From an uncultured Christensenella sp. (GTDB taxonomy: Bacteria > Bacillota > Clostridia > Christensenellales > UBA1242), in contig CAZOFH010000001.1 in the NCBI GenBank assembly GCA_964579205.1, positions 73,386 through 137,385 of the forward strand: a stretch of 64,000 nt of DNA. Reading direction: 5' to 3'. The notes under the pieces were generated by a model. That model was not told the DNA's origin. It worked only from the letters and a program-made list of their open reading frames with translations, and did no database searches. Position numbers and translations under genes: made by a program. This document shows positions 1 through 64,000 of the stretch, one piece after another. Positions within the stretch are counted from its first letter, which is position 1, and each line of letters begins with the position of its first letter.

Positions 1-73
1 TAATAGACAACAAAATAGTCTTGTTATAACTGACCCTACCGCGCTGGTTGCTATTCATTTGTTCAAATGCCAT
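1..73 (-). CDS. 5' end of a CDS running off the window (MAFEQMNSNQRGRVSYNKTILLSI...), possibly Asp23/Gls24-family
   Basis: ATG at 73 preceded by GAGGTGA RBS. The position after spoIIIAH matches the yqhY slot in Bacillus. Only 24 codons are visible. Confidence 0.35.
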   Translation of the reverse strand, partial: MAFEQMNSNQRGRVSYNKTILLSI

Positions 74-119
74 AACGCTCACCTCTATTCGACTATTATA
101 GCACAACCAAAGATTTTTT

Positions 120-608
120 TCAACTGTTCACTGGAATAATTTTGATATTATCTATAGATTTTTTTGTCTGGTCTTGGACAACTTTTACGATTTGCACCAC
201 CTGCTCATCCTTGAGTTCGTCAGATTTGACCATTACGTTGACAAAATTGTCAGTCATTGATACTACCACATCTTCGTACCCCTTTGACCTGATATTGCTC
301 TCGAGATAGAGTTCGCTCTCTACAGTCGCTGCCAAATTTGCCAATGCAGTTTCGGCAGATTTTTTTGCCTCGGCACTACTCCCAGTACTGTCTAGCACCG
401 CTCTATAATACAGTTTTTCCTCGCTACGAGCAGTGTCTCGGTCCGTACGATAGGTAGCAAAGAAATTGGATGAATTTATCTGTGTGCTGGTATTGATCAC
501 TTCGCCACCTGAGGATGCCTGATTGATTGATAGGTTGAGGAATCCTGTCAACACTAATAGCCCAAACATTACGCTCAAAACAATAATTTTTTTCTTTTTT
601 GTTACCAT
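120..608 (-). CDS. spoIIIAH: stage III sporulation protein AH
   Basis: 162 aa with an N-terminal TM segment and a soluble domain. It is the last gene of a colinear spoIIIAA-AH cluster. Confidence 0.75.
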   Translation of the reverse strand: MVTKKKKIIVLSVMFGLLVLTGFLNLSINQASSGGEVINTSTQINSSNFFATYRTDRDTARSEEKLYYRAVLDSTGSSAEAKKSAETALANLAATVESELYLESNIRSKGYEDVVVSMTDNFVNVMVKSDELKDEQVVQIVKVVQDQTKKSIDNIKIIPVNS

Positions 609-618
609 TTTTCACTCC

Positions 619-1194
619 TTAATTACTCGTTTTACAAAAAATTTCTATTTGAGAACTCTCGATTTTTAGCAAAGCCTGCACCGCCTTGAGAATGTCTAGT
701 TTTACCTTGACATTATTCGCCCCAGTTGCGACCACGACCACCCCCTTTACCGCCGGCATAATTTCCTTGATGACCAAAGGCTCACTCGACCCATTCACGG
801 TAATAATGATGGGCTCGCGACTCGAATTTTCCGTTTCCGTCTTGTTGACCGAACCGCTAGAAGTAGTATTTTGAGTAGAACTATTCTTGATGTCGTTAGA
901 ATATGCTAGCACCCGCTCAATCTCGCCATCCAGCGTCACCATACAGTTCACTTCCCCAGCCCCCGCAATGTCGCGCAAAACCGAATTCAGGCGATTTTCG
1001 AGCGAAAGCGCATACTGCGTCGTCGTTGTCATTGTGCTCTTTGCATCACCCTTTTGCGGCTGACTACTGCTCGGCGCAAGCAAAATCGCGAGCACCACTA
1101 CGACCAAAATAATTACCGCATAAATCTCAATATGTTTGACTTTTTTTAGTTTAGCCAAAAACTTATTGAGAAATGAAAAGTCCAATTTAGCCAT
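619..1194 (-). CDS. spoIIIAG: stage III sporulation protein AG
   Basis: N-terminal TM segment. The C-terminal GVVVVATGANN...KLDILKAVQALL region is typical of SpoIIIAG, and the operon position fits. Confidence 0.8.
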   Translation of the reverse strand: MAKLDFSFLNKFLAKLKKVKHIEIYAVIILVVVVLAILLAPSSSQPQKGDAKSTMTTTTQYALSLENRLNSVLRDIAGAGEVNCMVTLDGEIERVLAYSNDIKNSSTQNTTSSGSVNKTETENSSREPIIITVNGSSEPLVIKEIMPAVKGVVVVATGANNVKVKLDILKAVQALLKIESSQIEIFCKTSN

Positions 1195-1678
1195 ACACGA
1201 CTATCTGCTCCTCCTTCACCAAATCCACCAGTTTCTTTAGGCTCTCCTTGATTTCGGTATAATAATCTATATGCTCAAAATTCTCCGATATACCAAAATC
1301 ACACAAATCGACATAAATATATTTGATAATTTGCGCACCGTCCTTATTCTCAACCACTAGCGATATATGGACATCCTCGTATCCCAATTTTGCCAAACTC
1401 TTCTCCAAATCGCGCTCATATTCCTCTTTTGACAGGCTAGTAATGTTATCCAAAATGGCTTGGTCGACCTGATAAGATGTAGAGGAAAAGACATTGCCAA
1501 AGTCAAAATCCGCGGTAGTCAACTTTGCAACGGGCGAAACAATAACCGCCACCACTACTATCGCCATCACCGACTTTACATACTTTGCCATTTTGCCGTC
1601 AGGCAGTATCAAGTCTATCAGCACAGTGAGCAATACCACCCCAGCTATACTCAGCAAATACACACTCAAAAAATCCAT
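1187..1678 (-). CDS. spoIIIAF: stage III sporulation protein AF
   Basis: 163 aa with two N-terminal TM helices. Operon position fits, and the ORF overlaps its neighbours. Confidence 0.75.
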   Translation of the reverse strand: MDFLSVYLLSIAGVVLLTVLIDLILPDGKMAKYVKSVMAIVVVAVIVSPVAKLTTADFDFGNVFSSTSYQVDQAILDNITSLSKEEYERDLEKSLAKLGYEDVHISLVVENKDGAQIIKYIYVDLCDFGISENFEHIDYYTEIKESLKKLVDLVKEEQIVVYG

Positions 1679-1679
1679 T

Positions 1680-2882
1680 TTATCCTCCCAAATTCGTCGA
1701 AACGAGCAGCATCCCGATGCAGACGATATACATAAACCCGACTCCAGCGATGATTGCTAGCAGCATATTCACGCTCTTCGCGACAGTGGACAAAAAGTTT
1801 GGAATTTTGGATTTGGTCATCGGCTCAAGGATCGCTGCCGTCAATTTTAACCCGAGCGAAAGCACTGCGATTTTTGCAATAGGCACGAGCACCATACACA
1901 GCGCGAGCATTATCCCCACAGCACCGATAGCATTTTTTATCAAAACGCTGCTCGCCATCACTAGGTTAAACCCGTCTGACAGGTACCCACCCAAAATCGG
2001 CACATAACTCTTGAGTGCGAACTTGGTAACCCGAATTGACACGCTGTCAAAATTGCCAGCCACCACGCCTTGGACTAGCACCAGCCCCAAAAACACGCTA
2101 AAACATATGCCCGCAGTCCACTTGAAAATGCTCTTGAATAGCGAATTGAATTTGCCAAGGCTCACCGATTGAGACATATTCCCCACAATAGAGAACACAA
2201 ACGAAAATGCAAAGAGCGGCACGAGTACAAAATTGAAAATCTGCACCACTACATTACCAAAAAGAGCGAGCGTCGGCTGAAATATCCCCACAGTCACCGC
2301 CCCACCTACACTAGCGAGCAGGGTGAGTAACATAGGGAAAATGATATCCATCTGCGTCTTGATACTCATAATTGCCCCCGACACTTCACCAAGTAGTGCA
2401 AAAATCAGCCCAGATACGATAACCACGACCACACCAAAGCACACAAAGTCAATGATTTTACCCACCGATTCTGACCCAACATCAGACCTGATATTCCCGA
2501 CTAGGCTGCATAGCACGGTGACCATAATTATGACGCATAGCAAGGGCAAAAAATTGACGATTTCGCCAAAAAAGCAATTACAAAAAGCCCCGATAAAGGT
2601 GCCTGCATCCGCCCCAAAATCGCCACTCAGCAACTGTGCAACTTTATCAAAAAAAGTTTGCGAGCCAAAAATATTTTTGCTTGCATCACTTAGCGAACCT
2701 ATGCACTCGTCCAAGCCCCCAAAGTCAAACTGCCCCAACTGCTCGTAAACGCTCTGCTCCAAATCATTCATTAGATTTTCATCGTTATTTTCGCAGAAAA
2801 CGCTGGGGATAGATAGCAAAAGTACAAAAAACAGCACAAAAATACAAATCGGCAAAACCTTGTAGCACTGCGGCACCCTCAT
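1680..2882 (-). CDS. spoIIIAE: stage III sporulation protein AE (polytopic membrane protein)
   Basis: 400 aa with a signal-like N-terminus and many TM helices. Size and position match SpoIIIAE. Confidence 0.85.
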   Translation of the reverse strand: MRVPQCYKVLPICIFVLFFVLLLSIPSVFCENNDENLMNDLEQSVYEQLGQFDFGGLDECIGSLSDASKNIFGSQTFFDKVAQLLSGDFGADAGTFIGAFCNCFFGEIVNFLPLLCVIIMVTVLCSLVGNIRSDVGSESVGKIIDFVCFGVVVVIVSGLIFALLGEVSGAIMSIKTQMDIIFPMLLTLLASVGGAVTVGIFQPTLALFGNVVVQIFNFVLVPLFAFSFVFSIVGNMSQSVSLGKFNSLFKSIFKWTAGICFSVFLGLVLVQGVVAGNFDSVSIRVTKFALKSYVPILGGYLSDGFNLVMASSVLIKNAIGAVGIMLALCMVLVPIAKIAVLSLGLKLTAAILEPMTKSKIPNFLSTVAKSVNMLLAIIAGVGFMYIVCIGMLLVSTNLGG

Positions 2883-3268
2883 ATCATCATACCTGCCAAA
2901 ATTTCTATTAGGCTCTTGACAATAGGGATAGACAGCACAAAAATGGAGAGTTTGCCAGCCAGCAAAATTTTGCTAGCGACCGCGCTATTGCCACTATCAC
3001 TGCAGATATTTGCGCCGAATTCAGTCAAATACCCGATGCCGACGATTTTGAGTAACACGACGAATAACTCGGGGTCAAGGCTAGTGCTATCCAAAATGTA
3101 TTCGAATATGCCAAAGACTTGATTGAGCAAATCTAGTATGTAAAAAAACAGCACCACCGAACCGGCGACGCCCACGAGCACCGCTAATTCAGGCTTTGTT
3201 TGTCGCACTACAATTATCGCAATGGTGACGACTAGCGCCAGTCCCAAGATTTTAAAGATTATATCCAT
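2879..3268 (-). CDS. spoIIIAD: stage III sporulation protein AD
   Basis: 129-aa multi-TM protein in the expected operon position. Confidence 0.8.
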   Translation of the reverse strand: MDIIFKILGLALVVTIAIIVVRQTKPELAVLVGVAGSVVLFFYILDLLNQVFGIFEYILDSTSLDPELFVVLLKIVGIGYLTEFGANICSDSGNSAVASKILLAGKLSIFVLSIPIVKSLIEILAGMMI

Positions 3269-3274
3269 ACAAAC

Positions 3275-3472
3275 CTAATAAAGATTAAAAATATTTTGCA
3301 CCGTGCTAAACAACTCGCCCACCATATCCACTATCATAAATAGTACCACCATTAGCCCCGCCAGAGTAGTCAGCGTGGCGATTTCATCCTTGCCCGCCTG
3401 TTTTAGGACTTGCGCAATGATGGCGACGACGATGCCAATCCCTGCGATTTTGAATACAATTTCTATCCCCAT
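3275..3472 (-). CDS. spoIIIAC: stage III sporulation protein AC
   Basis: 65 aa starting MGIEIVFKIAGIGIVVA, similar to B. subtilis SpoIIIAC. GAGGGG RBS. Start trimmed from the ORF-track start at 3487. Confidence 0.8.
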   Translation of the reverse strand: MGIEIVFKIAGIGIVVAIIAQVLKQAGKDEIATLTTLAGLMVVLFMIVDMVGELFSTVQNIFNLY

Positions 3473-3479
3473 TTTCCCC

Positions 3480-3971
3480 TCATACACAGATTATAAACAC
3501 TCCAATCCCCACGATGATGCTGAGTTTTACCGATAGCATCCCTTTTGTACTGACCAGTTTTTTGGCTTGTTGCAACTTTTCCTCGAATACGCTTTGACTG
3601 TTTTTGATAGCGTCAATTTGAGCGAAACTATCTAGTTTGCCAACGCTCAAAAAGAAATTCGCTACAAATTCCGCTTCGTCCTTGCTAATGATTTTTTGCT
3701 CAGCCTGCCACTTCGCCAAAAATTCGTCACGCTTGTCCAAATTGGTCTCTAGTTCGCCCAAAAACTTGCCAAAATCCTCGCCGAAACTCCCTTTTTGGTC
3801 GGCAAGCACCTGCTTTACAGAATTTTGCATAAAGGAGCAGTTATTCTGCATCACTTGCAAAAACGCTCCCATATCGCTCAAAAAATTGAGCCGCCTCTTG
3901 TAGCCTGCGGACATTGCCACGCCCAAGACCACTGCGCCAATTAGCCCTAATAACCCCAGCAAAAAGTTCAT
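3480..3971 (-). CDS. spoIIIAB: stage III sporulation protein AB
   Basis: 163 aa from MNFLLGLLGL. Terminal TM helices flank a helical core, and the operon position fits. Confidence 0.75.
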   Translation of the reverse strand: MNFLLGLLGLIGAVVLGVAMSAGYKRRLNFLSDMGAFLQVMQNNCSFMQNSVKQVLADQKGSFGEDFGKFLGELETNLDKRDEFLAKWQAEQKIISKDEAEFVANFFLSVGKLDSFAQIDAIKNSQSVFEEKLQQAKKLVSTKGMLSVKLSIIVGIGVFIICV

Positions 3972-3973
3972 CC

Positions 3974-4924
3974 TTATCTCCCAATAAATAGGCAAACTTC
4001 GTTTTTGTCAAAGATATACTCTACCGTGCCGTAGCCATTACGTGTGGACAAAACGACAAACCTCTCTATTACGCCACACTCCAAAAAGGACTTTAGCATC
4101 GGCTTCTTTTTTAGTTCAGACAGGCTAGCGGCGTGCGTAGTCGCCACGAATTTTACTCCCGCGCCGACCAGTTGCAACAGTGCATCAGCGTCGCTAGTCG
4201 TCGAAATCTCGTCGAGGACGATTACCTCAGGGCTCATCGTGCGAATAGCATTCGAGATACACAGGCTCTTTATCCCGCCCGAATACACATCGACAAAGTT
4301 ACCCGCATACAGAGAGTTTTGCCCATTTTGACTGGCGCAAATTTCACGCCGCTCATCTACCACTAGCACGCTTTTGGCGATATGTCTGTCGCAAAAGTGA
4401 GTGCAAAGGTCGCGTATAAAAGTCGTCTTGCCTGCCCCCGGAGGTGCTATCAAAATGGTATTTTTGACCCCGTTTTCATCATAAAGGTACTGCAGAATAC
4501 CTAAACTACAATTTTTGACCACGTGCGGCAAACGGATATTGATGGAACTAAAATTTTTGATAGTCTTGGCTTGTCCATTCTCCATCACCACCTCGCCGCA
4601 AATACCCAGCCTAGCACCATCTTTTAGCGTCACAAAGCCCTGCTTGATTTCTTCATTAAAACTAAAAATGCTCTGCTCGCACGCTTTCAACACAATGTCA
4701 AAAATTTCTTGGGCGGTAGGACGCAGTGCATCTGCCTCTTGCTGACTGATGCCGCTCTCGCTCAAAAACTGTCTGCCGCCATACTCAATGACCGCAGGCA
4801 GCCCCGCTCTCAGACGGATTTCGATAATGTTTTTGCAATTCAGTGTCATAAACGCGCGCTGAAATCTCGCGGGCAAAATCTCAAATATCACTCGCCACCT
4901 CCCGACCACTATATTATTAATCAA
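3974..4924 (-). CDS. spoIIIAA: stage III sporulation protein AA (AAA+ ATPase)
   Basis: 316 aa with Walker A APPGAGKTT and Walker B VIVLDE. First gene of the operon. Confidence 0.85.
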   Translation of the reverse strand: MINNIVVGRWRVIFEILPARFQRAFMTLNCKNIIEIRLRAGLPAVIEYGGRQFLSESGISQQEADALRPTAQEIFDIVLKACEQSIFSFNEEIKQGFVTLKDGARLGICGEVVMENGQAKTIKNFSSINIRLPHVVKNCSLGILQYLYDENGVKNTILIAPPGAGKTTFIRDLCTHFCDRHIAKSVLVVDERREICASQNGQNSLYAGNFVDVYSGGIKSLCISNAIRTMSPEVIVLDEISTTSDADALLQLVGAGVKFVATTHAASLSELKKKPMLKSFLECGVIERFVVLSTRNGYGTVEYIFDKNEVCLFIGR

Positions 4925-4944
4925 GCATGCAAATTATGTTAGAA

Positions 4945-4975
4945 ATAAAAAGAAAAAAGAGCATAATTATGCTCT
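4945..4975 (-). terminator. intrinsic terminator after efp
   Basis: AGAGCAT-AATT-ATGCTCT hairpin overlapping the efp stop codon, followed by a T-run on the minus strand. Confidence 0.7.
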
Positions 4976-5524
4976 CTCTACATATTCACCTGTACGGGTG
5001 TCGACCTTGATGCGGTCGCCAATGCCGATAAACAAAGGCACTTGGACAGTCAGCCCTGTCTCCATAGTCGCCGGCTTGAACGAAGTCTTGGTCGTGTCGC
5101 CCTGAATAGCAGGCTCAGTATCCTTGACCTCCAGCACTACAAAAAGCTGTGGAACGACTGAGAATACTTGGTCCTTAAAGAAACGAACGATAACGTTTGT
5201 GTTCTCCAAAACATATGGCAAACACTCAGAAACCAAACTCTTATTGTACGGGGTCTGCTCATAAGTCTCAGGGTCCATAAAATAGTACAAATCGCCGTCG
5301 TTGTATAGATAAGTCATCTCTTTCTCTACAAACTGAACCTTCTCAAACTTGTCAGTTGGGTTAAATGTGTTCTCAACGTTGGCACCTGTCTGCACGTTGC
5401 GCATTTTTATCCAAACGACAGCACCGCCACGACCGTGCTTGTTGTGCTGAAAGTCCAAAACAGTCATAATCTGACCATTCCATTCAAAGCACATACCCTT
5501 TCTAAGTTCTGATGCTGAAATCAT
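4967..5524 (-). CDS. efp: elongation factor P
   Basis: 185 aa from MISASELRKG; EF-P-like throughout, including KPGKG-equivalent HNKHGRGGA. Confidence 0.95.
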   Translation of the reverse strand: MISASELRKGMCFEWNGQIMTVLDFQHNKHGRGGAVVWIKMRNVQTGANVENTFNPTDKFEKVQFVEKEMTYLYNDGDLYYFMDPETYEQTPYNKSLVSECLPYVLENTNVIVRFFKDQVFSVVPQLFVVLEVKDTEPAIQGDTTKTSFKPATMETGLTVQVPLFIGIGDRIKVDTRTGEYVERA

Positions 5525-5599
5525 AAATTCTCTCCTTACATTAAAATATATTAGATTATATCGCAAAACAGCCCAAAAATCAAGCATTTTGCATCAAGG

Positions 5600-6448
5600 T
5601 TATTTTGTTTTTTCGTAATAAGTCTTCATTGCCAAGGCGTCCCTAGCCTGTGTACCTGCTGACTCGCTGATTATCACGGGATGCAGATTGAGCGCCAGTA
5701 TCGCATCAATCATCGGCTCAAAGTTTGGTCCGTATACTTCGTCATCAAAAGTAAGGTGCTTGACCTCGCCCTTGCTATTGTACATAATTTTGGAAAAATG
5801 GATATGCAAATCGTTCATTTTGTCATACCCAATCTTGTCAATCCCTTCTCGCAAAATCGCCGCAAAATTTTCTTTTGTCTTGAGCCCGCCTTGCAAAATG
5901 CAATTTATATGCCCAAAATCGAGGGTCGGAATCAAGCAATCGTCCCAACTGCATATCTCATACATCTCGCTGTATGTGCCAATCTGAGTATACTTGCCCA
6001 TAGCCTCGGGGCAGACAATCAAATCGCGATATTCGCTCTCTCTCTTTTGCGCCAAAAAGTCTGTAAAACTCGACTTTATATTAGCGAGCGCTTCTTCTCG
6101 AGAAAATTTCATCTGCGAACCGATATGCACCACACAATGTCTACCGCCCATTTCCTTTAGATTACGCAAACTCTCAAACAAAAATGTTGGATTGTTTACC
6201 CGTGCGTTGTCTGTCGTGTTGGCAAAATTTATGTAATAAGGCGCGTGGACACTCACCTCGATGCCGTATTTTTTTGCCTCGTCTCCTATAGACAAAGCCG
6301 TATCAGTACTGAGAAATCGTCCCAGTCCAAAAGAATATTCAAAGGCATTGAGCCCCATACCGCTCAGCCACTCAGGCTCTTGCCTAGTGTGCTTTAGCCC
6401 AGCCTCATAAAAAGCCTCACAATTACCAGAAGGTCCAAACCTAATCAT
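5600..6448 (-). CDS. TIM-barrel AP-endonuclease family 2 / endonuclease IV-like protein
   Basis: 282 aa from MIRFGPSGN with an AGGAGG RBS. HAPYYIN, HIGS, PEAMG, DFGH and HIHF motifs are spaced as in the Nfo/xylose-isomerase-like fold. Confidence 0.7.
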   Translation of the reverse strand: MIRFGPSGNCEAFYEAGLKHTRQEPEWLSGMGLNAFEYSFGLGRFLSTDTALSIGDEAKKYGIEVSVHAPYYINFANTTDNARVNNPTFLFESLRNLKEMGGRHCVVHIGSQMKFSREEALANIKSSFTDFLAQKRESEYRDLIVCPEAMGKYTQIGTYSEMYEICSWDDCLIPTLDFGHINCILQGGLKTKENFAAILREGIDKIGYDKMNDLHIHFSKIMYNSKGEVKHLTFDDEVYGPNFEPMIDAILALNLHPVIISESAGTQARDALAMKTYYEKTK

Positions 6449-6456
6449 ACAGCCTC

Positions 6457-7308
6457 CTACAACCAAACTTTCATTTTAGCCAATTTGTCGCTATCTATCT
6501 GACACAATCCGCGCAAATCGCCCCCGACAAAAAACGCATACAGCCCCTCAGGCTTATCCAGCACCAGCCTCTGCCCATTGAGCAAAACTTTTAGTTCTGC
6601 ATCGGTGTCAAACTCGATACGCTCCATATCTCCTAGTACCACCCATGCAGGCTCGAGCCTAGTCTCATCCACCGCGTCGAGAGGTATGGCGTGCGCTATT
6701 TCAAAAACGCCAGCCTTGGTCCTCTCAAGAGCGGTCATAGTAGCGACAGTATTCAATTTTCCTGCCAAATCTCTGCACAGGCTGCGTATGTATGTACCCG
6801 CACTGCATTCGATATCAAATACAAAGGTATTCTCTCTAGGATTATCCACCAATTCAAACCGAAAAATCTCAATCTTGCACGGCTTGAGTGAAACCTCCTC
6901 GCCACTACGAACGATATCACTAGCGCGGCGACCGCCCACATTTTTGGCACTAAAAAGCGGTGGCACCTGTTCGATTTTACCCAAAAACTCAGGCAAAACG
7001 GCACGCACTTGGGCAGCGGAAATAGTGCATTCATCTCGCGCCACCACCTCGCCTGCACTATCTAGGCTATCTGTCATATACCCAAAAGTAAACTCGGCGC
7101 GGTAGTATTTGCGCTTGCTCAACATATATTCAAACAATCTAGTCGCACGACCGACCGCGATAGGCAATACGCCACCAGCCTGCTTGTCAAGAGTCCCCAT
7201 ATGACCGATTTTTGTGCCTTTGGTTAGCCCGAGACGCTTTTTGACTGTTGCTACCACTTGGGCACTGGTCATCCCGACTGGCTTGTCAATATTCAAAAAA
7301 CCTATCAA
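6457..7308 (-). CDS. truB: tRNA pseudouridine-55 synthase
   Basis: MIGFLNIDKPVGMTS..GHMGTLD catalytic Asp motif; position after rbfA/nrnA fits. Confidence 0.95.
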   Translation of the reverse strand: MIGFLNIDKPVGMTSAQVVATVKKRLGLTKGTKIGHMGTLDKQAGGVLPIAVGRATRLFEYMLSKRKYYRAEFTFGYMTDSLDSAGEVVARDECTISAAQVRAVLPEFLGKIEQVPPLFSAKNVGGRRASDIVRSGEEVSLKPCKIEIFRFELVDNPRENTFVFDIECSAGTYIRSLCRDLAGKLNTVATMTALERTKAGVFEIAHAIPLDAVDETRLEPAWVVLGDMERIEFDTDAELKVLLNGQRLVLDKPEGLYAFFVGGDLRGLCQIDSDKLAKMKVWL

Positions 7309-8285
7309 TTCTCTTTCTCCAAAATAGAAATCGTCTGTTTGATGAGGGCATTAAGTGCCTTGTCGAGTTCGCCCTTGAGCGTCAACCCGCTCGCCCTCTT
7401 ATGCCCACCACCGCCAAAGCGGCTAGCGATTTGCGACACATCGACATCGTCCATAGCGGTACGCAAAGACACGTGATAATCGCCCTTTACTGGCTCAGAA
7501 ACGCTGATACCCACCTTTACTCCCGCCACAGTCGGCAAATATGACACGATGAATTTGCTCTCGTTGAGAGTAGCCCCCGTCTCAGAAAAATCACTCTCGT
7601 GCAGCACTGAAACCAAAATCTGATTGTCATAATAAAACTTGAGCGAGGCAAAGGCACGGCGAGTAATCTCCAGTGCTGCGACAGACTTTTCTCTAAAACA
7701 CTCGCGCAACAACTTGTCTGCATCTAGCCCCACACGCAACAGCCCAGCGAGACACTCAAAAGTAGACGATTGCGCATTGGAATACACAAATCCGCCAGTG
7801 TCGGTGTAGATGCCGATATACAGACACTTTGCCAAAAACTGATTTAGCGAAAAACGCCCAGCGAATAGATAGTAAAGAGTCTCGCACGCACTCGAACGCT
7901 CGCCCTCGACAAAATTGTAATTTGCGTAGAGCGAATTGCCATAATGGTGGTCGATATTAAAGGTCACTTGTGCCGACTGCAAAACGCCCAGCGCAACACT
8001 AGGCAACAACTTTGGCTCGGCAGTATCCACCGTAATCAAGACATCATATTCGCGCTCAATCTCGGTGACAAACTCTGTATCCGAAACAAAATTTGGGAAA
8101 GTATTGTCTAGCGGCTGCTCTAGCAAAATATCGGCGAAAATGCCATTTTGACGCAAAATCTCCCGCATCGCTAGGCTAGAGCCTATGGCGTCATAGTCGG
8201 GATTTTGATGTCCCGAAATCGCCACAGCCTTTGCCTGCCGACATACTTTGAGTAAATTTTTGACGAAGGGATTACTCCTCATCAC
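7305..8285 (-). CDS. nrnA: DHH/DHHA1 phosphoesterase (NrnA-like oligoribonuclease/pAp phosphatase)
   Basis: GHQNPDYDAIGS, IDHH and GGGH motifs. Confidence 0.8.
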   Translation of the reverse strand: MMRSNPFVKNLLKVCRQAKAVAISGHQNPDYDAIGSSLAMREILRQNGIFADILLEQPLDNTFPNFVSDTEFVTEIEREYDVLITVDTAEPKLLPSVALGVLQSAQVTFNIDHHYGNSLYANYNFVEGERSSACETLYYLFAGRFSLNQFLAKCLYIGIYTDTGGFVYSNAQSSTFECLAGLLRVGLDADKLLRECFREKSVAALEITRRAFASLKFYYDNQILVSVLHESDFSETGATLNESKFIVSYLPTVAGVKVGISVSEPVKGDYHVSLRTAMDDVDVSQIASRFGGGGHKRASGLTLKGELDKALNALIKQTISILEKEN

Positions 8286-8646
8286 TTTTCTCCTTTGGTG
8301 GGATATTGATAGAATCTATGAGTTGCGCCATTTTTTGGTCAATCTCAAAACTCTTGTCAAGTTTAAAATGCAGCAGCGGCACAATCCTCATCTCCACGCG
8401 GCTAGATAGCAGTTTGCGGATAAAGCCCGCGCTGTGCTGCAAGGTATTAAAACTAATCTCGCACTTTTTGGCATCAGGCTCAAAAATGCTGACTGAGATA
8501 AAGCAGTGGCTCAAGTCATTGGTCGTGTCAACATCGGTAACACTGACTAGCCCATATAGCCTCGGGTCTCTTATTTCATTACTCAAAATGTCAGCCAACG
8601 CCTTTTTGATCTCGCTATTTATTCTTTGCAAACGATTTTGTTGCAT
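8272..8646 (-). CDS. rbfA: ribosome-binding factor A
   Basis: 124 aa with R..RINSEIKKALADIL..EIRDPRL; position after infB fits. Confidence 0.9.
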   Translation of the reverse strand: MQQNRLQRINSEIKKALADILSNEIRDPRLYGLVSVTDVDTTNDLSHCFISVSIFEPDAKKCEISFNTLQHSAGFIRKLLSSRVEMRIVPLLHFKLDKSFEIDQKMAQLIDSINIPPKEKSDEE

Positions 8647-8661
8647 AATTACCCCCCGAAA

Positions 8662-11250
8662 TTAATCTCTCTTTACCTCGACCATTACATATGCCTCAAC
8701 AGTATCCTCCAAAAGAATATCGTTGTGCCCCTCGAGTTTCATACCGCAATCCATACCAGCAGCGACCTCTTTGACATCCTCTTTGTTGCGCTGCAAAGTG
8801 GTAATAGTGGTGTCCACCAGCATTTTGCCGTCGCGGTACAGCCTAATTTTTGCATTTTTGGTAATTTTACCGTCTTTTACGACACAACCAGCAATAGTAC
8901 CAATCCTACTGATTTTGAAGGTACGCACCACTTCGCCGTGACCAATAATCTTTTCCTCAAACACAGGGGTACGCATACCCTTGATAGTAGTAGAAACGAA
9001 ATCAGAAACTTGATAAATAATCTTGCTCATAAAGATTTTTACCTTGTCGTGATCAGCCATAGCACTCGCTTTGGCATCAGACTTTGTATTAAATCCGATG
9101 ATAATCGCGTTTGCATTCTTCGCCATAATTACATCGTTTTCGTTAATCGCTCCGACACCGCCGTGGATACACTCTACTCTCACCTCTTCGTTATTGATAG
9201 AGTTTAGAATAGGCACCAAAGCCTCGAATGAACCTTGGACATCGGTCTTGACGATAAGGTTGAGCACTTTCTTTTCGCTGTCGGCAGATTTAGCCAAAAA
9301 CTCCTCTACAGAAAAGGCGTTTTTGCTGTTGATTTTGTCTTGAGAAATCTTGCGCTTTCTCTCAGCCAATACATCTTTACTAAATTTAGCGTCCACTACA
9401 TACAGCTGGTCACCAGCGTTTGGCACACCATCTAGCCCCAGTACCGAAATCGGCATACTAGGACCCGCCTTGCGAATATTCTTGCCCTTGTCATCAATCA
9501 AAGCGCGCACCTTACCAGTGTGAACGCCCGAAATAATGTAGTCACCCACTTTGAGAGTACCATTCAGCACAATCGCAGTAGCAATAGGACCTTTACCCTT
9601 GTCGAGTTTTGCCTCGATGACCATACCGAGCGCGTGAGTATCAGGGTTAGCCTTTAACTCGCACATATCAGCAACCAACAGCACCATCTCTAATAGTTTG
9701 TCAATATTCTGACCGTTGAGTGCCGAAATCGGTACAAAAATTGTGTCGCCGCCCCACTCTTCTGGTACGACATCCACCTCAGCCAACTGCTGCTTTACGC
9801 GTTCCATATTAAACTCGTCTTTGTCCATTTTGTTGACTGCGACGATCATAGGAATCTTCGCCTGCTTGATATGTTGCACAGCCTCCAAGGTTTGCGGCTT
9901 GACACCGTCATCACCAGCGACTACCAAGATAGCAATATCAGTCACGCTCGCACCACGCGCACGCATCGCGCTAAACGCCTCGTGCCCCGGGGTGTCGATA
10001 AAGGTGATGAGCCTATCCATAGTCTTGATCTGATAAGCGGCAATGTGCTGAGTAATACCACCAGCCTCTTGACTCTGAATGTGAGTCTTGCGGATAAAGT
10101 CGAGCAAACTCGTCTTACCATGGTCGACGTGACCCAATACAGTGACGATAGGAGGACGCGCCTCAGAATTTGCGTCGTTGAGAGCATCAGCGTCTCTACC
10201 GAATTCTTCTGCTAATTGCTCTTCAAAACTCTTTTCTAGTTTTTGCTCTAGCACAACGCCCAACTCACTACAAACCAACTCTGCCGTGGTAAAGTCGATA
10301 GAAGAGTTTACATTAGACATCATTCCCAAAACCATCAGTTGTTTGAGAATCTCAGACACACCTCTACCAGTTTTTTCTGACAACTGCTTTACAGTAATGT
10401 TTTCAGTAGTAATGACTGCGTGGTCGATAGGCGCAGCCACCACAATATTTTCCTCTCTCTTTTTCTTGGTCTTGCGGTTGGACCTAATGCGCTCCTCAAT
10501 ATTAGACTCCTCGAGCATCCCTCTACGCATCATACTGCGCTTTTGGTTGCGCCCAAAGTCGTCAAAGCCCGAACCTTTGTGCTTTGTATCCTTGCGCTTG
10601 TTGTCAAAAGAACGCTTGCTCACATTGTTTTGCAAATCGTTGATATTGACCAAAGGCTCATTGCTCTCTCTACGTCCAGCACCCATAGGCCTAGCGCCGT
10701 CCTTGTTAAAAGGCTTTTTGACGCCGTCGCGCATAGGCTTGTTCGCCACACCATTGCGGTCATTGCGGACAAAACCGCCCTGCCCATCCCTGGCACCATT
10801 GCGAGGAGTAAAAGGCTTTTGCGACTGCTGATATTGCCCCGAATTTCGACGCTGAAACTGCCCCTGACCGTCATTTTGCCTATTCTTATCAAACTGACGC
10901 GTAAAAGTCCTGTTGGCATTTTGCCCAGCCCTGTCAGCATAATTCTGCCTATTGTCATTAGGGCGTTTTTCTCTATTTTGCGCGCTAGGAGTAGCCTCAC
11001 TAGGCGTCTCTGGCTTGGTCACCACAGGCGCAGGAGCGACCTCTTTTTGTACAGGAGGTGTAGCCACACTCGCAGCACTCTCGATATCGCGCATCTTGAT
11101 CCTAACCGAACGATTCATCTGCTCCAAATCGTGGCGCAAATTATCAATCTCTTTGCTCATCTTGACCAAGTGGACATTATTTATCTCTGAAATATTGCGC
11201 ATATTCTCAAAACGCACTTGTTTTTTGGTTTCTTGAGTTTGATTAGACAA
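8662..11250 (-). CDS. infB: translation initiation factor IF-2
   Basis: 862 aa. The G-domain carries GHVDHGKTSLLD, DTPGH and NKMD, and the N-terminus is long and low-complexity. Confidence 0.97.
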   Translation of the reverse strand: MSNQTQETKKQVRFENMRNISEINNVHLVKMSKEIDNLRHDLEQMNRSVRIKMRDIESAASVATPPVQKEVAPAPVVTKPETPSEATPSAQNREKRPNDNRQNYADRAGQNANRTFTRQFDKNRQNDGQGQFQRRNSGQYQQSQKPFTPRNGARDGQGGFVRNDRNGVANKPMRDGVKKPFNKDGARPMGAGRRESNEPLVNINDLQNNVSKRSFDNKRKDTKHKGSGFDDFGRNQKRSMMRRGMLEESNIEERIRSNRKTKKKREENIVVAAPIDHAVITTENITVKQLSEKTGRGVSEILKQLMVLGMMSNVNSSIDFTTAELVCSELGVVLEQKLEKSFEEQLAEEFGRDADALNDANSEARPPIVTVLGHVDHGKTSLLDFIRKTHIQSQEAGGITQHIAAYQIKTMDRLITFIDTPGHEAFSAMRARGASVTDIAILVVAGDDGVKPQTLEAVQHIKQAKIPMIVAVNKMDKDEFNMERVKQQLAEVDVVPEEWGGDTIFVPISALNGQNIDKLLEMVLLVADMCELKANPDTHALGMVIEAKLDKGKGPIATAIVLNGTLKVGDYIISGVHTGKVRALIDDKGKNIRKAGPSMPISVLGLDGVPNAGDQLYVVDAKFSKDVLAERKRKISQDKINSKNAFSVEEFLAKSADSEKKVLNLIVKTDVQGSFEALVPILNSINNEEVRVECIHGGVGAINENDVIMAKNANAIIIGFNTKSDAKASAMADHDKVKIFMSKIIYQVSDFVSTTIKGMRTPVFEEKIIGHGEVVRTFKISRIGTIAGCVVKDGKITKNAKIRLYRDGKMLVDTTITTLQRNKEDVKEVAAGMDCGMKLEGHNDILLEDTVEAYVMVEVKRD

Positions 11251-11254
11251 ATTA

Positions 11255-11548
11255 TTACTCCTTAAAAAATGTTTTGATTTGTGTAGCCAAGTCCTTGTTG
11301 GTAAAGCCTATGACCTTGCAGTTGGTAGTATTCAAAAAAACATTCAAATCTTCATTCAACTTTATTAATTTTGTGTCTTTTTTTGCTATATAGTTATCAA
11401 TTTTTGCTCTCAAATTTTGCGTAGCCTGCGCCTCGCTCATTATGACCAAGTAGACGGGCTTTTTGCTATTATAAATTTCATCTACCCCGTAGAGGACGGC
11501 ACCTGCTTTTTTGGATAGGTTAAGATATTTTAACCATTCATTTTGCAT
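11255..11548 (-). CDS. ylxQ: L7Ae-family RNA-binding protein YlxQ
   Basis: 97 aa; lies between ylxR and infB as in Bacillus. Confidence 0.8.
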   Translation of the reverse strand: MQNEWLKYLNLSKKAGAVLYGVDEIYNSKKPVYLVIMSEAQATQNLRAKIDNYIAKKDTKLIKLNEDLNVFLNTTNCKVIGFTNKDLATQIKTFFKE

Positions 11549-11810
11549 TCACATACGCCTCCAATTCGTCATAAAAACTGTCAGGCACATTCTTTTTGAG
11601 GACTCTGTTTAGCGAGTGTTTCTTTTTCGCTTGCGCAATGACGCTAGGGTCTTTTTTTAGATAACACCCTCTGCCATCCATTTTTTGTGAAGGGTCAATC
11701 TTTAGCGAATCCCCCGCGACGACTAGCCGCACCAAATCTGATTTGGGCAGCATCTCGCGCGACACCACGCACATACGCATCGGAATATGCTTTTCTGCCA
11801 CAACACTCAC
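11538..11810 (-). CDS. ylxR: YlxR/DUF448 RNA-binding protein
   Basis: 90 aa with RMCVVSRE...GRGCYL motifs, downstream of nusA. Confidence 0.85.
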   Translation of the reverse strand: MSVVAEKHIPMRMCVVSREMLPKSDLVRLVVAGDSLKIDPSQKMDGRGCYLKKDPSVIAQAKKKHSLNRVLKKNVPDSFYDELEAYVNAK

Positions 11811-11819
11811 CTCCCTGTG

Positions 11820-12956
11820 CTAAATTTGCTCGATTTCCTCAAATAGGTCTTCATCAAGGTTTTGGTCGATATTAGAATTGACCTGTACTAGTTCTTTGTC
11901 TTTTTCGATTTGCTTTGACTGCGACTCACTAATGACATCAATCTTCCACCCAGTCAGCCTTGCAGCGAGACGAACATTGCTACCCTCTCTGCCGATAGCG
12001 AGGCTCAGTTGTCCATCAGGCACGATGACCTTGCTACTCTTGGTCTCTTGATTAATTTCGACACTGATGACATCTGCGGGGCTCAAAGCATTCGCGATAA
12101 ACTCAAACACATCTTCACTAAATGGAATAACGTCTATTCTCTCGCCATTCAACTCTTCTACAATAGAATTGATCCTGGCACCACGGTTACCCACGCACGC
12201 ACCCACAGCATCTACATTAGCATCAGTAGATGCCACAGCCATCTTGGTCTTGTTGCCAGCCTCACGAGCCAAGCCCTTTACCTCGATGACGCCATTAGCG
12301 AGCTCTGGCACCTCTACCTCAAACAATCTCACCACAAAGTTTGGCAAAGTCCTGCTGACCTGAATGAGTGACCTACCCTCACGCTCGAGTGGGCGCTTGA
12401 TAATTACCTTGATACGGTCGCCGATGTTAATCTTTTCGTTCGGAATAACATCCTTTACACTCAGCAAACCCAAGTGCTCAAAACCACTCAACTCGACGAT
12501 AAAGTCGTCACCGTCCTTGCTACGCACGATACCAGTAGTCAGAGTCTCAGCCTTGCTATTTAGGTCGTCAGAAAAGTGCTGTCTCTCAGCCTCGCGCAAC
12601 TTTTGCATAACCACCTGTCTAGCAGTCTGCGCTGCGATCCTACCGAAACTCTTTGGAGTGACCTCCTCCATAATCATATCGCCCGTTTTGTATATTGACT
12701 TTATCGTGCGAGCCTCCTCGAGAGAAATCTGCTTGTCAGGATCCTCGACCTCGTCGACTACCGTCTTGTAAGCGTAAACCTTGATAGTGCCGCGCTCAGG
12801 GTTTAATTTGACAGTCGCGCTGCGAGCCTCACCAAAGTTCTTTTTGTACGCGCTGGTCAGCGCGCTCTCTAATGCAGAGATAAAATAATCTCTATCAATT
12901 TTCCTCTCAGCCTCCAACTGCTCTAATGCCAAAAAGAAATCTTTATTACTAATCAT
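11820..12956 (-). CDS. nusA: transcription termination/antitermination factor NusA
   Basis: 378 aa from MISNKDFFLALEQLE with a GGAG RBS. S1 and KH domains are present. The ORF-track start at 13058 lies inside the promoter. Confidence 0.95.
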   Translation of the reverse strand: MISNKDFFLALEQLEAERKIDRDYFISALESALTSAYKKNFGEARSATVKLNPERGTIKVYAYKTVVDEVEDPDKQISLEEARTIKSIYKTGDMIMEEVTPKSFGRIAAQTARQVVMQKLREAERQHFSDDLNSKAETLTTGIVRSKDGDDFIVELSGFEHLGLLSVKDVIPNEKINIGDRIKVIIKRPLEREGRSLIQVSRTLPNFVVRLFEVEVPELANGVIEVKGLAREAGNKTKMAVASTDANVDAVGACVGNRGARINSIVEELNGERIDVIPFSEDVFEFIANALSPADVISVEINQETKSSKVIVPDGQLSLAIGREGSNVRLAARLTGWKIDVISESQSKQIEKDKELVQVNSNIDQNLDEDLFEEIEQI

Positions 12957-12969
12957 ATTATAGCAACTC

Positions 12970-13019
12970 CTTGTAAAAAACACATAATTAAAAGTTATGA
13001 GTGGGCGGTCCCCACTCAT
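12970..13019 (-). promoter_or_regulatory. nusA leader hairpin plus T-rich tract (candidate attenuator)
   Basis: ATGAGTGGG-GACCG-CCCACTCAT (9 bp) followed by AACTTTTAATTATGTGTTTTTT, lying between the promoter and the nusA RBS. Confidence 0.5.
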
Positions 13020-13029
13020 AGTTGTCTCT

Positions 13030-13058
13030 ATTATATCACATAACAAATAAAATATCAA
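13030..13058 (-). promoter_or_regulatory. sigma-A type promoter of the nusA-infB operon
   Basis: TTGATA, 17 nt, TGA-TATAAT (extended -10). Confidence 0.65.
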
Positions 13059-13086
13059 GGCATTAGAGGTATTTTTTTGACTTTTT

Positions 13087-14643
13087 TTAAATTAATTTCA
13101 CAAATACTTTTGCAGTGGCATACGCATCAGCCAACGCGCGGTGAGCATTATTGAGAGTGATATCGAGCGCTTTTACCACAGTACCTAGTTTGTAATTACT
13201 GAGGCTAGGCACTTTATCTCGCACCAGCCGCAAGGTATCTATCTGCTCGTGGTCAAACAATAGCCGCAAATTCTCCCCATTAAATTTGATGAAACTATAG
13301 TCAAAATCTATATTATATGCGCTCAACACGCAGCCATTCACGAACTTAAAAAAGTCGGGCAAAGCCTGCTCTATCGTCGGCGCATCCTCTACCATCGAGT
13401 CGTCGATGTGGGTCAGTTTTGTGATTTCGTCAGGGATTTTGGTCCCCGGATTAATCAGAGTCTGAAAAGTCTCCACCAGCGACCCCTTGGTCACTTTTAC
13501 CGCACCAATCTCGATGATTTTGCAACTTTTGGCATCAAAACCAGTAGTTTCTAGGTCAAATACGACCACCGAATCGTGCGTATCCCAAAACTCAGGGCGT
13601 TTACCTCCCACCGAAAACAAATTCATTTGCTGCGTTTCAAAAACGGGCTGAGGCTTGACATAATAATAGTCGTCATTGACTTTTCGATACACGCGTTTGA
13701 GTTCTTTGGTCAAAATTTCGCATCTCGAGATACTACTAGCACGCAGACTCTTTTTGCCATTAAAGTCATTGAGTAACCCTCCGACAGCGACCACCATTCC
13801 CTCCTCGAGGAGGTTAAGCGCGCGCATTTCTTTATCTTTTGGGAAAATGACCACGTTTATCATACCACTAGGATCGGTGAGCATAAAGGATAATTTCTTG
13901 CGCTCCATAGGCTCGCCCTCGAGTTTTACCTTGGATGTAAAGGTGCTCATCTGCACCTGAGTCACCACACCCGCCACCATTACCTCGTTGCCATTTTCTG
14001 CGTCAATATCAGCGATAAAACCGACTTTATTCGGCATATACCTGCCAAAAAAGCACTCGCCTAACTCTATATCCATATGGTTGATTTGACTTTCCTTGTT
14101 GAGAGCGTCGCTGAGCCCTGTATCCACGCGCGGCATTTCATTGAGAAAGTCCTGCAGGCTCGTAGACTCTTTGTCCACGCGCAACTCCACCTCGATATCA
14201 AAGAAAAACTTTTTTGCCAAATAATCCTTTAGATCGGTATCAAAACGCTTGTTGAGAAAGACTTGCTTCCTCAGTTCGTCACAAGAAAAAATTATGCTCA
14301 CCTTGCCAGACTCGTCTAATTTTTGAATAGTGATATCTTCGCGCTTGAATTCGCTCCGCAATACCTTGTAATGCTTGTCAATGTATTCCTCGATACGCTC
14401 CAAAATAACCTCTTGGTCATAGCAACTCTTGTTGAATTTTACTGTAGTTTTGCACAGGTCGCCAAATTCCGCGAGAATTGCATCGAGCAGAGTCTGCTTT
14501 GCCTCAGCCGAAATAGGCACATCCTCTGGGTATAGCAAGAAAAGCGTCAATTCATCATTTTTTGAATGAAAAACAGCCTCGTCGAGCTTGATTTTTTTCT
14601 CATCAAACCCCAAATTTTTTATCTTTTGTAAGACATTCATCAT
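13087..14643 (-). CDS. PolC-derived protein: PolC N-terminal region, OB fold and DEDDh 3'-5' exonuclease, with no PHP or polymerase domains
   Basis: 518 aa. The OB segment LSFMLTDPSGMINVVIF..GMVVAVGG resembles the PolC OB domain. Exo motifs are VVFDLETTG, AYNIDFDYSF and HRALADAYATAKVF. The ORF ends right after Exo III. Confidence 0.8.
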   Translation of the reverse strand: MMNVLQKIKNLGFDEKKIKLDEAVFHSKNDELTLFLLYPEDVPISAEAKQTLLDAILAEFGDLCKTTVKFNKSCYDQEVILERIEEYIDKHYKVLRSEFKREDITIQKLDESGKVSIIFSCDELRKQVFLNKRFDTDLKDYLAKKFFFDIEVELRVDKESTSLQDFLNEMPRVDTGLSDALNKESQINHMDIELGECFFGRYMPNKVGFIADIDAENGNEVMVAGVVTQVQMSTFTSKVKLEGEPMERKKLSFMLTDPSGMINVVIFPKDKEMRALNLLEEGMVVAVGGLLNDFNGKKSLRASSISRCEILTKELKRVYRKVNDDYYYVKPQPVFETQQMNLFSVGGKRPEFWDTHDSVVVFDLETTGFDAKSCKIIEIGAVKVTKGSLVETFQTLINPGTKIPDEITKLTHIDDSMVEDAPTIEQALPDFFKFVNGCVLSAYNIDFDYSFIKFNGENLRLLFDHEQIDTLRLVRDKVPSLSNYKLGTVVKALDITLNNAHRALADAYATAKVFVKLI

Positions 14644-14651
14644 CTAACCTC

Positions 14652-15788
14652 TCAAAAAATCAAATTATACACATCGACGAATATTACCAGCACAAAGAGC
14701 ACCACCATTCCCCAAAAGTGAATTTGCCCCTCGACCTTTCGATTGACTGGCTTGCCGCGTATCCACTCGATTGTGGTAAACACCATTCGCGAACCATCTA
14801 ATGCAGGAATCGGCAGCAGATTGAATATTGCCAAATTCGCCGCTATAAACGGCAAGAACACGAATAGGTTGGCGATATTTTGCTGTGAATAGTCTGCGAT
14901 AGTAGAAATGGTCGTCAAAGGTCCACCGATATCACTGAGTCCGATTCCTCCTGTAAACAGTTGCCCCAAGAATACCAGCACTTGCCATGCAAACCCCGCA
15001 GCCAGCGGCACCGACCTAGCGATAGCCTCGCCAAAGGTATGCTGATATGGCACCGTGCCGAATCCCACCGCTATCGACGTACTCGTTTCACCGCTATCAC
15101 TAGTCACTTCGCTAATGTAAAAATTGACCATTACCTCAGACACAACCCCGTCACGCTCGATAGTTAGCGGGAGATTGGTGTATTTTGTGTAGTCCTTCCC
15201 CTCGATATTCGCAGCCTCACCCAGCGCCTTTTCTTCCGCAGTCATATCGGTATAAAAGGAATTGAGCAACTTGTTGGCAGTGTTGCCTGTGACAAAATCC
15301 ACTCTTGTGTCGTCGATTTCGCGGATTATGTCATTGGTCTGGAGCACCCCTGCCTCTTGAAAATTGGGGTTGACTTCGCTAACTTTTGGCACGTCGTATC
15401 CAAAAGCGAGCAGCAGGATAAATGCAAAGATAATAGCGGACAAAAAGTTAAACAGCACACCACCGAATTGCACAATCAGCCGCTTCCACGGCGCCTTATT
15501 GTTAAAAGCGTTTGGGTCGGTTTCGTCCTCATCCTCACCAGCGAAAGCACAATAACCGCCGAGAGGGATTATTCTGATACTAAAATCCTCACCGGACTTG
15601 AGTTTTTTCTTGAAAATCGCCTTACCAAAACCGATAGAAAACTCATTTATCTTGAACTTGAATATTTTACCGAATGTGTAATGCCCCGCCTCGTGAATGG
15701 TTATCATCACGAGCAGCACGACAAGCGCCAAAACGATATAGCCAATCGTAGTCATTACACTAGCAAAACTAGCCAACAATGCTATCAC
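14652..15788 (-). CDS. rseP: RIP zinc metalloprotease RseP/RasP (M50)
   Basis: HEAGHY motif, PDZ-like middle region and a C-terminal NLLPIPALDG motif. GTG start 5 nt after GGGAGG. Confidence 0.9.
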   Translation of the reverse strand: MIALLASFASVMTTIGYIVLALVVLLVMITIHEAGHYTFGKIFKFKINEFSIGFGKAIFKKKLKSGEDFSIRIIPLGGYCAFAGEDEDETDPNAFNNKAPWKRLIVQFGGVLFNFLSAIIFAFILLLAFGYDVPKVSEVNPNFQEAGVLQTNDIIREIDDTRVDFVTGNTANKLLNSFYTDMTAEEKALGEAANIEGKDYTKYTNLPLTIERDGVVSEVMVNFYISEVTSDSGETSTSIAVGFGTVPYQHTFGEAIARSVPLAAGFAWQVLVFLGQLFTGGIGLSDIGGPLTTISTIADYSQQNIANLFVFLPFIAANLAIFNLLPIPALDGSRMVFTTIEWIRGKPVNRKVEGQIHFWGMVVLFVLVIFVDVYNLIF

Positions 15789-15846
15789 GAATACCTCCCT
15801 ACAAAAAGTAGTGCGGGTTTTGAGCCCGCACATAAATTTATTCAGA

Positions 15847-16854
15847 TTAACCGAACAATATGATAAAGAATACGAATACGAATACCGAATTCATTAGCAA
15901 GCCATTGCATCTGTCCATTATCCCACCGTGCCCGGGGATGAGTTGACTAAAATCTTTGATAACCGCACGGCGCTTGAAGAATGAACTAAAGATATCGCCT
16001 GCCATATTGAATATTCCGCAGAATAGGCCGCCGAGCAAGAATGTGCCCGCATTGTAGTTTAGCGAATTAAACAACACATTGTATCCGTGGAATGCATTGA
16101 AAATAAAGTAGACAATCATACCCATTAGGCACGCGCCGACGATCCCTCCTACTAGGCCTGTCCAAGATTTGCCGGGACCGAGTTTGCTGAGGCTTATCTT
16201 TGGTCCACCGATAAATCTGCCAGAAAGCATAGCGCAAGTGTCTGCAGTCATAGTGGTCGCAAACAAGAACACAAGCGCAAACAATCCAAAGTCTACCCCC
16301 ATTTCTGGAGTACAGAACGCCGCAATATAACTAGAATCGCTCAACGCATTGTAGTGGTTGAGAATGAATGCAAAACTAAAGAACAGCGTCGGCCACAAGC
16401 ACACAAAGAGAGTGTTTATCATTCTGCTGAATGAGTAGTACAGTAGCGAACCTTCAAAACCATCTCTTTCTTTTGCTTTTTTGCCTAATTTTACAAAAAT
16501 CAGCGGGTATGCGAATAGCACAACTCCCAGAGCGACCATCGCCAAAATAACTATTAGCAACGCAATCCCTGCATTAAAACCTGCATTCGCAGCAACAATG
16601 ATGCCCGCAAAGCACAATATCGGATAAAGTGCTACCGCCACGGTATGTGTCGGTCTATTCATTTTGTGCAAGACATTTTCGACCTCGAGAGCCGATATAA
16701 TAATCAACGCAGCCAAAAACACATCAAACACGTATTCACTCAACAGCCTCAGGGCGAAAAACCCGACTAGCACGACCAAAATAATTCCGCCCCAAATAAT
16801 CCTAGGTAAAAAATTCGCTGGAGTGTTGGTAACTTTTACGTCTTTATTTTCCAT
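15847..16854 (-). CDS. cdsA: phosphatidate cytidylyltransferase
   Basis: 335-aa polytopic protein with the C-terminal SFFKR..KDFS..IPGHGGIMDR signature. Confidence 0.9.
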   Translation of the reverse strand: MENKDVKVTNTPANFLPRIIWGGIILVVLVGFFALRLLSEYVFDVFLAALIIISALEVENVLHKMNRPTHTVAVALYPILCFAGIIVAANAGFNAGIALLIVILAMVALGVVLFAYPLIFVKLGKKAKERDGFEGSLLYYSFSRMINTLFVCLWPTLFFSFAFILNHYNALSDSSYIAAFCTPEMGVDFGLFALVFLFATTMTADTCAMLSGRFIGGPKISLSKLGPGKSWTGLVGGIVGACLMGMIVYFIFNAFHGYNVLFNSLNYNAGTFLLGGLFCGIFNMAGDIFSSFFKRRAVIKDFSQLIPGHGGIMDRCNGLLMNSVFVFVFFIILFG

Positions 16855-16870
16855 AATTTTCTCCTATTGT

Positions 16871-17593
16871 TTACACAGCGCCGAAACGCCTTTTTCTATT
16901 CTGAAAATTGATGAGGGCTTTTTGCAACTCCTTTGGCGTAAACGATGGCCAAAAAGTCTTTGTAAAATATAACTCACTATAACTCAACTGCCACAGCATA
17001 AAATTACTCAGGCGCATCTCACCACTTGTGCGGATGACAAAATCCACATCAGGCAGCCCAGCCGTATACAAAAACTGCTCTAGGTCATCAGGACTAGTCA
17101 ACTCCACTCCAGCCTCGTTTGCCAAGCGAACTGCGCGCAAAAGTTCATCCCGAGCGCCGTAGTTTACTGCCAAATTCAAGGTAAAGCGCGTGCCGTCCTT
17201 AGTCTTTTCGATTAGGTCGTCAAAAGCCTCTACGATATCGCTAGGCAATTTTTTATAATCGCCAGAAACGACTACTTTTGCCCCTCTTTGCACAAACTCC
17301 TGCCCGTCCTCCTCGATATAATCACGGACCACGTCAAAAATCCCGTCAATTTCTTCTTTCGGACGGCGCCAATTCTCTGTCGAAAACACAAAAAACGTAG
17401 CACACTTGATACCCAAATCATAAATATGCTCCACAATTTTTTTGAGATTTTCGCAACCAGCCTTATGCCCAAAATTTCGTGGCAACCCTCTACGAGTAGC
17501 CCAACGCCCGTTACCGTCCATAATTATTGCAATATGCTGGGGCAAACGCGTCAAATCCAAGTGCTTGTTAATTTTGATTTTTTTAGCCTGCAT
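16871..17593 (-). CDS. uppS: isoprenyl transferase (undecaprenyl-diphosphate synthase)
   Basis: HIAIIMDGNGRWA and FSTENW..P motifs. Confidence 0.95.
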   Translation of the reverse strand: MQAKKIKINKHLDLTRLPQHIAIIMDGNGRWATRRGLPRNFGHKAGCENLKKIVEHIYDLGIKCATFFVFSTENWRRPKEEIDGIFDVVRDYIEEDGQEFVQRGAKVVVSGDYKKLPSDIVEAFDDLIEKTKDGTRFTLNLAVNYGARDELLRAVRLANEAGVELTSPDDLEQFLYTAGLPDVDFVIRTSGEMRLSNFMLWQLSYSELYFTKTFWPSFTPKELQKALINFQNRKRRFGAV

Positions 17594-17678
17594 TTTTACC
17601 CCTTTTATCTATTATTACACATATTCACAAAAATAAACTCAAATTTATATATGCAACGCACGCACGCGAATTGCATTA

Positions 17679-18248
17679 TCAAACTTCTGTAATCTCTTTT
17701 TCCTTGCCTTTGAGCGCGACCTCGACCTTATCAATGAACTTGTTGAGAATTTTCTGCACCTCATTCTCCGCAGTCTTTAGGTCGTCCTCGGTAATCTTGG
17801 CATCTTTCTTTAGTTTTTTGAATTCATCCAGACAATCCCTGCGACCGTTACGCATATTTACGCGCGTATCTTCGGCAAATTTTTTGATCATCTTGACCAA
17901 CTCTAGTCTACGCTCTTCGGTAGGTGCTGGGACGAATAGCCTAATAACTTTCCCATCGTCGCTAGGGTTGAGCCCCAGATCGCTAGACTGGATCGCCTTG
18001 AGCGCTTCTTTGAGCATACTGATATCCCATAGAGACACCGCGATAGTGCGAGGGTCAGGCGCGCTAATATTCGCCATTTGGTTGAGCGGGGTCATAGTAC
18101 CGTAGTAGTCAACCATAATTTTGTCCAAAAGTCTAGGATTTGCCCTACCAGCCCTCACTGAATTCAATTCCGAATTAAAGTGGTCCAAATTTTTTTGCAG
18201 ACTTGTACTCAAAGCGTCATACAAGTTAGAATCATATTCACTTAACAT
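17679..18248 (-). CDS. frr: ribosome recycling factor
   Basis: 189 aa with VRAGRANP..L and typical Frr length and context. Confidence 0.95.
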   Translation of the reverse strand: MLSEYDSNLYDALSTSLQKNLDHFNSELNSVRAGRANPRLLDKIMVDYYGTMTPLNQMANISAPDPRTIAVSLWDISMLKEALKAIQSSDLGLNPSDDGKVIRLFVPAPTEERRLELVKMIKKFAEDTRVNMRNGRRDCLDEFKKLKKDAKITEDDLKTAENEVQKILNKFIDKVEVALKGKEKEITEV

Positions 18249-18316
18249 TTTTCACTCCTAAATATTAGTATATACATATTTTACTAGTAATTTGCATTTT
18301 TGGCAAATGTTTTTTA

Positions 18317-18350
18317 CAAAAAAAATAGAAGACTATCAAAAGTCCTCTAT
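18317..18350 (-). terminator. intrinsic terminator after tsf
   Basis: ATAGAGGAC/GTCTTCTAT 9-bp stem (one G:U pair) followed by T8 on the minus strand. Confidence 0.75.
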
Positions 18351-18360
18351 TTTTTGTCAA

Positions 18361-19011
18361 TTATTGACCTGCCGCCTGTTTAGCGACCTCTTCTGCAAAG
18401 TTGTCTACTCTTTTTTCCAGACCCTCGCCCATCTCATAACGAACGAAACGACGAACTGTAATCTTTTCACCGATTGACAAGATTGACTCGTTAATCAAGT
18501 CTTGAATACTCTTTGAAGAATCTCTAAAGTACTCTTGGTCAAGCAAGCAAACTTCTTTGTAGAACTTTTGAATACGACCGTCTACAATCTTTTGTGCGAC
18601 TTGCTCAGGCTTGCCTTCGTTGATGGCTTGAGCAAGGTAAACCTTGCGCTCGTTGTCGAGAGCCTCTTGGTCTACATCCTTCGCACTCACATATAGTGGC
18701 TTGTACGCTGCAATCTGCATAGCGATGTTATGCGCCAACTCTTTGAATGGCTCACCCTTGGCTACAAAGTCAGTCTCACAGTTCAATTCAACCATAACAC
18801 CGATCTTACCACCCATATGAATGTAGCATTCCACGATACCTTCTGACGCAATCCTGCCCTCTTTTTTGGCAGCCGCAGCCATACCCTTCTCTCTCAACCA
18901 CTGAGCAGCCTTATCCATATCGCCGCCGTTTGCCTCCAAGGCATTCTTGCAATCCATCATACCCGCCTGGGTACGAGCGCGCAAAGTCTTTATGTCGTCA
19001 GTTAAACTCAT
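18361..19011 (-). CDS. tsf: elongation factor Ts (short form)
   Basis: 216 aa with [19 protein letters not shown]-like N-terminus; downstream of rpsB. Confidence 0.95.
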
Positions 19012-19035
19012 AATTTTACTCCTTATTATTTAGCA

Positions 19036-19932
19036 TTATTGTGCAGATTCTTCCTCTTTTACAACTTTCTTTGCTCTAGTCTTTTTCACAGGAGCATCTG
19101 CCGGCTCTTGAGCAGCACTCTGCTCTTCGCTAGCATCTACTTTCTCTTCTTTAACTTCTTCTTTCTTCTTAAAAACTTTCTTTGCTACAGTCTCGCCGTC
19201 CTCGTTTACCTCTTCGGTAACCTCTATGGCTTCTTCTTGAGTCTCTGGAACATTGCCACATTTTGCCTCAATTACAGCATTGGCAATCGCCTCAGCGATC
19301 AAGCGAACAGAGCGAATTGCGTCGTCGTTACCAGGGATAACAACATCAACAAGTGTTGGGTCACAGTTGGTGTCAACTAGACCTACTACAGGGATACCGA
19401 GAGCACGAGCCTCTTTGATCGCGATGTGCTCTTTCTTGAGGTCAACGACAAACAACAACCCCGGCAAACTAGTCATATCCTTGATACCGCCCAAGTTTTT
19501 CTCCAACTTGTCGCGCTCTGCCTTCATCTTGAGCACTTCTTTCTTTGGGAAGAACTCAAATTCGCCAGTCTGCTCCATCTTGTTTAATTTTGCGAGTCTG
19601 TCTACTCTAGACCTAATAGTCTTGAAATTGGTGAGAGTACCACCCAACCAACGAGTGTTTACGTAGTACATACCACAACGCTCAGCCTCTTCTTTGACAG
19701 CGTCGCATGCCTGCTTTTTGGTGCCGACAAACAGCACAGTCTTGCCAGCGGCTACCATATCTCTTACGTAGTCATAAGCCTGCTGTACCAAAACTACTGA
19801 TTGCTCCAAATCGATAATGTGAGTATCGTTGCGAGCACAAAAAATGTATTTGCCCATCTTTGGGTTCCATTGTCTGGTTGGGTGACCAAACTGAACACCA
19901 GCCTCGAGCAACTGTTTAATTGAAATTGACAC
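19036..19932 (-). CDS. rpsB: 30S ribosomal protein S2 with acidic/lysine-rich C-terminal tail
   Basis: GTG start 9 nt after AAGGAGG gives [17 protein letters not shown]. The ORF-track N-terminus upstream of this is non-homologous. Confidence 0.93.
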
Positions 19933-20054
19933 TTGGATAATCCTCCTTAAATTCGTTTTTGTTCCTCCCGCCAGCGTCAAAACTCCTTGGCTCAACCACA
20001 AAAAAGTGGCAACGGTGCCAAAAATAGCCGACGGTGTGTATTTCAACGGCATTT

Positions 20055-20083
20055 ATTATATCATATTATTTACAATAAAGCAA
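20055..20083 (-). promoter_or_regulatory. sigma-A type promoter of rpsB-tsf
   Basis: TTGCTT, 17 nt, TGA-TATAAT, followed by a leader of about 115 nt. Confidence 0.55.
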
Positions 20084-20162
20084 GGCAAAAATCAAACTTT
20101 TTTCAAAAATTTTTGGATAATTTTTTCGCTTAATTTTCTTTTCCTTTTGCCCCGTTTTGAGA

Positions 20163-20186
20163 ACAAAAAAAGCCCAATATTTGGGC
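20163..20186 (-). terminator. intrinsic terminator after the DUF1292 gene
   Basis: GCCCAA-TAT-TTGGGC hairpin followed by a T-run on the minus strand. Confidence 0.7.
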
Positions 20187-20191
20187 AATTT

Positions 20192-20521
20192 TTATTCGGC
20201 AGCAGCACCCTGCTCGTCCAACAACTTGTTGTAAATAGCAAACACTTCATCAATGATAGTGTCGTTCTCTTCTACTACCAACAGTTGGTCTTCACTAGAG
20301 TCATCCTCTTCAAAAGAGAATACGATCGCCTCATCGTCAGCCACGCCATCCATTTTCTCAATAGGTTTTAGGATTGCGTAAAGTTTTTCCTGAAAAGGAA
20401 TCAGAGCAATTTGCTCAAAACTAACAGGCTTTTCGTTCTCGTCAAAAAGCACGATTGGATCACTGTTCTCAGGGTCCAACAACTTCAAAATTGGGTTATC
20501 CATTTCTTCATTTTTTGCCAT
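20192..20521 (-). CDS. DUF1292-family protein (YrzB-like)
   Basis: 109-aa acidic protein immediately downstream of ruvX, as yrrK-yrzB in Bacillus. Confidence 0.75.
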   Translation of the reverse strand: MAKNEEMDNPILKLLDPENSDPIVLFDENEKPVSFEQIALIPFQEKLYAILKPIEKMDGVADDEAIVFSFEEDDSSEDQLLVVEENDTIIDEVFAIYNKLLDEQGAAAE

Positions 20522-20540
20522 AATAATAGACGCTCCTTAA

Positions 20541-20960
20541 TTAAATTTTCTTGTCCAAATAGCTCTGCAAGATGATACTCGCAGCCACCTCATCAATGAC
20601 AGTCTTGCGTTTTTCCCTCCTGACATCGGCACTGATGAGCAACTTTTCCGCACTGACAGTCGTCAAACGCTCGTCTTGGTACACGATAGGAATAGAGGTG
20701 AATTTTTTTAGTTCGTCGCAAAAGTCATAGGTAAACTGCACGCGTTCGCCGTCCGTGCCGTCCATATTCTTGGGCAGCCCGACAACGATGGTATCCACTT
20801 GCTTTTCCGCCGCCAAATCGGCAATATATTGCAAATCTTGTCCCAACTCGCGCCTGCGATAATTCACAAAACCGCTAGCAAACATCCCCAATGGGTCGCT
20901 AAAAGCAATACCAATATTTACATTACCCAAGTCTAAACCCATTTTCCTAGACATATTCAC
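20541..20960 (-). CDS. ruvX: YqgF/RuvX putative pre-16S rRNA nuclease
   Basis: MGLDLGNVNIGIAFSD N-terminus, DERLTT motif, 139 aa. Confidence 0.9.
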   Translation of the reverse strand: MNMSRKMGLDLGNVNIGIAFSDPLGMFASGFVNYRRRELGQDLQYIADLAAEKQVDTIVVGLPKNMDGTDGERVQFTYDFCDELKKFTSIPIVYQDERLTTVSAEKLLISADVRREKRKTVIDEVAASIILQSYLDKKI

Positions 20961-21041
20961 CCTCGAAACAAAAGATTTGTTACACTATAATACCATATTA
21001 TTAAAATTAAAGCAAACTTTTATGCAATTTTTTCCAAAAAA

Positions 21042-22064
21042 TTATCTATATTGCTCTGCATACTTTTGCTCATCGTCGCAAAACTCTTGCTCTTGCTTGA
21101 GCCCGAAATCCTTCTTTTGGACATTGTGCGAGTTGTCCGGCGTGATAGAGACATCCTCTTGGCTACACTCAGCCGCACCAAAAACTCGCGCTTTGCCACC
21201 TATAGTCAGCCCTTTTATCATAGCTTTACCCGCAACATAAGCATTTTGCTTTAATTCGCAATCATCCACCAGCGCGCCGCCGCAAACAACCGCATTACCA
21301 TGTACTACTGAATGCCCAGTCACAAACGCATAGTCGTGTACGCTCGCATCGCCAATGACCATTGCGTCATAATCGATCCAACATTGCCCGAACCTAGATA
21401 GATTGTGCACGCCACTCACGATTCCGCCAAGAGTCCCGCTTTGGATATATCTGTATTCGCCGATACTAGCGCAAAAATTATCTATGTCGATATTAGCGCG
21501 CAGTCTATACAGTCCGCTTAATTCTCTGCCCAGTGGAATCAAAGTATACTTGTGTGTGCACAACGCGCGACTATCTTTTTCGCTATTATAAAATGAGCCT
21601 ACGCAGTTATCCACGACCACGTTATCGAGGCACTTTTTCTCAAATACACACGCATCGCCGCAAACATGCGACTTGTACAGCCTAGTCATCCCAGAAATCA
21701 CAGCGTCCCGAGTCACCATAGAACCTAGCACAACAGCGCGCCCTGTCACGACTGCGTAATCCGAAATATAAGAATTGACCACGCACGCCTTGTCCCCGAC
21801 GGTCGCCTTGCCATCGACCGTGCTGCCGATCACCATCGCCTCGCTCGCAATCAGAGCATCGCCTTTGACCACGCTATCTTTGTCTATCCAACAAGTGCGG
21901 AGTTTGCTCAAATTCGCCTCTTTTTCGACATAGCCGCCGTAGGCGCCTGCAGGGATATACCCAATCTGCGAGTGGAACCCATTCAGCGCCCTAATGCGGT
22001 ATACCACAGTGCCGTCCTCTTCTATTCTATAATCCTTTTTATCCAAAGTAAATTTTGTGTTCAT
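21042..22064 (-). CDS. left-handed beta-helix (hexapeptide-like) repeat protein of unknown function, two tandem modules
   Basis: 340 aa from MNTKF with a GGAAGGG RBS. The module 'YRIRAL..GG.V....NLS....CWID.D..V.GDA' occurs twice, each followed by V/I-x-G repeats. Confidence 0.7.
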   Translation of the reverse strand: MNTKFTLDKKDYRIEEDGTVVYRIRALNGFHSQIGYIPAGAYGGYVEKEANLSKLRTCWIDKDSVVKGDALIASEAMVIGSTVDGKATVGDKACVVNSYISDYAVVTGRAVVLGSMVTRDAVISGMTRLYKSHVCGDACVFEKKCLDNVVVDNCVGSFYNSEKDSRALCTHKYTLIPLGRELSGLYRLRANIDIDNFCASIGEYRYIQSGTLGGIVSGVHNLSRFGQCWIDYDAMVIGDASVHDYAFVTGHSVVHGNAVVCGGALVDDCELKQNAYVAGKAMIKGLTIGGKARVFGAAECSQEDVSITPDNSHNVQKKDFGLKQEQEFCDDEQKYAEQYR

Positions 22065-22120
22065 TTTTCCCTTCCAAAAACAAAGGAGCAAATCAAAAAA
22101 ATCCGATTTGCCCCCTATTT

Positions 22121-22255
22121 TTATAATTTTGCAACTTTTTCTTTCAACTTTTCTTTACCTTTCTCGATTGCATCACGAGCAGGCTTGCAAGTCTGAACAA
22201 TGATGGCACCAGCGACAGCGCCCAGCATCATCCCGACCAAAATACCATCGCACAT
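22121..22255 (-). CDS. small YtxH-like membrane protein (44 aa)
   Basis: MCDGILVGMMLGAVAGAIIVQTCKPARDAIEKGKEKLKEKVAKL with an AAAGGAGG RBS. Below the ORF-track length cutoff. Confidence 0.55.
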   Translation of the reverse strand: MCDGILVGMMLGAVAGAIIVQTCKPARDAIEKGKEKLKEKVAKL

Positions 22256-22323
22256 ATTTTTTCCTCCTTTTCAAAATTATTTTGTGTAATTTTTTATAAT
22301 TTAAAGAAGGAAAAAAATGTCAA

Positions 22324-22809
22324 TTATCTCTCCATAGCACGAGCAGAATCGAATACCTCTCCATATTTTGACTGACTAGCAGCGTCACCAATATCGCCAG
22401 TCTGCACGCCGTCAAAAATCCTCTCGCCAAAATACTTGCCACTATTGGATATGCCGCAGTCGTTCATTACGCAGGTATCAGCGACGATAGAATTTTTGCA
22501 AATCGCGCAATTTTTGACCACAGCGCTACCCGTAATATACGCCTCGCCCCAAATCTCGCTCTTGCCTTTTATAATAGCGTCCATACAGACAAAGGCGTTT
22601 TCACGGACAACGCATCCGTCAAAAACCCAAGAGTCGCCACTCTGAGACAGATTGCGCTCACTCTCGACAAAGCCGCCCTTTTGCCCGGCCAACACCATCA
22701 GCCTATCCGACAAAATATCGCGCAGCGCCATAATGCGGTACAACTTTGTTCCATTTGATAATTTGACAAATTCATCTTTTAGCAATGTATATTTTTTATC
22801 TGCTTTCAT
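22324..22809 (-). CDS. left-handed beta-helix repeat protein, single-module paralog of 21042..22064
   Basis: 161 aa with the same 'LYRIMAL...GGFVESERNLSQSGDSWVFDGCVV' module. Confidence 0.7.
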   Translation of the reverse strand: MKADKKYTLLKDEFVKLSNGTKLYRIMALRDILSDRLMVLAGQKGGFVESERNLSQSGDSWVFDGCVVRENAFVCMDAIIKGKSEIWGEAYITGSAVVKNCAICKNSIVADTCVMNDCGISNSGKYFGERIFDGVQTGDIGDAASQSKYGEVFDSARAMER

Positions 22810-22822
22810 TAGAATACCTCAA

Positions 22823-23212
22823 TCAATCGAGATTCTGCTGTTCTTTTTCGAGTCTCTTGTAATAATCTGCCACAGCGCTATTGAGCGCCTGCTTAACAAG
22901 CCCCAAGCAATAACCCTTTTTGCTCGGCAACGCGCCTAGCACCTGCAAAATTTCATTCGTGTCAAAAGCCAGCAACTCATCTACCGTCCTCCCCTCTACG
23001 AGGCAGGTAGTCACCGACGCAACCGCGATGAGCGCCGAACCACCGAATGTCTTAAACTTGGCATCGGCGACCACGCCATTCTCGATCAGAAAATAGAACT
23101 TTAGAATGTCGCTACAAACATCGCTACACGCCTTGCCCACGGCATTTGCGCCCTTGATAATGCCGACATTTTGGGGATTTTGCAAAACTGTCATAATTTT
23201 TTCGTTATACAT
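22823..23212 (-). CDS. nifU: NifU/IscU-like Fe-S scaffold, divergent
   Basis: 129 aa, IscU-like and adjacent to nifS. The GCGxAIAS cysteine is replaced (FGGSALIAVAS) and an extra CSDVCSD is present. Confidence 0.75.
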   Translation of the reverse strand: MYNEKIMTVLQNPQNVGIIKGANAVGKACSDVCSDILKFYFLIENGVVADAKFKTFGGSALIAVASVTTCLVEGRTVDELLAFDTNEILQVLGALPSKKGYCLGLVKQALNSAVADYYKRLEKEQQNLD

Positions 23213-23215
23213 ATG

Positions 23216-24394
23216 CTACTCCCCCTTGCCCACTTGAGTTTTTTGCATTGCAGAAATCTTGCGCAATTTCTCTACGCACTCCACCAATTTTTCTACAACA
23301 TAATCCACTTCTTCTTGAGTCGTCGACTTGCTAATAGAAAACCTCACAGCGCCCTGAGCCAAATCTTTTGGCACACCCATAGCAGTCAAAACGTGGCTAG
23401 CCTCAGTAGAGCCAGATGAGCAGGCAGACCCCGTGCTCACCGCGATGCCATTGAGATCCAGCATACACAACAGGCTCTCACCGTCCACCATACCAAAAGA
23501 CATATTGATATTATTAGGCAGCCTCTGAATATTGTGCCCGTTGAGGTAAGTCAACTCGATTTTTTGCTCGACTTGACTAATAAAGTAATCTCTCAAAGTA
23601 CGCAATTTTTTGCTATTAGCCAAAATATCACGAGTCGCAATCTCGACCGCCTTGCCTAGCCCTACAACACCAGCGACATTGGTAGTACCTGCACGCAAAC
23701 CATACTCTTGCTCACCGCCATTCATAAATGGAGTAATCAAAATCTTGTTGCTCACATACAACGCGCCGACACCTTTTGGACCATTAAGCTTGTGCCCTGA
23801 CAAACTCAGAGCATCGATGCCCATCTCGTGGACATTGAGAGTAATCGCACCCACAGCTTGGGTCGCGTCGGTATGAAAAATAACATCCTTTTCTTTGACA
23901 ATATTGGCAATCGTCTGCAAATTCTGAATAGTCCCGACCTCGTTGTTGGCTGCCATAATCGACACCAAAATTGTATCAGAACTCAAATAGTGCAGCAACT
24001 GGTCAATGCGCACAAAACCCGACTCATCGACATCCAAATATGTGACCCTATAGCCCTCGCGCTCCATCTTTTTGCAAGTTTCTAGAATGCTAGGATGCTC
24101 AATCTTTGATGTGATAATGTGGTTGCCCTTGTGCCTATATGCCTTGGCAATTCCACTAATAGCCCAGTTGTTTGCCTCGGTCGCGCCACTGGTAAAATAA
24201 ACCTCTTCTTCATCACAGCCCAATCCCTTGGCTACACGAGCGCGCGCGATATCTACATATTGCTTTGCCTCGCGCCCGAATGAATGCAGACTGTTTGGAT
24301 TGCCAAAACCGCCCGTCAAAACAGGCATCATCTCTGCCAGCACATCGCTAGACAGAGGCGTGGTCGCAGCGTTATCCATATAAATTTTGTTCAT
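23216..24394 (-). CDS. nifS: cysteine desulfurase NifS
   Basis: 392 aa from MNKIYMDNAATTP with an AGGAGA RBS. PLP lysine in SGHKLNGPKG and active-site SACSSGS. Confidence 0.93.
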   Translation of the reverse strand: MNKIYMDNAATTPLSSDVLAEMMPVLTGGFGNPNSLHSFGREAKQYVDIARARVAKGLGCDEEEVYFTSGATEANNWAISGIAKAYRHKGNHIITSKIEHPSILETCKKMEREGYRVTYLDVDESGFVRIDQLLHYLSSDTILVSIMAANNEVGTIQNLQTIANIVKEKDVIFHTDATQAVGAITLNVHEMGIDALSLSGHKLNGPKGVGALYVSNKILITPFMNGGEQEYGLRAGTTNVAGVVGLGKAVEIATRDILANSKKLRTLRDYFISQVEQKIELTYLNGHNIQRLPNNINMSFGMVDGESLLCMLDLNGIAVSTGSACSSGSTEASHVLTAMGVPKDLAQGAVRFSISKSTTQEEVDYVVEKLVECVEKLRKISAMQKTQVGKGE

Positions 24395-24427
24395 CGTTCT
24401 CTCCTTTTTTGACATTTTAACTATTCT

Positions 24428-24456
24428 ATTATATCACGAAATGCGATTATAGTCAA
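24428..24456 (-). promoter_or_regulatory. sigma-A type promoter of nifS-nifU
   Basis: TTGACT, 17 nt, TGA-TATAAT. Confidence 0.6.
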
Positions 24457-24465
24457 TAGCAAAGT

Positions 24466-24500
24466 ATCAAAAACAAAGCAGTCAACACTATTTGACTGCT
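24466..24500 (-). terminator. intrinsic terminator after trxA
   Basis: AGCAGTCAA-ATAGTG-TTGACTGCT hairpin followed by TTGTTTTTG on the minus strand. Confidence 0.75.
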
Positions 24501-24506
24501 CAAAAA

Positions 24507-24821
24507 TTACAGATTAGCCTCAATAACATTGATAATATAATCTTTTGTTTTTAGTCCGATTTCTTTTGCAACCTCGGCACCCTTTTTGAATAAAATCATA
24601 GTAGGCACACTCATAATGCCGAATTCTTGGGCAAAATCCATACACTCGTCAATATCGCATTTTGCGATAATCACGTCGTCACGCTCTTCTGAAATCTGCT
24701 CAACGATAGGGCCAAGCATTTTGCAAGGACCGCACCATGTCGCGAAAAAGTCCACCAGCACCAACTTGTCGCTGTTGATCACTTCTCTAAAATTCTCTTT
24801 TGTAATATGTACAATAGCCAT
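24507..24821 (-). CDS. trxA: thioredoxin
   Basis: 104 aa with the WCGPC active site and an AAGGAGA RBS. Confidence 0.95.
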   Translation of the reverse strand: MAIVHITKENFREVINSDKLVLVDFFATWCGPCKMLGPIVEQISEERDDVIIAKCDIDECMDFAQEFGIMSVPTMILFKKGAEVAKEIGLKTKDYIINVIEANL

Positions 24822-24880
24822 TTTGTTTCTCCTTATCAAAAGTCTAAATATATTATATCACAATATATAAAAAATACAAA

Positions 24881-26140
24881 TTATTTTTGCGTAATTGGTT
24901 TAATTAAATTATCGCCAAAGATGCAAAAATGCGTATAGCCATTTTCTTTTAGCACATCGAGCTGATGTGACAGGTTCTTTTTCGCAAGAATTGCAGAAGC
25001 ATTCTGCTCTTTGTTGACCGATTGCACAAACTTTAGCACTGCTACAAAATCATCATCCCCGCTATACAAAACCGCCAGAACTGGAGTCGCGGGTGATTTG
25101 TCTTGATTTTTTTGCGCATACAGAATGCAGGTCGGCTCAAAACCCAGCCCCAGCCCGACAGCCGGCACAGGCTTGCCCACCATTTTGCCTATCATATCGT
25201 CATATCTTCCGCCGCCAGCGCAAGCGCCCGACAACCCCGGCAAGTAAAATTCATAGACTAGCCCGGTGTAATAATTTTGCCCGCGCACGATAGAAATGTC
25301 AAATTTCGCCTCAAATTTGCCCGTTGAGAGCGCATTCACGCTATCCAAAATCTTTTGCACATCACGAACAACCTCGCAGCGGACGCCCAAAGCGAGCAAA
25401 ATGTCGGCATACTTGTCACCACTCGACACAATGTCAGAAATGCGCCCAAGCAATACTTGGGTATTCGCCGCGTCAAAACCTCTCTCCAACATCTCCTCAC
25501 TTACGCCCGGCAGTCCCAATTTGTCCATTTTGTCGAGGCAAATGCAGACCTCTTTCTCTTGCTCTGCCGAAAAGCCAGCCCCAGATATCAAGTCAGACAA
25601 AATTCGTCTGTCGTTGACCTTTGCTACGATATCCTCAAAGCCCAGTGCCTCAAAAGTCTTGGCAGTGGTGTTGAGAATATCAATCTCAGCATTGATGCTA
25701 GGGTCGCCCAAAATATCAATGTCGCATTGAGTAAACTGACGATTGCGCCCCATCTGAGGTCTATCCGCGCGGAAAGAAGAGTCAATCTGAATTGACTTGA
25801 AAGGACTTGGCAAAACATTTTGATTGTTGGCATACAGCCTAGCCAATGGCACAGTTTGGTCATATTTTAGCCCGATGTCTACAATATCCCTTTCGCACAG
25901 GTTGGGCTTGGTCAAATCCAATTTTTCGCCACGCTTTAAAACTTTGAAAATCAACTTTAGATTTTCCCCGCCATCGCTCCCCAACAAGTTGTCGATATTC
26001 TCCAAAATTGGCGTCCCAATTTGCATAAAACCGAAACTCTGATAAGCCCTGACAATTTTTGCCTTGACCTCTTCGCGCATTGCCATTTCTTTTGGCAAAT
26101 AATCCTTTGTACCCCTAACGGGAGACATATCTTTGCTCAA
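24881..26140 (-). CDS. hisS: histidine--tRNA ligase
   Basis: 419 aa with RGTKDYLP, class II motifs and GGGRYD. Confidence 0.9.
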   Translation of the reverse strand: MSKDMSPVRGTKDYLPKEMAMREEVKAKIVRAYQSFGFMQIGTPILENIDNLLGSDGGENLKLIFKVLKRGEKLDLTKPNLCERDIVDIGLKYDQTVPLARLYANNQNVLPSPFKSIQIDSSFRADRPQMGRNRQFTQCDIDILGDPSINAEIDILNTTAKTFEALGFEDIVAKVNDRRILSDLISGAGFSAEQEKEVCICLDKMDKLGLPGVSEEMLERGFDAANTQVLLGRISDIVSSGDKYADILLALGVRCEVVRDVQKILDSVNALSTGKFEAKFDISIVRGQNYYTGLVYEFYLPGLSGACAGGGRYDDMIGKMVGKPVPAVGLGLGFEPTCILYAQKNQDKSPATPVLAVLYSGDDDFVAVLKFVQSVNKEQNASAILAKKNLSHQLDVLKENGYTHFCIFGDNLIKPITQK

Positions 26141-26152
26141 TTTTACCTCCTA

Positions 26153-27526
26153 TTACATTATATATTTGGTGATGTCGTACTGCTTTACCGATGAAGCGAG
26201 TACTTTTTGCACCAAATCCTTGGTAATGACCACCTTGCTCATCGGGTAATTACCATCCGCCTCAAAACTAATATCGTTGAGCAGCGCCTCCATAATGGTG
26301 TGCAGTCTGCGCGCACCGATATTCTCTTGATTTTCGTTCTCCAACTCGGCGATCCTAGCAATCTCTTGCAACGCGTCCTTTTCAAAATGCAAATCTATAT
26401 TGTCGACTTTGAGCAATTCAGCCTGCTGCATAGTAATAGCATTCTTAGGTTGCGTCAAAATATTATAAAAGTCCTTTGCGGTCAAGTTCTCAAGTTCCAC
26501 GCGAATTGGGAAACGCCCCTGCAATTCAGGAATCAAATCCTCCATTTTGGCAATGTGAAAAGCACCAGCCGCGATAAACAAAATGTAATCAGTCTTGATG
26601 AGTCCGTACTTTGTGTTGACGGTACACCCCTCGACAAATGGCAAAATATCGCGCTGGACACCCTCACGAGAAACGTCAGGGCCGCTGCCGTTGCCACGAG
26701 AAATAGTGATTTTGTCAATCTCGTCAATAAAGATGATGCCTTCTTGCTCCGCTCTGCGGATACCCTCTTCGTTTACAGCGTCCAAATCAATGAGTCTACT
26801 ACTCTCGTCGTTGACAAAATTGCGTCTAGCCTGAGCGACAGTAATTTTGCGCACCTTTTTGCGCTTGGGCAAAAAGCCATCCAGCATATCATTTATATTA
26901 GAGTCAGGAGCGCCTGGGATAATCTCAATCATCTTTGGCGCTTCCGTCATCTCTACCTCGACATACTCGTTGTCGTGCTTGCCTTGCTCGACCTCCATGA
27001 GGAGAGTGTCTGCACTCTTTTTGTTGTCGGCGTCCTCTACCACGATTTCTACCGTACTGTCATCCAGTTTTTCGGTAGAAGTCGTCTGCTTGGCAGTGGC
27101 CTTGGCTTTGCTATTGCGCATCAACAAATCACGAATTTTTTTGTTGGCATTATTGGTCGCGGTAGCCTTGACCTCCTCAAACTTTTCATCTCGAACCAAG
27201 CGAATAGAGGTCTCGACCAAATCTCTGATCATACTCTCTACATCGCGCCCGACATAACCGACCTCGGTGTATTTTGTCGCCTCGACCTTGACAAAAGGCG
27301 CATGCACAATCTTTGCCAAACGCCTAGCGATCTCCGTCTTACCGACACCAGTAGGACCTTTCATCAAAATATTTTTGGGCGTAATATCCTCCCTAAGGCT
27401 CTCTGGGAGTTTGCTACGGCGGTAACGATTGCGCAAAGCGACAGCGACCGCGCGTTTTGCCTTGTCTTGACCAATAATGTATTTGTCAAGTTCGGCAACG
27501 ATTTCTTTTGGGGTCAACAATTCCAT
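26153..27526 (-). CDS. hslU: ATP-dependent protease ATPase subunit HslU
   Basis: 457 aa with GPTGVGKTEIARRLA Walker A and IIFIDEIDK. Confidence 0.97.
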   Translation of the reverse strand: MELLTPKEIVAELDKYIIGQDKAKRAVAVALRNRYRRSKLPESLREDITPKNILMKGPTGVGKTEIARRLAKIVHAPFVKVEATKYTEVGYVGRDVESMIRDLVETSIRLVRDEKFEEVKATATNNANKKIRDLLMRNSKAKATAKQTTSTEKLDDSTVEIVVEDADNKKSADTLLMEVEQGKHDNEYVEVEMTEAPKMIEIIPGAPDSNINDMLDGFLPKRKKVRKITVAQARRNFVNDESSRLIDLDAVNEEGIRRAEQEGIIFIDEIDKITISRGNGSGPDVSREGVQRDILPFVEGCTVNTKYGLIKTDYILFIAAGAFHIAKMEDLIPELQGRFPIRVELENLTAKDFYNILTQPKNAITMQQAELLKVDNIDLHFEKDALQEIARIAELENENQENIGARRLHTIMEALLNDISFEADGNYPMSKVVITKDLVQKVLASSVKQYDITKYIM

Positions 27527-27527
27527 A

Positions 27528-28067
27528 TTACTCTACCTCCTCAAAGAAGAAATGCTTGTTGGTGTAAATGCAATAATCACCAGCGACATCGAGCGCTTTT
27601 TCTACCATATCGCGAGCAGACAATTTTGTATTATCGTACAAGGCACGCAAAGCACCTAGGGCATAGTGACTGCCTGACCCGACCGAGGTAAACTCATCAC
27701 TAGGGCGGCAAACCATACCGTCACCCATAAATACAAAAATGTCGTCTTTGTCCGCGATTACCATCATAACCTCGAGGTTCGGGTGCATCGAGTTGGCATT
27801 TTGCCAATTATTAGAAATCTCTACCAAAGCACGCTGCAAATTGCCCGAATACTTGTTGAGATTTTCCTCCAAAAGGCGCAACACCGCCAAATTATGACTG
27901 ACTGTACCAGCCATACCAACGATGACCTTGTCATTATAAATCCTGTGCAACTTTTTGACACCGTCCTTAAAAACCATAGTGTCTAGAGTCGCCTGACTAT
28001 CTGCCCCGATGACGGTCTTGCCATTCCTGCGGCAGGCAACAATAGTCGTCCCTTTCATACTTATCAT
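27528..28067 (-). CDS. hslV: ATP-dependent protease subunit HslV (CodW-like, short propeptide)
   Basis: 179 aa with GTTIVACRRNGK Thr-nucleophile region and GSGS motif. Confidence 0.95.
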   Translation of the reverse strand: MISMKGTTIVACRRNGKTVIGADSQATLDTMVFKDGVKKLHRIYNDKVIVGMAGTVSHNLAVLRLLEENLNKYSGNLQRALVEISNNWQNANSMHPNLEVMMVIADKDDIFVFMGDGMVCRPSDEFTSVGSGSHYALGALRALYDNTKLSARDMVEKALDVAGDYCIYTNKHFFFEEVE

Positions 28068-29332
28068 ATATTATATCTCTCCCTCAAATTAGCAATTTTC
28101 GCCAAAGCGCGCTCCGCAAGACGCTTTTTCTTGTCTTGTTTGGGCGCGTCAATCGGCTTTATCAACCCCCAGTTTATGTGCATTGGCTGAAAATTATTTG
28201 TACTACCGCAGAGCAAATAATTTTGCATAGCACCTAAACATGTCTCGGTAGTACAATCTACCAAAGGCTGGGAGTCGATATATTTTATCATATTTATCGC
28301 ACAAAGTAAACCGCTTGCGACAGATTCGATATAACCTTCTACCCCACTAATCTGCCCTGCAAAAAATATGTTGGGCTGACTCTTGAGTTGAAAAAACTTG
28401 TTGAGATATTTGGGCGCGTTGATATAAGTATTCCTATGCATTACCCCAAATCGCAACCATTCAGCCTTCTTGAGTGCGGGGATTTTTGAGAAAACTTCGC
28501 GTTGCGCAGGGAAAGTCAAATTCGTCTGGAAACCGACGAGGTTGTACATAGTCCCCTCGAGATTTTCCTTACGCAACTGCACCACAGCATACGTTTCTGG
28601 AGCATCAAATCGAGTTGGCTTGAGCGGACCACAACGCATTACATCGAATCCGCGCTTTGCCATTACCTCGATAGGCAGACACGCCTCAAAATTGATTTCC
28701 TTTTCAAACTGGTGCAACTCCACTCTTTGCGCATTCTGCAGAGCCTCGCAAAAGTCGACATATTCGCCTTTTGCCATCGGACAGTTGATATACCCCTCAT
28801 CCGCCTCATAAGCAAAATCGTAGTCGATGCTTTCGCCACTGACAATAGGTGCGACCGCGTCATAAAAATATAACTTTTCGCCAATCAAACTACCCAAAAA
28901 ATCTGACAATTTGTCACTGCATAGAGGTCCTGCGGCGACTATAATCGGGTCGGTCTGACAAAAGGAAACTACCTCTTGATTGATAATATTGATATAAGGA
29001 TTGGCGCGCACCTCTTCGGTCACCAGCCGACTAAACTTTTCCCTGTCGACAGTGAGCGCCTGAGTGGATGGCAAGGCACTCGCTCTCGCGCATTTTAGCA
29101 ATTCACAGTCGAGCGCCCGCATCTCTGCCTTGAGCAGACCTGTCGCAAAATCTAAAGTATCTGATTTGAGCGAATTGGAGCAAACCAACTCGGCAAAATC
29201 GGGATTGTGATGCGCGGGTGAATATTGAGTAGGCTTCATCTCGTACAAATCCACATAGACTCCTGCCTTTGCTAATTGCAATGCAGCCTCACACCCCGCG
29301 AGTCCCGCTCCTATAACACAAACTTTTTTCAA
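28064..29332 (-). CDS. trmFO: methylenetetrahydrofolate--tRNA-(uracil54-C5)-methyltransferase TrmFO
   Basis: TTG start 8 nt after GGAG gives LKKVCVIGAGLAGCEAA. The ORF-track extension overlaps topA. Confidence 0.92.
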   Translation of the reverse strand: MKKVCVIGAGLAGCEAALQLAKAGVYVDLYEMKPTQYSPAHHNPDFAELVCSNSLKSDTLDFATGLLKAEMRALDCELLKCARASALPSTQALTVDREKFSRLVTEEVRANPYINIINQEVVSFCQTDPIIVAAGPLCSDKLSDFLGSLIGEKLYFYDAVAPIVSGESIDYDFAYEADEGYINCPMAKGEYVDFCEALQNAQRVELHQFEKEINFEACLPIEVMAKRGFDVMRCGPLKPTRFDAPETYAVVQLRKENLEGTMYNLVGFQTNLTFPAQREVFSKIPALKKAEWLRFGVMHRNTYINAPKYLNKFFQLKSQPNIFFAGQISGVEGYIESVASGLLCAINMIKYIDSQPLVDCTTETCLGAMQNYLLCGSTNNFQPMHINWGLIKPIDAPKQDKKKRLAERALAKIANLRERYNI

Positions 29333-29334
29333 TA

Positions 29335-31785
29335 TCAATTCTCCACTTTTTCTGATTGTGAATTTTCCGTCTTTGGCAAAGGCTTGAGATTTTTGCAATT
29401 TGGGTAATTGCTGCACGACAAAAATTTGCCATACCTGCCCATCCTCTCTACCATTTTGCCGCCACACTTTTCGCAAATTTCATCCGTCTCTTTGGGCGGA
29501 GTGGCTGCACGATTGTTCTTGATAAAATCACAATTAGGATAATCGCTGCACGCCAAGAACTTACCATACTTGCCAGTCTTGATGACTAGCGGGCTGCCAC
29601 ATTTTGGGCAAGCGCCCCCCTCTTGCAAAGTGTCATTCGCATTAGGAACCGCTTCGCCAGCAGCATTAATCTTCATACTATTCTTGCACTCAGGGTAATT
29701 GCTGCACGACAAAAATTTGCCATATTTGCCTGTACGCTCTACCATTTTGTGACCGCATTTGTCGCAAACAATATCGGTCTCTTTTGCAGGAGACCCGCCG
29801 TCAATATTACGCTTGAAAGTACATGTCGGATAATTGCTACAAGCCAAAAACTTGCCATACTTGCCAGTGCGGATCACCATTTTTGCCCCACATTCAGGGC
29901 AAACCTCATCCGTATCCTCTGCGGGAGTGCCGCCAGCGAGCTCCGTCCGAATATTCTTGATATTCTTGCAACTTGGGTAATTGCTGCAGCACATAAATCT
30001 ACCGTACCTACCCGTACGGATAACCATTGCGCTACCACATTTGTCACAAATCTCTTCGGTAGGCTCGACAGCAGAAATCAAAGCGTCAGTCGCTGCATCC
30101 ATCTGCTTTTTGAAACCTGCATAAAAGGTCTCCAAAACCTGATGCCAGTCCTTTTCGCCGTCAGCGATTTCGTCCAAGTCCGACTCCATATCCGCAGTAA
30201 AGCCGATATTCATCACATCAGGGAAATGCTCCACTAGCAAATCAGTCACAGCAAAACCCAGTTCGGTCGGGCGGATAGCCTTGCCCTCGTTCTCAACATA
30301 TTTTCTATTAAACAACACCGAAATCGTAGGCGTATACGTAGCAGGACGACCGATACCCTTTTCTTCCATTGCCTTGACAAGGCTAGCCTCGGTATAGCGC
30401 GCAGGTGGCTTGGTAAATTTTTGCTCCGTCTTGAGCCCTAACAAATCCACTACTTCTCCCTCAGAGAGCGCAGGAATGTGTGCTTGAGCAGACTCGTCCT
30501 TTTCTTTATCTTTTGGGACATACTCTTGATACAACCTAGTAAAACCGTCAAACACTGGCGTACGACCAGTCGCCCTAAAGGTATAGTCCTTGACCGCCAC
30601 ATCGACCGAAACAGAATTGTAAGTAGCGCTACTCATCTGACTCGCCAAGAATCGCTCATAGATAAGCTTGTACAACTTGTAATTATCCTCGGGAATGTGC
30701 CCCTTGACGCTATCAGGCGTAATATCTATATATATAGGTCTAATCGCCTCGTGGGCATCTTGAGCAGATTTTTTTGATTTGTACACATTAGGCGTCTCTG
30801 GATAATAATTGGCACCGAATTTTTGGATAATATAATCCTTTGCCATTTTTTGAGCCTCAGGCGAAACACGCACTGAGTCGGTACGGATGTAGGTAATGAG
30901 CGCCGTCTTGCCCTTGCCCGGCAACTCTACACCCTCGTAGAGATTCTGCGCCGATTGAGTAGTACGCTTGAGCGACATACCCATTTTGTTGAGCGCGTCC
31001 TGCTGCATACTACTGGTAATATAAGGAGCAGGCGGATGCGACTTGGTCACACTCTTTTTGATATTGGCGATGCTCCACGGCTGGTCGGCAATATCTGATA
31101 AAAAGGCATCTTTCTCCTGCTCGTTGGCAATCTTGTACTTTTTGTTATTCTTGTTGAGCAAGGCAGCCTTAAACGACTGTGCCTTGTCACCGTGCTTTGA
31201 CAAGGTGGCATTGACAGCCCACCATTCCTCTGGCTTGAAATTGACAATCTCACGCTCACGCTCTACCACCAATTTGAGCGTTACCGACTGCACACGCCCC
31301 GCACTGAGTTTGGGCTGAATGCGCTTGCACAGAATTGGCGACAACTTGTAACCCACTATCCTATCTAATATCCTACGCGTCTGCTGAGCGTCTACCAGTC
31401 GCAAATCAAGCGCCCTAGGCTGCTGAATAGCCTTTTGCACCGCGTTCTTGGAAATCTCGTTGAACTCAATACGAATATTGTCATTGGGATTGAGATTGAG
31501 CACGTGCGCGACGTGCCAAGAAATCGCCTCTCCCTCTCTATCAGGGTCGGTCGCGAGCAAAATCTGCTGCGCCTTGCTAGCGATACTCTCTAGCGACTTG
31601 ACCACATCTTTTTTGTCTGGCAAAATCTCATACTCTGGTGAAAAGTTATTATTGATATCCACACCGAAGCCGTGAACAGGCAAGTCTCTGACATGTCCCT
31701 TGGTCGCAAAAACCTCATAGTCTTCGCCAAGATACTTTTTGATAGTAGCACGCTTACCTGGACCCTCGATGACAACTAATTTCAT
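29335..31785 (-). CDS. topA: DNA topoisomerase I with multiple C-terminal C4 zinc ribbons
   Basis: 816 aa from MKLVVIEGPGK. Toprim domain, active-site region YIRTDS, and five CxxC..CxxC repeats. Confidence 0.97.
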   Translation of the reverse strand: MKLVVIEGPGKRATIKKYLGEDYEVFATKGHVRDLPVHGFGVDINNNFSPEYEILPDKKDVVKSLESIASKAQQILLATDPDREGEAISWHVAHVLNLNPNDNIRIEFNEISKNAVQKAIQQPRALDLRLVDAQQTRRILDRIVGYKLSPILCKRIQPKLSAGRVQSVTLKLVVEREREIVNFKPEEWWAVNATLSKHGDKAQSFKAALLNKNNKKYKIANEQEKDAFLSDIADQPWSIANIKKSVTKSHPPAPYITSSMQQDALNKMGMSLKRTTQSAQNLYEGVELPGKGKTALITYIRTDSVRVSPEAQKMAKDYIIQKFGANYYPETPNVYKSKKSAQDAHEAIRPIYIDITPDSVKGHIPEDNYKLYKLIYERFLASQMSSATYNSVSVDVAVKDYTFRATGRTPVFDGFTRLYQEYVPKDKEKDESAQAHIPALSEGEVVDLLGLKTEQKFTKPPARYTEASLVKAMEEKGIGRPATYTPTISVLFNRKYVENEGKAIRPTELGFAVTDLLVEHFPDVMNIGFTADMESDLDEIADGEKDWHQVLETFYAGFKKQMDAATDALISAVEPTEEICDKCGSAMVIRTGRYGRFMCCSNYPSCKNIKNIRTELAGGTPAEDTDEVCPECGAKMVIRTGKYGKFLACSNYPTCTFKRNIDGGSPAKETDIVCDKCGHKMVERTGKYGKFLSCSNYPECKNSMKINAAGEAVPNANDTLQEGGACPKCGSPLVIKTGKYGKFLACSDYPNCDFIKNNRAATPPKETDEICEKCGGKMVERMGRYGKFLSCSNYPNCKNLKPLPKTENSQSEKVEN

Positions 31786-31885
31786 AAACCCTCCTAACCC
31801 CGAGTCTATTTTTCTGCAAGCCATTTGAGGACGGCAAATCCAACAAACAAGCAAACAACAATAGGTGCAATAGTACTAAACATAT

Positions 31886-33007
31886 TCAATCCTTCCTTGC
31901 ATAAAAATTACCCGGTAGTTTTTTAATTAAACCACGAATTTCCATTAATGTCAACAATCCGAGCAACTTTTTGGTATCAAAATTCAAAATTTTTGCAATT
32001 TCGTCGAGATGAGCGTCCTCATCGCGCACAATTTCTAGCACACTACTCTCTTCCTCACGAAGGTTCATAGTCCTATCCACACGGCTAATCGGACGCTGAT
32101 TTTGGTTAATCAACTCGCACAGTGCCACCTGATCATTGAGCCTATCGACAATCTCTTGGGGCTCGGTCACACAGGTAGAACCAAAATGCTTGATAAGGTC
32201 ATTGGTACCTTGGCTAGCGGTGCTATTGCAGTTACCCGGTAGCGCAAACACCTCTCGAGACAAATCGGTAGCAAAATTGACCGTATGCAATGCGCCACTA
32301 TCTCTACGAGCCTCAGTCACCAACACACCCTCGCAAAGGGCGGCTATTATCCTATTCCTACGCACAAAAGCAAAACTTTTTGGGACATAGTCGGGATAAA
32401 ACTCGGTCACTAATAATCCACCACTCTTTGCAATGTCGCGAGCGAGATTGGTATTGATAGCAGGATAAATCATCTTTAGCCCGTTCGCAACTACCGCGAT
32501 AGTTTTGCCATTGTTTTTGACCGCAGTTTCGTGCGCGACTGCATCAATCCCTTCGGACAAGCCGCTGACAACAGTAAAACCAGCATTGCACAACTCTCGC
32601 GCAAATCTCTCTGTCTGCTCTCTACCATACCGAGTGCATACACGCGAACCTACAATACCTACATTCCTGCCATTGATTAGCGACCAATCACCGACATAAT
32701 ATAGCACAAATGGAGGATAATCCAATTCACGCAATTTGTCGGGATATTCGTCTTGATACATACACACATACTTTATTTTGGAGCCGCTATCCAATTCGGC
32801 AATTACCTTGTCTAATAGCCCGCTATGCCTCACATCCATCAAATCCCTAAACTCACGCCCAGACAACTGATATACAATCTTGCCCTCATACTTGTCTAGA
32901 GCCCACATATCTTCGGGATTTTCATAAGTAGAAAACAGACTATACAAAGCGCCAAAGTCCAAATCACACATAGACAGCCAAATAAAGATTTTATCTATTA
33001 ATTTCAT
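31886..33007 (-). CDS. dprA: DNA-processing protein DprA (Smf)
   Basis: Rossmann-like core VGSRVCTRYG...SGLSEGIDAVAH, upstream of topA as in Bacillus. Confidence 0.9.
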   Translation of the reverse strand: MKLIDKIFIWLSMCDLDFGALYSLFSTYENPEDMWALDKYEGKIVYQLSGREFRDLMDVRHSGLLDKVIAELDSGSKIKYVCMYQDEYPDKLRELDYPPFVLYYVGDWSLINGRNVGIVGSRVCTRYGREQTERFARELCNAGFTVVSGLSEGIDAVAHETAVKNNGKTIAVVANGLKMIYPAINTNLARDIAKSGGLLVTEFYPDYVPKSFAFVRRNRIIAALCEGVLVTEARRDSGALHTVNFATDLSREVFALPGNCNSTASQGTNDLIKHFGSTCVTEPQEIVDRLNDQVALCELINQNQRPISRVDRTMNLREEESSVLEIVRDEDAHLDEIAKILNFDTKKLLGLLTLMEIRGLIKKLPGNFYARKD

Positions 33008-33009
33008 AC

Positions 33010-34545
33010 TTACATCCAATACTTTTTATCCAAAGAACGATAACTGATAGCCTCTGCCACGTGTGAAATGCCGATATTCTCGCTATCATCCAAATCCGCA
33101 ATAGTACGCGCCACCTTGAGCACACGGCCGTATGCGCGCGCGGACAAATTTAGTTTGTCAAAAGCCTCCTTGATGAGTTGCTCACTCTCTGCATCAAGCT
33201 TGCAATAAGTGTTGACCTGATTTGAGGACATTTTTGCATTACACTTGGTCGAGGTGCCCTCAAATCTCTTGAGCTGGATACGCCTAGCCTTGTTGACTCT
33301 CTCTCGAATGTCGGCGCTCTTTTCCTCTAGCCTATCAGTCACCTTCAAATCTTCATACGAAACTCCGTCCACCTCGATATGCAGGTCAATCCTATCCATC
33401 AGAGGACCGCTCATTTTCTCCAAATACTTGTGAATTTGCGATGGAGAGCAACGGCATTCTTTTGTCTTGCTACCGTAGTTGCCGCAAGGGCAAGGGTTCA
33501 TACTAGCGAGCAGCATAAACTGCGCTGGATATTCAATAGTATTATTCACACGAGCCACTGTAATGGTACCATCCTCGAGCGGCTGCCGCAAAGTCTCTAG
33601 CGTCTTGCGGTTGTACTCTGGCAATTCATCCAAAAACAGTACCCCGTTGTGAGCCATACTGATCTCGCCCGGTTTTGCCTTGGCACCGCCACCAGTCAAA
33701 GTAATCGCGGTGGTCGTGTGGTGCGGCGAACGGAAAGGTCTGCGCCATACGATACCCTCACTCGGATCCAAAATACCTGAGATACTGTGAATCTTGGTCA
33801 CCTCGAGAGCCTCTTCAAAAGTCATCCCCGGCAAAATAGTCGGCATACAGCGCGCGAGCATAGTCTTGCCGGCGCCCGGAGGTCCAATCATCATCAAATT
33901 GTGCCCACCAGCGGCAGCGATCTCCATAGCCCTCTTGGCAGCGGTCTGACCACGCACATAGCACATATCATTCTGCTCGGTGACAGGCAACTGCAAATCA
34001 AAAAAATTGCGGTGCACAATAGGCTGCACAGGGATAGTACCACCTAGATGATATACGACATCTGCTAGCGTCTTGGCGGGGTATATCTCCACCCCGTCGA
34101 TAAAACTAGCCTCGACAGCATTTTCCGCTGGAATAAACACCTTTTTGTGCCCCAAAGACCTAGCAGCAATCAAAAGCGGCAAAACGCCTTGAGCCCTACG
34201 GACTGAGCCATCTAACCCAAGTTCGCCCACAAACGCGTAATCATTGATATTAGGACAAACAATCTCACCAGTACAAATCATTAGTGCAATCGCTATTGGC
34301 AAGTCATAGATGGGTCCCTCTTTTTTGGTGTCTGCAGGGGCTAGGTTGACCGTCAACTTGAGCATAGGGAACTTGAACAGCGAATTTTTGATAGCGCTGC
34401 GAATTCTCTCCTTACTCTCCTTGATTGCGGTGTCAGGCAAACCTACGATATCGAATTTTGGCAAACCGTTATTCAAATCAGCCTCGACGACGAGGTCAAA
34501 TCCCTCGATACCAGTCAGCCCCAATGTTTTAACTTTTGCTAACAT
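33010..34545 (-). CDS. comM: YifB/ComM family Mg-chelatase-like AAA+ ATPase
   Basis: 511 aa from MLAKVKTLGLTGIEG with an AAGGAGAG RBS. Walker A GPPGAGKTMLA and LFLDELPE. Confidence 0.92.
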   Translation of the reverse strand: MLAKVKTLGLTGIEGFDLVVEADLNNGLPKFDIVGLPDTAIKESKERIRSAIKNSLFKFPMLKLTVNLAPADTKKEGPIYDLPIAIALMICTGEIVCPNINDYAFVGELGLDGSVRRAQGVLPLLIAARSLGHKKVFIPAENAVEASFIDGVEIYPAKTLADVVYHLGGTIPVQPIVHRNFFDLQLPVTEQNDMCYVRGQTAAKRAMEIAAAGGHNLMMIGPPGAGKTMLARCMPTILPGMTFEEALEVTKIHSISGILDPSEGIVWRRPFRSPHHTTTAITLTGGGAKAKPGEISMAHNGVLFLDELPEYNRKTLETLRQPLEDGTITVARVNNTIEYPAQFMLLASMNPCPCGNYGSKTKECRCSPSQIHKYLEKMSGPLMDRIDLHIEVDGVSYEDLKVTDRLEEKSADIRERVNKARRIQLKRFEGTSTKCNAKMSSNQVNTYCKLDAESEQLIKEAFDKLNLSARAYGRVLKVARTIADLDDSENIGISHVAEAISYRSLDKKYWM

Positions 34546-34745
34546 TTTACTCTCCTTTGTGATTTCTAGCATATATATTAGCACAAATTTTTAAAATTGC
34601 AAGCCCTTTTTTAAAATTTTAGAAAATATGTTTGCTTTTTTAATATTTTTTGTATTTTTTTGTAAAATTCGCATTTTATACTTGACAAATACATAAATAT
34701 ATGGCAAAATAATAAAACTATATTGAGCCAAGGTGGTGAGAAAAG

Positions 34746-34922
34746 ATGACAATGATCGTTGTTGGCAAGGATGAGTCTTTGGACAGCGCTTTAAAGAGAT
34801 TCAAGCGTAAGTGTCAAAAAGATGGCATCATTGGCGATTTGCGCAAGCACGAGGCATATGAAAAGCCTAGTGTAAAACGCAAAAAGAAGAGCGAGGCTGC
34901 GCGCAAACGCAACAGAAAGTAA
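34746..34922 (+). CDS. rpsU: 30S ribosomal protein S21
   Basis: 58 aa, [29 protein letters not shown]...; below the ORF-track cutoff. GGTGGTGAG RBS. Confidence 0.9.
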
Positions 34923-34925
34923 CAG

Positions 34926-34954
34926 ATGAGGCGGACTGCCTCATTTTTGTTTTT
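34926..34954 (+). terminator. intrinsic terminator after rpsU
   Basis: ATGAGGC-GGACT-GCCTCAT hairpin followed by TTTTTGTTTTT. Confidence 0.85.
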
Positions 34955-34996
34955 AAAAATCTATCGAGTGAAATAACGCAACAAAAAGGAGTAATG

Positions 34997-35539
34997 ATGA
35001 AAAAAGAGGATTATCTAGACATCGAGCGCAAACTAGGCTACACTTTTGAAAACAAAGGACTATTGCGGCAGGCATTCGTGCGCAGGACATTTGCCCTAGA
35101 GAATGGCGGCGCTGATAATGAGATACTAGAATTCGTCGGTGACCAGGCACTAGACGCTGTGGCTACCCGCCTATTGGTCACTAGGTATGGCGAATTCGCC
35201 CCACTATTCACCCACGACGAACAATGCACGCTGAGGGAGTTTTGCTGCACCAAAACGGAAGGCGAACTCACCGAACTCAAAAAAGAACTGGTAAAACGCG
35301 AAACTCTCGCCAGATGCATCACTAGCCTAGGTTTTACGCAATATCTGATAATGGGCAAGGGCGACATAAAAAACAGAATCGACCGCGAAGAAAAGGTCAA
35401 AGAAGATGTCTTTGAGGCGCTCATAGGCGCAGTCACCATCGACTCAAACTGGAACCTAGACGCCATCTACACCGCAGTCGACCACCTACTCCACCCCGAC
35501 GAAATACTACACGCACACCCGCTGCGACAAGATAACTAA
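34997..35539 (+). CDS. RNase III catalytic-domain protein without dsRBD
   Basis: 180 aa with the NEILEFVGDQALD signature and DVFEALIGAV. It ends before any dsRNA-binding domain. Confidence 0.75.
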   Translation: MKKEDYLDIERKLGYTFENKGLLRQAFVRRTFALENGGADNEILEFVGDQALDAVATRLLVTRYGEFAPLFTHDEQCTLREFCCTKTEGELTELKKELVKRETLARCITSLGFTQYLIMGKGDIKNRIDREEKVKEDVFEALIGAVTIDSNWNLDAIYTAVDHLLHPDEILHAHPLRQDN

Positions 35540-35600
35540 AAAAGGACGAAATCCAAAGTGAACTCCCATAGGGCACTCTTATCTCGTCCTTTTCTTTTTA
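35538..35600. terminator. bidirectional terminator between the RNase III-like gene and serS
   Basis: AGGACGA...TCGTCCT stem with an inner CCC-ATA-GGG hairpin, flanked by A-run and T-run. Confidence 0.55.
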
Positions 35601-35615
35601 CTTTTTTATTAGTGA

Positions 35616-36908
35616 TTACTTTTTGATTGGCTCCAATCTCTCCAGCCCGCCCATAAACGGACGCAAAACCTCAGGGATAGTCACCGAACCATCAGCATTT
35701 TGATACTGCTCTACGATGGCAGGTATCACGCGTGCAGTCGCCAAGCCCGAGCCATTGAGCGTGTGGACAAAAGCATTTTTGCCCTGCTCATTCTTGTACT
35801 TGGTATTGCTCCTGATAGCCTGAAAAGTACGCGCATTAGACACACTGCTGACCTCTTTGTAAATACCCATACTAGGTATCCAAACCTCGATGTCGTACGT
35901 CCTAGCCATAGTGCCAGCGACGTCACCAGCAGCGAGTTTTGAAAGCTGGTAGTGCAGCCCCAACTTTTGCACCAGACTCTGAGCCTTGTTGACCAATTCC
36001 TCAAACATTGCGTCAGACTGGTCAGGGCGCGCATAACTAATCATCTCTACCTTGTTGAATTGATGCCCGCGTATCATACCACGCTCTTCGGCGCGATAAC
36101 TGCCTGCCTCTTTTCTAAAACAAGGGCTGTATGCAAACATCCTAAGTGGCAACTGATCAAAAGGAATGACCTCGTTGGCATATAGGTTGACCATAGCGGT
36201 CTCGGCGGTCGGCAGCAAAAATTGCTTTATCGAGTCGCTGCTAGCCTTGTCAACATAGTAGACATCCTCTTCGCCAAATTTGGGGAATTGACCACTCCCA
36301 AAGCCGCACTTTTCGTTCAAAAGCTCGGGCGGCAAAACAAACTCGTACCCGTCCTTGAGATGCTCAGAGATAAAGAAGTTTAGCAATGCCCACTCTAGTT
36401 GCGCGCCAAGCCCTCTGTATATCCAAAAGCCATTTCCGCTCAACTTGGTCGCGCGCTCGTAGTCGATGAGCCCAAGGCTCTCGCACAACTCAATGTGACT
36501 CTTTGGCTCAAAGTCAAACTGTGGCTTGGTACCGAAGGTAAAGATCGGCTCGTTTGCCTCTTTGCCACCAGCGACGATGTCGTCATCAGGCATATTGGGC
36601 AGGCTCAGCTGAATCTGCTGCCATTGCTCGAATATGCTACCTAGAGTCTTCTCTTTCTCTGCGATTTGCTCGCCTAATTGCCTAGTAGACAGGATAATGT
36701 CGTCCACAGGCTTGCCCTCTTTTTTGAGTTGCGGCACAAGGCTAGATGCCTTGTTGCGCTCAGCCTTGAGAGACTCGATCTCATTGAGAGCCTCTCTGTA
36801 TTGCTCATCCACGCGCAAAAATCCCTCTGCGTCAAACTCAAAGCCCCTCTTTGCGAGAGCAGCCTTGACTTTCTGCGGATTTTCTCTTATCAAATTAATA
36901 TCAATCAT
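35616..36908 (-). CDS. serS: serine--tRNA ligase
   Basis: 430 aa with an N-terminal coiled-coil arm and class II core (FRKEAGS, TLNGSGLA). Confidence 0.96.
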   Translation of the reverse strand: MIDINLIRENPQKVKAALAKRGFEFDAEGFLRVDEQYREALNEIESLKAERNKASSLVPQLKKEGKPVDDIILSTRQLGEQIAEKEKTLGSIFEQWQQIQLSLPNMPDDDIVAGGKEANEPIFTFGTKPQFDFEPKSHIELCESLGLIDYERATKLSGNGFWIYRGLGAQLEWALLNFFISEHLKDGYEFVLPPELLNEKCGFGSGQFPKFGEEDVYYVDKASSDSIKQFLLPTAETAMVNLYANEVIPFDQLPLRMFAYSPCFRKEAGSYRAEERGMIRGHQFNKVEMISYARPDQSDAMFEELVNKAQSLVQKLGLHYQLSKLAAGDVAGTMARTYDIEVWIPSMGIYKEVSSVSNARTFQAIRSNTKYKNEQGKNAFVHTLNGSGLATARVIPAIVEQYQNADGSVTIPEVLRPFMGGLERLEPIKK

Positions 36909-36922
36909 AATTCACTCCAAAT

Positions 36923-38482
36923 TTATATACTCAGCAATTTTATCAGACTGTCCCTGTCGATAGCAGTCAAGAATAGATACAGTCTAGGTCCCTTTGACTT
37001 GCCCAACAACAGGTTGTACACAATCTCAAAAAATCTCTTTTGCCTAGCCTTGTCTGGCTCGCCATTGATCTTTGGGATGTCGTACAATAGCGTCTGCATC
37101 TCCTCTTGCCCCATATCTCTATCACGTATCGACGCTAGCAGCACCTCTACCCAGCCGCGCTCCTCACTAGAGAGCATGCTAGCAAACTCAGTGTTGACAT
37201 CTGCCAAAAGCGTATTGATAGACTCAGGACAATAATTCTTGAGCCAGTAGGTGATCCTCTCGAATCTATCCTCGATCTGCTCACGAGTACAGGTCTCGCC
37301 CACTTTATTTAGCAGGCTCACCAGCATATCTAGGTCAAAATTGACAATAGGTGCAAAAGCGGCAATGTTTTGCGCGCTCACAGGACAGTGACAATATTCG
37401 CCCTTGGTGCTAGATAGCGCCATCTCCATAATGCGATTCACTACCTCATCAGCCTCACCCGAAATGTAACTAGCGTACATCCTGTCGAACTCGTGATAGG
37501 TACGCAGCACGTCTTCGTCTAGCGAAATGTCAAAAGCCTTTTCTGGCAAAAACCTAGTGAACATCCACAAGATTATCTCAGGCGAATATACCTTGAGCAT
37601 CTTGGCAGGGGTCATTACATTACCCTTGCTACTACTCATTTTGCCATTCAAGCCCTTGATACCGATAAACTCATACCCGCGATATAGCGGGGCCTCACCA
37701 CCGAAGATCGGCCCCACGATAGCGCTAGCCACCTGCGCACTGCCACCCTCGGTACTATGATCCTTGCCACCCGGCTCAAAGCAGATGTGCTCTCTCGCCC
37801 AACGCATAGGCCAGTCAGCCTTCCACACTAGTTTTGCATTGTGATCGGCACGCAGGTCAATAGTGCCTGAGTAGCCACATTTACATTCATAATCGAGTAC
37901 CGCCCCATTCTCTCGGTCGGCTAGCACCGTGGTCGTGTGCTTGTGACACTGAGGACAGTAAACCTGCACAGGGTAATATTGCTCCCGCTCTTGTGCACTC
38001 TCCTCTTGCGTCTTGAAACTCATAATAATGTCATAAATCTCGCGCCTCTTTTGCACTGCCAAAATGATACTGTCTGCATAATCGCCACGCAGGTAGCGCT
38101 CAGACTGTCTCACGTGCTCTACCTGCACGCCCAGAGTATCGAGAGCCTCTACAAAAGGCTGCTCAAAGTGCCTCGCCCAACTGTCGTGACAGCCCATAGG
38201 GTCAGGAATGTCGTCTAACGCGCACTTGACATATTTTACAAAGTCCTGATTTTGGTCGGCAGGGACCTTGCGCAATCCGTCAAAGTTGTCCCAAAAGAAC
38301 AAAAAGCGCGTCTTTTTGCCCCTGTCTTGCAAAGCTTTGACCACAAACCAAGTCGTGATCACCTCGCGCAAATTACCCATATGCACCTCGCCACTAGGGC
38401 TAATACCACTAGCGCAGGTAAAAACCTCAGCATCAGGATATTTTGCTATTACCTGTTCTGCAATTTCGTCTGCCCAATACAT
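36923..38482 (-). CDS. lysS: class I lysine--tRNA ligase
   Basis: 519 aa with SGISPSGEVHMGNLRE (HIGH-type) and KMSSSKG (KMSKS). No class II motifs. Confidence 0.88.
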   Translation of the reverse strand: MYWADEIAEQVIAKYPDAEVFTCASGISPSGEVHMGNLREVITTWFVVKALQDRGKKTRFLFFWDNFDGLRKVPADQNQDFVKYVKCALDDIPDPMGCHDSWARHFEQPFVEALDTLGVQVEHVRQSERYLRGDYADSIILAVQKRREIYDIIMSFKTQEESAQEREQYYPVQVYCPQCHKHTTTVLADRENGAVLDYECKCGYSGTIDLRADHNAKLVWKADWPMRWAREHICFEPGGKDHSTEGGSAQVASAIVGPIFGGEAPLYRGYEFIGIKGLNGKMSSSKGNVMTPAKMLKVYSPEIILWMFTRFLPEKAFDISLDEDVLRTYHEFDRMYASYISGEADEVVNRIMEMALSSTKGEYCHCPVSAQNIAAFAPIVNFDLDMLVSLLNKVGETCTREQIEDRFERITYWLKNYCPESINTLLADVNTEFASMLSSEERGWVEVLLASIRDRDMGQEEMQTLLYDIPKINGEPDKARQKRFFEIVYNLLLGKSKGPRLYLFLTAIDRDSLIKLLSI

Positions 38483-38519
38483 AATTATCTCCTAAACAAT
38501 AAAATAATAATACTCTTTT

Positions 38520-38548
38520 ATTTTATATCAAATTTTGAGATAAGTCAA
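38520..38548 (-). promoter_or_regulatory. sigma-A type promoter of lysS-serS
   Basis: TTGACT, 17 nt, TAAAAT. The leader is only about 30 nt, so there is no room for a T-box. Confidence 0.5.
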
Positions 38549-38639
38549 GGCATAAGCGTATGAAAAAATCAAAATACTTGACATTTTCTACTTGCTAAAA
38601 AGTTGAATTTGTGCTAGCATTAGAAAAAGCGAGGTAAAA

Positions 38640-38906
38640 ATGACACGTAATGATTTGATAAAAGTAGTCAAGACGATGATATTATCTATGGCGTGCGCCC
38701 TGCCATTGGTGCTGATATTCAGTTTTGCAATAGCAGGCAAATTGCCCAATTTCGCCGTCACCATACTAGACGCAGCGCTACTGATATGCGCGGGCGTCGC
38801 GGGATACTTTGTGCAGGCAGCGCGTGAAAAGCGTATCAAAAGAAAGCGCGCCGAGTACCTCGCCCTTCAGTCCCAAAAGAACCAAAAAGACCAAAAGGAT
38901 AATTGA
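38640..38906 (+). CDS. small membrane protein (2 TM, basic tail)
   Basis: 88 aa with a GAGG RBS. Its stop overlaps the dnaB start region. Confidence 0.5.
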   Translation: MTRNDLIKVVKTMILSMACALPLVLIFSFAIAGKLPNFAVTILDAALLICAGVAGYFVQAAREKRIKRKRAEYLALQSQKNQKDQKDN

Positions 38907-38908
38907 AA

Positions 38909-40588
38909 ATGGCACAAAAGAACACAAATTCGACTGTCTCAGCAGGGCGCAAACTCCCCTTTAATTTTGAGGCAGAGCAGGCAGTATTAGGCGCTGTGCT
39001 AATTAGCCAAGAGGCTCCTAGCGTCATCCTCAGCGAACTCAAAGAAGAGGATTTTTTGTCGAAAGAGCATCAGATAATTTTCGGCACAATGCAGACCCTG
39101 TTTATCAAAAAAAATCACACATATTTTGACCACATTATCCTGACTAGCGAGTTAGAGAGCCGCGGGCTATTGGATGCCGTGGGCGGCGTGGCATACTTAC
39201 TCACCCTGACGGACAAATTGCCCAGTTCGACCAACTTTCAGTACTATGTTAATATTGTAAAGCGCGATTCAGTATTGCGCAAGCTCATTCAGGCAGGTGG
39301 CGAGATCATCGAGGACGCGTATTCTAGCGACGATATGAATACCTCATTGCAGTTCGCCGAAAATTCTATTTACAAGATTAGTCAGGTATCTGAGCACTCA
39401 GACCTAGAGCATATCCGCACCAGCCTAGAGAAAGTCATAGATGATTTTGAAATGTGCTTTCAAAACCCTGATGCAAAGCGCGGCGTAGAGACAGGGCTCG
39501 TGGGGCTCGACCATTACACCAATGGCTTTCAAAAAGGCGACCTAATAATACTCGCTGCCCGCCCCTCGTTCGGTAAATCTGCCCTTGCCCTCAATATCGT
39601 GCAGCATATGGCGGTCAAGTGCAAAAAGTCTTGCGCCGTCTTTTCTCTCGAAATGCCCAAAGAGCAGCTCAGCCGCAGGATGGCGTGTAGTATCTCAGGC
39701 GTAGATATGGCAAAAGTCTTGCGCGGGGACCTCGAGGACGAGCAGGAGCAGCGCAGATTCCGTAGTGCGATATCCGTGCTAGCCGACGCGCCGATTTTTA
39801 TAGATGATAGCAGTATGAATACCCCTGCAGAGATTTTGTCAAAATGCCGCCGTCTCAAGAATGACCCTGCATATGGGCTAGATTTTGTGATGATCGACTA
39901 CTTGCAGCTGATGAATGTCGGAGCAAAATCAAAGGCGGATAGCCGTCAGCAAGAGGTGTCTGAGATCAGCCGTAGTCTCAAGGTGTTAGCCAAAGAACTG
40001 GGCGTACCAGTACTCGCTCTGTCACAGTTGTCGCGTGCAGTCGAGACTAGGACAGGCGATCACAAGCCACAGCTCAGCGACCTACGTGAGACTGGTAGTA
40101 TCGAGCAAGACGCCGATATAGTAATGTTTATTCACCGCCCTAGTAGGTATCAGGATAACAACAAAAATCAAGATATGGACCAGAGTCAGGCATTCTTGAT
40201 ACTTGCCAAGCATCGTAACGGTGCCTTGGGCGAAATCCCTATGCATTGGAATGGCGCTACCACTACCTTTACTAGTACCGCGCACGACCTCGATACCGCT
40301 AGCCTAGAGAGCACTGCTCCGCCGCCGATTAGCGAAAAGAGTAGACGCGCCTTTGCAAAAGTTGCCCAAGAATTGAGCGAAACCAACAGCGTAAGTGACG
40401 ATATCTTTGACGATACCCCACCCCCGCCGATGCCTACCGATATGGCACCCAATGACGCCCCCCTGCCTCCACCTACAGATGTGGCAGAGCCGCCACTCGA
40501 CAATGTACCGCCATGGGATGACGTACCTGTAGCCCAGCCTGCTGCTGCGACTGCTACAGCCGATGACGACGACCCAATTTGGGAGTAA
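38909..40588 (+). CDS. dnaB: replicative DNA helicase with a Pro/Asp-rich C-terminal extension of about 110 aa
   Basis: PFNFEAEQAVLGAVL N-terminus and Walker A ARPSFGKSALAL. The RecA-like core ends near aa 450, followed by a low-complexity tail. Confidence 0.95.
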   Translation: MAQKNTNSTVSAGRKLPFNFEAEQAVLGAVLISQEAPSVILSELKEEDFLSKEHQIIFGTMQTLFIKKNHTYFDHIILTSELESRGLLDAVGGVAYLLTLTDKLPSSTNFQYYVNIVKRDSVLRKLIQAGGEIIEDAYSSDDMNTSLQFAENSIYKISQVSEHSDLEHIRTSLEKVIDDFEMCFQNPDAKRGVETGLVGLDHYTNGFQKGDLIILAARPSFGKSALALNIVQHMAVKCKKSCAVFSLEMPKEQLSRRMACSISGVDMAKVLRGDLEDEQEQRRFRSAISVLADAPIFIDDSSMNTPAEILSKCRRLKNDPAYGLDFVMIDYLQLMNVGAKSKADSRQQEVSEISRSLKVLAKELGVPVLALSQLSRAVETRTGDHKPQLSDLRETGSIEQDADIVMFIHRPSRYQDNNKNQDMDQSQAFLILAKHRNGALGEIPMHWNGATTTFTSTAHDLDTASLESTAPPPISEKSRRAFAKVAQELSETNSVSDDIFDDTPPPPMPTDMAPNDAPLPPPTDVAEPPLDNVPPWDDVPVAQPAAATATADDDDPIWE

Positions 40589-40601
40589 TAGAATACATTA
40601 C

Positions 40602-40631
40602 GGATAGAGAGCCCCCTCTCTATCCTTTTTT
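40602..40631 (+). terminator. intrinsic terminator after dnaB
   Basis: GGATAGAGAG-CCCC-CTCTCTATCC 10-bp stem followed by T6. Confidence 0.9.
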
Positions 40632-40659
40632 ACACCCTAGACTCGAGCAGTATGCGCTG

Positions 40660-40730
40660 ACAGTCTCATTTTGTGTTCGGCAAAAGCCTCACAGAGATTC
40701 CACTGCTGACGATGTCCGCCGCTGAATGAC
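40660..40730 (-). repeat. hairpin-box repeat, copy C (3' of cca)
   Basis: Sense strand: GTCATTCAGC GGCGGAC ATC GTCAGCA GTGGAATCTCTGTGAG..TGCCGAAC. Confidence 0.7.
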
Positions 40731-40813
40731 TGGCAGGAGCGAGCCTCTGACCCCATTTATTAAAATAATGCAGGGGTGCATCTGCATCGTAGTCAAGTTA
40801 CTCTTATCTCTTG

Positions 40814-40891
40814 TATGACGGCGAACATCGTACCCACCTCGCAGCGCAGGTGTGCGAGCACCCCGTGAAATCTGTGCGCCATAGGCGAACC
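40814..40891 (+). repeat. composite repeat (TATGACGG..CACCT-loop-AGGTG module plus partial hairpin-box 3' half), copy D (3' of dnaB)
   Basis: TATGACGGCGAACATCGTACCCACCTCGCAGCGCAGGTGTGCGAGCACC followed by CCGTGAAATCTGTGCGCCATAGGCGAACCC. Confidence 0.6.
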
Positions 40892-41009
40892 CAAAACAAA
40901 AAAGACCCAAAAGGACTTTTTTCTATTTATCAGATTATTTTATCCGTTTTTTATCGGATTGCTCTATCATTATTTTTTCCGTCAATACTGGTTGAATGAG
41001 AGTCTACGA

Positions 41010-42311
41010 CTACATTCTCTCTATGGCGTCGAGGAGAGAGTCGCGCGTATTGCACTCGGGCATAGTAGCGCAAAGGGTGAGCAAATCGGCGAAAATTTGG
41101 CTAAAGCGGCTCGGTGAAATGTCAGGGAATTCTGTCAAAATATCATCGCCATTGATAGCCAAATCAGCGACGCAAAAAGGAGTGTGGTCGAGTAGCATAA
41201 GCTGGTACACGCGCAGCACTTCCTCCCCGATGCCAGCCATATGCAATAGCCCAAAGAGTTCGTCCTTGCAGGAGAAATTCGCCTGCAAAAAGAGGCGGAT
41301 TTGCTTTTGCGAGAGGAGTGCGCCTTGTCTCACCGTGGCGAAAGCCTGCAGTATTGCAGTCTGGCGAGCGACCTCGCGTTTGTTGAGCCTGACCCCCTGC
41401 TCTCCTAGGACGAGAGCGATGCTGGACGACTCGAGAGGTTGACCCAGCCCATCTAACAAATCTATCACAAAACTAGACACGCGCAGCGCTGGCGGGGATA
41501 GGGCTAGCATTGACCAAGAGATATTGTCTACCCGTGCCTTTGCTGCCGTATCGAGCGTAGCCCAAAAAGGCGTCAAGACATACTCCCACGCCCCGAGGCG
41601 GCTCAGCAATTCTACCGCGCGACACTGAGCACCGCGGCTCTCAATAGCCTTGTACTTGTTGTCAGCGAAGAGCATCGCGACAATCTCTTTGTTAAATCGT
41701 TGTGGCGAAATGGCGCCGAGTTGGCTAATCATATCGTGTGCCACTGCCCAAGTCTGCTCTTCAATCTGATAGCCCAATTCGCAGGCAAGACGCACCATTC
41801 TGAGAATGCGCAAGCCGTCGCGGCTAAAAACGATACTCGGAGTCTCGACAGTCTTTACCAAGTGATTTTTGACACACTTTACCCCGTCATAAAAGTCGAG
41901 AATTCGGTTACCCAAAATATCGTAATACATAGCATTGATGCTAAAATCCCTACGGCTCGCGTCCGCCTCGATATCGTCTACAAACTCGACACGCTCGGGG
42001 CTATGCGCGCCGCCCTCGGGATAGATTTCGGCACGAAAAGTGGTATGCTCGTACTCAAATGTCCGCGCCGCGTCAAAGATGTGCACTGTGCCTAACTTTG
42101 GGTTGATCATCTCGCAGTGATAGCCATTTTGCGCCGCCATTCGCTCGACATCGGCAGCCTGCGCACTGCTACATACATCGACATCAGTTTCGCAAAAGCC
42201 CATCAGAGCATTTCGCACAAAACCACCGACCACATACAATGTAAAACCATTTTTATCAAAAATTTGGGCAAGACGCACCAAATTTTCGTCTACGTTCAAT
42301 TTCTTTTTCAT
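41010..42311 (-). CDS. cca: CCA-adding enzyme / poly(A) polymerase-family tRNA nucleotidyltransferase
   Basis: 433 aa with the YVVGGFVRNALMG...DVDV nucleotidyltransferase motif. Confidence 0.88.
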   Translation of the reverse strand: MKKKLNVDENLVRLAQIFDKNGFTLYVVGGFVRNALMGFCETDVDVCSSAQAADVERMAAQNGYHCEMINPKLGTVHIFDAARTFEYEHTTFRAEIYPEGGAHSPERVEFVDDIEADASRRDFSINAMYYDILGNRILDFYDGVKCVKNHLVKTVETPSIVFSRDGLRILRMVRLACELGYQIEEQTWAVAHDMISQLGAISPQRFNKEIVAMLFADNKYKAIESRGAQCRAVELLSRLGAWEYVLTPFWATLDTAAKARVDNISWSMLALSPPALRVSSFVIDLLDGLGQPLESSSIALVLGEQGVRLNKREVARQTAILQAFATVRQGALLSQKQIRLFLQANFSCKDELFGLLHMAGIGEEVLRVYQLMLLDHTPFCVADLAINGDDILTEFPDISPSRFSQIFADLLTLCATMPECNTRDSLLDAIERM

Positions 42312-42362
42312 ATCGCTAGTATATCACAAAAACTGCCGTCTAGCCAAGCAATTTTGATGTAT

Positions 42363-42872
42363 TTACCCGAAAAATCCGCCATTTACAAAGGTAGCCAAAG
42401 TCCCGAGCGCCTCTATGCGGCGTGAAATGATATTGTACACGATGTGTTTTGCCTCGGCGGTGTCCTCGAGATTGAGTATGCTCACCAAGTCACCTAGCAG
42501 GGCGCTCTCATTCTGAAAATACGCCCCGAGGGTGGTATTGAATGTGCTAGGCACGCTAGAGATGAGGTTCGGATTGCTGCGGCTGCCTGACTCTCGCGGA
42601 TAAAGAGCAGATAGATCGGCAAAATCCTGCCTACTCAGTTCGAGCAATTCTCTAATGTAACGCGACTGACTATTATTGCTAGCACGCGCTGCCAAAAGAC
42701 GGAGCAGACTATCATTACCAGCCCAATCTATCTGTGCCATTATACGCGTTTTGTCCTCGCATTCTGCGCAACACGGCTGCTGAGCCGTCCGAACGCAACG
42801 AGCATCTGCATATTCTCGGTTCATTTTGTGCAGACTAACCTCATCAGGGGTTTGAAAATCGTCAAATTCCAT
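42363..42872 (-). CDS. hypothetical protein
   Basis: 169 aa from MEFDDF with a GGGAGGG RBS. Contains a Cys cluster (CCAEC). No family recognised. Confidence 0.5.
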   Translation of the reverse strand: MEFDDFQTPDEVSLHKMNREYADARCVRTAQQPCCAECEDKTRIMAQIDWAGNDSLLRLLAARASNNSQSRYIRELLELSRQDFADLSALYPRESGSRSNPNLISSVPSTFNTTLGAYFQNESALLGDLVSILNLEDTAEAKHIVYNIISRRIEALGTLATFVNGGFFG

Positions 42873-43080
42873 CTCGTCCCTCCCAAAATACAATTATCTA
42901 ATATGAATTAAACTGGAGATTTGTGAAATATGAGCACTCATAATACTCAAAAAATCGCGCAATTATTGCAAAAAGAAAAAGCAATCGAAAACGAATTGCT
43001 CATCAAAAAAAACAAAAACCTCGCGCGATCTCTGCGCAGGCTCTTGTCTACAAAACGGGAATTAGCCGCCCTAAGCGAGG

Positions 43081-43674
43081 CTAAATCTCTCTACGATCTA
43101 GAATAGCACGAGCAAGGGTCACCTCGTCTACATATTCGATATCGGTGCCCATACTCACCCCTTGGGCAATGCGAGTGACGCGCACCCCTAGAGGCTTGAG
43201 CAAGCCGCCAATATAGATAGCCGTAGCCTCGCCCTCTACCGTGGGGCTGGTAGCCAATATCACCTCGCGCACGCCGTCGTGCTGGATGCGAGAGAGCAAC
43301 TCTTTGATACGGATATCCTCGGCAGAGCGCCCTGCTAGCGGATTTAGCAAGCCGTGCAGCACGTGATAGGTACCATCAAACTCGGTGACGCGCTCTAGTG
43401 CCAACACATCTTTTGGCTCGGCGACCACGCAGACTAGCGACCTATCGCCACGCTCGCACACTTTGCAAACCTCTCTATCAGTAAAATTGCCACAGACCGA
43501 GCAATACCTGACCTCACGCTTTACGCTCAAGATAGCATCAGCGAATTCTCGCGCTCTATCCTCGGACATATTGATAATAGAATAGGCGTATCGAGTAGCC
43601 GTCTTGCGCCCTACGCCCGGCAATCTATTAAACGCCGCTATGAGGTGCTCTACAGGGGCGATAAAATTCTTCAA
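43081..43674 (-). CDS. recR: recombination protein RecR
   Basis: 197 aa with the LPGVGRKTA helix-hairpin-helix, a C4 zinc finger and a Toprim domain. Confidence 0.96.
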   Translation of the reverse strand: MKNFIAPVEHLIAAFNRLPGVGRKTATRYAYSIINMSEDRAREFADAILSVKREVRYCSVCGNFTDREVCKVCERGDRSLVCVVAEPKDVLALERVTEFDGTYHVLHGLLNPLAGRSAEDIRIKELLSRIQHDGVREVILATSPTVEGEATAIYIGGLLKPLGVRVTRIAQGVSMGTDIEYVDEVTLARAILDRREI

Positions 43675-43992
43675 TTAAAACATTCCCCCCGGCATTTGCG
43701 GAGCCATCTCGGCTAATTTTTCATCGATTTGACGATTTGCATCATTGACCGCAGCCATAATCAAGTCCTCTAGCATCTCTTTGTCCTCTGGGTCGATCAC
43801 CTCAGGTTTGATAATTACGCGAGTAATCTCGCGACGACCGCTCATCTCAATCTCGACCATTCCGCCGCCAGCATTTGCATAAAAGGTAGTAGCCTCCAGT
43901 TCTTCTCTATCCCTCTGCATTTGCTCCTGCATTTTTTGCGCCTGTTTTAGCAAATTTTGCATATTAGCGCCACCAAAACCATTAAAAGCCAT
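43675..43992 (-). CDS. ebfC: YbaB/EbfC nucleoid-associated protein
   Basis: 105 aa from MAFNGFGG with a GGAGG RBS; lies between dnaX and recR. Confidence 0.93.
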   Translation of the reverse strand: MAFNGFGGANMQNLLKQAQKMQEQMQRDREELEATTFYANAGGGMVEIEMSGRREITRVIIKPEVIDPEDKEMLEDLIMAAVNDANRQIDEKLAEMAPQMPGGMF

Positions 43993-44006
43993 TTCTATTT
44001 CCTCCA

Positions 44007-44477
44007 TTAATTTATTACAGTGATATCTGCGCCCAAAATCCGACGCAGACGCACGATTTTGTCCTCGCGTCCTGCGCCTGCCGTCTCATCTAGCACAAAT
44101 TCTATATTCACATTATAACCTAAATTGCGTAAACTTTCAACCAAATCACCACAATTTTGTGGTTTTCTCAGCATTTCATAATCTAGCTGGCTAGGCACGT
44201 GCACCCGCAAGGTGTCGCCCTCGAGCGAAAACTTGCCAAGGTTGACACAGACCGAATGCAGCATAATCTTGTTTGCCTTTTTGATAGCCAAGAGCGCCCT
44301 CCCCCACAGCACGCGGGCATCAGGCAGGGGCAGCTCCACCGCGGGAGCATATGGGGCTGCAGACGGCTCCTTAGTCATTGAGTTATTCTGCCCAAAACCT
44401 GCCGACTTATTCTGCCCCGAGCCCGCAGCAGCCTCCACAGGGATACAAATTTTACCCTTGAGTGCCAGCAGCATCAT
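44007..44477 (-). CDS. dnaX: DnaX C-terminal (tau-specific) segment as a separate -1 frame ORF
   Basis: 156 aa. Its ATG uses the last A of the A10 run that ends the upstream dnaX ORF. The W..AL..IKK...L.......F..EGD.L region resembles Firmicute DnaX domains IV/V. Confidence 0.65.
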   Translation of the reverse strand: MMLLALKGKICIPVEAAAGSGQNKSAGFGQNNSMTKEPSAAPYAPAVELPLPDARVLWGRALLAIKKANKIMLHSVCVNLGKFSLEGDTLRVHVPSQLDYEMLRKPQNCGDLVESLRNLGYNVNIEFVLDETAGAGREDKIVRLRRILGADITVIN

Positions 44478-45571
44478 TTTTTTTTTGCTTCATCGCCCAA
44501 GAGACTCAGCGCGGTAGTCTCAATGAGCAATGCTGGGTCAAGCGAATATTTTAGCGCAGCCTCAATTTTGCTAAACGCCTGCATAGCAGCATTGAGCCGA
44601 TTTACACTCTGAGCGTCGGCGATTTGGGTCATTTTTGCCACAGCGTCCGCGTCATAATCTCCGTCTAGTGCTGATGCACCGCAAGTTTTGATGACCAGCA
44701 GATCCCTAAATGTCTTGGTCAAGTCGTTGGCTGTGACCAAGAGGTTTTTGCCCGACTTGCGAATGACTGCAAATTCGTCAAAAAAGTCCTTTATCCGCTC
44801 CTCTAGGATAGCCGCGCCGAGGCTAAGGATAGTGGCACTATCGCTCACTCCTAGCACATTGACTACATCAGCGTAATGGATGTCGTTATTCGCAAAACTA
44901 GCGCACATATCGGCGATACTCAGCGCGTCACGCACACTACCTTCGCCAGCGCTCGCGATGAGGCTAACAGCCTGCGGCTCTGCCTGTATCCCGCTTTGGG
45001 CGAATACGTCTGATATCAGTCCTGCGATAACCTCGGTATTGATGAGTTTAAAATCAAAGCGCAGCACTCGCGAAAGGATAGTGGCGGGCAACTTGTGCAC
45101 TTCGGTAGTAGCCAAAATAAACACAGCGTGTAGAGGTGGCTCCTCTAGCGTCTTTAGCAATGCGTTGAATGCGCTAGTAGTCAGCATATGCACCTCGTCG
45201 ATGATATAGACCTTGTACTTGCCTACGGTCGGCGGGTATTTTACCTTGTCGCGCAGATCACGAATCTCCTCGACGCCATTATTACTAGCGGCGTCAATCT
45301 CGATAATGTCGATAGCACTACTCTCACGCAGAGCCTTGCACGCCTCGCACTCTCCGCAAGGCGACCCGTCGACTGGATGCTGGCAGTTTATTGCGCGCGC
45401 GAACACCTTTGCACAAGTAGTCTTGCCCGTGCCGCGACTGCCGCAAAACAGGTACGCGTGCCCTATCTGATCGTTTTTGATTTGGTTTTTGAGCGTCCGC
45501 GTCACGTGGTCTTGACCGATGACTTTGTCAAAACTGGTCGGACGAAATTTTCTATAAAGTGCTAGATACAT
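44474..45571 (-). CDS. dnaX: DNA polymerase III subunit gamma/tau, domains I-III
   Basis: 365 aa with GSRGTGKTT Walker A, a CxxCxxC zinc module and IIDEVHML. Ends ..GDEAKKK-TGA in an A10 tract. Confidence 0.93.
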   Translation of the reverse strand: MYLALYRKFRPTSFDKVIGQDHVTRTLKNQIKNDQIGHAYLFCGSRGTGKTTCAKVFARAINCQHPVDGSPCGECEACKALRESSAIDIIEIDAASNNGVEEIRDLRDKVKYPPTVGKYKVYIIDEVHMLTTSAFNALLKTLEEPPLHAVFILATTEVHKLPATILSRVLRFDFKLINTEVIAGLISDVFAQSGIQAEPQAVSLIASAGEGSVRDALSIADMCASFANNDIHYADVVNVLGVSDSATILSLGAAILEERIKDFFDEFAVIRKSGKNLLVTANDLTKTFRDLLVIKTCGASALDGDYDADAVAKMTQIADAQSVNRLNAAMQAFSKIEAALKYSLDPALLIETTALSLLGDEAKKK

Positions 45572-45573
45572 CT

Positions 45574-46164
45574 TTACTTCTCCAAAAATTTTAGTTTACT
45601 TTTTATTCTCACGATAGCATTATCTACTGATTTTTCATTTTTGTCAAGTCGATTGGCAATAATTTTGTAACTATAGCCCGCCAAAAACAATTTTAGCACC
45701 TGCCATTCAAATTCGCTGAGGACGGCACGGATGCGCTGGTACAACTCCGCACGGCGCTCGCGCAACTCAAAAATCTCGGACGGGGTCAAATCTTCGCTCG
45801 CCAATTCACCTCCCTCGCTTTCCTCACCATCTGCTAGTTGGCTGAGACTAAAATACTCAATTAGCGGGGAATTTTTGAGCGCCATACTGTGCCGAATCGC
45901 AGAAATCACCTGATTTACCACGCTTTTACGCGCGTATGGATAAAAAGGCTGGGTCGAGTCTAGGTCATAATTTTGCAATGCTCGATACAGCCCGATCATC
46001 CCCTCTTGCACAAGGTCAGACTGGTCGCCTCCATTGAGAAAATACCGACGCGCCACGCCATTGACCATAGGTTTTAACTCGGCAAACAGCGTGGTCAAAC
46101 CGTCCTCGTCGCCCGCACGCGCACGCGCGACCAATTCACGATAATACTCGTTTTTGTCTTGCAA
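45574..46164 (-). CDS. sigH: RNA polymerase sporulation sigma factor SigH
   Basis: 196 aa with DLVQEGMIGLYRA region 2. Lies downstream of mrnC-rlmB as in the Bacillus yazC-yacO-yacP-sigH region. Confidence 0.85.
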   Translation of the reverse strand: MQDKNEYYRELVARARAGDEDGLTTLFAELKPMVNGVARRYFLNGGDQSDLVQEGMIGLYRALQNYDLDSTQPFYPYARKSVVNQVISAIRHSMALKNSPLIEYFSLSQLADGEESEGGELASEDLTPSEIFELRERRAELYQRIRAVLSEFEWQVLKLFLAGYSYKIIANRLDKNEKSVDNAIVRIKSKLKFLEK

Positions 46165-46165
46165 A

Positions 46166-46888
46166 TCACTTACCTCTCTGTCTCACTACCTCAAAGACTG
46201 CCACCCCGCACGCCACGCTAGCATTCAGGCTGTTGACCTGCCCTAGCATCGGCATAGTCACCACGGCGTCGCAATTCTTTTTGACTAACTGGCTCACGCC
46301 TTTGCCCTCGCTGCCGATGACTAGCGCTATCGCCCCTGTCAAGTTTTGACGGTAGATATTTACGCCGCCCAATTCGACCGCGTATATCCACAGCCCCAAG
46401 TTTTTGAGATGCGAAATCACATTGTTTAAATTGGTCACTTTGCACACCAGCATATGCTCTAGCGCCCCCGCGCTGGTACGAGCAACAGTGCTATTGATGG
46501 GGCAAGCATTATGCTTTGGAATAATGACCCCGTGCACCCCTGCGCACTCGCACACGCGCAAAACGGCACCGAAATTGTGCGGGTCCTCCACGCCATCGAG
46601 AATTACCACAAAGGGCTGCTCTCCGCGAGAATCAGCACGGCGGATAATGTCCTCGATTTGGCAGTAGCTATAGTCCTCCATTTCGGCGACAAAGCCCTGA
46701 TGATGCTCGTCGTGGCAAAGGTTAAACAACTGCATTTTGTCGACATACTCTAGCCTAATATTGCGTTTTTTGCACAGTGCCTCTATCTCGCCCGGCTTGT
46801 TGACAAAAGAGTCTTGACAATACACCTTGTACACCGCTTTTTCTGCACGCAACGCCTCGACTACCGCATTTTTACCATAAATAATCAT
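46166..46888 (-). CDS. rlmB: 23S rRNA (guanosine-2'-O)-methyltransferase RlmB (SpoU/TrmH family)
   Basis: 240 aa from MIIYGKNAV; SpoU motifs LDGVEDPHNFGA, VIGSEGKG and SLNASVA. Confidence 0.9.
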   Translation of the reverse strand: MIIYGKNAVVEALRAEKAVYKVYCQDSFVNKPGEIEALCKKRNIRLEYVDKMQLFNLCHDEHHQGFVAEMEDYSYCQIEDIIRRADSRGEQPFVVILDGVEDPHNFGAVLRVCECAGVHGVIIPKHNACPINSTVARTSAGALEHMLVCKVTNLNNVISHLKNLGLWIYAVELGGVNIYRQNLTGAIALVIGSEGKGVSQLVKKNCDAVVTMPMLGQVNSLNASVACGVAVFEVVRQRGK

Positions 46889-47304
46889 TCTTTCACCTCG
46901 TTTTCTCCCCAAATCAGCGCCAAAATCTCATTGAGCCTGTCGATTTTGTTTGACAAATACAAATGCCCGACTAGCGCCTCTAGCCCAGTCGCGCGCTTGT
47001 ATTCCGCCAGCCCAAAATTCTTGCTCTTGGTCGTAATCGGCGAGTTTTTCGCCCTGCGCACCACGCCCGCCTCTTCTTCGTCTAGGTGTGGCAAAATCCT
47101 TGCGAGAGCGTCACTCTGCGCCTGCGCGTTGACTAGTCCACTCGCGAGCCTGTGCAACTGATTGGGCTTGGCAAGGCCTTTTCGCAACTCAAATTCGCGT
47201 GCGCATAGCGAATAGACTGCATCCCCTATCCAAGCCAAAGTCGCCACCGAAACATTCTTTAGTTCGGCGTCCGTATATTCTCTAAATGTCCAAAATTCTC
47301 TCAT
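46885..47304 (-). CDS. mrnC: Mini-ribonuclease 3
   Basis: 139 aa from MREFW with LAWIGDAVYSL and GLEALVGHLYL motifs. ATGA overlap with rlmB. Confidence 0.85.
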   Translation of the reverse strand: MREFWTFREYTDAELKNVSVATLAWIGDAVYSLCAREFELRKGLAKPNQLHRLASGLVNAQAQSDALARILPHLDEEEAGVVRRAKNSPITTKSKNFGLAEYKRATGLEALVGHLYLSNKIDRLNEILALIWGENEVKE

Positions 47305-47310
47305 ATTTTC

Positions 47311-47339
47311 ATTATACCACAACTTGCGAATTTTGGCAA
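47311..47339 (-). promoter_or_regulatory. sigma-A type promoter placed for a leaderless mrnC transcript
   Basis: TTGCCA, 17 nt, TGG-TATAAT. Only 6 nt separate the -10 box from the mrnC ATG, and there is no RBS. Confidence 0.55.
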
Positions 47340-47487
47340 TAAATTTGATAATAATTTACTTTTGATGAGAATATACTTTTTTGTGAGCGGCTCCGCCCCC
47401 ACAATAATAAGGATAATCCCTTTAACATACACAAGGGGTGGCTTCGCCACATTTTATAGATAGAATGATGCGACCATAGAAAAACCA

Positions 47488-47532
47488 TATGACGGAGAGT
47501 GTTATACGCACCTCGCAGCGCAGTTGAGCACC
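47488..47532 (+). repeat. TATGACGG..CACCT-loop module, degenerate copy
   Basis: TATGACGGAGAGTGTTATACGCACCTCGCAGCGCAGTTGAGCACC aligns with 40814-40862. Confidence 0.55.
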
Positions 47533-47576
47533 TCCACATTTTCTATCAAAAAAATATCGACACAAAGGACTGCAAA

Positions 47577-48284
47577 ATGATATTCACGATAAAATTCCCT
47601 ATAAAAAGAATGTTGTGCTATATGGCGGTTTTTGCCGTCCTGTTTTCACTCAATGTTTGGGTGGCGAGTGCGAGTAGCGCCGTTTTTAGCAATTCTACCC
47701 CTTATCCTAGATTTTGCGTAGTACTAGACGCAGGGCACGGCGGAATAGATTGCGGCTGTATCGGCATCACCACGGGCGCAAATGAGCGCGATATCAACCT
47801 CAGCATTACCCAAAAATTGGGTAGTTTGCTCACCGCTCTCGATATCCGAGTCGTGTATACCCGCACCAATATGGACGGGCTATACGGCACTTTTGCTAGC
47901 GGCTTTAAAAAACGCGATTTGCAGGCACGCAGGGATATCATCCAGTCCGCGAACCCAAATCTCGTCGTCAGTATCCACCTCAATAGTTATCCATCGCCTA
48001 CCGCTAGCGGCGCTCAAGTCTTTTACAAAATCGGCAGCGATGTCAGCCGCCAACTCGGGCAGACCCTCCAGCAAATTTTCGTTGACCAAATCCCCGGCTC
48101 GCGCAAAGATAGTATGGCGGGCGACTTTTATATGCTAAACTGTACCGCCACCCCAGGAGTGCTGGTCGAATGCGGCTTTTTGTCCAATCCTACTGAAGAA
48201 AAACTGCTTACTTCCGCCGATTACCAAGAAAAAATCGCCTACGCCATTGCCTGCGGCATCCTCACCTTTTTCGGCTTGAATTAA
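47577..48284 (+). CDS. cwlD: N-acetylmuramoyl-L-alanine amidase CwlD (germination-specific)
   Basis: 235 aa from MIFTIKF with a signal anchor. Motifs DAGHGGID.G, KKRDL..R and SIHLNS..GAQVFY. Confidence 0.85.
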   Translation: MIFTIKFPIKRMLCYMAVFAVLFSLNVWVASASSAVFSNSTPYPRFCVVLDAGHGGIDCGCIGITTGANERDINLSITQKLGSLLTALDIRVVYTRTNMDGLYGTFASGFKKRDLQARRDIIQSANPNLVVSIHLNSYPSPTASGAQVFYKIGSDVSRQLGQTLQQIFVDQIPGSRKDSMAGDFYMLNCTATPGVLVECGFLSNPTEEKLLTSADYQEKIAYAIACGILTFFGLN

Positions 48285-48400
48285 AGTCTGCAGGTTCGGA
48301 GGCAATCCCATAATGAGGCTTGCCGCTCATTCCCCTGCCGGCGGCTTGCCATAGTGTGAGCTATCGCACACACTATAAAACAAGGATAATTTCTTCAACT

Positions 48401-48484
48401 GTCATTCAGAGGCTGATGCAATCAGCCGTGGAATCTGTGAGGCTCACCGTGCCGAACCCCCACCCCGCTATTGCTTGCACATAG
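48401..48484 (+). repeat. hairpin-box repeat, copy E1 (3' of cwlD)
   Basis: GTCATTCAGA GGCTGAT GCA ATCAGCC GTGGAATCTGTGAG GCTCACCGTGCCGAACCCCC..ATTGCTTGCACATAG. Confidence 0.8.
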
Positions 48485-48517
48485 AACAAGAGGCAGGAAG
48501 ACTATTCGATTAATAAT

Positions 48518-48593
48518 GTCGCAGGCTTTGCCTTCGACGGGGTTCGCTATCGCTCACGGATTCCACGGCGAACGATGCCCGCATCTGAATGAT
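48518..48593 (-). repeat. hairpin-box repeat, copy B (3' of adhesin 1)
   Basis: Sense strand: ATCATTCAGA TGCGGGC ATC GTTCGCC GTGGAATCCGTGAG CGATAGCGAACCCC, then GTCGAAGGC-AAA-GCCTGCGAC hairpin. Confidence 0.8.
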
Positions 48594-48694
48594 AATAGAA
48601 GGAAATTAACCTTTATAATAAATAATAATTGCAGGTTCGGGGTGAAGTCCTTGCAAGGAGTCTTCCCCGCATTGCGCCCCGCCCCCCAAACGCC

Positions 48695-48720
48695 AAAAAG
48701 GATAGTCTCCTATCCTTTTT
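48695..48720. terminator. bidirectional intrinsic terminator (adhesin 1 / cwlD side)
   Basis: A5-GGATAG-TCTC-CTATCC-T5. Confidence 0.8.
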
Positions 48721-48771
48721 ATTATAATACTGCATTTTATGCATTCTTACAGGGGCGAGAGCGCGCGGCTA

Positions 48772-51558
48772 TTAGACTGGCTCAAAAACGGCGATTACTA
48801 CCGAGTCCATTACTTGCGATTTTTGGAAATGCGCCACCGCAGTGGTGCCCAGCGAATTGCCGTCCACATCCGTCCATTTGACGAACTTGTACCCATCCAT
48901 TGCCACAGCCTCGCAAGTGATCGTGCCAGCGTCGGCAAGGTTGTCTAAATCAGCCCCCAAGATGTACGCAGCGCCGCCCGTGGTCGCCTGCAGAGCCACA
49001 CCATTTACCGAGCCACTCGACCTCAGCCCCGAATACGCTCCCGAAGCAGTCTGCACATACACAGGAATGCTACCGTCCGCCTCAAAATCGTGCGAAATCA
49101 CCTCAAAATTGAGCGCAAACGCATTACTCTGCTCGTTCGCAAAATAGGTTACATTGGTAGCGAAATTAGTATTGCCCAATTCCGCCTTGCAATATGTGAT
49201 CTTTATCCAATTTACATTGTCAAATGACACCTTTGACACGTGGTACCCAGATGCAGGGATGATTTTGATAGTCGCGTTCTGCACTTCAGCATCGGCATAC
49301 TGTTCGCAAGAAAATTGCGTTGTCGCCCCCGTCATCGTCACACTTGCGCAAGCAATCCAGTACGCGTACAGCGTGAGGTTGGCAGTGTATTTTGACACGG
49401 TAATGTTTGGGTCACCGTCTATGTCGTAGATTTTCTGCCCACCGCCATTGGTCTGTGTAAAGTACCCGCGGAAAGAGTACCCTCGTCGAGTCGGCGGCGT
49501 GATGCTCAGCAAACTCACGTCGTATGTAGCCGTCACCGAGGTCGTGCCAGCATTCGTCGCCGATTGATTGTCTAGCGTAATCGTCACCGACACCGCCGTC
49601 CACACCGCATATAGATCCACCGTAGCGCCATTTGTGGAAGTCAAATTTCGTACGCTCGCCCCGTCAGTATACGACATCGAGCCCGTACTGCTGGTCGCCC
49701 AGCCCGAGAATGTATACCCCGTCCGCGAAAACGCATTGCTAGTCAGACTCTTGTACGAATTGTACGTGTGCGTCGAATTACTCATCGACCCGCTACCACC
49801 ATTTGAGTTATATCTTACATAATAAGTGTTGGCAGTCCATCCAGCATACAGTCTCACAGTACCGCCGTCTACCGCTGTCAAATTGCTGACACTGGCACCG
49901 TCGTTGTACTGTTTTGAACCGCTACTACTCGTCGCCCAGCCCGAGAATGTGTACCCTGTACGCGTGAATGAACAAGTACTCAAGTTTTTTGACACGCCAT
50001 AAGTGTGCGATGTACTGCTCATCGAGCCGCTACCACCATTTGAGTTATAACTCACTGTGTAGGTGTGCGGTATCCATTTTGCATATATAGTGGTGTTTGA
50101 TGAAAATGCCGATGTGCTGCTGACAGGAGTGCCGCTAGCGGTGTAGACTTGAGTGCCACCGCCATTTGTACTGGTATAATACCCTGCGAAATCATACCCC
50201 GTGCGAGTCGGAGTGCTGATATTATATAGGGTGTCGCCCGAATTGGCTAGCATCTTGTCCGTGCCGCCGCTACCGCTTTGCTTGTCAAAAGTCAGCACCG
50301 TGCCGTCGTGATGCGCCATCACATCAGTGAGCGATAGCAGTAGACACGGACGCACCGCGAGGCTAGAACATACACTACCACTACCCTCGGTATTGCCTGC
50401 TGCAGGCAAAGCGTACACCGACATAGAATAAGATGACTGACTACAACTTGCCGAACGAGTCCAAGTCCTGCAATACGCAGTACCGCTATCGTTGGTTTGA
50501 CTGGTACCTATGTAACTAGTCGATATCGAAGATGTGCTGCCATTGTATGTAGAGCGTTCTGCTGTGCTCATCTCCCACAGCCCGTCATAATCATCACAGT
50601 ACCCTACCTCAGCCATACTAGGTAGCCATAGATAATCTTCTCCCCAACTAGTGTAGTAGGTCGAATTTGCTGAGTAAAAATCCTGACTGCTGCTCACCCA
50701 AGAACCAGTGTAATTACTACTATTAGTCGAGGTCAAAGCCTCATTCGTTAGCCAATATGTAGACTGGTTTCTATTCGCTGGGTTTTGCAAAGCATTCATC
50801 CACGACATATTGTACGGCGTCTTGAGATAATAGGTTAGCCCCTTGCTTGCCACAGTGTATAGAGCGAAAATATGGTCGCTACTACCACTATAAGTATATT
50901 GCTCTATAGTGTCATTGTCTGTTGAATATCTCTTGCTATACGGGTTGTTGAGGGTCGCTGTACGAATGTAACTAGTACCGTACATGCTACTAGGGTATGT
51001 GCCAGCATACCTGTGGTACCAGTCGGCAGACCAGTCAGAATACAGCCCACCATTGACCAAGCCATAGTGTTCGCCCAAATTGTTGCTAGTAGTGCCCCAC
51101 TCAGATTGATAGTTGTTGCTCAGCCATAGCGTGGCTACTAGATCGCCATACCTGTCTTTGGAAACAAATGTCACTATCCAGTCTAGCCCGCCGAGCCGCA
51201 CTACTATACTTTGCCCATTAGTCTTGTTGTATGTTTTGGCACGCAAAGTAGCCGCAGTGCGCGGAGTAGTAGTCGCGCTCATACTGTTCATTTGATCATA
51301 AATATTCCCAGCACTGCCGTATATCATATTGACCATAGTCTCCACAGTATCACTATCAAAAGGTTTTTGCCCTGTCGCCGTAGTCTTGTTGACTAGCAGT
51401 TCATTCACACGCTTGAATGAACTAGTGTTTGACGAGGTAAACGCGTTTGACGGACGAAAAACCGTGTACCATAGCACCACCCCTGCGCCTATCACAGTGA
51501 TAATTATCATCAATATGGATATTATGCCACCCGTGGTGCGTACCCACTGCTTTTTCAT
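48772..51558 (-). CDS. N-terminally anchored surface protein with InlB B-repeat (Listeria-Bacteroides repeat) units, paralog 1
   Basis: 928 aa. N-terminal TM (IISILMIIITVIGAGVV), then a head domain of about 380 aa (..LWLPS..E.., W.RS, AVRPCLLL), then 4 units of TR.GY.F.GW...., then a shared C-terminal module. Confidence 0.9.
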   Translation of the reverse strand: MKKQWVRTTGGIISILMIIITVIGAGVVLWYTVFRPSNAFTSSNTSSFKRVNELLVNKTTATGQKPFDSDTVETMVNMIYGSAGNIYDQMNSMSATTTPRTAATLRAKTYNKTNGQSIVVRLGGLDWIVTFVSKDRYGDLVATLWLSNNYQSEWGTTSNNLGEHYGLVNGGLYSDWSADWYHRYAGTYPSSMYGTSYIRTATLNNPYSKRYSTDNDTIEQYTYSGSSDHIFALYTVASKGLTYYLKTPYNMSWMNALQNPANRNQSTYWLTNEALTSTNSSNYTGSWVSSSQDFYSANSTYYTSWGEDYLWLPSMAEVGYCDDYDGLWEMSTAERSTYNGSTSSISTSYIGTSQTNDSGTAYCRTWTRSASCSQSSYSMSVYALPAAGNTEGSGSVCSSLAVRPCLLLSLTDVMAHHDGTVLTFDKQSGSGGTDKMLANSGDTLYNISTPTRTGYDFAGYYTSTNGGGTQVYTASGTPVSSTSAFSSNTTIYAKWIPHTYTVSYNSNGGSGSMSSTSHTYGVSKNLSTCSFTRTGYTFSGWATSSSGSKQYNDGASVSNLTAVDGGTVRLYAGWTANTYYVRYNSNGGSGSMSNSTHTYNSYKSLTSNAFSRTGYTFSGWATSSTGSMSYTDGASVRNLTSTNGATVDLYAVWTAVSVTITLDNQSATNAGTTSVTATYDVSLLSITPPTRRGYSFRGYFTQTNGGGQKIYDIDGDPNITVSKYTANLTLYAYWIACASVTMTGATTQFSCEQYADAEVQNATIKIIPASGYHVSKVSFDNVNWIKITYCKAELGNTNFATNVTYFANEQSNAFALNFEVISHDFEADGSIPVYVQTASGAYSGLRSSGSVNGVALQATTGGAAYILGADLDNLADAGTITCEAVAMDGYKFVKWTDVDGNSLGTTAVAHFQKSQVMDSVVIAVFEPV

Positions 51559-51660
51559 ACCCATTCCCCTCCAGTTGTATTATTTTTTTGTGTCAGGGGC
51601 ACAGCCCCTGCATTGTAAAAAGGATAGACGGTCAAAATATACCTGTATAATGGCAAGCAT

Positions 51661-51705
51661 CATACGCACCCCCCGCAACGCGGGTGTACGAGCAGCCCCG
51701 CCGTG
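51661..51705 (-). repeat. CACGG..CACCC-loop-GGGTG module directly after the adhesin 2 stop codon
   Basis: Sense strand CACGGCGGGGCTGCTCGTACACCCGCGTTGCGGGGGGTGCGTATG aligns with 40817-40857, with a T:A to C:G exchange in the stem. Confidence 0.55.
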
Positions 51706-54700
51706 TCACTCGCTAGACATATTGTCGAGGTCGGTATTGATGTTGCCTGAGGTGATTGGGGCAAAGACAGCCACTACCACAGAGTCCATTACTTCAGACT
51801 TTTTAAAGCGCACCGAGGCAGCCGTGCTCAATACCGCACCGCTAGAGTCGGTCCAGTGCTTGAATTCATACCCGTATTGCGTGACAAACGCCGCACAAGT
51901 GATCGTGTCGTTATCAGCGAGATTTTCGACATCATCGCCCACGATGAATGCCTTACCGCCAAAGGTCGATTGCACCGCCACCCCTTCTAGTTTTGTAGCA
52001 CCTGCTGTCTTTAGTCCAGAATAGTTGCCTGATACAGTCTTGAGGTAAATTATAATACATCCGTCATCCTCAAAATCGTGCAGCATCATCTCAAATTTGA
52101 GCGCGAATACATTACTCTGCTCGTTCGCAAAATAAGTAACATTCATCGCATACGGCGTGTTGCCGATATCCGCCTTGCAGTAGATGACATCTATCCAGTG
52201 AGTATTGTCAAAAGAAAGTTGCGATATGTGATAGCCTGTCGCAGGAGTAATTTTGATAGTGGCATTAGGCATATATTTATCAAAGAACATCTCATCTGCA
52301 AATTGCGTCGTAGCGCCTGTCACTGTGGCATTTAGATAAGGTGCCCAGTACGCATATAAGGTGACATTTGAGGCAAAGGTCGACTTTGTGACACTCGGAG
52401 TGCCGTCCGCATTATAGATTTTTTGCCCTGCGCCATTGGTCTGTGTATAATATCCTGCGAAAACGTGTCTTGATGGACCGCCTGACGGAGGTGTAATATT
52501 AGACAATGCCGCATTGTATGTCGCAGAGACTGATGTGCTGCCTGCAGTCGTGGCGGATTGATTGTTGAGAGTGATTGTCACAGTCACCCCTTGCCATACA
52601 GCATACAGGTTGACCGTAGCACCGCTCGTGGTAGTCAAGTTTCTGACACTTGCACTATTATTATATACTTTAGCCCCATTACTGCTCGTTGCCCAGCCCG
52701 AGAACGTGTAGCCTGTGCGAGTGAAGGCATTAGCAGTTAGATTTTTGTATGTCCCATATTCATGAGTTGAGTTACTCATCGTGCCGCTACCGCCGTTTGC
52801 ATTGTATTTTATATAATAGGTGAACCCAGTCCATTTTGCATACAGAGTAGTGCTAGATGTAAATGTCGAGGTAGAGTTAACTGGCGTACCATCTGCATTG
52901 TAGATTTTCGTTCCCCCACCATTTGTACTAGTGTAATATCCTCCGAATGTATAGTAATCCTTTGTAGGTGGAGTGATATTAGGCAAAGTATTATTCTCTA
53001 CCGTAACGGATGTAGTACCTGCAGTCGTCGCAGATTGATTGTCAAAAATGAGGGTTGTAGTGTTATCGCCTACTCCTCCTTCCCATACTGCATAAAGGGT
53101 AATCGTCGAACCAGCTGATGCAGTCAAATTACTTACGCTTTGCCCATTAGTATAAGCCACTGACCTAATTGGACTAGTCGACCACCCGGCGAAAAAACTG
53201 TCAGTTTTGGTAAATGTATTTGTAGTCAAGTTCTTTGCCACATCATAGGTGTGAATAGAATCGCTCATCGTACCTGTGCCACCGTTAGCATCATATTTTA
53301 CCGTGTATGAGATAGGTGTCCATTGGGCATACAGTGTGGTATTAGATGTGAATGTCTCGGTTGAATAAGTTGAGTAACTACTACTCTTGTAAACTTGCGT
53401 ACCTCCACCGTTTTGCTGAGTATAATATCCGCCGAATGTATACCCTGTACGGCTAGGCTCCTCAATAGCTCTTAAATTCTTTATTTGCGTGCCAGACGCT
53501 ACAAAATACTTTTGAGTCCCTGCAAAAGTAGCAGATTGATTGTCAAAGGTTATAGTAATATCGGTAGAATCATTACTCCTCCACACTGCATAAAGATATT
53601 CCGAATTACCACTGTTCATATTGATGACACTTTGCCCATCATAATAATCTACCCTTCCATCGTTAGCATAAGAACTATATCGTGCCCAACCTTTGAAAGT
53701 ATATCCAGAACGAGTAAACGTATTTGAATTCAAGTACGATGCCACGCCGGCAGTATGAGTAGAGTTACTCATAGTACCTGTGCCGCCATTGGCTTTGTAA
53801 TACACGGTGTATGTTCTAGGTGTCCATTTGGCGTAAAGCGTGATATCGGAGGTGAATGTTTCGTCTGAGGAAGTTGGTGTACCATTTGAATTATAAACTT
53901 GCGTACCGCCACCGTTTGGCAGGCTATAATACCCACCAAAAGTGTAGCCAGAGCGCGAAACAGTCTCATTCATTGCAGGTAAATTACCATTTGGCACTAT
54001 CCAATGAACCTTACACCCAACAGTAGTAGGGACCTGCATATCAAAAGTGATAGATATCATTGTGCCACTGTATGCCTCCCAAACAGCATATAGATTAATC
54101 GTAGAATAATCTGATGATGACAAATTGACCACATTCGCTTGATCCGCATAGGCCACGCTACCGCTAGCACTCGTCGCCCAACCTTTAAACAAATATCCCC
54201 TTCGAGTATAATTGCATAAAGACAAGTTCTTTGCACTATCATAAGTATGAGTAGTATTACTCATTGAGCCGCTACCACCGTTTGCGTTGTATTTGACATT
54301 ATAAACAATCGCATCCCATTTCGCATAAAGGACAGTGTTTGAGGTAAATGTAGATGCCGATATACCTGATACACCACTTGACAAATATACCCTTGTTCCC
54401 GCTCCATTAGTACTAGTGTAATAACCTCCGAATTTGTATCCCGTACGAGTAGGTGGAGTAATATCGGGTAAAGTATTAGTATCTAGCGTAACAGATGTAG
54501 TACCTCCTGTCCCGCCTTGTTTATCAAGAGTGAGGACTATTACATTCCATTTTGCATAAAGAGTAGTGTCCGATGCAAAAGTAGATGTAGAGTTGACTGG
54601 CGTACCATCTGCATTATATATTTTCGTTCCTCCACCATTGGTGCTCGTGTAATAACCGTCGAATTTGTATCCCGTACGAGTAGGCGGAGTAATGGATGGC

Positions 54701-56010
54701 AGGGTATTATTTGACACCGTAATAGATAAAGATCCACCTATACCGCCTTGTCTATCAAGCATGAGCATAACAGCATTGGTATCAGCATCAACGGCATCTG
54801 CTGCACTGTCTAGATTAAGTAGCAGGCACGGACGGACGGCGTTAGGATACCAATCAACATCTGGGCCACTATCACCATAAATATCACTTCCACAACCATC
54901 GACACTATATGCAGCAGAAGATCCATAGTCCGCAAGCACCGAGCGACTCCATGAATATGGATAAACTTCAGTATTCTCAGTTACATTATCCGAGATATAT
55001 TCTGAGCACCCATCATATGTAGACCGCTCAGCATTATTTGTCTCCCAAAGTCCATCATTTGTATCATCTAATCCCATTTCTACAATGCTTGGCAAAAATA
55101 GATAATCTGTCCCCCAGTTTGTATATCCTGCTATGCTAGTATAATCTAATTCAAGTGAACCATAAACACCATAACTACCCGATGCTGTTGACAAAGAATC
55201 GTTACTATGCAAACTTTCCTCACCTATCAAACTAGGGTCTTGCACAGCATTTATCCAAGGCATCTTATTAGGGGTAACCAAATAATTTGTCAGTCCTTTG
55301 CTAGCGACGGTATACAACGAGAAAATATGGTCAGAGGATTGGGGGGTACCATTTGTCAATGTTTCACTATCTGTGGCATAAGTTCTGTTGTTAGGATTAT
55401 TAAGTGTCTCTACTCGAATATAACTAGTACCATACATATCCGCAGGATACGTCGAATTTTCTGTGATTGAGCCTCTATTCTCATAATACCAATCCCCCGA
55501 CCAAATAGAGTAGAGCCCACCATTTACCAATGCTGTGTCATAGTCATCATTCAATCTTTGCTGTAGACCAATCTCATCACTATAATCTTCACCACCTGTA
55601 CCGTTCCAGCCCCAAGCCTCTTGGTGATTGTTACTAAGCCACAGGGTAGCAATGAGGTTGCCGTCAGTATCATTTGAGACGTAAGTCACAATCCAGTCTA
55701 GTCCGCCGAGGCGCACTACGATACTCTTGTTAGCGGTCTTGTTGTATGTTTTGGCGCGCAAATCCGCCGCGGTCAGAGGAGTGACCGCGGTGCTGGTTTT
55801 TAGACTAGACAACTGAGTGCTGACGCTGCCGCTAGCCCCATAAATCATATTAACCAAAGTTTTGAGAGTTGCGCGCCTAAAAGGAGTCGATCCTGTCGCC
55901 GTCGTTGGGTTTGTAAGTAATTCATCAATATGTACAAAACTATTCATATTCGATGACGAAAAGGCATCGGGATCCGATACCTTTTTGACTGTGGATAAGT
56001 GACTCACCAA
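51706..56010 (-). CDS. giant InlB B-repeat surface protein, paralog 2; the as-sequenced ORF lacks its start codon and part of its membrane anchor
   Basis: 1434-aa ORF with the same head and C-terminal modules as paralog 1 and about 12 B-repeat units. The frame stays open upstream through LISLIIVVVISLSAWLL (a TM helix) to a poly-G tract. The ATG plus RBS at 56095 is one frame off. Confidence 0.88.
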   Translation of the reverse strand: MVSHLSTVKKVSDPDAFSSSNMNSFVHIDELLTNPTTATGSTPFRRATLKTLVNMIYGASGSVSTQLSSLKTSTAVTPLTAADLRAKTYNKTANKSIVVRLGGLDWIVTYVSNDTDGNLIATLWLSNNHQEAWGWNGTGGEDYSDEIGLQQRLNDDYDTALVNGGLYSIWSGDWYYENRGSITENSTYPADMYGTSYIRVETLNNPNNRTYATDSETLTNGTPQSSDHIFSLYTVASKGLTNYLVTPNKMPWINAVQDPSLIGEESLHSNDSLSTASGSYGVYGSLELDYTSIAGYTNWGTDYLFLPSIVEMGLDDTNDGLWETNNAERSTYDGCSEYISDNVTENTEVYPYSWSRSVLADYGSSAAYSVDGCGSDIYGDSGPDVDWYPNAVRPCLLLNLDSAADAVDADTNAVMLMLDRQGGIGGSLSITVSNNTLPSITPPTRTGYKFDGYYTSTNGGGTKIYNADGTPVNSTSTFASDTTLYAKWNVIVLTLDKQGGTGGTTSVTLDTNTLPDITPPTRTGYKFGGYYTSTNGAGTRVYLSSGVSGISASTFTSNTVLYAKWDAIVYNVKYNANGGSGSMSNTTHTYDSAKNLSLCNYTRRGYLFKGWATSASGSVAYADQANVVNLSSSDYSTINLYAVWEAYSGTMISITFDMQVPTTVGCKVHWIVPNGNLPAMNETVSRSGYTFGGYYSLPNGGGTQVYNSNGTPTSSDETFTSDITLYAKWTPRTYTVYYKANGGTGTMSNSTHTAGVASYLNSNTFTRSGYTFKGWARYSSYANDGRVDYYDGQSVINMNSGNSEYLYAVWRSNDSTDITITFDNQSATFAGTQKYFVASGTQIKNLRAIEEPSRTGYTFGGYYTQQNGGGTQVYKSSSYSTYSTETFTSNTTLYAQWTPISYTVKYDANGGTGTMSDSIHTYDVAKNLTTNTFTKTDSFFAGWSTSPIRSVAYTNGQSVSNLTASAGSTITLYAVWEGGVGDNTTTLIFDNQSATTAGTTSVTVENNTLPNITPPTKDYYTFGGYYTSTNGGGTKIYNADGTPVNSTSTFTSSTTLYAKWTGFTYYIKYNANGGSGTMSNSTHEYGTYKNLTANAFTRTGYTFSGWATSSNGAKVYNNSASVRNLTTTSGATVNLYAVWQGVTVTITLNNQSATTAGSTSVSATYNAALSNITPPSGGPSRHVFAGYYTQTNGAGQKIYNADGTPSVTKSTFASNVTLYAYWAPYLNATVTGATTQFADEMFFDKYMPNATIKITPATGYHISQLSFDNTHWIDVIYCKADIGNTPYAMNVTYFANEQSNVFALKFEMMLHDFEDDGCIIIYLKTVSGNYSGLKTAGATKLEGVAVQSTFGGKAFIVGDDVENLADNDTITCAAFVTQYGYEFKHWTDSSGAVLSTAASVRFKKSEVMDSVVVAVFAPITSGNINTDLDNMSSE

Positions 56011-56050
56011 GAGCCACGCTGATAGAGAAATTACAACAACAATTATTAGG

Positions 56051-56095
56051 CTAATTAATGCCCCCCCCCCCCCGGGTCAGAAAGCCTTTATTCAT
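56051..56095 (-). other. orphaned 5' start segment of the adhesin 2 gene (MNKGFLTRGGGGIN-stop), out of frame with the main ORF
   Basis: AAGGAGAAAAACGCG-ATG. It reads through the G13 tract into TAG. Removing one G joins it to the TM helix and the main ORF. Confidence 0.7.
56061..56073 (-). repeat. homopolymeric tract, C13 on plus strand = G13 in the coding sense
   Basis: Counted directly in the sequence: 13 consecutive C. Confidence 0.95.
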
Positions 56096-56306
56096 CGCGT
56101 TTTTCTCCTTTTTTTGCCTATTTTTTGACCCCAGTTTTGGGGGGCGAAAATGCCCACTTTTTACAACTTTCGCCCGCCGCAAAACTTGAGGTGTTTGTTA
56201 ATTTTTGGCTGCCGTCCGCTTTAACAAAAGCGCACGGAATATTCCTGTCATCCTGATGACAGTTTTCTTTCAGCCAAACCGACCTTTGCGATTGCTTTAC
56301 ATTATT
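56096..56306 (-). promoter_or_regulatory. long structured 5' leader of adhesin 2
   Basis: Three-way junction at 56205-56277: closing helix TTGGCTG/CAGCCAA, a 7-bp hairpin CTGTCAT/ATGACAG and an 11-position hairpin with one mismatch. There is also an 8-bp helix GGGCGAAA/TTTCGCCC at 56142-56175. Confidence 0.5.
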
Positions 56307-56335
56307 ATTGTAACTACTTTTTTCAAAAATATCAA
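56307..56335 (-). promoter_or_regulatory. sigma-A type promoter upstream of adhesin 2
   Basis: TTGATA, 17 nt, TACAAT. Confidence 0.5.
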
Positions 56336-56412
56336 CTAAATTCGACCACTTTTTCAAAAATTTTTAAATTTTTTTGTTTCTTTGCATTTTTTTGGTGAAA
56401 AGGATGGTATTT

Positions 56413-56450
56413 TGACAAAAAACAAAACGACAACGCACTGTCGGCAGTGC
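56413..56450 (-). terminator. intrinsic terminator closing the E2 repeat / ttcA 3' region
   Basis: GCACTG-CCGA-CAGTGC followed by GTTGTCGTTTTGTTTTTTG on the minus strand. Confidence 0.6.
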
Positions 56451-56557
56451 TATGTGCAAACAAATGCAATATGGGGTTCGCCTGCGGCTCACAGAGTCCA
56501 CGGAGTGCCTTGCACTCCTCTGAATGACACTGCGCGGCTGCACCCCGAACCCGCAAT
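56450..56557 (-). repeat. hairpin-box repeat, copy E2 (3' of the ttcA-like gene)
   Basis: Sense strand: ATTGCGGGTTCGGGGTG..GTCATTCAGA GGAGTGC AAG GCACTCC GTGGACTCTGTGAG CCGCAGGCGAACCCC..ATTGCATTTGTTTGCACATAG. Confidence 0.8.
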
Positions 56558-56588
56558 AATCAAATTAATTGTGGCGTAGATCCCCATA

Positions 56589-56672
56589 GCGGCTTGCCGC
56601 AAGGCGCCCGCAGGGTGCCTGATGCGCCGAATGGCGCATAGTGCGTGCGACAGCACGCACGCGGCAAGCCGC
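56589..56672. repeat. perfect 84-nt four-way junction (cloverleaf-like palindromic unit)
   Basis: P1 is 12 bp (GCGGCTTGCCGC/GCGGCAAGCCGC). It encloses a 7-bp arm (one G:T pair), a 6-bp arm and an 8-bp arm with 3-4 nt loops and 0-3 nt linkers. Confidence 0.75.
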
Positions 56673-56741
56673 CCCCGTCTAGAGACACGCACAGTTCAAC
56701 AGACAGCGCCCCCACTACCACGCTACTGCCACAACCCACGC

Positions 56742-57452
56742 TCAGTCGAACTTGAGGTGATTGCGCTCGGGGTGAGTCAACGCACTCAATATATGCTCGT
56801 GCACATGCGCGATACGCGGATTGAGCGAAGCGATATAATTCTTGATGAACTCGCGCTCAGTCTTTTTGTCGGCAGGGCAATCATTATGGAAAACGGGCAG
56901 CCCAGCGGCGAGCGCGGTCGTCTCACTCTCCCAAACCAAAACCATTGGTCTAATGACGGTCATCCCGGTACGGTCAAGGCGCGTCACGGGCGCAAAAGTC
57001 GACAATCTGCTCTCAAAAAACATCGACAAAAAGAAAGTCTCAATCAAATCGTTGGCGTGATGCCCCAGTGCGATTTTGTTGCAGCCGAGTGCGGTCGCCT
57101 CGGACGCGAGCATTCCGCGTCTCAATCTCGCGCACAGCGAACACGGATTACTCTCTTTGCGCACCTCGAATAGCAACTCATATATGCGCGACGGAATCAC
57201 CTTGTGCTCTATCCCGAGCGAACGACAGTACTCAGATATTTGAGTAAAATCTGACTCGCCATTGTGCATATCAATAGTGAGCGCGACCAACTCAAACTTG
57301 TGTGGATAATAGCGCTGAATATGCGCCAAAAAAGTGAGCAGCGCCAGACTATCCTTTCCGCCGCTCAGCCCGACAGCGATTTTGTCGCCGTCCTCAATCA
57401 TATTATATCTATCCAAAGCCTTGCGGACTCTGCCCTCAGCCTTACTTCTCAT
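56742..57452 (-). CDS. ttcA: PP-loop ATPase, TtcA-family tRNA 2-thiocytidine biosynthesis protein
   Basis: 236 aa with the SGGKDS PP-loop and CSLC / C..D.CP cysteine motifs. Confidence 0.85.
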   Translation of the reverse strand: MRSKAEGRVRKALDRYNMIEDGDKIAVGLSGGKDSLALLTFLAHIQRYYPHKFELVALTIDMHNGESDFTQISEYCRSLGIEHKVIPSRIYELLFEVRKESNPCSLCARLRRGMLASEATALGCNKIALGHHANDLIETFFLSMFFESRLSTFAPVTRLDRTGMTVIRPMVLVWESETTALAAGLPVFHNDCPADKKTEREFIKNYIASLNPRIAHVHEHILSALTHPERNHLKFD

Positions 57453-57607
57453 AAACTTCTCCCTAAATAATATAAGATTATTTTATCAAAAAACGGCTAA
57501 TTTTTCAATAGAAAGAGGAAAATTCGCCATAAATATTTGATTTTTGTGAAAATTTGTCACTTTTTGGATTTTTTGTGCATAGTGTATTAGTAAAATGCGA
57601 GGTAAAA

Positions 57608-57856
57608 ATGGCAACACCACATCCACATATTATCAACATAGTAGCCGACTACTATCTGCTGCACAAATCGACGATGCGTGACTGCGCAAAGCATTTTGGG
57701 CTAGGCAAAAGCACCATACACAACTATCTGCACATTTATCTAAAAAAAGTCGACCCCGAAAAATACAAAAAAGTGAGTGCTTTATCGCAACTCAACTTTT
57801 CTGAAAAACACATTCGCGGCGGAAACGCCACGCGTCAAAAATTTAGACCAGAGTAA
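57608..57856 (+). CDS. spoIIID: sporulation transcriptional regulator SpoIIID
   Basis: 82 aa from MATPHPH with a GAGG RBS. GLGKSTIHNYL HTH and KHIRGGNATRQKF align with B. subtilis SpoIIID (GVSKSTVHKDL, RHLRGGEATKLKY). Confidence 0.8.
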   Translation: MATPHPHIINIVADYYLLHKSTMRDCAKHFGLGKSTIHNYLHIYLKKVDPEKYKKVSALSQLNFSEKHIRGGNATRQKFRPE

Positions 57857-58832
57857 GTTTACGCTTGTTCGCAAAGTACCACCAAGCGAACCCACCACCT
57901 ATCAAGAGGCAACTGCCACCAGCAAAGTATAGCCATAGCATACTAGGATTTTTTTCCCATTTGGCGTACAGTGTCACAGGGGTGGTAAAAATGTAATACT
58001 TGCCCACGTGAGAGCCTTCGGCACAATCAGGAGTCGTATACCAGCCCGCAAAAGTGTAGCCCGGGCGAGTGGGATTGAGATCGGTGAGCAAGCCTTTTTG
58101 CCCATAGTTGTCATACGCGTAGTCGATATTCGCCCTAAAAGGGATCGGATCATACCCTAGCGACTCGTCGGCAAAGGTGATAGTATAATTGAGCATAGCG
58201 AACTTGCCATACAAGTTGATATTGCTAGTCACGCCGCTCAAAGTGGTAATAAGCGTCTGATACAATGGGTCCTGATACCATCCGACGAACTCGTGACCTG
58301 CGCACCTCGGGATAAACTCATCCGCGGTCAAGTCGATATTGGTAGCAGCAGTGACGGTATTATTGAGTGCTGTAAAACCAGCCGCAGGGGTGACCGCACC
58401 ATACTCTACCCCAGTATATGCAAAACTAACTGTATACTCGGTCAACTGCCAAAAGGCGTAGAGTGTAATAATGCCAGCGACAGCCATATCCTGTGCATCA
58501 GTCGCGGTCAATACAAAATTGCCGCTACTGTCTACATCCAAAATCGAAGTTTTACTAAATCCCCAATACGCGAATGTATACCCTGCTGCAGCACTAGGCG
58601 CCTGCAATGTCAACGGCAAGGCAGACGCTGCCACGGTAGCGGGATTGGCAGTAGTGAGAGCGGGATGCCCCTCTGACGAATCGAGATACTGGATAGTATA
58701 CATAATATCCCCTGCTGTCTCGCCCTCTGCAAATGCTGAGCGCATATTCAAAAACGCACTCCCCGAAAACACAAAAAACGAGCAGAGCAAAGCACAAATA
58801 AAACCTATCAAAACAGACTTTTGCTTGTACAT
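57843..58832 (-). CDS. InlB B-repeat protein with N-terminal signal peptide and C-terminal TM anchor
   Basis: 329 aa from MYKQKSVLIGFICALL with a GAGG RBS. Four GY.F.GW-type units. The C-terminal WLYFAGGSCLLIGGGFAWWYF helix is followed by KRK. Confidence 0.85.
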   Translation of the reverse strand: MYKQKSVLIGFICALLCSFFVFSGSAFLNMRSAFAEGETAGDIMYTIQYLDSSEGHPALTTANPATVAASALPLTLQAPSAAAGYTFAYWGFSKTSILDVDSSGNFVLTATDAQDMAVAGIITLYAFWQLTEYTVSFAYTGVEYGAVTPAAGFTALNNTVTAATNIDLTADEFIPRCAGHEFVGWYQDPLYQTLITTLSGVTSNINLYGKFAMLNYTITFADESLGYDPIPFRANIDYAYDNYGQKGLLTDLNPTRPGYTFAGWYTTPDCAEGSHVGKYYIFTTPVTLYAKWEKNPSMLWLYFAGGSCLLIGGGFAWWYFANKRKLTLV

Positions 58833-59008
58833 TAATTTTACCTCGACATTATTATAACCTAAAAATGACATAAAATCAATTATTTTGGGGCGTTTGGTCG
58901 AGTAAAAATAATTTTTTGCACTTTCAGACGCACTCCGAGCCTCCCCCGCCCACAAAAACGGCAAGCACTACCGCGCGATAGGCAGACACTCACACCCCCG
59001 ACACGAGA

Positions 59009-59031
59009 CAAAAAAAAGACCGCCTAGGTCT
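59009..59031 (-). terminator. intrinsic terminator after the 82-aa gene
   Basis: AGACC-TAGGC-GGTCT followed by T8 on the minus strand. Confidence 0.65.
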
Positions 59032-59065
59032 TTCCCTCATCGAGAAAACGCGGCGGTCTAAAATA

Positions 59066-59314
59066 TTAGTTTGTGATAATACTCTTGATTTCGTTGAGTT
59101 GCTCAAGGTTGAGAATCTCAATCTTTTTGTGAGCGTCCTGATATGCCAATTTGATAATTTGCGGGTAATCGCCCTCTTCTACCTTCTTTAGCATAATGTC
59201 AGCGAGACTGACCAACTCTTCTTTGGTCTGATAATCAATCGAAGTCAAAATCTTCTCAAACACATTGTAACTCATTTCTACTACTTTTGGGTCATCCATA
59301 GTCAAATTTTCCAT
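59066..59314 (-). CDS. small acidic helical protein (82 aa), unknown function
   Basis: GAGAGG RBS, 27 nt downstream of the 1266-aa ORF. Confidence 0.6.
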   Translation of the reverse strand: MENLTMDDPKVVEMSYNVFEKILTSIDYQTKEELVSLADIMLKKVEEGDYPQIIKLAYQDAHKKIEILNLEQLNEIKSIITN

Positions 59315-59341
59315 AAAATGTTACCTCTCAAATTATTCAAA

Positions 59342-62300
59342 TTAGAATTTCTCTTGCTCAGTCTGTGCCGAAGATGTGCTCTCTGCGGTATACTCATCCA
59401 AAACCTTTTGCCCAGTGACGCGAGTCGTCTCGTGGGTAGCGGTCTGAGTCTTGCGGATAGTCATAGATTCGGCTCTGTCGATAGCAGCACCAGTCAAAGC
59501 GCTCTGACGCAAATCCCTAATCTCGCCCGACTCGCTTTCAGGAGGAGTGACGCCATCTAGTATTGCATAAACAGTATCTCTGAGGCTATCCTTGAGCAGC
59601 GCCCTACCAGCCTCTTCTCTAGCAGCACGAGTGCTCTTGCCCTCTAGTTGGGTAGCGCCGCTGGTCTCTAGCATCTTGTTTAACTTGCTAGTAGTAACGC
59701 TAATCTTTTCGCTGCCAAACTTGTCTTTGTTGACCTCACAGAACTCCTTGACAAGGTTCACAATATAGCCAGTGAGTCTATCAATTTGCTCGACTGCCTG
59801 AGTCTCCTCAGGGAAACTCTGTTTGTTATAACTGCTGTTGGTCTGCGTCCTGCCGTGACTGGCTGGGTACATTACCACAGTCGCAACTGCGCCGACCGAA
59901 GCGCGCTCTTTGTAATACTTGCGCTCAGCCTCGAGGACATGCTTTTCCTCCTCGCGGCAATCCTCTAGCATCTTGGCACACTCAGCAGTTTGAGTCATTC
60001 TCTCACTAGAGTACTCCATCACTAATTCAAACAAAATCTCTCTACACTTGGTCTTTGCCTGAGTGTCGCGCTTTGAAATCGCCTCTGCAGACTCAAAACG
60101 CGCTGCGTCGTAGACAAAGTCAACCTGCTTTAGCACAGGAGCCTCCTTTTTGGCTTTGGCAATAGCGGTCTTGACCTCTACTGTGCTCTCTGTATTGGTT
60201 CCAAAAGTAGCGCCTTTGTCTATCACGGTGTCGGTGCTTTGGGTAGTGCTTTGGGTGGTTTGACTAGTGGTATCAACCACCTGCTCTGTCCCAAGTCCTT
60301 GGGCTTTTGCCTCGGCGTTCTCTTGCGAAGCATTAGTCTCTTGGGTACTACCTGTCACACCACCGAGCAATGCAGGAGACGGTGCTGGCGCGACAGCCTG
60401 CTGAGCAAATTCGTCCAAAGACTTTTGCTGCCCGCCCGACTGGCCAGTGCCATACCTATCCAAAGTCATCTGCACCACTCTATCAGCGTTTGTGTTGTGC
60501 TGGCTAGTACCTGCTGAATAAGCGTGCCCGCCGTTTTGGGTGAATATCCTCACGCTGTCGGCAATGATGTAGTAAATGATGGTATTAAAATAGTTGTTGT
60601 AAGTATTATTAATATTAATATTGATATTACCTGCAGGAGCCTGCTGCCCAGCGTTTTGATTTTGCTGAGCGTGCTCTTTTGCCGCGTCAAAGATCGCCTG
60701 CTGCTCAGGAGTAACGGTAGACTCTGCCTCTTGTTCACCAGTCTGCCCTTGCTCGCTGCCCACTCTCAAACCTGTCTGTGCAGACCTGTTAGGTGCGGCT
60801 GGCTCTGGCGCTGGCTCTGGATTAGGTGCAACCTCTGTATCGGGGCTCTCACCAGTCTGCTCTTGCGTATTGGCAGAGTCGACAATCTTGCCACGGCTCT
60901 TGTCCATACGACGGAAAACATCAGCCATCACACGCTGCTGCTCATCAGTTAATTCTACAACCGTGCTATTAGGCGTCTCAGGAGTAGGTGTAGTCTCAGA
61001 AGTCTCGTCTTGGGGAGTACCATTAGTCTCTGTATTTTGCCCAGAGGTCTGCTCGTCGCCCACTCTCAAACCTGTCTGTGTAGACCTGTTAGGAGCGGCT
61101 GGCTCTGGCGCTGGCTCTGGATTAGGTGTAACCTCTGTATCGGGGCTCTCACCAGTCTGCTCTTGCTGTGCATCAGGCTTTTGCTTGCTTTCTTCCGCCT
61201 CTGCTCGTCTAGCGGCACGCTCTTTACGCCTACGCTCGACCTCCTCGTCGGTTATTTCCTCACCCGGCTCAAAGCCTACAGTGTCTGGCAAATCATCTCT
61301 CGTCAAATCCTCCAGAGAAGGAATGATCCTTTGTGGCTTGCCAGCAGTATCGGTTTTATCAGTATTATCTGTATCGCCATTTTCCTCGCCAGAAGTGCCC
61401 TCTTGCTCGGACTGCTCTTCTTTCTTTACTCTAGTGATACGGTCAAAAACCCCTTGCATCCTACTCATCTGCTCAGGTGTCAGCCCAGCACCCTGCGGCA
61501 CTGTAGGCTCTGGGGTGAATTTTGGCTCAGGCGCTGGTGCTGGGACAGTCTCATCCTTATGTTGAGGTTCTGGCGTAACCGTCTCACCACCTGGTGTCAT
61601 TTCGCGCCCTGCCTCTTGTCCCTCAGGCGACGCCGACTGCTCCTCGGTCTGCTCTCCTGTAGGCTGCCTACCAGCCTCAAATATACGCATCAGAGCCTGC
61701 TCGATAGCGGCAGAATTCATATCTGGCTCGAGTCTCAGGCTTGGGTCGGTAATGACATTGTTGGCATAAATCAACCCTTGCATACTAGGGTTGCCGTCCA
61801 TTTTGGCAGCAATCGCGTCGAGCGAAATCCCCTTTGCCTCTGCATAAGCCTGCATATCAGGATTTAGGTCATAAGCAAAATTGTTTACACCAATCGCGTA
61901 CATATTAGCGATCAACGGCATAAAGTGTGCCGCATCTTTCTCATCCTCTAGCCCATCCATCACGATGCTAAGGTGCTGCTCAGCCTCTAGCCTAAAGGTG
62001 TCGCTCATCAAGCGCGCCTGCTCTACAGGCAAATCAAGCATATAGCACACGTCACTAGCGATAAGACACGTAGCAGCGCTAGTCAGTCTACCTCTCACCC
62101 TCAAGGCATTACTATTGCTAAATACCTCAGGAGAAGGCAAATTGGTCGCAGCCTGATTAGCCAAAATCACGCGCTCAGCCAAATTACCTAATTGGTCAGT
62201 CTGAAAGCCACATAGGCATTTGATCACGCCGTACAATTTCTCAGTGTTTGTGTTGTCAGCAGGGTACTCAATCTTGTAGCGTTTTGGCCAGCCAGTAGGG

Positions 62301-63142
62301 CTAATACCGTTTTTGAGCGGCGAAACTCTCCTCTTGATGACGTCGAGCGCACCAAAGAACCTCTTCGGTCTGAATCTAATAGCCTTTTCACTCACCGAAC
62401 TACCGTCAGCATCACCCATTGCTGCGAACTCAATACCCACTTTGTTTGAGATACTGCGCATCACTTGCTCAAACTTTTCATCATTGCTGTCGAACTCACG
62501 AGTAAAAGTCTTGAGCGGCACCCCATTCTCTAAGGTAGGAGTGTAGTAGCCCAAGTTTGGGTCAGCTTTGGCAGGCTTTGTATTAGCGTCGAAATTCTCC
62601 GGATGCTTGAGATTGCGCTCAGCACGCAGTACCGCGATGAATTGCTTTACACTCATAGTAGGCTCTCTGTCGGTAATCTTTGCCCACGCGTCCATAAAAG
62701 GAGTGTCCACGCTAGCGGCACCCGAATTGAGCTTTATCCTATAAATAGCCTGCTTTATCTCAGAATTGCGAATCTTACCCAACAGCGCACTACTATTGTA
62801 CCCGTGCGAAAGCAATGAGTACGCAGTCCTCATTTCAGGGCTCACCTTGTGCGCATCCAAATCCGCTAATAAATAAGGATTGTGAAATGCCGCCTCAAAA
62901 TCAGCGCGCGTGCTCAACTTTGCACTCTCAAAAGAATGCCCATAAAAATCACTCGGAATAACTCGAGTCAAGTCCTCTATCATCCTACGCGAAGAAAAAG
63001 GCACACGCCCGACCTTGAGCTTTGCACGGGTAAACCAAAAGACTCTTTTGCGAATGTTGTCTTGAAACTCAAAACCGCTCAAAACGCCATTCTCCGCGGT
63101 CAAATCCTCCTCGTATGGTGAAAATCTCTCTCCTTGAGACAT
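59342..63142 (-). CDS. 1266-aa orphan protein: N-terminal globular region of about 500 aa, long Pro/Glu/Thr/Gln-rich disordered centre, helical C-terminal region
   Basis: Uninterrupted ORF with TAGGAGGG RBS and its own promoter. No signal peptide, and no family recognised. Confidence 0.8.
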   Translation of the reverse strand: MSQGERFSPYEEDLTAENGVLSGFEFQDNIRKRVFWFTRAKLKVGRVPFSSRRMIEDLTRVIPSDFYGHSFESAKLSTRADFEAAFHNPYLLADLDAHKVSPEMRTAYSLLSHGYNSSALLGKIRNSEIKQAIYRIKLNSGAASVDTPFMDAWAKITDREPTMSVKQFIAVLRAERNLKHPENFDANTKPAKADPNLGYYTPTLENGVPLKTFTREFDSNDEKFEQVMRSISNKVGIEFAAMGDADGSSVSEKAIRFRPKRFFGALDVIKRRVSPLKNGISPTGWPKRYKIEYPADNTNTEKLYGVIKCLCGFQTDQLGNLAERVILANQAATNLPSPEVFSNSNALRVRGRLTSAATCLIASDVCYMLDLPVEQARLMSDTFRLEAEQHLSIVMDGLEDEKDAAHFMPLIANMYAIGVNNFAYDLNPDMQAYAEAKGISLDAIAAKMDGNPSMQGLIYANNVITDPSLRLEPDMNSAAIEQALMRIFEAGRQPTGEQTEEQSASPEGQEAGREMTPGGETVTPEPQHKDETVPAPAPEPKFTPEPTVPQGAGLTPEQMSRMQGVFDRITRVKKEEQSEQEGTSGEENGDTDNTDKTDTAGKPQRIIPSLEDLTRDDLPDTVGFEPGEEITDEEVERRRKERAARRAEAEESKQKPDAQQEQTGESPDTEVTPNPEPAPEPAAPNRSTQTGLRVGDEQTSGQNTETNGTPQDETSETTPTPETPNSTVVELTDEQQRVMADVFRRMDKSRGKIVDSANTQEQTGESPDTEVAPNPEPAPEPAAPNRSAQTGLRVGSEQGQTGEQEAESTVTPEQQAIFDAAKEHAQQNQNAGQQAPAGNINININNTYNNYFNTIIYYIIADSVRIFTQNGGHAYSAGTSQHNTNADRVVQMTLDRYGTGQSGGQQKSLDEFAQQAVAPAPSPALLGGVTGSTQETNASQENAEAKAQGLGTEQVVDTTSQTTQSTTQSTDTVIDKGATFGTNTESTVEVKTAIAKAKKEAPVLKQVDFVYDAARFESAEAISKRDTQAKTKCREILFELVMEYSSERMTQTAECAKMLEDCREEEKHVLEAERKYYKERASVGAVATVVMYPASHGRTQTNSSYNKQSFPEETQAVEQIDRLTGYIVNLVKEFCEVNKDKFGSEKISVTTSKLNKMLETSGATQLEGKSTRAAREEAGRALLKDSLRDTVYAILDGVTPPESESGEIRDLRQSALTGAAIDRAESMTIRKTQTATHETTRVTGQKVLDEYTAESTSSAQTEQEKF
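60755..61166 (-). repeat. in-frame direct duplication with exactly 300-bp period inside the orphan gene
   Basis: About 112 bp at 60755-60866 is nearly identical to 61055-61166. It encodes QEQTGESPDTEV.PNPEPAPEPAAPNRS.QTGLRVG twice. Confidence 0.9.
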
Positions 63143-63179
63143 ATGTAATTCCCTCCTAAGTACACTTACTTATAAGTTT

Positions 63180-63208
63180 ATTATATCACAAACTGAACCA
63201 AAAATCAA
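63180..63208 (-). promoter_or_regulatory. sigma-A type promoter of the orphan-gene operon
   Basis: TTGATT, 17 nt, TGA-TATAAT. Confidence 0.6.
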
Positions 63209-63395
63209 GATAGATATGTAAGATTTATCATTTTATTTTTAAATTGCTTATTTTGCCATTTTTTGAGCCAAAAATTTGCGAGGAAATAAAGGAAGAAACG
63301 GCTTGATAAATAAGAATAAGTGCCTAAAATAGAACTCGTATGGAGGTGAGGGAAAAACAGTTTTTTGCGGGCGGCTCGAATAGTACTGCTTGACA

Positions 63396-63471
63396 CTCTA
63401 TGCAAATAGTTTCTTTTTTGGGTTCGCTACCACTCTCAGATCCCACGCGGTATTGCATACCGCTCTGGATG
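63396..63471 (-). repeat. hairpin-box repeat, copy E5 (3' of adhesin 3)
   Basis: Sense strand: CCATCCAGA GCGGTAT GCA ATACCGC GTGGGATCTGAGAG TGGTAGCGAACCC..ATTTGCATAGAG. Confidence 0.75.
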
Positions 63472-63499
63472 GACAAAGGAAGAAAGTAATTAATAAGGA

Positions 63500-63526
63500 G
63501 AAAAGCGCCCCACTTGGTCGCTTTTC
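63500..63526 (-). terminator. possible terminator after adhesin 3
   Basis: GAAAAGCG/CGCTTTTC 8-bp stem with an 11-nt loop and a weak T tract. Confidence 0.4.
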
Positions 63527-63552
63527 TAATTATCGTATTATTCATCTTTTTA

Positions 63553-64000
63553 TTATGTATTATCCACTTCGAGATTGACACTATTATTGGTCGTTGGCTG
63601 ATATACAGCCACAAGAGTATGCCCAAAAGCCTCTGCTTTGGTTACCCGATAACTAGTATTAGTCGAAATAGCAGTCGTGCGGTCATCGTCGAGGTACCAC
63701 CCGACAAAATCATACCCCGGTTGACACAAAATAGTAGATACAGTGATAGTGTCGCTATCTTCCAAGTTTTCAAAGTCGTCCCCTACTATATACGCAGTGC
63801 CGCCGAGAGTCGCCGTAACTACCACACCACTCACCGAACCGCCCGCCGTTTTGAGTCCAGAATATACTCCGGAGGTGGTTTTGATATAAAGCGGAACTGC
63901 GCCATCACAAAAGATGCCTTCAAAAATAAAGTACAAGTAGTTTTTGTTTTCATTTGCCAAGCAAGTCACACGCATTGCAACGGAAGTGTTACCGATTTCG
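63553..64000 (-). CDS. C-terminal part of a third InlB B-repeat surface protein paralog (continues beyond the window)
   Basis: The frame is open to the window edge (..GNTSVAMRVTCLANENKN). It shares the C-terminal module with paralogs 1 and 2 (SG.YSGL...G...GV....T.GG.AYI.G.D..NL.D...IT..). Confidence 0.85.
   Translation of the reverse strand, partial: EIGNTSVAMRVTCLANENKNYLYFIFEGIFCDGAVPLYIKTTSGVYSGLKTAGGSVSGVVVTATLGGTAYIVGDDFENLEDSDTITVSTILCQPGYDFVGWYLDDDRTTAISTNTSYRVTKAEAFGHTLVAVYQPTTNNSVNLEVDNT

Follow-up and report, generated by a model that had tools for sequence, protein, structure and literature searches.

A modular family of structured extragenic repeats that turns over between close strains of an uncultured Clostridia bacterium

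Introduction

REP/BIME elements and REPINs are known from Proteobacteria, where they are mobilised by RAYT, a Y1 HUH transposase. The units described here resemble REP/BIME in being short extragenic imperfect palindromes that occur singly or as inverted pairs forming long hairpins, in having arm types joined by conserved linkers (here the L and R arms of the distant relative L015), in lying often near gene 3' ends and terminators, and in keeping their palindrome by compensatory change. Unlike REP, they have no conserved GTAG, the foot of the hairpin being CAGA (5') and GTGG (3'), and no RAYT (Y1_Tnp) was seen among the called genes of the fetched loci. The host also differs, being a member of the Clostridia, and its stems vary in sequence from copy to copy far more than those of a REP family.

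The BOX element of Streptococcus pneumoniae (boxA-boxB-boxC), likewise from a Firmicute, is also modular, with conserved boxes around a variable middle, complementary ends that give a stable stem-loop, an intergenic location, and no encoded transposase. The variable part of BOX is the number of boxB units, whereas here it is a covarying hairpin or an unrelated insert, and, in a comparison by description, no sequence resemblance between the two is known. As with NIMEs and Correia elements, the spacers are mosaics of small modules exchanged, inverted, and nested between strains, and they adjoin variable surface-protein genes; the sequences are different, however, and there are neither dRS3-type flanking repeats nor a TA duplication with 26-nt inverted ends. 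Terminal inverted repeats, a feature of MITEs, are long and imperfect in the paired units of the window and of L015, and the solo units E2, E5, and C have no inverted ends. Known attC sites measure ~57 nt and up. The family shares with them pairing conserved ends, an unpaired spacer, a central hairpin conserved in structure and not in sequence, and wobble pairs that imply a strand-specific fold. It differs from attC in its much shorter core, in the lack of RYYYAAC/GTTRRRY core sites in its boxes and of intI at the loci examined, in its housekeeping neighbors, and in occurring in both orientations and as inverted pairs. The compact fold with covariation is like that of the structured RNAs in Rfam, none of whose families it matches.

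The family thus departs from REP (no GTAG) and from attC (no core sites) in the features that define them; in kind, it joins a well-known class of repeats. What is unusual is the freedom of its stem sequence, the way in which identical boxes in L015 enclose unrelated inserts, and an insertion into the loop of a hairpin. We describe the family from a 64-kb stretch of genomic DNA (the window) and from related loci fetched for comparison.

Results

The locus and its host

The spacer at 48286-48720 lies between an Amidase_3 gene (plus strand, stop at 48284, true length 224-235 aa) and the gene for a surface protein of 930 aa with Listeria-Bacteroides repeats, adhesin 1 (minus strand, stop at 48772). 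The initial annotation had named the genes around the repeats correctly (Amidase_3, Flg_new surface proteins, a PP-loop TtcA, and the CCA-adding enzyme), and the spacers that hold copies are, as it had described them, long and locally GC-rich. The window codes for the SpoIIIA operon, SpoIIID, and a class I LysRS, and the host is an uncultured spore-forming Clostridia bacterium. Named homologues of the window proteins belong to metagenome-assembled genomes labelled Clostridia or Christensenellales, and exact copies of these proteins are found on short metagenome contigs only.

Near the adhesin end of the spacer, at 48700-48720, stands the hairpin GGATAG-TCTC-CTATCC, preceded by an A-run and followed by a T-run. 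From a direct reading of these letters, we read it as a candidate bidirectional intrinsic terminator common to the amidase (+) and adhesin 1 (-). A consensus terminator scan did not flag it, probably because the A and T runs extend the stem; the hairpin is conserved in all strains, including those described below whose repeat site is empty.

Census of the family

Five copies of a hairpin flanked by conserved boxes had been reported from the window by eye, and a pattern search of the 64 kb finds all five in place. The pattern CATTCAGA-N17-GTGGAATC, with at most three mismatches, has exactly five matches (48403+, 48591-, 56526-, 63471-, and 40728-) where 0.52 are expected, and none of 100 shuffles reaches five. 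A covariance model built from the five window copies assigns them scores of 63-78 bits (E 1e-17 to 1e-22) and recovers a sixth, partial copy, F, at 40841-40898(+) (27.2 bits, E 2e-6); beyond these six, nothing in the window is better than E 0.1. The copies are palindromic and extragenic, and six can be counted in 64 kb. Identity among the copies is only ~68%, so no recent burst has taken place. The 8 kb past the left end of the window hold compact operons and no copy, and across ~190 kb of other relatives and unrelated contigs the model gave no match at E<1 (at E<0.1 for part of this DNA).

The initial annotation could place the element in no known structured-RNA family, and library searches agree. 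Rfam 15 has no match in the whole 64-kb window at the gathering threshold, and at permissive E-values (E<=10) the spacers and L015 yield chance matches only, those in the spacers at E of at least 0.09. Such chance matches include, for instance, miRNA-precursor models on long hairpins. Plasmid and phage collections contain no match to the family. An exact scan for a degenerate pattern returned only four matches from GTDB species genomes, six from JGI metagenomes, and five from IMG/VR, collections in which the source genome is absent or masked, and all of these are without stem complementarity or a model match. Most of them fall in high-GC coding DNA of unrelated organisms. Literature searches with the box sequences gave unrelated primer matches only, and those on GC-rich intergenic structured RNAs gave general surveys; neither turned up a description of the family. 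The hairpin repeat family is genuine, and it is absent from the libraries searched.

Several familiar identities were also considered for the element. P2, the central hairpin, is not an intrinsic terminator, as no U-run stands directly 3' of it and GUGGAAUC comes next. By inspection, a coding element is excluded: indels between box B and box C break the frame between copies, and the compensatory stems argue against a peptide. ARAGORN found nothing tRNA-like in the window. The boxes fit no known hammerhead, K-turn, domain 5 of a group II intron, or T-loop, for which Rfam is likewise silent.

Anatomy of the unit

A unit consists, in order, of box A (GTCATTCAGA), the hairpin P2 (7-bp stem, 3-nt loop), box B (GTGGAATCTGTGAG), a short stretch able in some copies to form an additional small hairpin, and box C (GCGAACCCC). 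An outer helix of 4 bp, P1, pairs ATTC in box A with GAAT in box B and encloses P2 by way of a symmetric 3x3 purine-rich internal loop, AGA opposite GUG (GTG in DNA). The core measures 33 nt. P1 is missing from the earlier description of the element. The extents first given to the units are too short, since a leader and a tail extend them. An AT-rich leader of ~20 nt (AAGGATAATTTCTTC...) is common to E1, B, and E5, and a GC-rich module takes its place in E2, C, and the copy at L024:25-90. Two types of tail occur, TTGCACATAG... in E1, E2, E5, and C, and GTCGARGGCAAAGCC in B and in another strain's orthologue of E2.

The copy after the amidase gene, E1, has its core at 48401-48461(+) and scores 73.7 bits. 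Box A (GTCATTCAGA) occupies 48401-10, P2 (GGCTGAT-GCA-ATCAGCC) 48411-27, and box B (GTGGAATCTGTGAG) 48428-41, followed by the small variable segment and by box C (CCGAACCCCC) at 48452-61; in P1, ATTC at 48404-07 pairs with GAAT at 48431-34. Its inverted partner, B, has its core at 48539-48593(-), scores 72 bits, and reads ATCATTCAGA, TGCGGGC-ATC-GTTCGCC, GTGGAATCCGTGAG, and GCGAACCCC. The stem of B holds one mismatch and the two G:T pairs that had been claimed to be required for it. E1 and B face each other as the two arms of one inverted composite at 48382-48612, with leaders AAGGATAATTTCTTC and AAGGTTAATTTCCTTC, which folds into a long imperfect hairpin of ~230 nt (MFE -91.5 kcal/mol, z -6.7); none of 200 shuffles folds as well. 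The same arrangement, an inverted doublet forming a long hairpin, is seen in pairs ab and cd of L015.

The remaining copies lie further along the window. E2 (core 56474-56528(-), 78.3 bits) carries GGAGTGC-AAG-GCACTCC and is followed by a terminator-like hairpin at 56450-56428(-); E5 (core 63420-63474(-), 70.8 bits) carries GCGGTAT-GCA-ATACCGC with ATCC/GGAT as P1; and C (core 40674-40730(-), 63.1 bits) carries GGCGGAC-ATC-GTCAGCA. The partial copy F (40841-40898(+)) has GGTGTGC-GA-GCACCCC, box B, and box C without box A, and is preceded by a repeat, D19, at 40814-40855.

Other small modules share these spacers. M2 (TCTGCAGGTTCGGAGGCAATCCC) lies at 48288-48309(+), directly 3' of the amidase stop, and recurs at 48629-48667, at 56541-56565(-), and in degenerate form at 40767-40788; 48628-48644 and 56541-56557 match over 17 nt. 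A GC-rich "cloverleaf" with an outer stem of 12-13 bp around three hairpins (z -5.0) sits at 56588-56673(-), between the ttcA stop and E2, and a partial copy of it lies upstream of E1 at ~48345-48378. L015 has analogous four-way junctions after stop codons. Between the cloverleaf and E2 is a module of ~61 nt at 56528-56588(-).

Pairing is maintained while stem sequence drifts

The initial annotation had stated that the stems vary between copies and yet remain complementary, and this is borne out by 11 distinct copies: those of the window with the partial F among them, variants from other strains, and a single sister-species copy. Standard pairs make up 93% of their cells, a share that falls to 25-50% in controls with the 3' partner shifted by one to three columns. 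Changes on both sides are seen in six of the seven P2 pairs, and none of 500 shuffles reaches the covariation score. Pairing is therefore maintained. P1 covaries once, through the compensated change to ATCC/GGAT in E5. Among the cells that are not Watson-Crick pairs are five G:T or T:G and one A:C, and this 5:1 bias is a weak, non-significant lean toward the sense strand proposed earlier that would suit folded DNA equally. In the dnaB/cca spacer (421 nt), the single SNP among four near-identical strains is the stem-closing base of C, which is A or C.

Turnover between close strains

The strains L019 and L020 have an amidase 97% identical to that of the window and the same neighboring genes, and their spacer measures 129 nt versus 487 nt in the window. 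They are without a block of 358 nt (window 48310-48667) that carries a partial GC cloverleaf, E1, B, and a second TGCAGGTTCGG module, and that is thus larger than the E1+B composite itself. At the filled site, the junctions read AATCCC|ATAATG on the left and CTTCCC|CGCATTG (CTTCCC|CGCATTGCG) on the right, and the empty site, GCAATCCC|CGCATTGCG, is the loop of a GCAAT/ATTGC hairpin, so that the block splits the loop of a hairpin that is otherwise intact. This is a presence/absence polymorphism with an intact empty site in both strains. The repeat at the junctions is only 3-4 nt (TCCC/CCC), with no clear target-site duplication, and deletion mediated by microhomology in L019 and L020 is hence a possible alternative to insertion. 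A possible TCCTCTTC repeat near pair ab of L015 is inconsistent with the TCCC/CCC found here.

Exchange of parts is seen at the E2 locus of L025, from the same strain background, where TtcA is 100% identical and yet the loop, 3' half, and tail of E2 have been replaced, the tail now being of the B type. The ~120-150 nt after E2 are replaced as well, and the ~61-nt module just upstream of it is inverted (a reverse match of 24 nt at 87.5%, extended by eye). The orthologue of E5 is retained with 92% identity across the region; its stems contain one wobble and one mismatch, and it has an extra hairpin that is absent from the window. A further copy stands 180 nt from this orthologue in the opposite orientation. 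This turnover between strains is the decisive result against a fixed 3'-UTR control element.

More distant relatives

In a sister species (cca 77% identical), there are two copies, one with a perfect GGCGGAC/GTCCGCC stem in the RNase III/amidase spacer and one that is incomplete and abuts the cca stop. L015 (GCA_963614045.1; cca 60% identical) has six divergent copies in 21 kb, arranged as two inverted pairs (ab and cd) and one tandem pair, with boxes GTCATCCTGA, GGAAGRATCTGTGAG, and CGAACCC. There, 24-27 nt separate box A from box B, and this stretch does not form a simple hairpin. Pairs ab and cd have common boxes and a near-identical linker of 90 nt around inter-box segments that are unrelated to each other, which shows modular exchange.

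The distribution is patchy: six copies in 64 kb here and six in 21 kb of L015, with none in the ~117 kb of four other relatives that share synteny, for example GCA_002501295.1. In one of these relatives (L042-L047), which has the same adhesin-3/SpoIIID/ttcA synteny, the positions of E5 and E2 are free of the element. The ends of metagenome contigs often fall within or next to the modules, as is expected of repeats.

Orientation and position relative to genes

The initial annotation held that each copy always lies in a 3' UTR, in the sense of the gene upstream. This rule fails on convergent spacers, on predicted terminators, on counter-examples in L014 and L024, and on sites that are not fixed. 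Four of the six copies are in convergent spacers, E1 and B between amidase and adhesin 1 and C and F between dnaB and cca. In a convergent spacer either orientation is automatically sense to one neighbor, so the orientation of these four carries no information. Only E2 and E5 are informative, and both would agree with the rule by chance with a probability of 0.25. In the sister species, one of the copies is in a divergent spacer, RNase III/amidase, and so in a 5' region, and the extra copy in L024 points away from the adhesin-3 operon. Hence, of the two properties on which the claim of a sense-strand RNA had been staked, covariation is well supported, and no orientation rule emerges from this small sample.

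Predicted terminators tell a similar story, since B, C, F, and E5 all lie beyond or between them, which makes four copies out of six. B is beyond the 48700-48720 hairpin and its T-run, which by eye also serves the minus strand; with a bidirectional terminator between the adhesin stop and B, this copy would more likely be antisense, in the 3' UTR of the amidase. C is beyond a terminator-like hairpin on its own strand (40788-40767(-)), and both C and F fall between the predicted dnaB and cca terminators. E5 comes after a hairpin and T-run seen by eye at ~63500-63527 and before a strong promoter-like site that belongs to the gene after it. The rule finds its best case in E2, which is downstream of ttcA and upstream of its terminator-like hairpin. 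Terminator-flanked spacers of this kind are a neutral landing zone.

Discussion

We consider it probable that the E units are a lineage-specific, modular family of repetitive extragenic palindromes, of the REP/BIME, BOX, Correia/NIME, or MITE kind. Presence/absence, swapped parts, inversion, non-orthologous sites, incomplete copies, doublets, patchiness, and terminator-flanked spacers together make the pattern of extragenic palindromic or mosaic repeats such as REP/BIME/REPIN, BOX, Correia/NIME, and MITEs, and not that of a fixed regulatory RNA. A complete unit runs from an AT-rich leader through box A, P1, the 3x3 loop, the free-sequence P2, box B, an optional small hairpin, and box C to the tail, and units stand alone, shortened, or as inverted pairs of the E1+B type with its ~230-nt hairpin. 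Spread and reshuffling would take place at the DNA level. Blocks would be inserted, in this case within the loop of a hairpin already in place, and recombination or gene conversion would act among copies and adjoining modules. The simplest reading of the conserved boxes and the maintained hairpin is that a trans-acting protein would recognise them as it binds the folded strand. If the stem is recognised as a shape, its sequence is free to drift provided that both arms change together. The mode of mobilisation and a cognate enzyme are inferred. Weighing against this reading, we saw no transposase, RAYT, or recombinase gene in the window or the fetched loci, the junctions have no clear target-site duplication, the copies show no recent burst, and the polymorphic block extends beyond the E1+B composite. 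Those copies that lie upstream of a terminator would be co-transcribed and could give a stable structure in a 3' UTR, as a by-product and not as the reason for the family; an effect at the RNA level, as is known for REP and BOX, is plausible but secondary.

The conservation of the single-stranded boxes across lineages whose cca is only 60% identical, together with the 5:1 excess of G:T over A:C mismatches, would equally suit a functional RNA. A dedicated cis-acting RNA of the 3' UTR, whose sense-strand fold would bind a protein or block 3'-5' exonucleases and so set mRNA stability or 3' ends, is nonetheless unlikely in our judgment. It would account for the strong covariation of the pairing, for wobbles that favor the sense strand (five G:T versus one A:C), for the placement of E1 and E2 on the right strand between a stop codon and a terminator-like hairpin, for a purine-rich internal loop and unpaired boxes that are kept even in L015, and for the tendency of units in both lineages to follow a GC cloverleaf right after stop codons. 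The wobble bias is non-significant, however, and equally valid for folded single-stranded DNA, and orientation is informative in two copies only. B, C, F, and E5 are beyond or between predicted terminators, one copy occupies a divergent 5' spacer, and the extra copy of L024 is antisense. Also against it, a strain with a 97%-identical amidase can dispense with E1 and B, the E5 orthologue has uncompensated stem changes, relatives with the same genes are without the element, and the inter-box segment of L015 is not a hairpin.

The units might also serve a recombinase or an HUH nuclease whose substrate is folded single-stranded DNA, as at attC, in REP/RAYT, or at IS200/IS605 ends, with P1 as the conserved paired boxes, the 3x3 loop as the unpaired spacer, and P2 as the variable terminal structure. 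Such a role would give the extragenic-repeat reading one particular mechanism. Conserved flanks around a hairpin that is held by shape only match such substrates, and the block inserted in a hairpin loop, the adjoining module inverted between strains, and the unrelated inserts between identical boxes in L015 all point the same way. Against it, the loci examined contain no integrase, Y1 transposase, or RAYT; direct reading reveals no GTTRRRY/RYYYAAC core and no GTAG; the core of 33 nt is shorter than known attC sites; and the neighbors are housekeeping genes, not cassettes. We hold it to be very unlikely in this specific form. Still less credible, and highly improbable in our view, is a set of independent small-RNA genes, each with a promoter in the AT-rich leader and a terminator downstream, whose C-rich box C or CU-rich leader would pair with target mRNAs. 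In E1, B, and the L014 copy, an AT-rich, TATAAA-like stretch does precede box A by ~22-25 nt (TATTAAT at the corresponding place in E5), E2 is followed by a terminator-like hairpin, and the linker of the L015 pairs holds a bidirectional one. A scan with the sigma-70 consensus, however, gave only weak 9/12 matches in the vicinity of E5, and ahead of E1, B, and E2 it found no promoter; in E2, C, and L024:25-90, GC-rich modules stand where the AT-rich leader would be; and copies that are shortened or half replaced, and elements that are dispensable between strains, are hard to square with such genes. A more novel system is distinctly unlikely as well: either an undescribed attC-like or HUH-substrate-like system of uncultured Clostridia, which would recognise the boxes, P1, the 3x3 loop, and the free-sequence hairpin on a folded strand and would nest blocks in hairpin loops, lengthening the spacers, with unrelated inserts of 17-27 nt between identical boxes, or an RNA module that binds protein, is itself mobile, and would rewire 3' UTRs beside phase-variable surface-protein genes.

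The lineage thus carries its own set of structured intergenic repeats, made up of the E units, the GC cloverleaf found after stop codons, and a number of smaller modules. Their turnover outpaces change in the genes that they adjoin, and they cluster around large, repeat-rich surface-protein genes. Repeats of this sort break metagenome assemblies, and they are easily mistaken for riboswitch-like RNAs because they combine long GC-rich spacers with covariation. They may serve as strain markers, and, if a cognate enzyme exists, the free sequence of the stem would make the family a clean example of recognition by shape only.

Other Repeats Accompanying the E Units

E units (the extragenic hairpin repeats built of box A, hairpin, box B, and box C) tend to be preceded by a second structured repeat, which is rich in GC and forms a 'cloverleaf' of three hairpins inside a 12–13-bp outer stem. 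The window carries one copy on the minus strand (56588–56673), 69 nt past the ttcA stop, and a partial copy at ~48345–48378; two more were found in L015, a locus from a relative with divergent E copies (L015:150–240 and L015:11352–11447). Cloverleafs are located at most 100 nt 3′ of a stop codon, and in L015 they follow the stop immediately. Folding gave z-scores of −5.0 and −6.0, comparison of the two L015 copies reveals a compensatory change in one hairpin, and searches returned neither an Rfam nor a tRNA match for the element. Also in L015, downstream of the first inverted pair of E copies, is a long non-coding stretch of ~550 nt and mixed composition (L015:650–1200) in which no gene is called and nothing matches Rfam at E ≤ 1.

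A ~61-nt module (window 56528–56588) separates the cloverleaf from E2, the E unit downstream of ttcA; the orientation of this module is reversed at L025:6130–6194, in a strain with a TtcA identical to that of the window. Since no inverted repeats were seen flanking the module, its opposite orientation could have arisen by inversion or by a separate insertion event. An 18-nt palindrome, CTGTCATCCTGATGACAG, occurs at window 56245–56262 and again at L025:~6487–6506, and includes GTCATCCTGA, the form that box A takes in the L015 lineage. This palindrome and a solo box A lying antisense at L024:216–225, in a related strain, may be remnants or target sites.

The third repeat in the window, D19 (TATGACGG...CACCTCGCAGCGCAGGTG), has three plus-strand copies (40814–40855, 47488–47529, and 51646–51687). 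Its 5′ end is −10-like (TATGAC/TATAAT), and it contains a covarying hairpin (CACCT/AGGTG versus CACCC/GGGTG). One copy falls within the 5′ region of the amidase gene, and one is immediately 5′ of F, a partial E copy.

Genomic Setting

Within the window, the repeat elements are concentrated around the variable surface-protein region, and none is found in the first 40 kb, which consists of compact operons. A class I lysyl-tRNA synthetase (tRNA-synt_1f), an enzyme uncommon among Firmicutes, is encoded on the minus strand at 36923–38482. The three to four large surface proteins (930, 1434, 373, and 1266 aa; 48772–56010 and 57843–63142, minus strand) contain many internal repeats of ~237–504 nt each, corresponding to Listeria-Bacteroides repeat domains. 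A run of 14 C at 56061–56074 is a candidate tract for slipped-strand phase variation; the 1434-aa Flg_new surface protein, encoded on the minus strand, starts ~50 nt downstream of it, at 56010.

Follow-up and report, generated by a model that had tools for sequence, protein, structure and literature searches.

Why does a long surface-protein gene, intact over 1,451 codons, fail to be read from its own start codon because of a run of 13 G placed just before the only segment that could anchor its product? The gene lies in a 64-kb window (the whole stretch of DNA analysed here, from which all positions are counted), and its G run could be a slippage switch, a miscounted homopolymer, a site of recoding, the lesion of a decaying gene or the incidental spelling of a glycine spacer. 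The features on which the answer depends are the following:

56307 to 56335, minus strand: candidate sigma-70-type promoter TTGATA-17-TACAAT, a weak match to consensus about 210 nt 5' of the ATG
56105 to 56110, minus strand: ribosome-binding site AAGGAG, 9 nt 5' of the ATG
56093 to 56095, minus strand: ATG start codon of the surface-protein gene
56061 to 56073, minus strand: G13 homopolymer (C13 on the plus strand), the longest of the window and the proposed slippage switch
56051 to 56095, minus strand: product of the sequence as it stands (OFF), a 14-codon leader MNKGFLTRGGGGIN followed by TAG (56053-56051)
56002 to 56061, minus strand: signal-anchor or transmembrane (TM) helix ALISLIIVVVISLSAWLLVS, translated at 9, 12 or 15 G only
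51706 to 56061, minus strand: gene body of 1,451 codons, encoding an N-terminal domain (about 430 aa), nine Flg_new repeats and a Flg_new_2 domain
48772 to 51564, minus strand: paralog of 930 aa with the same architecture and GGGTGGC (51526-51532) at the site equivalent to the tract

The sequence reproduced both the position of the G13 run after the ATG and the early end of the ATG frame that the original prediction had described. The distance from the ATG to the tract is 22 nt, and the frame reads ATG AAT AAA GGC TTT CTG ACC CGG GGG GGG GGG GGC ATT AAT TAG, ending after 14 codons. On the coding strand the sequence continues 3' of the tract (from 56061 onward) as CATTAATTAG..., and the frame beginning at the last G of the tract, ALISLIIVVVISLSAWLLVSHLSTVKKVSDPDAF..., is open for 1,451 codons, to 51706; read across the end of the tract, this main frame gives ...GGGG-ALISLIIVVVISLSAWLLVSHLSTVKK.... 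When the tract was resized in silico from 8 to 17 G and each version translated, full-length proteins of 1461, 1462 and 1463 aa were obtained at G9, G12 and G15, respectively, and the remaining lengths gave truncated peptides of 11-15 aa. The arithmetic proposed earlier, with 12 or 15 G as ON (1462 aa at G12) and 13 or 14 G as OFF, was thus exact. A change of one nucleotide in either direction at the tract toggles the reading frame, and the G13 form found in the window is out of frame. The tract follows the start closely and precedes the sole TM/export segment of the protein; in translation it encodes a Gly run that separates this segment from the charged N-terminus, and its length would thus set the gene ON or OFF.

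The claim that G13 is the longest homopolymer of the window also held, the runner-up being a T10 at 44477-44486 and the next longest G/C run having only 6 nt. By chance the window should contain about 5e-4 C runs of at least 13 nt if a first-order model is assumed, and 1.4e-3 if the bases are iid. Sigma-70-type consensus sites, such as the candidate promoter listed above, were observed twice against 1.0 expected from shuffles. A search of positions 55800-57000 for an inverton-type switch returned merely weak or short inverted repeats, none of them bracketing a promoter.

The protein encoded behind the tract has a single strongly hydrophobic segment, the TM helix, with a best 19-residue Kyte-Doolittle window of 2.85 at residues 12-30 of the ON protein and a helix predicted by AF2 at residues 2-22 of the post-tract sequence. 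No further stop or frameshift was found in the 1,451 codons after the tract. The repeat region matched PF09479 (Flg_new, the Listeria-Bacteroides repeat) in nine stretches (E=1.5e-63; score 211 bits, cut-off 27) and TIGR02543 (54 bits, cut-off 20.95), and a divergent InlB B-repeat model, PF18998, came slightly below its cut-off of 23.6 (22.8 bits, E=8.9e-05). No LPXTG-like motif was present near the C-terminus, which places the protein outside the sortase-anchored class. An N-terminally anchored, repeat-rich surface protein is therefore a well-supported description, and "adhesin", a label drawn from the Flg_new repeats and the surface anchoring, is a reasonable guess.

The N-terminal domain gave zero Pfam matches at E<=1 (residues 1-451), and an NCBIfam scan of the whole protein yielded nothing significant on it. 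An AF2 model built from 15 homologs reached a mean pLDDT of 69.8 and a pTM of 0.77, and Foldseek searches with this model against PDB and BFVD returned zero matches at E<=0.001. DUF6273 (PF19789) matched 2 of the 15 aligned homologs (best E 2.2e-06) and not the window protein, and precomputed annotations placed it on about 10 of 40 homolog hits. This domain has been modelled as C-type-lectin-like in phage receptor-binding proteins (PMC10743442), and an IgA protease of the gut carries it N-terminally, annotated there as a domain of unknown function (PMC12402451). The fold of the roughly 430-aa N-terminal domain may be a hitherto undescribed one, distantly related to DUF6273. Across the 15 aligned sequences, 49 columns of the domain (54709-56061, minus strand) are invariant, including GGLxW, ATLWL, GGLY and RP.

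Immediately downstream, the paralog begins M(GM)KKQWVRTTGGIISILMIIITVIGAGVVLWYTV... and shares the N-terminal architecture of the surface protein, in agreement with the homology that had been claimed for the two TM-helix regions. It spells its Gly-Gly as ACG GGT GGC, so that its GGGTGGC is interrupted and can be seen as a "locked ON", non-slippery version of the tract. In the interval that separates the two genes no terminator was seen on the minus strand, and exact-sequence look-ups of the paralog and of other window proteins in the protein collection gave no match. The neighbourhood comprises dnaX, recR, topA and genes for a CCA-adding enzyme, a SpoU methylase, a PP-loop ATPase and a GIDA-family protein (PF01134), and these housekeeping neighbours indicate a chromosomal locus with no obvious mobile element.

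Two other genes near the locus deserve mention in their own right. The plus strand at 57554-57856 encodes a SpoIIID-family HTH regulator (PF12116, E=5.8e-18), opposite to the Flg_new surface-gene cluster in which it is embedded, between the family genes at 57843-58964 and 56742-57452, and its position is kept in all same-species contigs. Further along, 59342-63142 (minus strand) encodes an acidic low-complexity protein of 1,266 aa without a Pfam match, in which a segment of about 40 aa is duplicated, EQTGESPDTEV[T/A]PNPEPAPEPAAPNRS[T/A]QTGLRVG. This protein varies by strain, having 1,228 aa in contig L083 and an identity of about 95%, as against about 97% for the neighbour genes.

The best relatives of the surface protein belong to metagenome-assembled genomes (MAGs) of Christensenella sp. 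UBA4651, of uncultured Christensenella/Catabacter sp. and of uncultured Clostridia. G/C runs of at least 8 nt were listed in 78 homologous loci, amounting to 437 kb of contigs with one genome per species; the MAGs of this census are Christensenella/Catabacter-like and short-read assembled, with contig names that indicate SPAdes, MEGAHIT or IDBA. Without exception the 39 runs, spread over 36 loci, fell either in the 5'-terminal part of a family gene or within a -35/-10 promoter spacer, an enrichment whose statistical weight is overstated by the 39 of 39, as paralogous tracts are not all independent events. On the coding strand 38 of them are G, the other being a C9. Counting also the loci L088 and L089, there are 41 uninterrupted tracts, namely one G8, 16 G9, 19 G10 and five G11, and the 13 of the window is the longest among the family members compared. 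The comparison with relatives on which the original prediction could have failed thus came out in its favour, the tracts being not uniformly interrupted; some paralogs do carry an interrupted version, the neighbour of the window gene included.

The tracts of the family occur at three positions. The first, which is that of the window gene, is the stretch from the start codon to the TM helix (MKHFVTHRGGG, MYQNREQNPQGGG, MRRKFAGGG, MNNDNLKNLRGGG); the second is directly after the TM helix or lipobox (...LAALSGGGIFDF, ...FEQAGGGISQ); and the third is the promoter spacer, between TTGACA-like and TATAAT-like hexamers (for example TTGACAataG10caatacTATAAT; one is a C9). When ON and OFF were called from starts backed by a Shine-Dalgarno motif, 13 of the intragenic tracts were in frame and 12-13 out of frame, and in the OFF tracts the frame broke exactly at the tract and a long intact ORF resumed directly 3' of it. 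A family with about half of its intragenic tracts out of frame, and the break always at the tract, has the pattern that phase-variable genes leave in consensus assemblies, a half-shifted, tract-confined pattern that neither ordinary genes nor decaying pseudogenes show.

Individual loci illustrate the same behaviour. The homolog P0012, encoded on the Logan contig L001 and about 40% identical to the window protein, starts MKKAFLTH-GGGG-LFSLITIVV with an uninterrupted G11 that is in frame, and its gene shares with the window gene the ribosome-binding context AAAAAAGGAGAAAA-N4-ATG. One ortholog was recovered in two independent assemblies, L088 (ENA ERZ27286917) and L021 (a MAG from a Hadza sample), whose 5,163 aligned bp are identical except for one SNP and the tract, G10 in L088 and G11 in L021; the G10 form is ON and encodes the 720-aa protein P0029, whereas the G11 form is frameshifted and OFF. 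Two paralogs of a single MAG, L015 (G10, ON) and L033 (G8, OFF), have flanks that are 88-92% identical. On the other hand, many family members have no tract, among them all seven loci of MAG CALWPF01 and the paralog in the window, so that the family can do without the tract, which appears as an add-on regulatory device. For the homologs P0004 and P0010 no DNA source was traced; P0010, which starts directly after the TM helix, may be a truncated start call.

Because of the homologous tracts, their mixed frames and the G10/G11 polymorphism of one ortholog, we favour phase variation, and we put at about 0.8 the probability that the G13 run works as a hypermutable contingency tract, a slippage on/off switch of the surface-protein gene. 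Homopolymer runs of 9 or more slip during replication, and by this behaviour the tract of the window would gain or lose G through slipped-strand mispairing. Cells with 9, 12 or 15 G would make an N-terminally anchored surface protein of 1,461-1,463 aa (ON), and at other lengths translation would end after 11-15 codons (OFF). The G13 allele would be OFF and a single G deletion would turn it ON; OFF cells would produce the 14-residue peptide and lack the surface protein. The length of the window's own tract would be expected to vary within the population, with switching both frequent and reversible and a clonal population consisting of a mixture of ON and OFF cells. Such bet-hedging would leave a large repeat-rich surface protein either exposed to host antibody, phage and binding partners or hidden from them, and by polarity the switching might reach the downstream paralog too.

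How far the count of 13 can be trusted bears directly on the first alternative, an assembly or sequencing artefact in which the true tract has 12 (or 15) G, the gene is intact and nothing switches. Exact look-ups of flanking window proteins located the same species in five Logan/ENA samples, with contigs 99.9-100% identical to the window over 31148-45214 and 56644-60824 and two more same-species contigs about 97% identical. The Logan/ENA alignments contained zero indels over about 18 kb, the T10 run included, so that, for homopolymers of up to 10 nt at least, the window assembly shows no tendency to indels. All same-species contigs end short of the tract, at 56644 (L085, L086 and L087), 56672 (one contig) or 56199 (L084), and strict and loose DNA-pattern scans of JGI metagenome contigs for this locus gave 0 matches; this exact tract is represented by one sequence, the window itself. 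A divergent strain with about 97% identity elsewhere drops to 77% across 56199-56760, and a 451-aa N-terminal query against 5.8 billion proteins found no match more than 50% identical, whereas neighbours of the gene do have close relatives in that collection. The contigs ending at a common boundary, the drop to 77% and the scarcity of relatives together identify the locus as strain-variable, and for metagenome assembly this means that same-species contigs break near a strain-variable surface-gene locus.

The boundary itself lies in the intergenic region 5' of the surface-protein gene, where three contigs from different samples share the exact end point 56644.

The artefact draws support from this coverage of the tract by the window assembly alone, from the fact that homopolymers of at least 11 nt are the hardest for every platform and from Bifidobacterium breve, whose RefSeq length of G11 differs from a majority of G12 at about 60% (PMC9187656). 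The count of 13 may accordingly be off by one, or it may be the majority call from a mixed population; it is only as reliable as the assembly, and the same holds for the OFF state. Since the B. breve RefSeq length is not the majority length, "13, OFF" is best read as the consensus of a probable mixture. Nevertheless, a miscount by one would still leave an uninterrupted G12-13, which is intrinsically unstable, the indel-free comparison with independent Logan/ENA assemblies argues against a general defect, and homologs assembled with SPAdes, MEGAHIT or IDBA show both frames and the G10/G11 polymorphism. A miscount would alter the reported state and leave the switch itself unaffected, and we regard the artefact as an improbable account of the locus.

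Programmed recoding would give the gene a fixed low expression from G13, through RNA-polymerase slippage or +1 ribosomal frameshifting on GGG. Long homopolymers are known to promote transcriptional slippage, a subject on which PMC9187656 cites reviews and studies, and in the same genome the A10 run of dnaX is apparently used for a -1 shift to the tau C-terminus. However, recoding sites keep one frame arrangement, whereas the present homologs, and even a single ortholog, occur in both; no stimulatory structure and no stop codon adjoining the shift site were seen at the tract, and the expression of the comparable B. breve G tracts was ascribed by their authors to replication slippage (PMC9187656). 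As the frame relation is not conserved, recoding is disfavoured as the main mechanism and seems to us quite unlikely in that role, although transcriptional slippage or recoding may add leakiness on top of a DNA switch.

The dnaX gene is a finding of its own. It is split at the A10 run (44474-44486, minus strand) into ORFs at 44474-45571 and 44007-44477: the 0 frame reads GCA AAA AAA AAA TGA and ends at 365 aa, its product covering positions 1-361 of the gamma/tau model PRK05563, which has 567, and the other 156 codons are in the -1 frame. For a tau-like full-length product, ribosomes would have to shift by -1, or transcriptional slippage would have to insert one A. In E. coli dnaX the frameshift yields the short form, and the window gene is predicted to be the reverse, with the shift needed for the long form. 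Both the split and the run length are identical in the independent Logan contig L080 (ungapped, 99.9% identical).

Decay into a pseudogene, by a frameshift at a chance G-rich site that inactivated the gene permanently, would agree with a gene that is out of frame as sequenced and lies in a strain-variable locus. Yet the nine Flg_new repeats remain recognisable and the 1,451 codons carry no other damage; the only lesion in 4.4 kb is the tract, which recurs at homologous positions in the family, and one slippage event restores the frame. Such decay is very improbable. Finally, GGG makes up 23% of the Gly codons in the genes of the window and the paralog uses GGT GGC, so that the peptide does not require a pure-G spelling (an interrupted, non-homopolymeric spelling of the tract is GGTGGAGGTGGC). 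A poly-glycine linker, with the run selected as a Gly spacer between the N-terminus and the TM helix and its G spelling incidental, is hardly credible, since the conservation of Gly-Gly(-Gly) in the peptide, even in the tract-less paralog (RTTGG-IISIL), is set against a tract in which each Gly codon and both flanking bases are G, against the half of homologous tracts that are out of frame and against the same tracts in non-coding promoter spacers of family genes.

With the slippage switch as the preferred reading, the other two tract positions extend its scope. The promoter-spacer tracts of related MAGs, in promoters recognised by consensus only, would be a transcriptional form of the switch. 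Tracts of G9-G10 (one C9) in spacers of 15-20 nt were found at L025, L038, L043, L050, L051, L052, L058, L066, L072, L073 and L075; in MAG CANQKH01 five of five loci are of this type. MAG CANQOO01 (L048, L059, L062 and L067) contains tandem paralog arrays starting M(K/R)(R/H)KFA-GGG-(I)FDKLK with G9 or G10, in which seven tracts were recovered and the ON/OFF state differs between adjoining copies.

Up to seven tracts per MAG are present in the recovered loci, and we lean towards the view that Christensenella/Catabacter-like Clostridia run a multi-gene poly-G "phasome" in which one expanded family of surface proteins, anchored by a TM helix or lipobox, gained such switches repeatedly at three control points and provides combinatorial variation. 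These gut Clostridia are health-associated and mostly uncultured. If the proposal is true, the lineage diversifies its cell surface stochastically via many poly-G switches, which bears on the pressure exerted in the gut by IgA immunity and by phages. For annotation, about half of the family genes resemble pseudogenes or receive truncated start calls.

Slippage-driven phase variation is textbook knowledge in Gram-negative pathogens. To our knowledge, there is one well-studied commensal example, the Bifidobacterium pili, and for gut commensals we know only of invertons and epigenetic switches being discussed in this context. Literature searches for Christensenella or Christensenellaceae with phase variation or homopolymeric tracts returned incidental co-mentions only, and in full-text searches we found no paper that connects phase variation of the slippage type with Christensenellaceae-like Clostridia, with proteins of Listeria-Bacteroides repeats or with those containing DUF6273. 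The mechanism is thus already known; the lineage and the protein family are new for it.

The classical poly-G/C contingency loci in 5' coding regions are those of Neisseria, Haemophilus, Campylobacter jejuni and Helicobacter. Such loci are mentioned in the introduction of PMC9187656 and in a review (PMC11868660). Like the present family, they have a 5' run that toggles the frame, several surface-structure loci per genome and mixed ON/OFF states. They belong, however, to Gram-negative pathogens and pathobionts and not to an uncultured or anaerobic commensal lineage of Firmicutes type, and the tracts described here, unlike theirs, are concentrated in one paralogous family.

Homopolymer switches in promoter spacers are known from the poly-G/C tracts of N. 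meningitidis porA and opc and from the poly-A tracts of Mycoplasma hyorhinis vlp. The genes of related MAGs with G9-G10 (one C9) in the promoter spacer resemble them, and given the spacers of 15-20 nt, tract length would tune transcription. In contrast to porA, opc and vlp, the window gene has its tract within the coding region, and the hexamers of its relatives are candidate promoters by consensus.

A surface protein with the same repeats, SZO08560 of Streptococcus zooepidemicus, is described as surface-anchored and carries Listeria-Bacteroides repeats behind an invertible promoter (PMC2654543). Like the window protein it has PF09479 repeats and is proposed to be phase-variable; its proposed switch is recombinase-mediated promoter inversion, whereas that of the window gene would be slippage, in a region with no bracketing inverted repeats.

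The closest parallel comes from the sortase-dependent pilus genes bbr_0113 and bbr_1889 of B. breve UCC2003, in which replication slippage at a G tract was shown experimentally (PMC9187656). The first pilin has its secretion signal and its body in two ORFs split by G11/G12, and UMI-based sequencing revealed replication slippage and showed that in-frame lengths became enriched in the mouse gut (PMC9187656). B. breve belongs to the Actinomycetota and the window to Christensenella-like Clostridia, and the B. breve protein is an LPXTG pilin, whereas that of the window is a TM-anchored Flg_new-repeat protein without LPXTG. Unlike the B. breve pili, the window family, known from sequence alone, also has tracts behind the TM helix and within promoter spacers. 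Both systems nevertheless belong to Gram-positive gut commensals and place the tract a few codons into the gene, behind a very short upstream ORF; in both, an in-frame length is needed for export or assembly, as predicted here, and related species carry tracts as well.

Follow-up and report, generated by a model that had tools for sequence, protein, structure and literature searches.

An intergenic repeat family with a four-way-junction fold in a small-genome gut Clostridia species

Results

A four-way junction between a ttcA-like gene and a surface-protein gene

The genome under study (G000) belongs to the small-genome gut Clostridia and comprises 1.14 Mb in 20 contigs, with 44.7% GC and 95.5% completeness. 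We analyzed a 64-kb window of it, which spans C1:73386-137385; positions given here without a contig label are those of the window. The spacer between a ttcA-like gene and the gene for a large surface protein, together with a related site near 48.3 kb, contains the following features.

48341..48374, minus strand: what is left of a junction unit, fused to E1 and made up of one closing arm and a hairpin-C-like stem
51706..56010, minus strand: gene for a 1434-aa surface protein with Flg_new repeats (Pfam)
56473..56529, plus strand: E2 core, a second repeat family, forming a composite with the junction
56529..56588, plus strand: 60-nt linker module separating the E2 core from the junction, also found at C14:305, C2:128733 and C6:66536
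56589..56672, plus strand: complete four-way-junction repeat unit, with hairpins A, B and C ordered 5' to 3' on this strand
56589..56600, plus strand: 5' closing arm GCGGCTTGCCGC, whose partner is 56661-56672
56602..56620, plus strand: hairpin A, AGGCGCCC-GCA-GGGTGCCT, 8 bp with one G:T
56622..56639, plus strand: hairpin B, ATGCGCC-GAAT-GGCGCAT, 7 bp
56641..56660, plus strand: hairpin C, GTGCGTGC-GACA-GCACGCAC, 8 bp
56661..56672, plus strand: 3' closing arm GCGGCAAGCCGC
56673..56741, plus strand: tail CCCCGTCTAGAGACAC..., which spans the gap to the ttcA stop codon and belongs to a repeated block
56742..57452, minus strand: ttcA-like PP-loop ATPase gene (Pfam PF01171, E 7e-19), its 3' end 69 nt from the junction

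The original prediction described positions 56589-56672 as a perfect 84-nt four-way junction, and folding with ViennaRNA bears this out: a 12-bp closing helix surrounds three hairpins, and the minimum free energy structure equals the centroid on both strands. The fold has 35 pairs, namely the 33 that were predicted and two A-T pairs that lengthen hairpins A and B. Single nucleotides serve as linkers (A between the 5' arm and hairpin A, G between A and B, A between B and C), and hairpin C abuts the 3' arm. Folding both strands, as had been suggested, gave the same junction on each. With RNA parameters the plus strand reaches -68.5 kcal/mol (z -8.86) and the minus strand -63.0 (z -6.53); with DNA parameters the values are -44.1 kcal/mol (z -9.2) and -40.7 (z -7.4), and none of 200 shuffles folded as well. 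The one G:T wobble of the plus strand, in hairpin A, becomes a C.A mismatch on the minus strand. Scored against our covariance model R1, the window copy is the best member (103.5 bits).

The junction is embedded in repeated DNA. A 470-nt block around it matches the start of contig C14 at 88% identity, and the 78 nt on the tail side match C14:305 at 88% overall. Related tails, of the form CCCC-N4-GGGAGACA or GAGAAGAAC, lie 3' of most copies of the junction, and a terminator scan of the window copy's tail (56673..56741) found no intrinsic terminator. The likely promoter of the 1434-aa gene lies about 300 nt downstream of the junction, where a TTGATA-17-TACAAT region is 95% conserved between strains. 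The gene itself has a G13 run just past its start codon (window 55900-56100), and a 1.4-kb block within it (window 53080-54533) is 90% identical to contig C17.

A degenerate relative of the junction had also been proposed at 48301-48372. Arm-like words are indeed present there (GAGGCTTGCCGC at 48315 and GCGGCTTGCCAT at 48341), and the hairpin-C-like stem at 48353-48374 has one compensated pair and one mismatch, but the region folds no better than its shuffles (z -1.4 and -0.8) and scores 15.6 bits against model R1 (E 0.14). It is a remnant of the unit and not a junction. The same kind of fusion of arm, hairpin and E element also occurs at C15:18305 and beside C11:2896.

The junction unit is a multi-copy, intergenic and mosaic family

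By pattern, BLAST and covariance-model searches, we found 26 full copies of the unit in G000, at least four partial ones and some 12 orphan arms, each in an intergenic position; the genome-wide search that the original prediction had called for thus shows that the unit is not unique to its locus. Copies are 73% GC, against 44.7% for the genome, and are irregularly spaced at about one per 44 kb. We also ran a generic junction detector, which looks for three branches enclosed by a closing seed of 8 perfect bp, with pairing of 72% or more. At -45 kcal/mol or better it reported 22 strong junctions in G000, none in G000 shuffled within 100-nt blocks and none in 258 kb of distant relatives. G000 has no second strong junction family.

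The family is narrowly distributed. Among 61 relatives, model R1 matches only G000 and two sister species of the same genus, G009 and G014, and across 401 genomes of the bacterial family the pattern GGCTTGS-N46-76-SCAAGCC is enriched only in these three (24, 18 and 3 occurrences, respectively). A broader model, R2, had no matches in 120 other genomes of the bacterial family. Within the genus, 3 of 17 species carry the repeat.

Many copies are composites with the second repeat family, E, which has the core GCTCACAGATTCCACG and about 90 cores in G000 (in the window, at 56473-56529 and 48400-48590). An E core lies within 300 nt of 12 of the 26 junctions and is missing from that distance in the other 14. 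In eight copies the core lies at 82-102 nt from the side of hairpin A and always has the same orientation relative to the junction; in the two minus-orientation copies among them it is 89-99 nt away on the other flank. The window copy had been described as opposite to its neighbor E2, a statement that depends on an arbitrary strand label. The proposal of an independently mobile module holds in its first half, as 14 copies stand without an E core, but mobility itself did not find support, no clean empty site having been found.

Mosaics take the form of composites of E core, linker, junction and tail, and of orphan arms fused to E cores or to single hairpins. A 65-nt variant at C6:66536-66600, counted among the 26 full copies, has no hairpin B and forms a three-way junction; a deletion between GGCGC words, which recur in hairpins A and B, accounts for it. 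Elsewhere, a perfect palindrome at C1:229084-229128 has a single arm, GCGGCTTGCCGT, with an inverted tail before it and a tail after it, and looks like a snap-back or collapsed derivative of the junction unit (C1:229101). Of the identities offered by the original prediction, that of a REP/BIME-like unit is the one that a multi-copy, intergenic and mosaic family supports.

The fold is conserved across three species

In an alignment of 24 copies from G000, 96.6% of pair cells are paired and nine pairs have changed on both sides. Extending the alignment to the three species raises these figures to 97.4% of cells and 26 of 33 pairs; this alignment was fitted to the model and includes both strands, and so leans towards the structure, and as a control, sliding the partners by one to three columns leaves at most 46% of cells paired. 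The closing helix exists in two covarying subtypes (...GCCGC/GCGGC... and ...GCCGT/ACGGC...): at position 12/73, C-G is found in 12 copies, U-A in another 11 and U-G in a single one. G009 has compensated closing arms, GGGGCTTGGTGC/GCACCAAGCCCC. As the arms of G009 and of the T/A subtype are not self-palindromes and yet pair with each other, the helix between the arms, and hence the junction, is the maintained object.

In both sister species the closing helix is kept, as are the first pairs of hairpin B (ATGC) and hairpin C (GTGC), the junction-proximal GTGC of hairpin C being common to all three species. The remainder of all three hairpins differs from G000 and is still perfectly paired. What is conserved, then, is a fold: a closing helix of 12-13 bp and three hairpins, each 7-12 bp long, in which the pairs next to the junction are conserved. 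This fold forms only in single-stranded nucleic acid. G:T accounts for 31 of 1473 pairs (2%), and the four G:T events against two A.C mismatch events, read by eye, are too few to pick the relevant strand.

Copies, strains and species vary in ways typical of DNA

The variation of the family is of the DNA type: loops are flipped, a module is inverted, parts are deleted, and both mosaics and orphan arms occur. The loop of hairpin B in G000 reads GAAT in 13 copies and its complement ATTC in six, and that of hairpin C reads GTC or GAC. G009 behaves similarly, with TTC (about 12 copies) or GAA (2) in hairpin A and TGC (about 9) or GCA (4) in hairpin C. These flipped loops are exact reverse complements in copies that are otherwise co-oriented. 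At C11:23858-23942 both closing arms read GCGGCTTGCCGC: the center of one arm is flipped, with TT in place of AA, and the closing helix therefore has a TT.TT mismatch.

Comparison of the same spacer in related strains had been suggested as a test of mobility. Contig L020 (ENA ERZ27271042), from a divergent strain, encodes an identical TtcA protein and also has the junction in this position, differing at 5-6 sites. Next to the junction, the 60-nt linker (window 56529-56588) aligns with L020 as its reverse complement (score 65 vs 25), and over the following 120-150 nt or so (spacer alignment, reference 264-384 vs L020 270-418) the two strains have unrelated sequences. Exact-protein look-ups for the neighborhoods of C3:95789 and C2:91500 returned identical spacers, and one metagenome scan returned only relatives of at most 54% identity. 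Logan contigs end at the junction element or 28 nt into it: junction elements break short-read assemblies of this lineage.

The sister species yielded no clean pair of filled and empty sites, since ttcA and a dacB-like gene have other downstream neighbors there; downstream of ttcA, G014 and G009 have an ordinary terminator and then another gene. Four orthologous sites are nevertheless occupied in two species, with G014 sharing C5:183 and C1:65635 and G009 sharing C9:5690 and C11:23858, and at each of them every species has its own hairpin variant. At the G009 orthologue of C11:23858 the interior is in the opposite orientation. That paralogues within a genome are more alike than orthologues between genomes suggests either that copies evolve in concert or that preferred sites have been re-seeded repeatedly. 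One junction site of G014, on its contig C25, corresponds to a diverged DnaA-box region in G000. The cluster of TTATCCACA-type DnaA boxes at C15:3350-3650 is a likely oriC region of G000, and a G014 locus (L015) has a junction copy and an E-like unit in the spacer that matches this cluster.

In G000, orientation agrees more with GC skew than with the neighboring genes

Between genes of the same direction, six copies lie in the sense and 5-6 in the antisense orientation; a further eight copies are flanked by convergent genes and five by divergent ones. In about 11 copies a terminator separates the gene from the junction. At an orthologous site behind the dacB-like gene, the junction lies 42 nt (G000) or 28 nt (G014) beyond the T-run of the terminator, and the same site in 15 other members of the genus has the terminator only. 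About eight copies, among them the window copy, have no intervening terminator and lie 37-90 nt past a stop codon (161 nt at C2:128733). These are therefore probably transcribed, which leaves room for a role at the RNA level.

The strand that reads A, B, C in order is the strand with more C than G in 23 of the 26 G000 copies (flanks of ±5 to ±50 kb; binomial p 9e-5), and in 21 of 26 with flanks of ±1.5 kb. That strand is opposite to most genes, i.e. the lagging strand. Four copies have neighboring genes on the minority strand, and their orientation follows the skew and not the genes. The ratio is 11:3 for copies without a nearby E core and 12:0 for copies with one; the E family is itself weakly biased relative to GC skew (53:35). 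With flanks of ±10 kb, the same polarity is seen in 5 of 17 copies in G009 and in three of the only four copies in G014. The G009 count means either that the polarity rule is not general or that the interior can flip relative to the feature that sets polarity.

Comparison with known repeats and candidate enzymes

In the literature on REP, REPIN and MITE repeats we found no description of a four-way-junction repeat, and the unit does not belong to a described REP family. Searched against Rfam 15, tRNA models included, the 64-kb window gave no match at gathering score, with chance-level hits only around the locus (E up to 10); a tRNA-like or other known RNA identity was accordingly dropped.

REP and BIME elements are GC-rich palindromic intergenic units, often at the 3' ends of genes and in both orientations, which form mosaics with other short motifs and can occur on transcripts (PMC6006769; PMC3733652). 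The junction family resembles the enterobacterial elements in being made of short, GC-rich, palindromic extragenic repeats, here in 26 copies, and it resembles BIMEs in combining with E core, linker and tail in variable arrangements, the linker being inverted between strains. It differs in architecture, a REP being a single stem-loop of 20-40 nt and our unit an 84-nt closing helix with three autonomous hairpins, and in host, as it occurs in Clostridia with 1-Mb genomes; G000, moreover, lacks a Y1 transposase. BIMEs are further marked by being bound or cleaved by IHF, DNA gyrase or Pol I.

REPINs consist of two inverted REPs that pair as end units into one long hairpin, form a population of sequences within a genome, and are inherited vertically with orthologous positions kept; their cognate transposase, RAYT, is a single-copy Y1 HUH enzyme whose gene usually has REPs on its flanks. 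Likewise, the closing arms of the junction pair, the family evolves as a sequence population inside each genome, and orthologous positions are kept between sister species. There is also a likeness in sequence: the 11-nt arm word GCGGCTTGCCG/CGGCAAGCCGC recurs elsewhere as the outer stem of REPIN-like single hairpins of 64-95 nt, in more than 117 matching stretches. The matches listed include Pseudomonas viridiflava (NZ_LKEH01), P. triticifolii, Planctomycetaceae, Betaproteobacteria, Acidobacteria and other MAGs (loci L047-L120), and among those listed 61 of 85 fold as one hairpin and only a copy from Christensenella sp. UBA4651 has three hairpins. Unlike the junction, these arm-word elements are thus one long imperfect hairpin, and G000 and G014 have no RAYT. 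The shared word suggests either kinship with REP-type palindromes or convergence on them, and it may reflect convergence on a stable GC-rich palindrome centered on CTTG.

No copying enzyme came to light. A six-frame search for PF01797 (Y1/RAYT) was negative in G000 and G014 and found only fragments in G009, and an intact copy is present in G006, a genome without the junction repeat; RAYT-driven copying was therefore rejected for G000. IS-like multi-copy ORFs were not found in G000 either, where all repeats of at least 250 bp are surface-protein paralogues, and we discarded the idea of a parent IS, or of an autonomous element, with the arms as its ends, since orphan arms bound no ORF-bearing unit. 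At the borders of the 26 copies we saw no target duplications or direct repeats; the flanks tend to extend the closing helix, with a G-run on the 5' side and a C-run on the 3' side. Palindromes of the REP/REPIN-RAYT type have a conserved GTAG or CGTC tag at one end. Seven of the 26 copies have CGTC within 12 nt of the 3' arm and one has GTAG, in tails that are homologous, so that these counts are not independent.

Elements of the IS200/IS605 type have folded subterminal hairpins that are recognized on single-stranded DNA, make no target duplication and are biased towards the lagging-strand template (PMC5027513; PMC6006769). The 23:3 polarity in G000 has a flavor of this peel-and-paste transposition, but G000 has no TnpA/TnpB gene with these ends, the element is non-coding and the polarity is not seen in G009.

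Other modular repeats are closer in host or in principle. BOX, RUP and SPRITE of pneumococci and bcr1 of Bacillus cereus are lineage-specific, modular and stably folding intergenic repeats of Firmicutes that are often co-transcribed, and the junction family is likewise lineage-specific and modular, with stable predicted folds. Those elements are long imperfect hairpins or boxA-B-C arrays, and we know of none that has been described as a perfect, covarying four-way junction. Integron attC sites are recombination sites that work as folded single strands; their structure is conserved over their sequence, their apex is sometimes branched, and the choice of strand matters with respect to replication. 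By analogy, the junction might be compared with them in its conservation of structure over sequence and its strand choice relative to replication. Sites of the attC type lie in cassette arrays beside an integrase and have conserved extrahelical bases and R and L boxes, whereas junction copies are dispersed, perfect and free of cassettes.

Discussion

We interpret the family as GC-rich DNA palindromes, non-coding and specific to the lineage, which belong functionally with REP, BIME and REPIN repeats, have a four-way-junction architecture and act as folded single-stranded DNA. We consider this interpretation probable. The family is real and apparently an undescribed structural variant of such repeats, and folded single-stranded DNA is most likely the form in which it acts. 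The junction would form on DNA that becomes transiently single-stranded at the replication fork, where arm-to-arm templated repair (template switching) could keep the stems perfect; the same switching between arms would produce the loop flips. Copies within a genome would be homogenized or re-seeded by conversion or by strand-specific copying of a single strand, which could in turn give rise to the replication-linked polarity. Effects on neighboring genes, such as a barrier to read-through or protection of 3' ends, would be side effects, and the copying enzyme, if there is one, would not be a RAYT.

Alternatively, the element could be a structured RNA that acts when transcribed, as a 3'-UTR stabilizer, a Rho-independent-like barrier, a processing signal or a small RNA, with selection keeping the fold. 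The fold is very stable and covaries strongly, the roughly eight copies that follow a stop codon without a terminator, the window copy included, should sit on mRNA, and the single G:T of hairpin A is a pair on the plus strand only. Against this, orientation relative to transcription is inconsistent, a terminator precedes the junction in about 11 copies, and five copies have divergent genes on either side. The two strands fold equally well, with G:U making up 2% of pairs, GC skew predicts orientation better than gene direction does, and there is no Rfam match. Loops flip, linkers vary and no unpaired nucleotide is conserved; together with the scarcity of G:T and an orientation independent of genes, these are traits of DNA palindromes and not of RNAs with conserved unpaired nucleotides. 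The RNA element that the original prediction listed among its options is for these reasons disfavored, and we regard it as unlikely. A classical MITE, in which the 12-bp arms would be terminal inverted repeats that a DDE transposase supplied in trans recognizes as double-stranded DNA, seems to us very improbable. It would suit the perfect terminal inverted repeats of 12-13 bp, the short length, the many copies, the breaks in assemblies, and the orphan ends and truncated copies; it is at odds with flanks that extend the helix where target-site duplications would be expected, and with a genome in which no IS has matching ends and every repeat of at least 250 bp is a surface-protein paralogue. 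It also leaves three perfect internal hairpins that covary between species unexplained.

The fold might instead be a chromosomal site recruited by the host and read as a folded single strand or as a mimic of a Holliday junction, in which case polarity would come from function and not from the mechanism of insertion. Candidate readers would be a junction-binding or architectural protein, or the priming or restart machinery on the lagging-strand template. The GC-skew polarity of the G000 copies, the retention of the closing helix and junction-proximal pairs across species while the distal stems drift, and the keeping of orthologous sites all agree with such a site. A presence in 3 of 17 species of the genus and in none of the sampled other genera (by models R1 and R2 and pattern enrichment), the lack of polarity in G009, the decay of copies into fragments and the irregular spacing of about one per 44 kb do not, and we think this explanation improbable, though somewhat less so than a MITE.

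A bolder proposal can be made, of which we are doubtful: that the junction is a recognized substrate of a single-strand DNA system acting at the fork, either a copy-and-paste or conversion machinery other than RAYT or a junction-binding or priming factor of the host, and that this system reads the shape, i.e. the closing helix and junction-proximal pairs, ignores the distal stems and sets the polarity. Were this true, the elements would form a new class of replicators or cis-sites that are defined by structure, at home in gut Clostridia with reduced genomes and with look-alikes in further genera of the bacterial family.

To our knowledge, hardly any REP-type repeats are known outside Proteobacteria, and those known are single hairpins tied to RAYT transposases. 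The gene-dense 1.1-Mb Clostridia genome studied here keeps a family of perfect junctions in which the closing helix is retained at orthologous sites and all three hairpins have been rewritten between species. If the polarity and the concerted evolution hold in closed genomes, the family would be a tractable case for studying how DNA elements defined by structure only are copied and kept perfect, with template switching, conversion or an unknown enzyme as candidate routes and with possible effects on replication or transcription. The architecture is also wider than the sequence family of G000, as two other genera have isolated AT-rich junctions with GGCTTGC...GCAAGCC closing helices, at G420:C16:4636-4715 and G316:C10:60446-60525 (DNA fold z -6.9 and -8.0, respectively).
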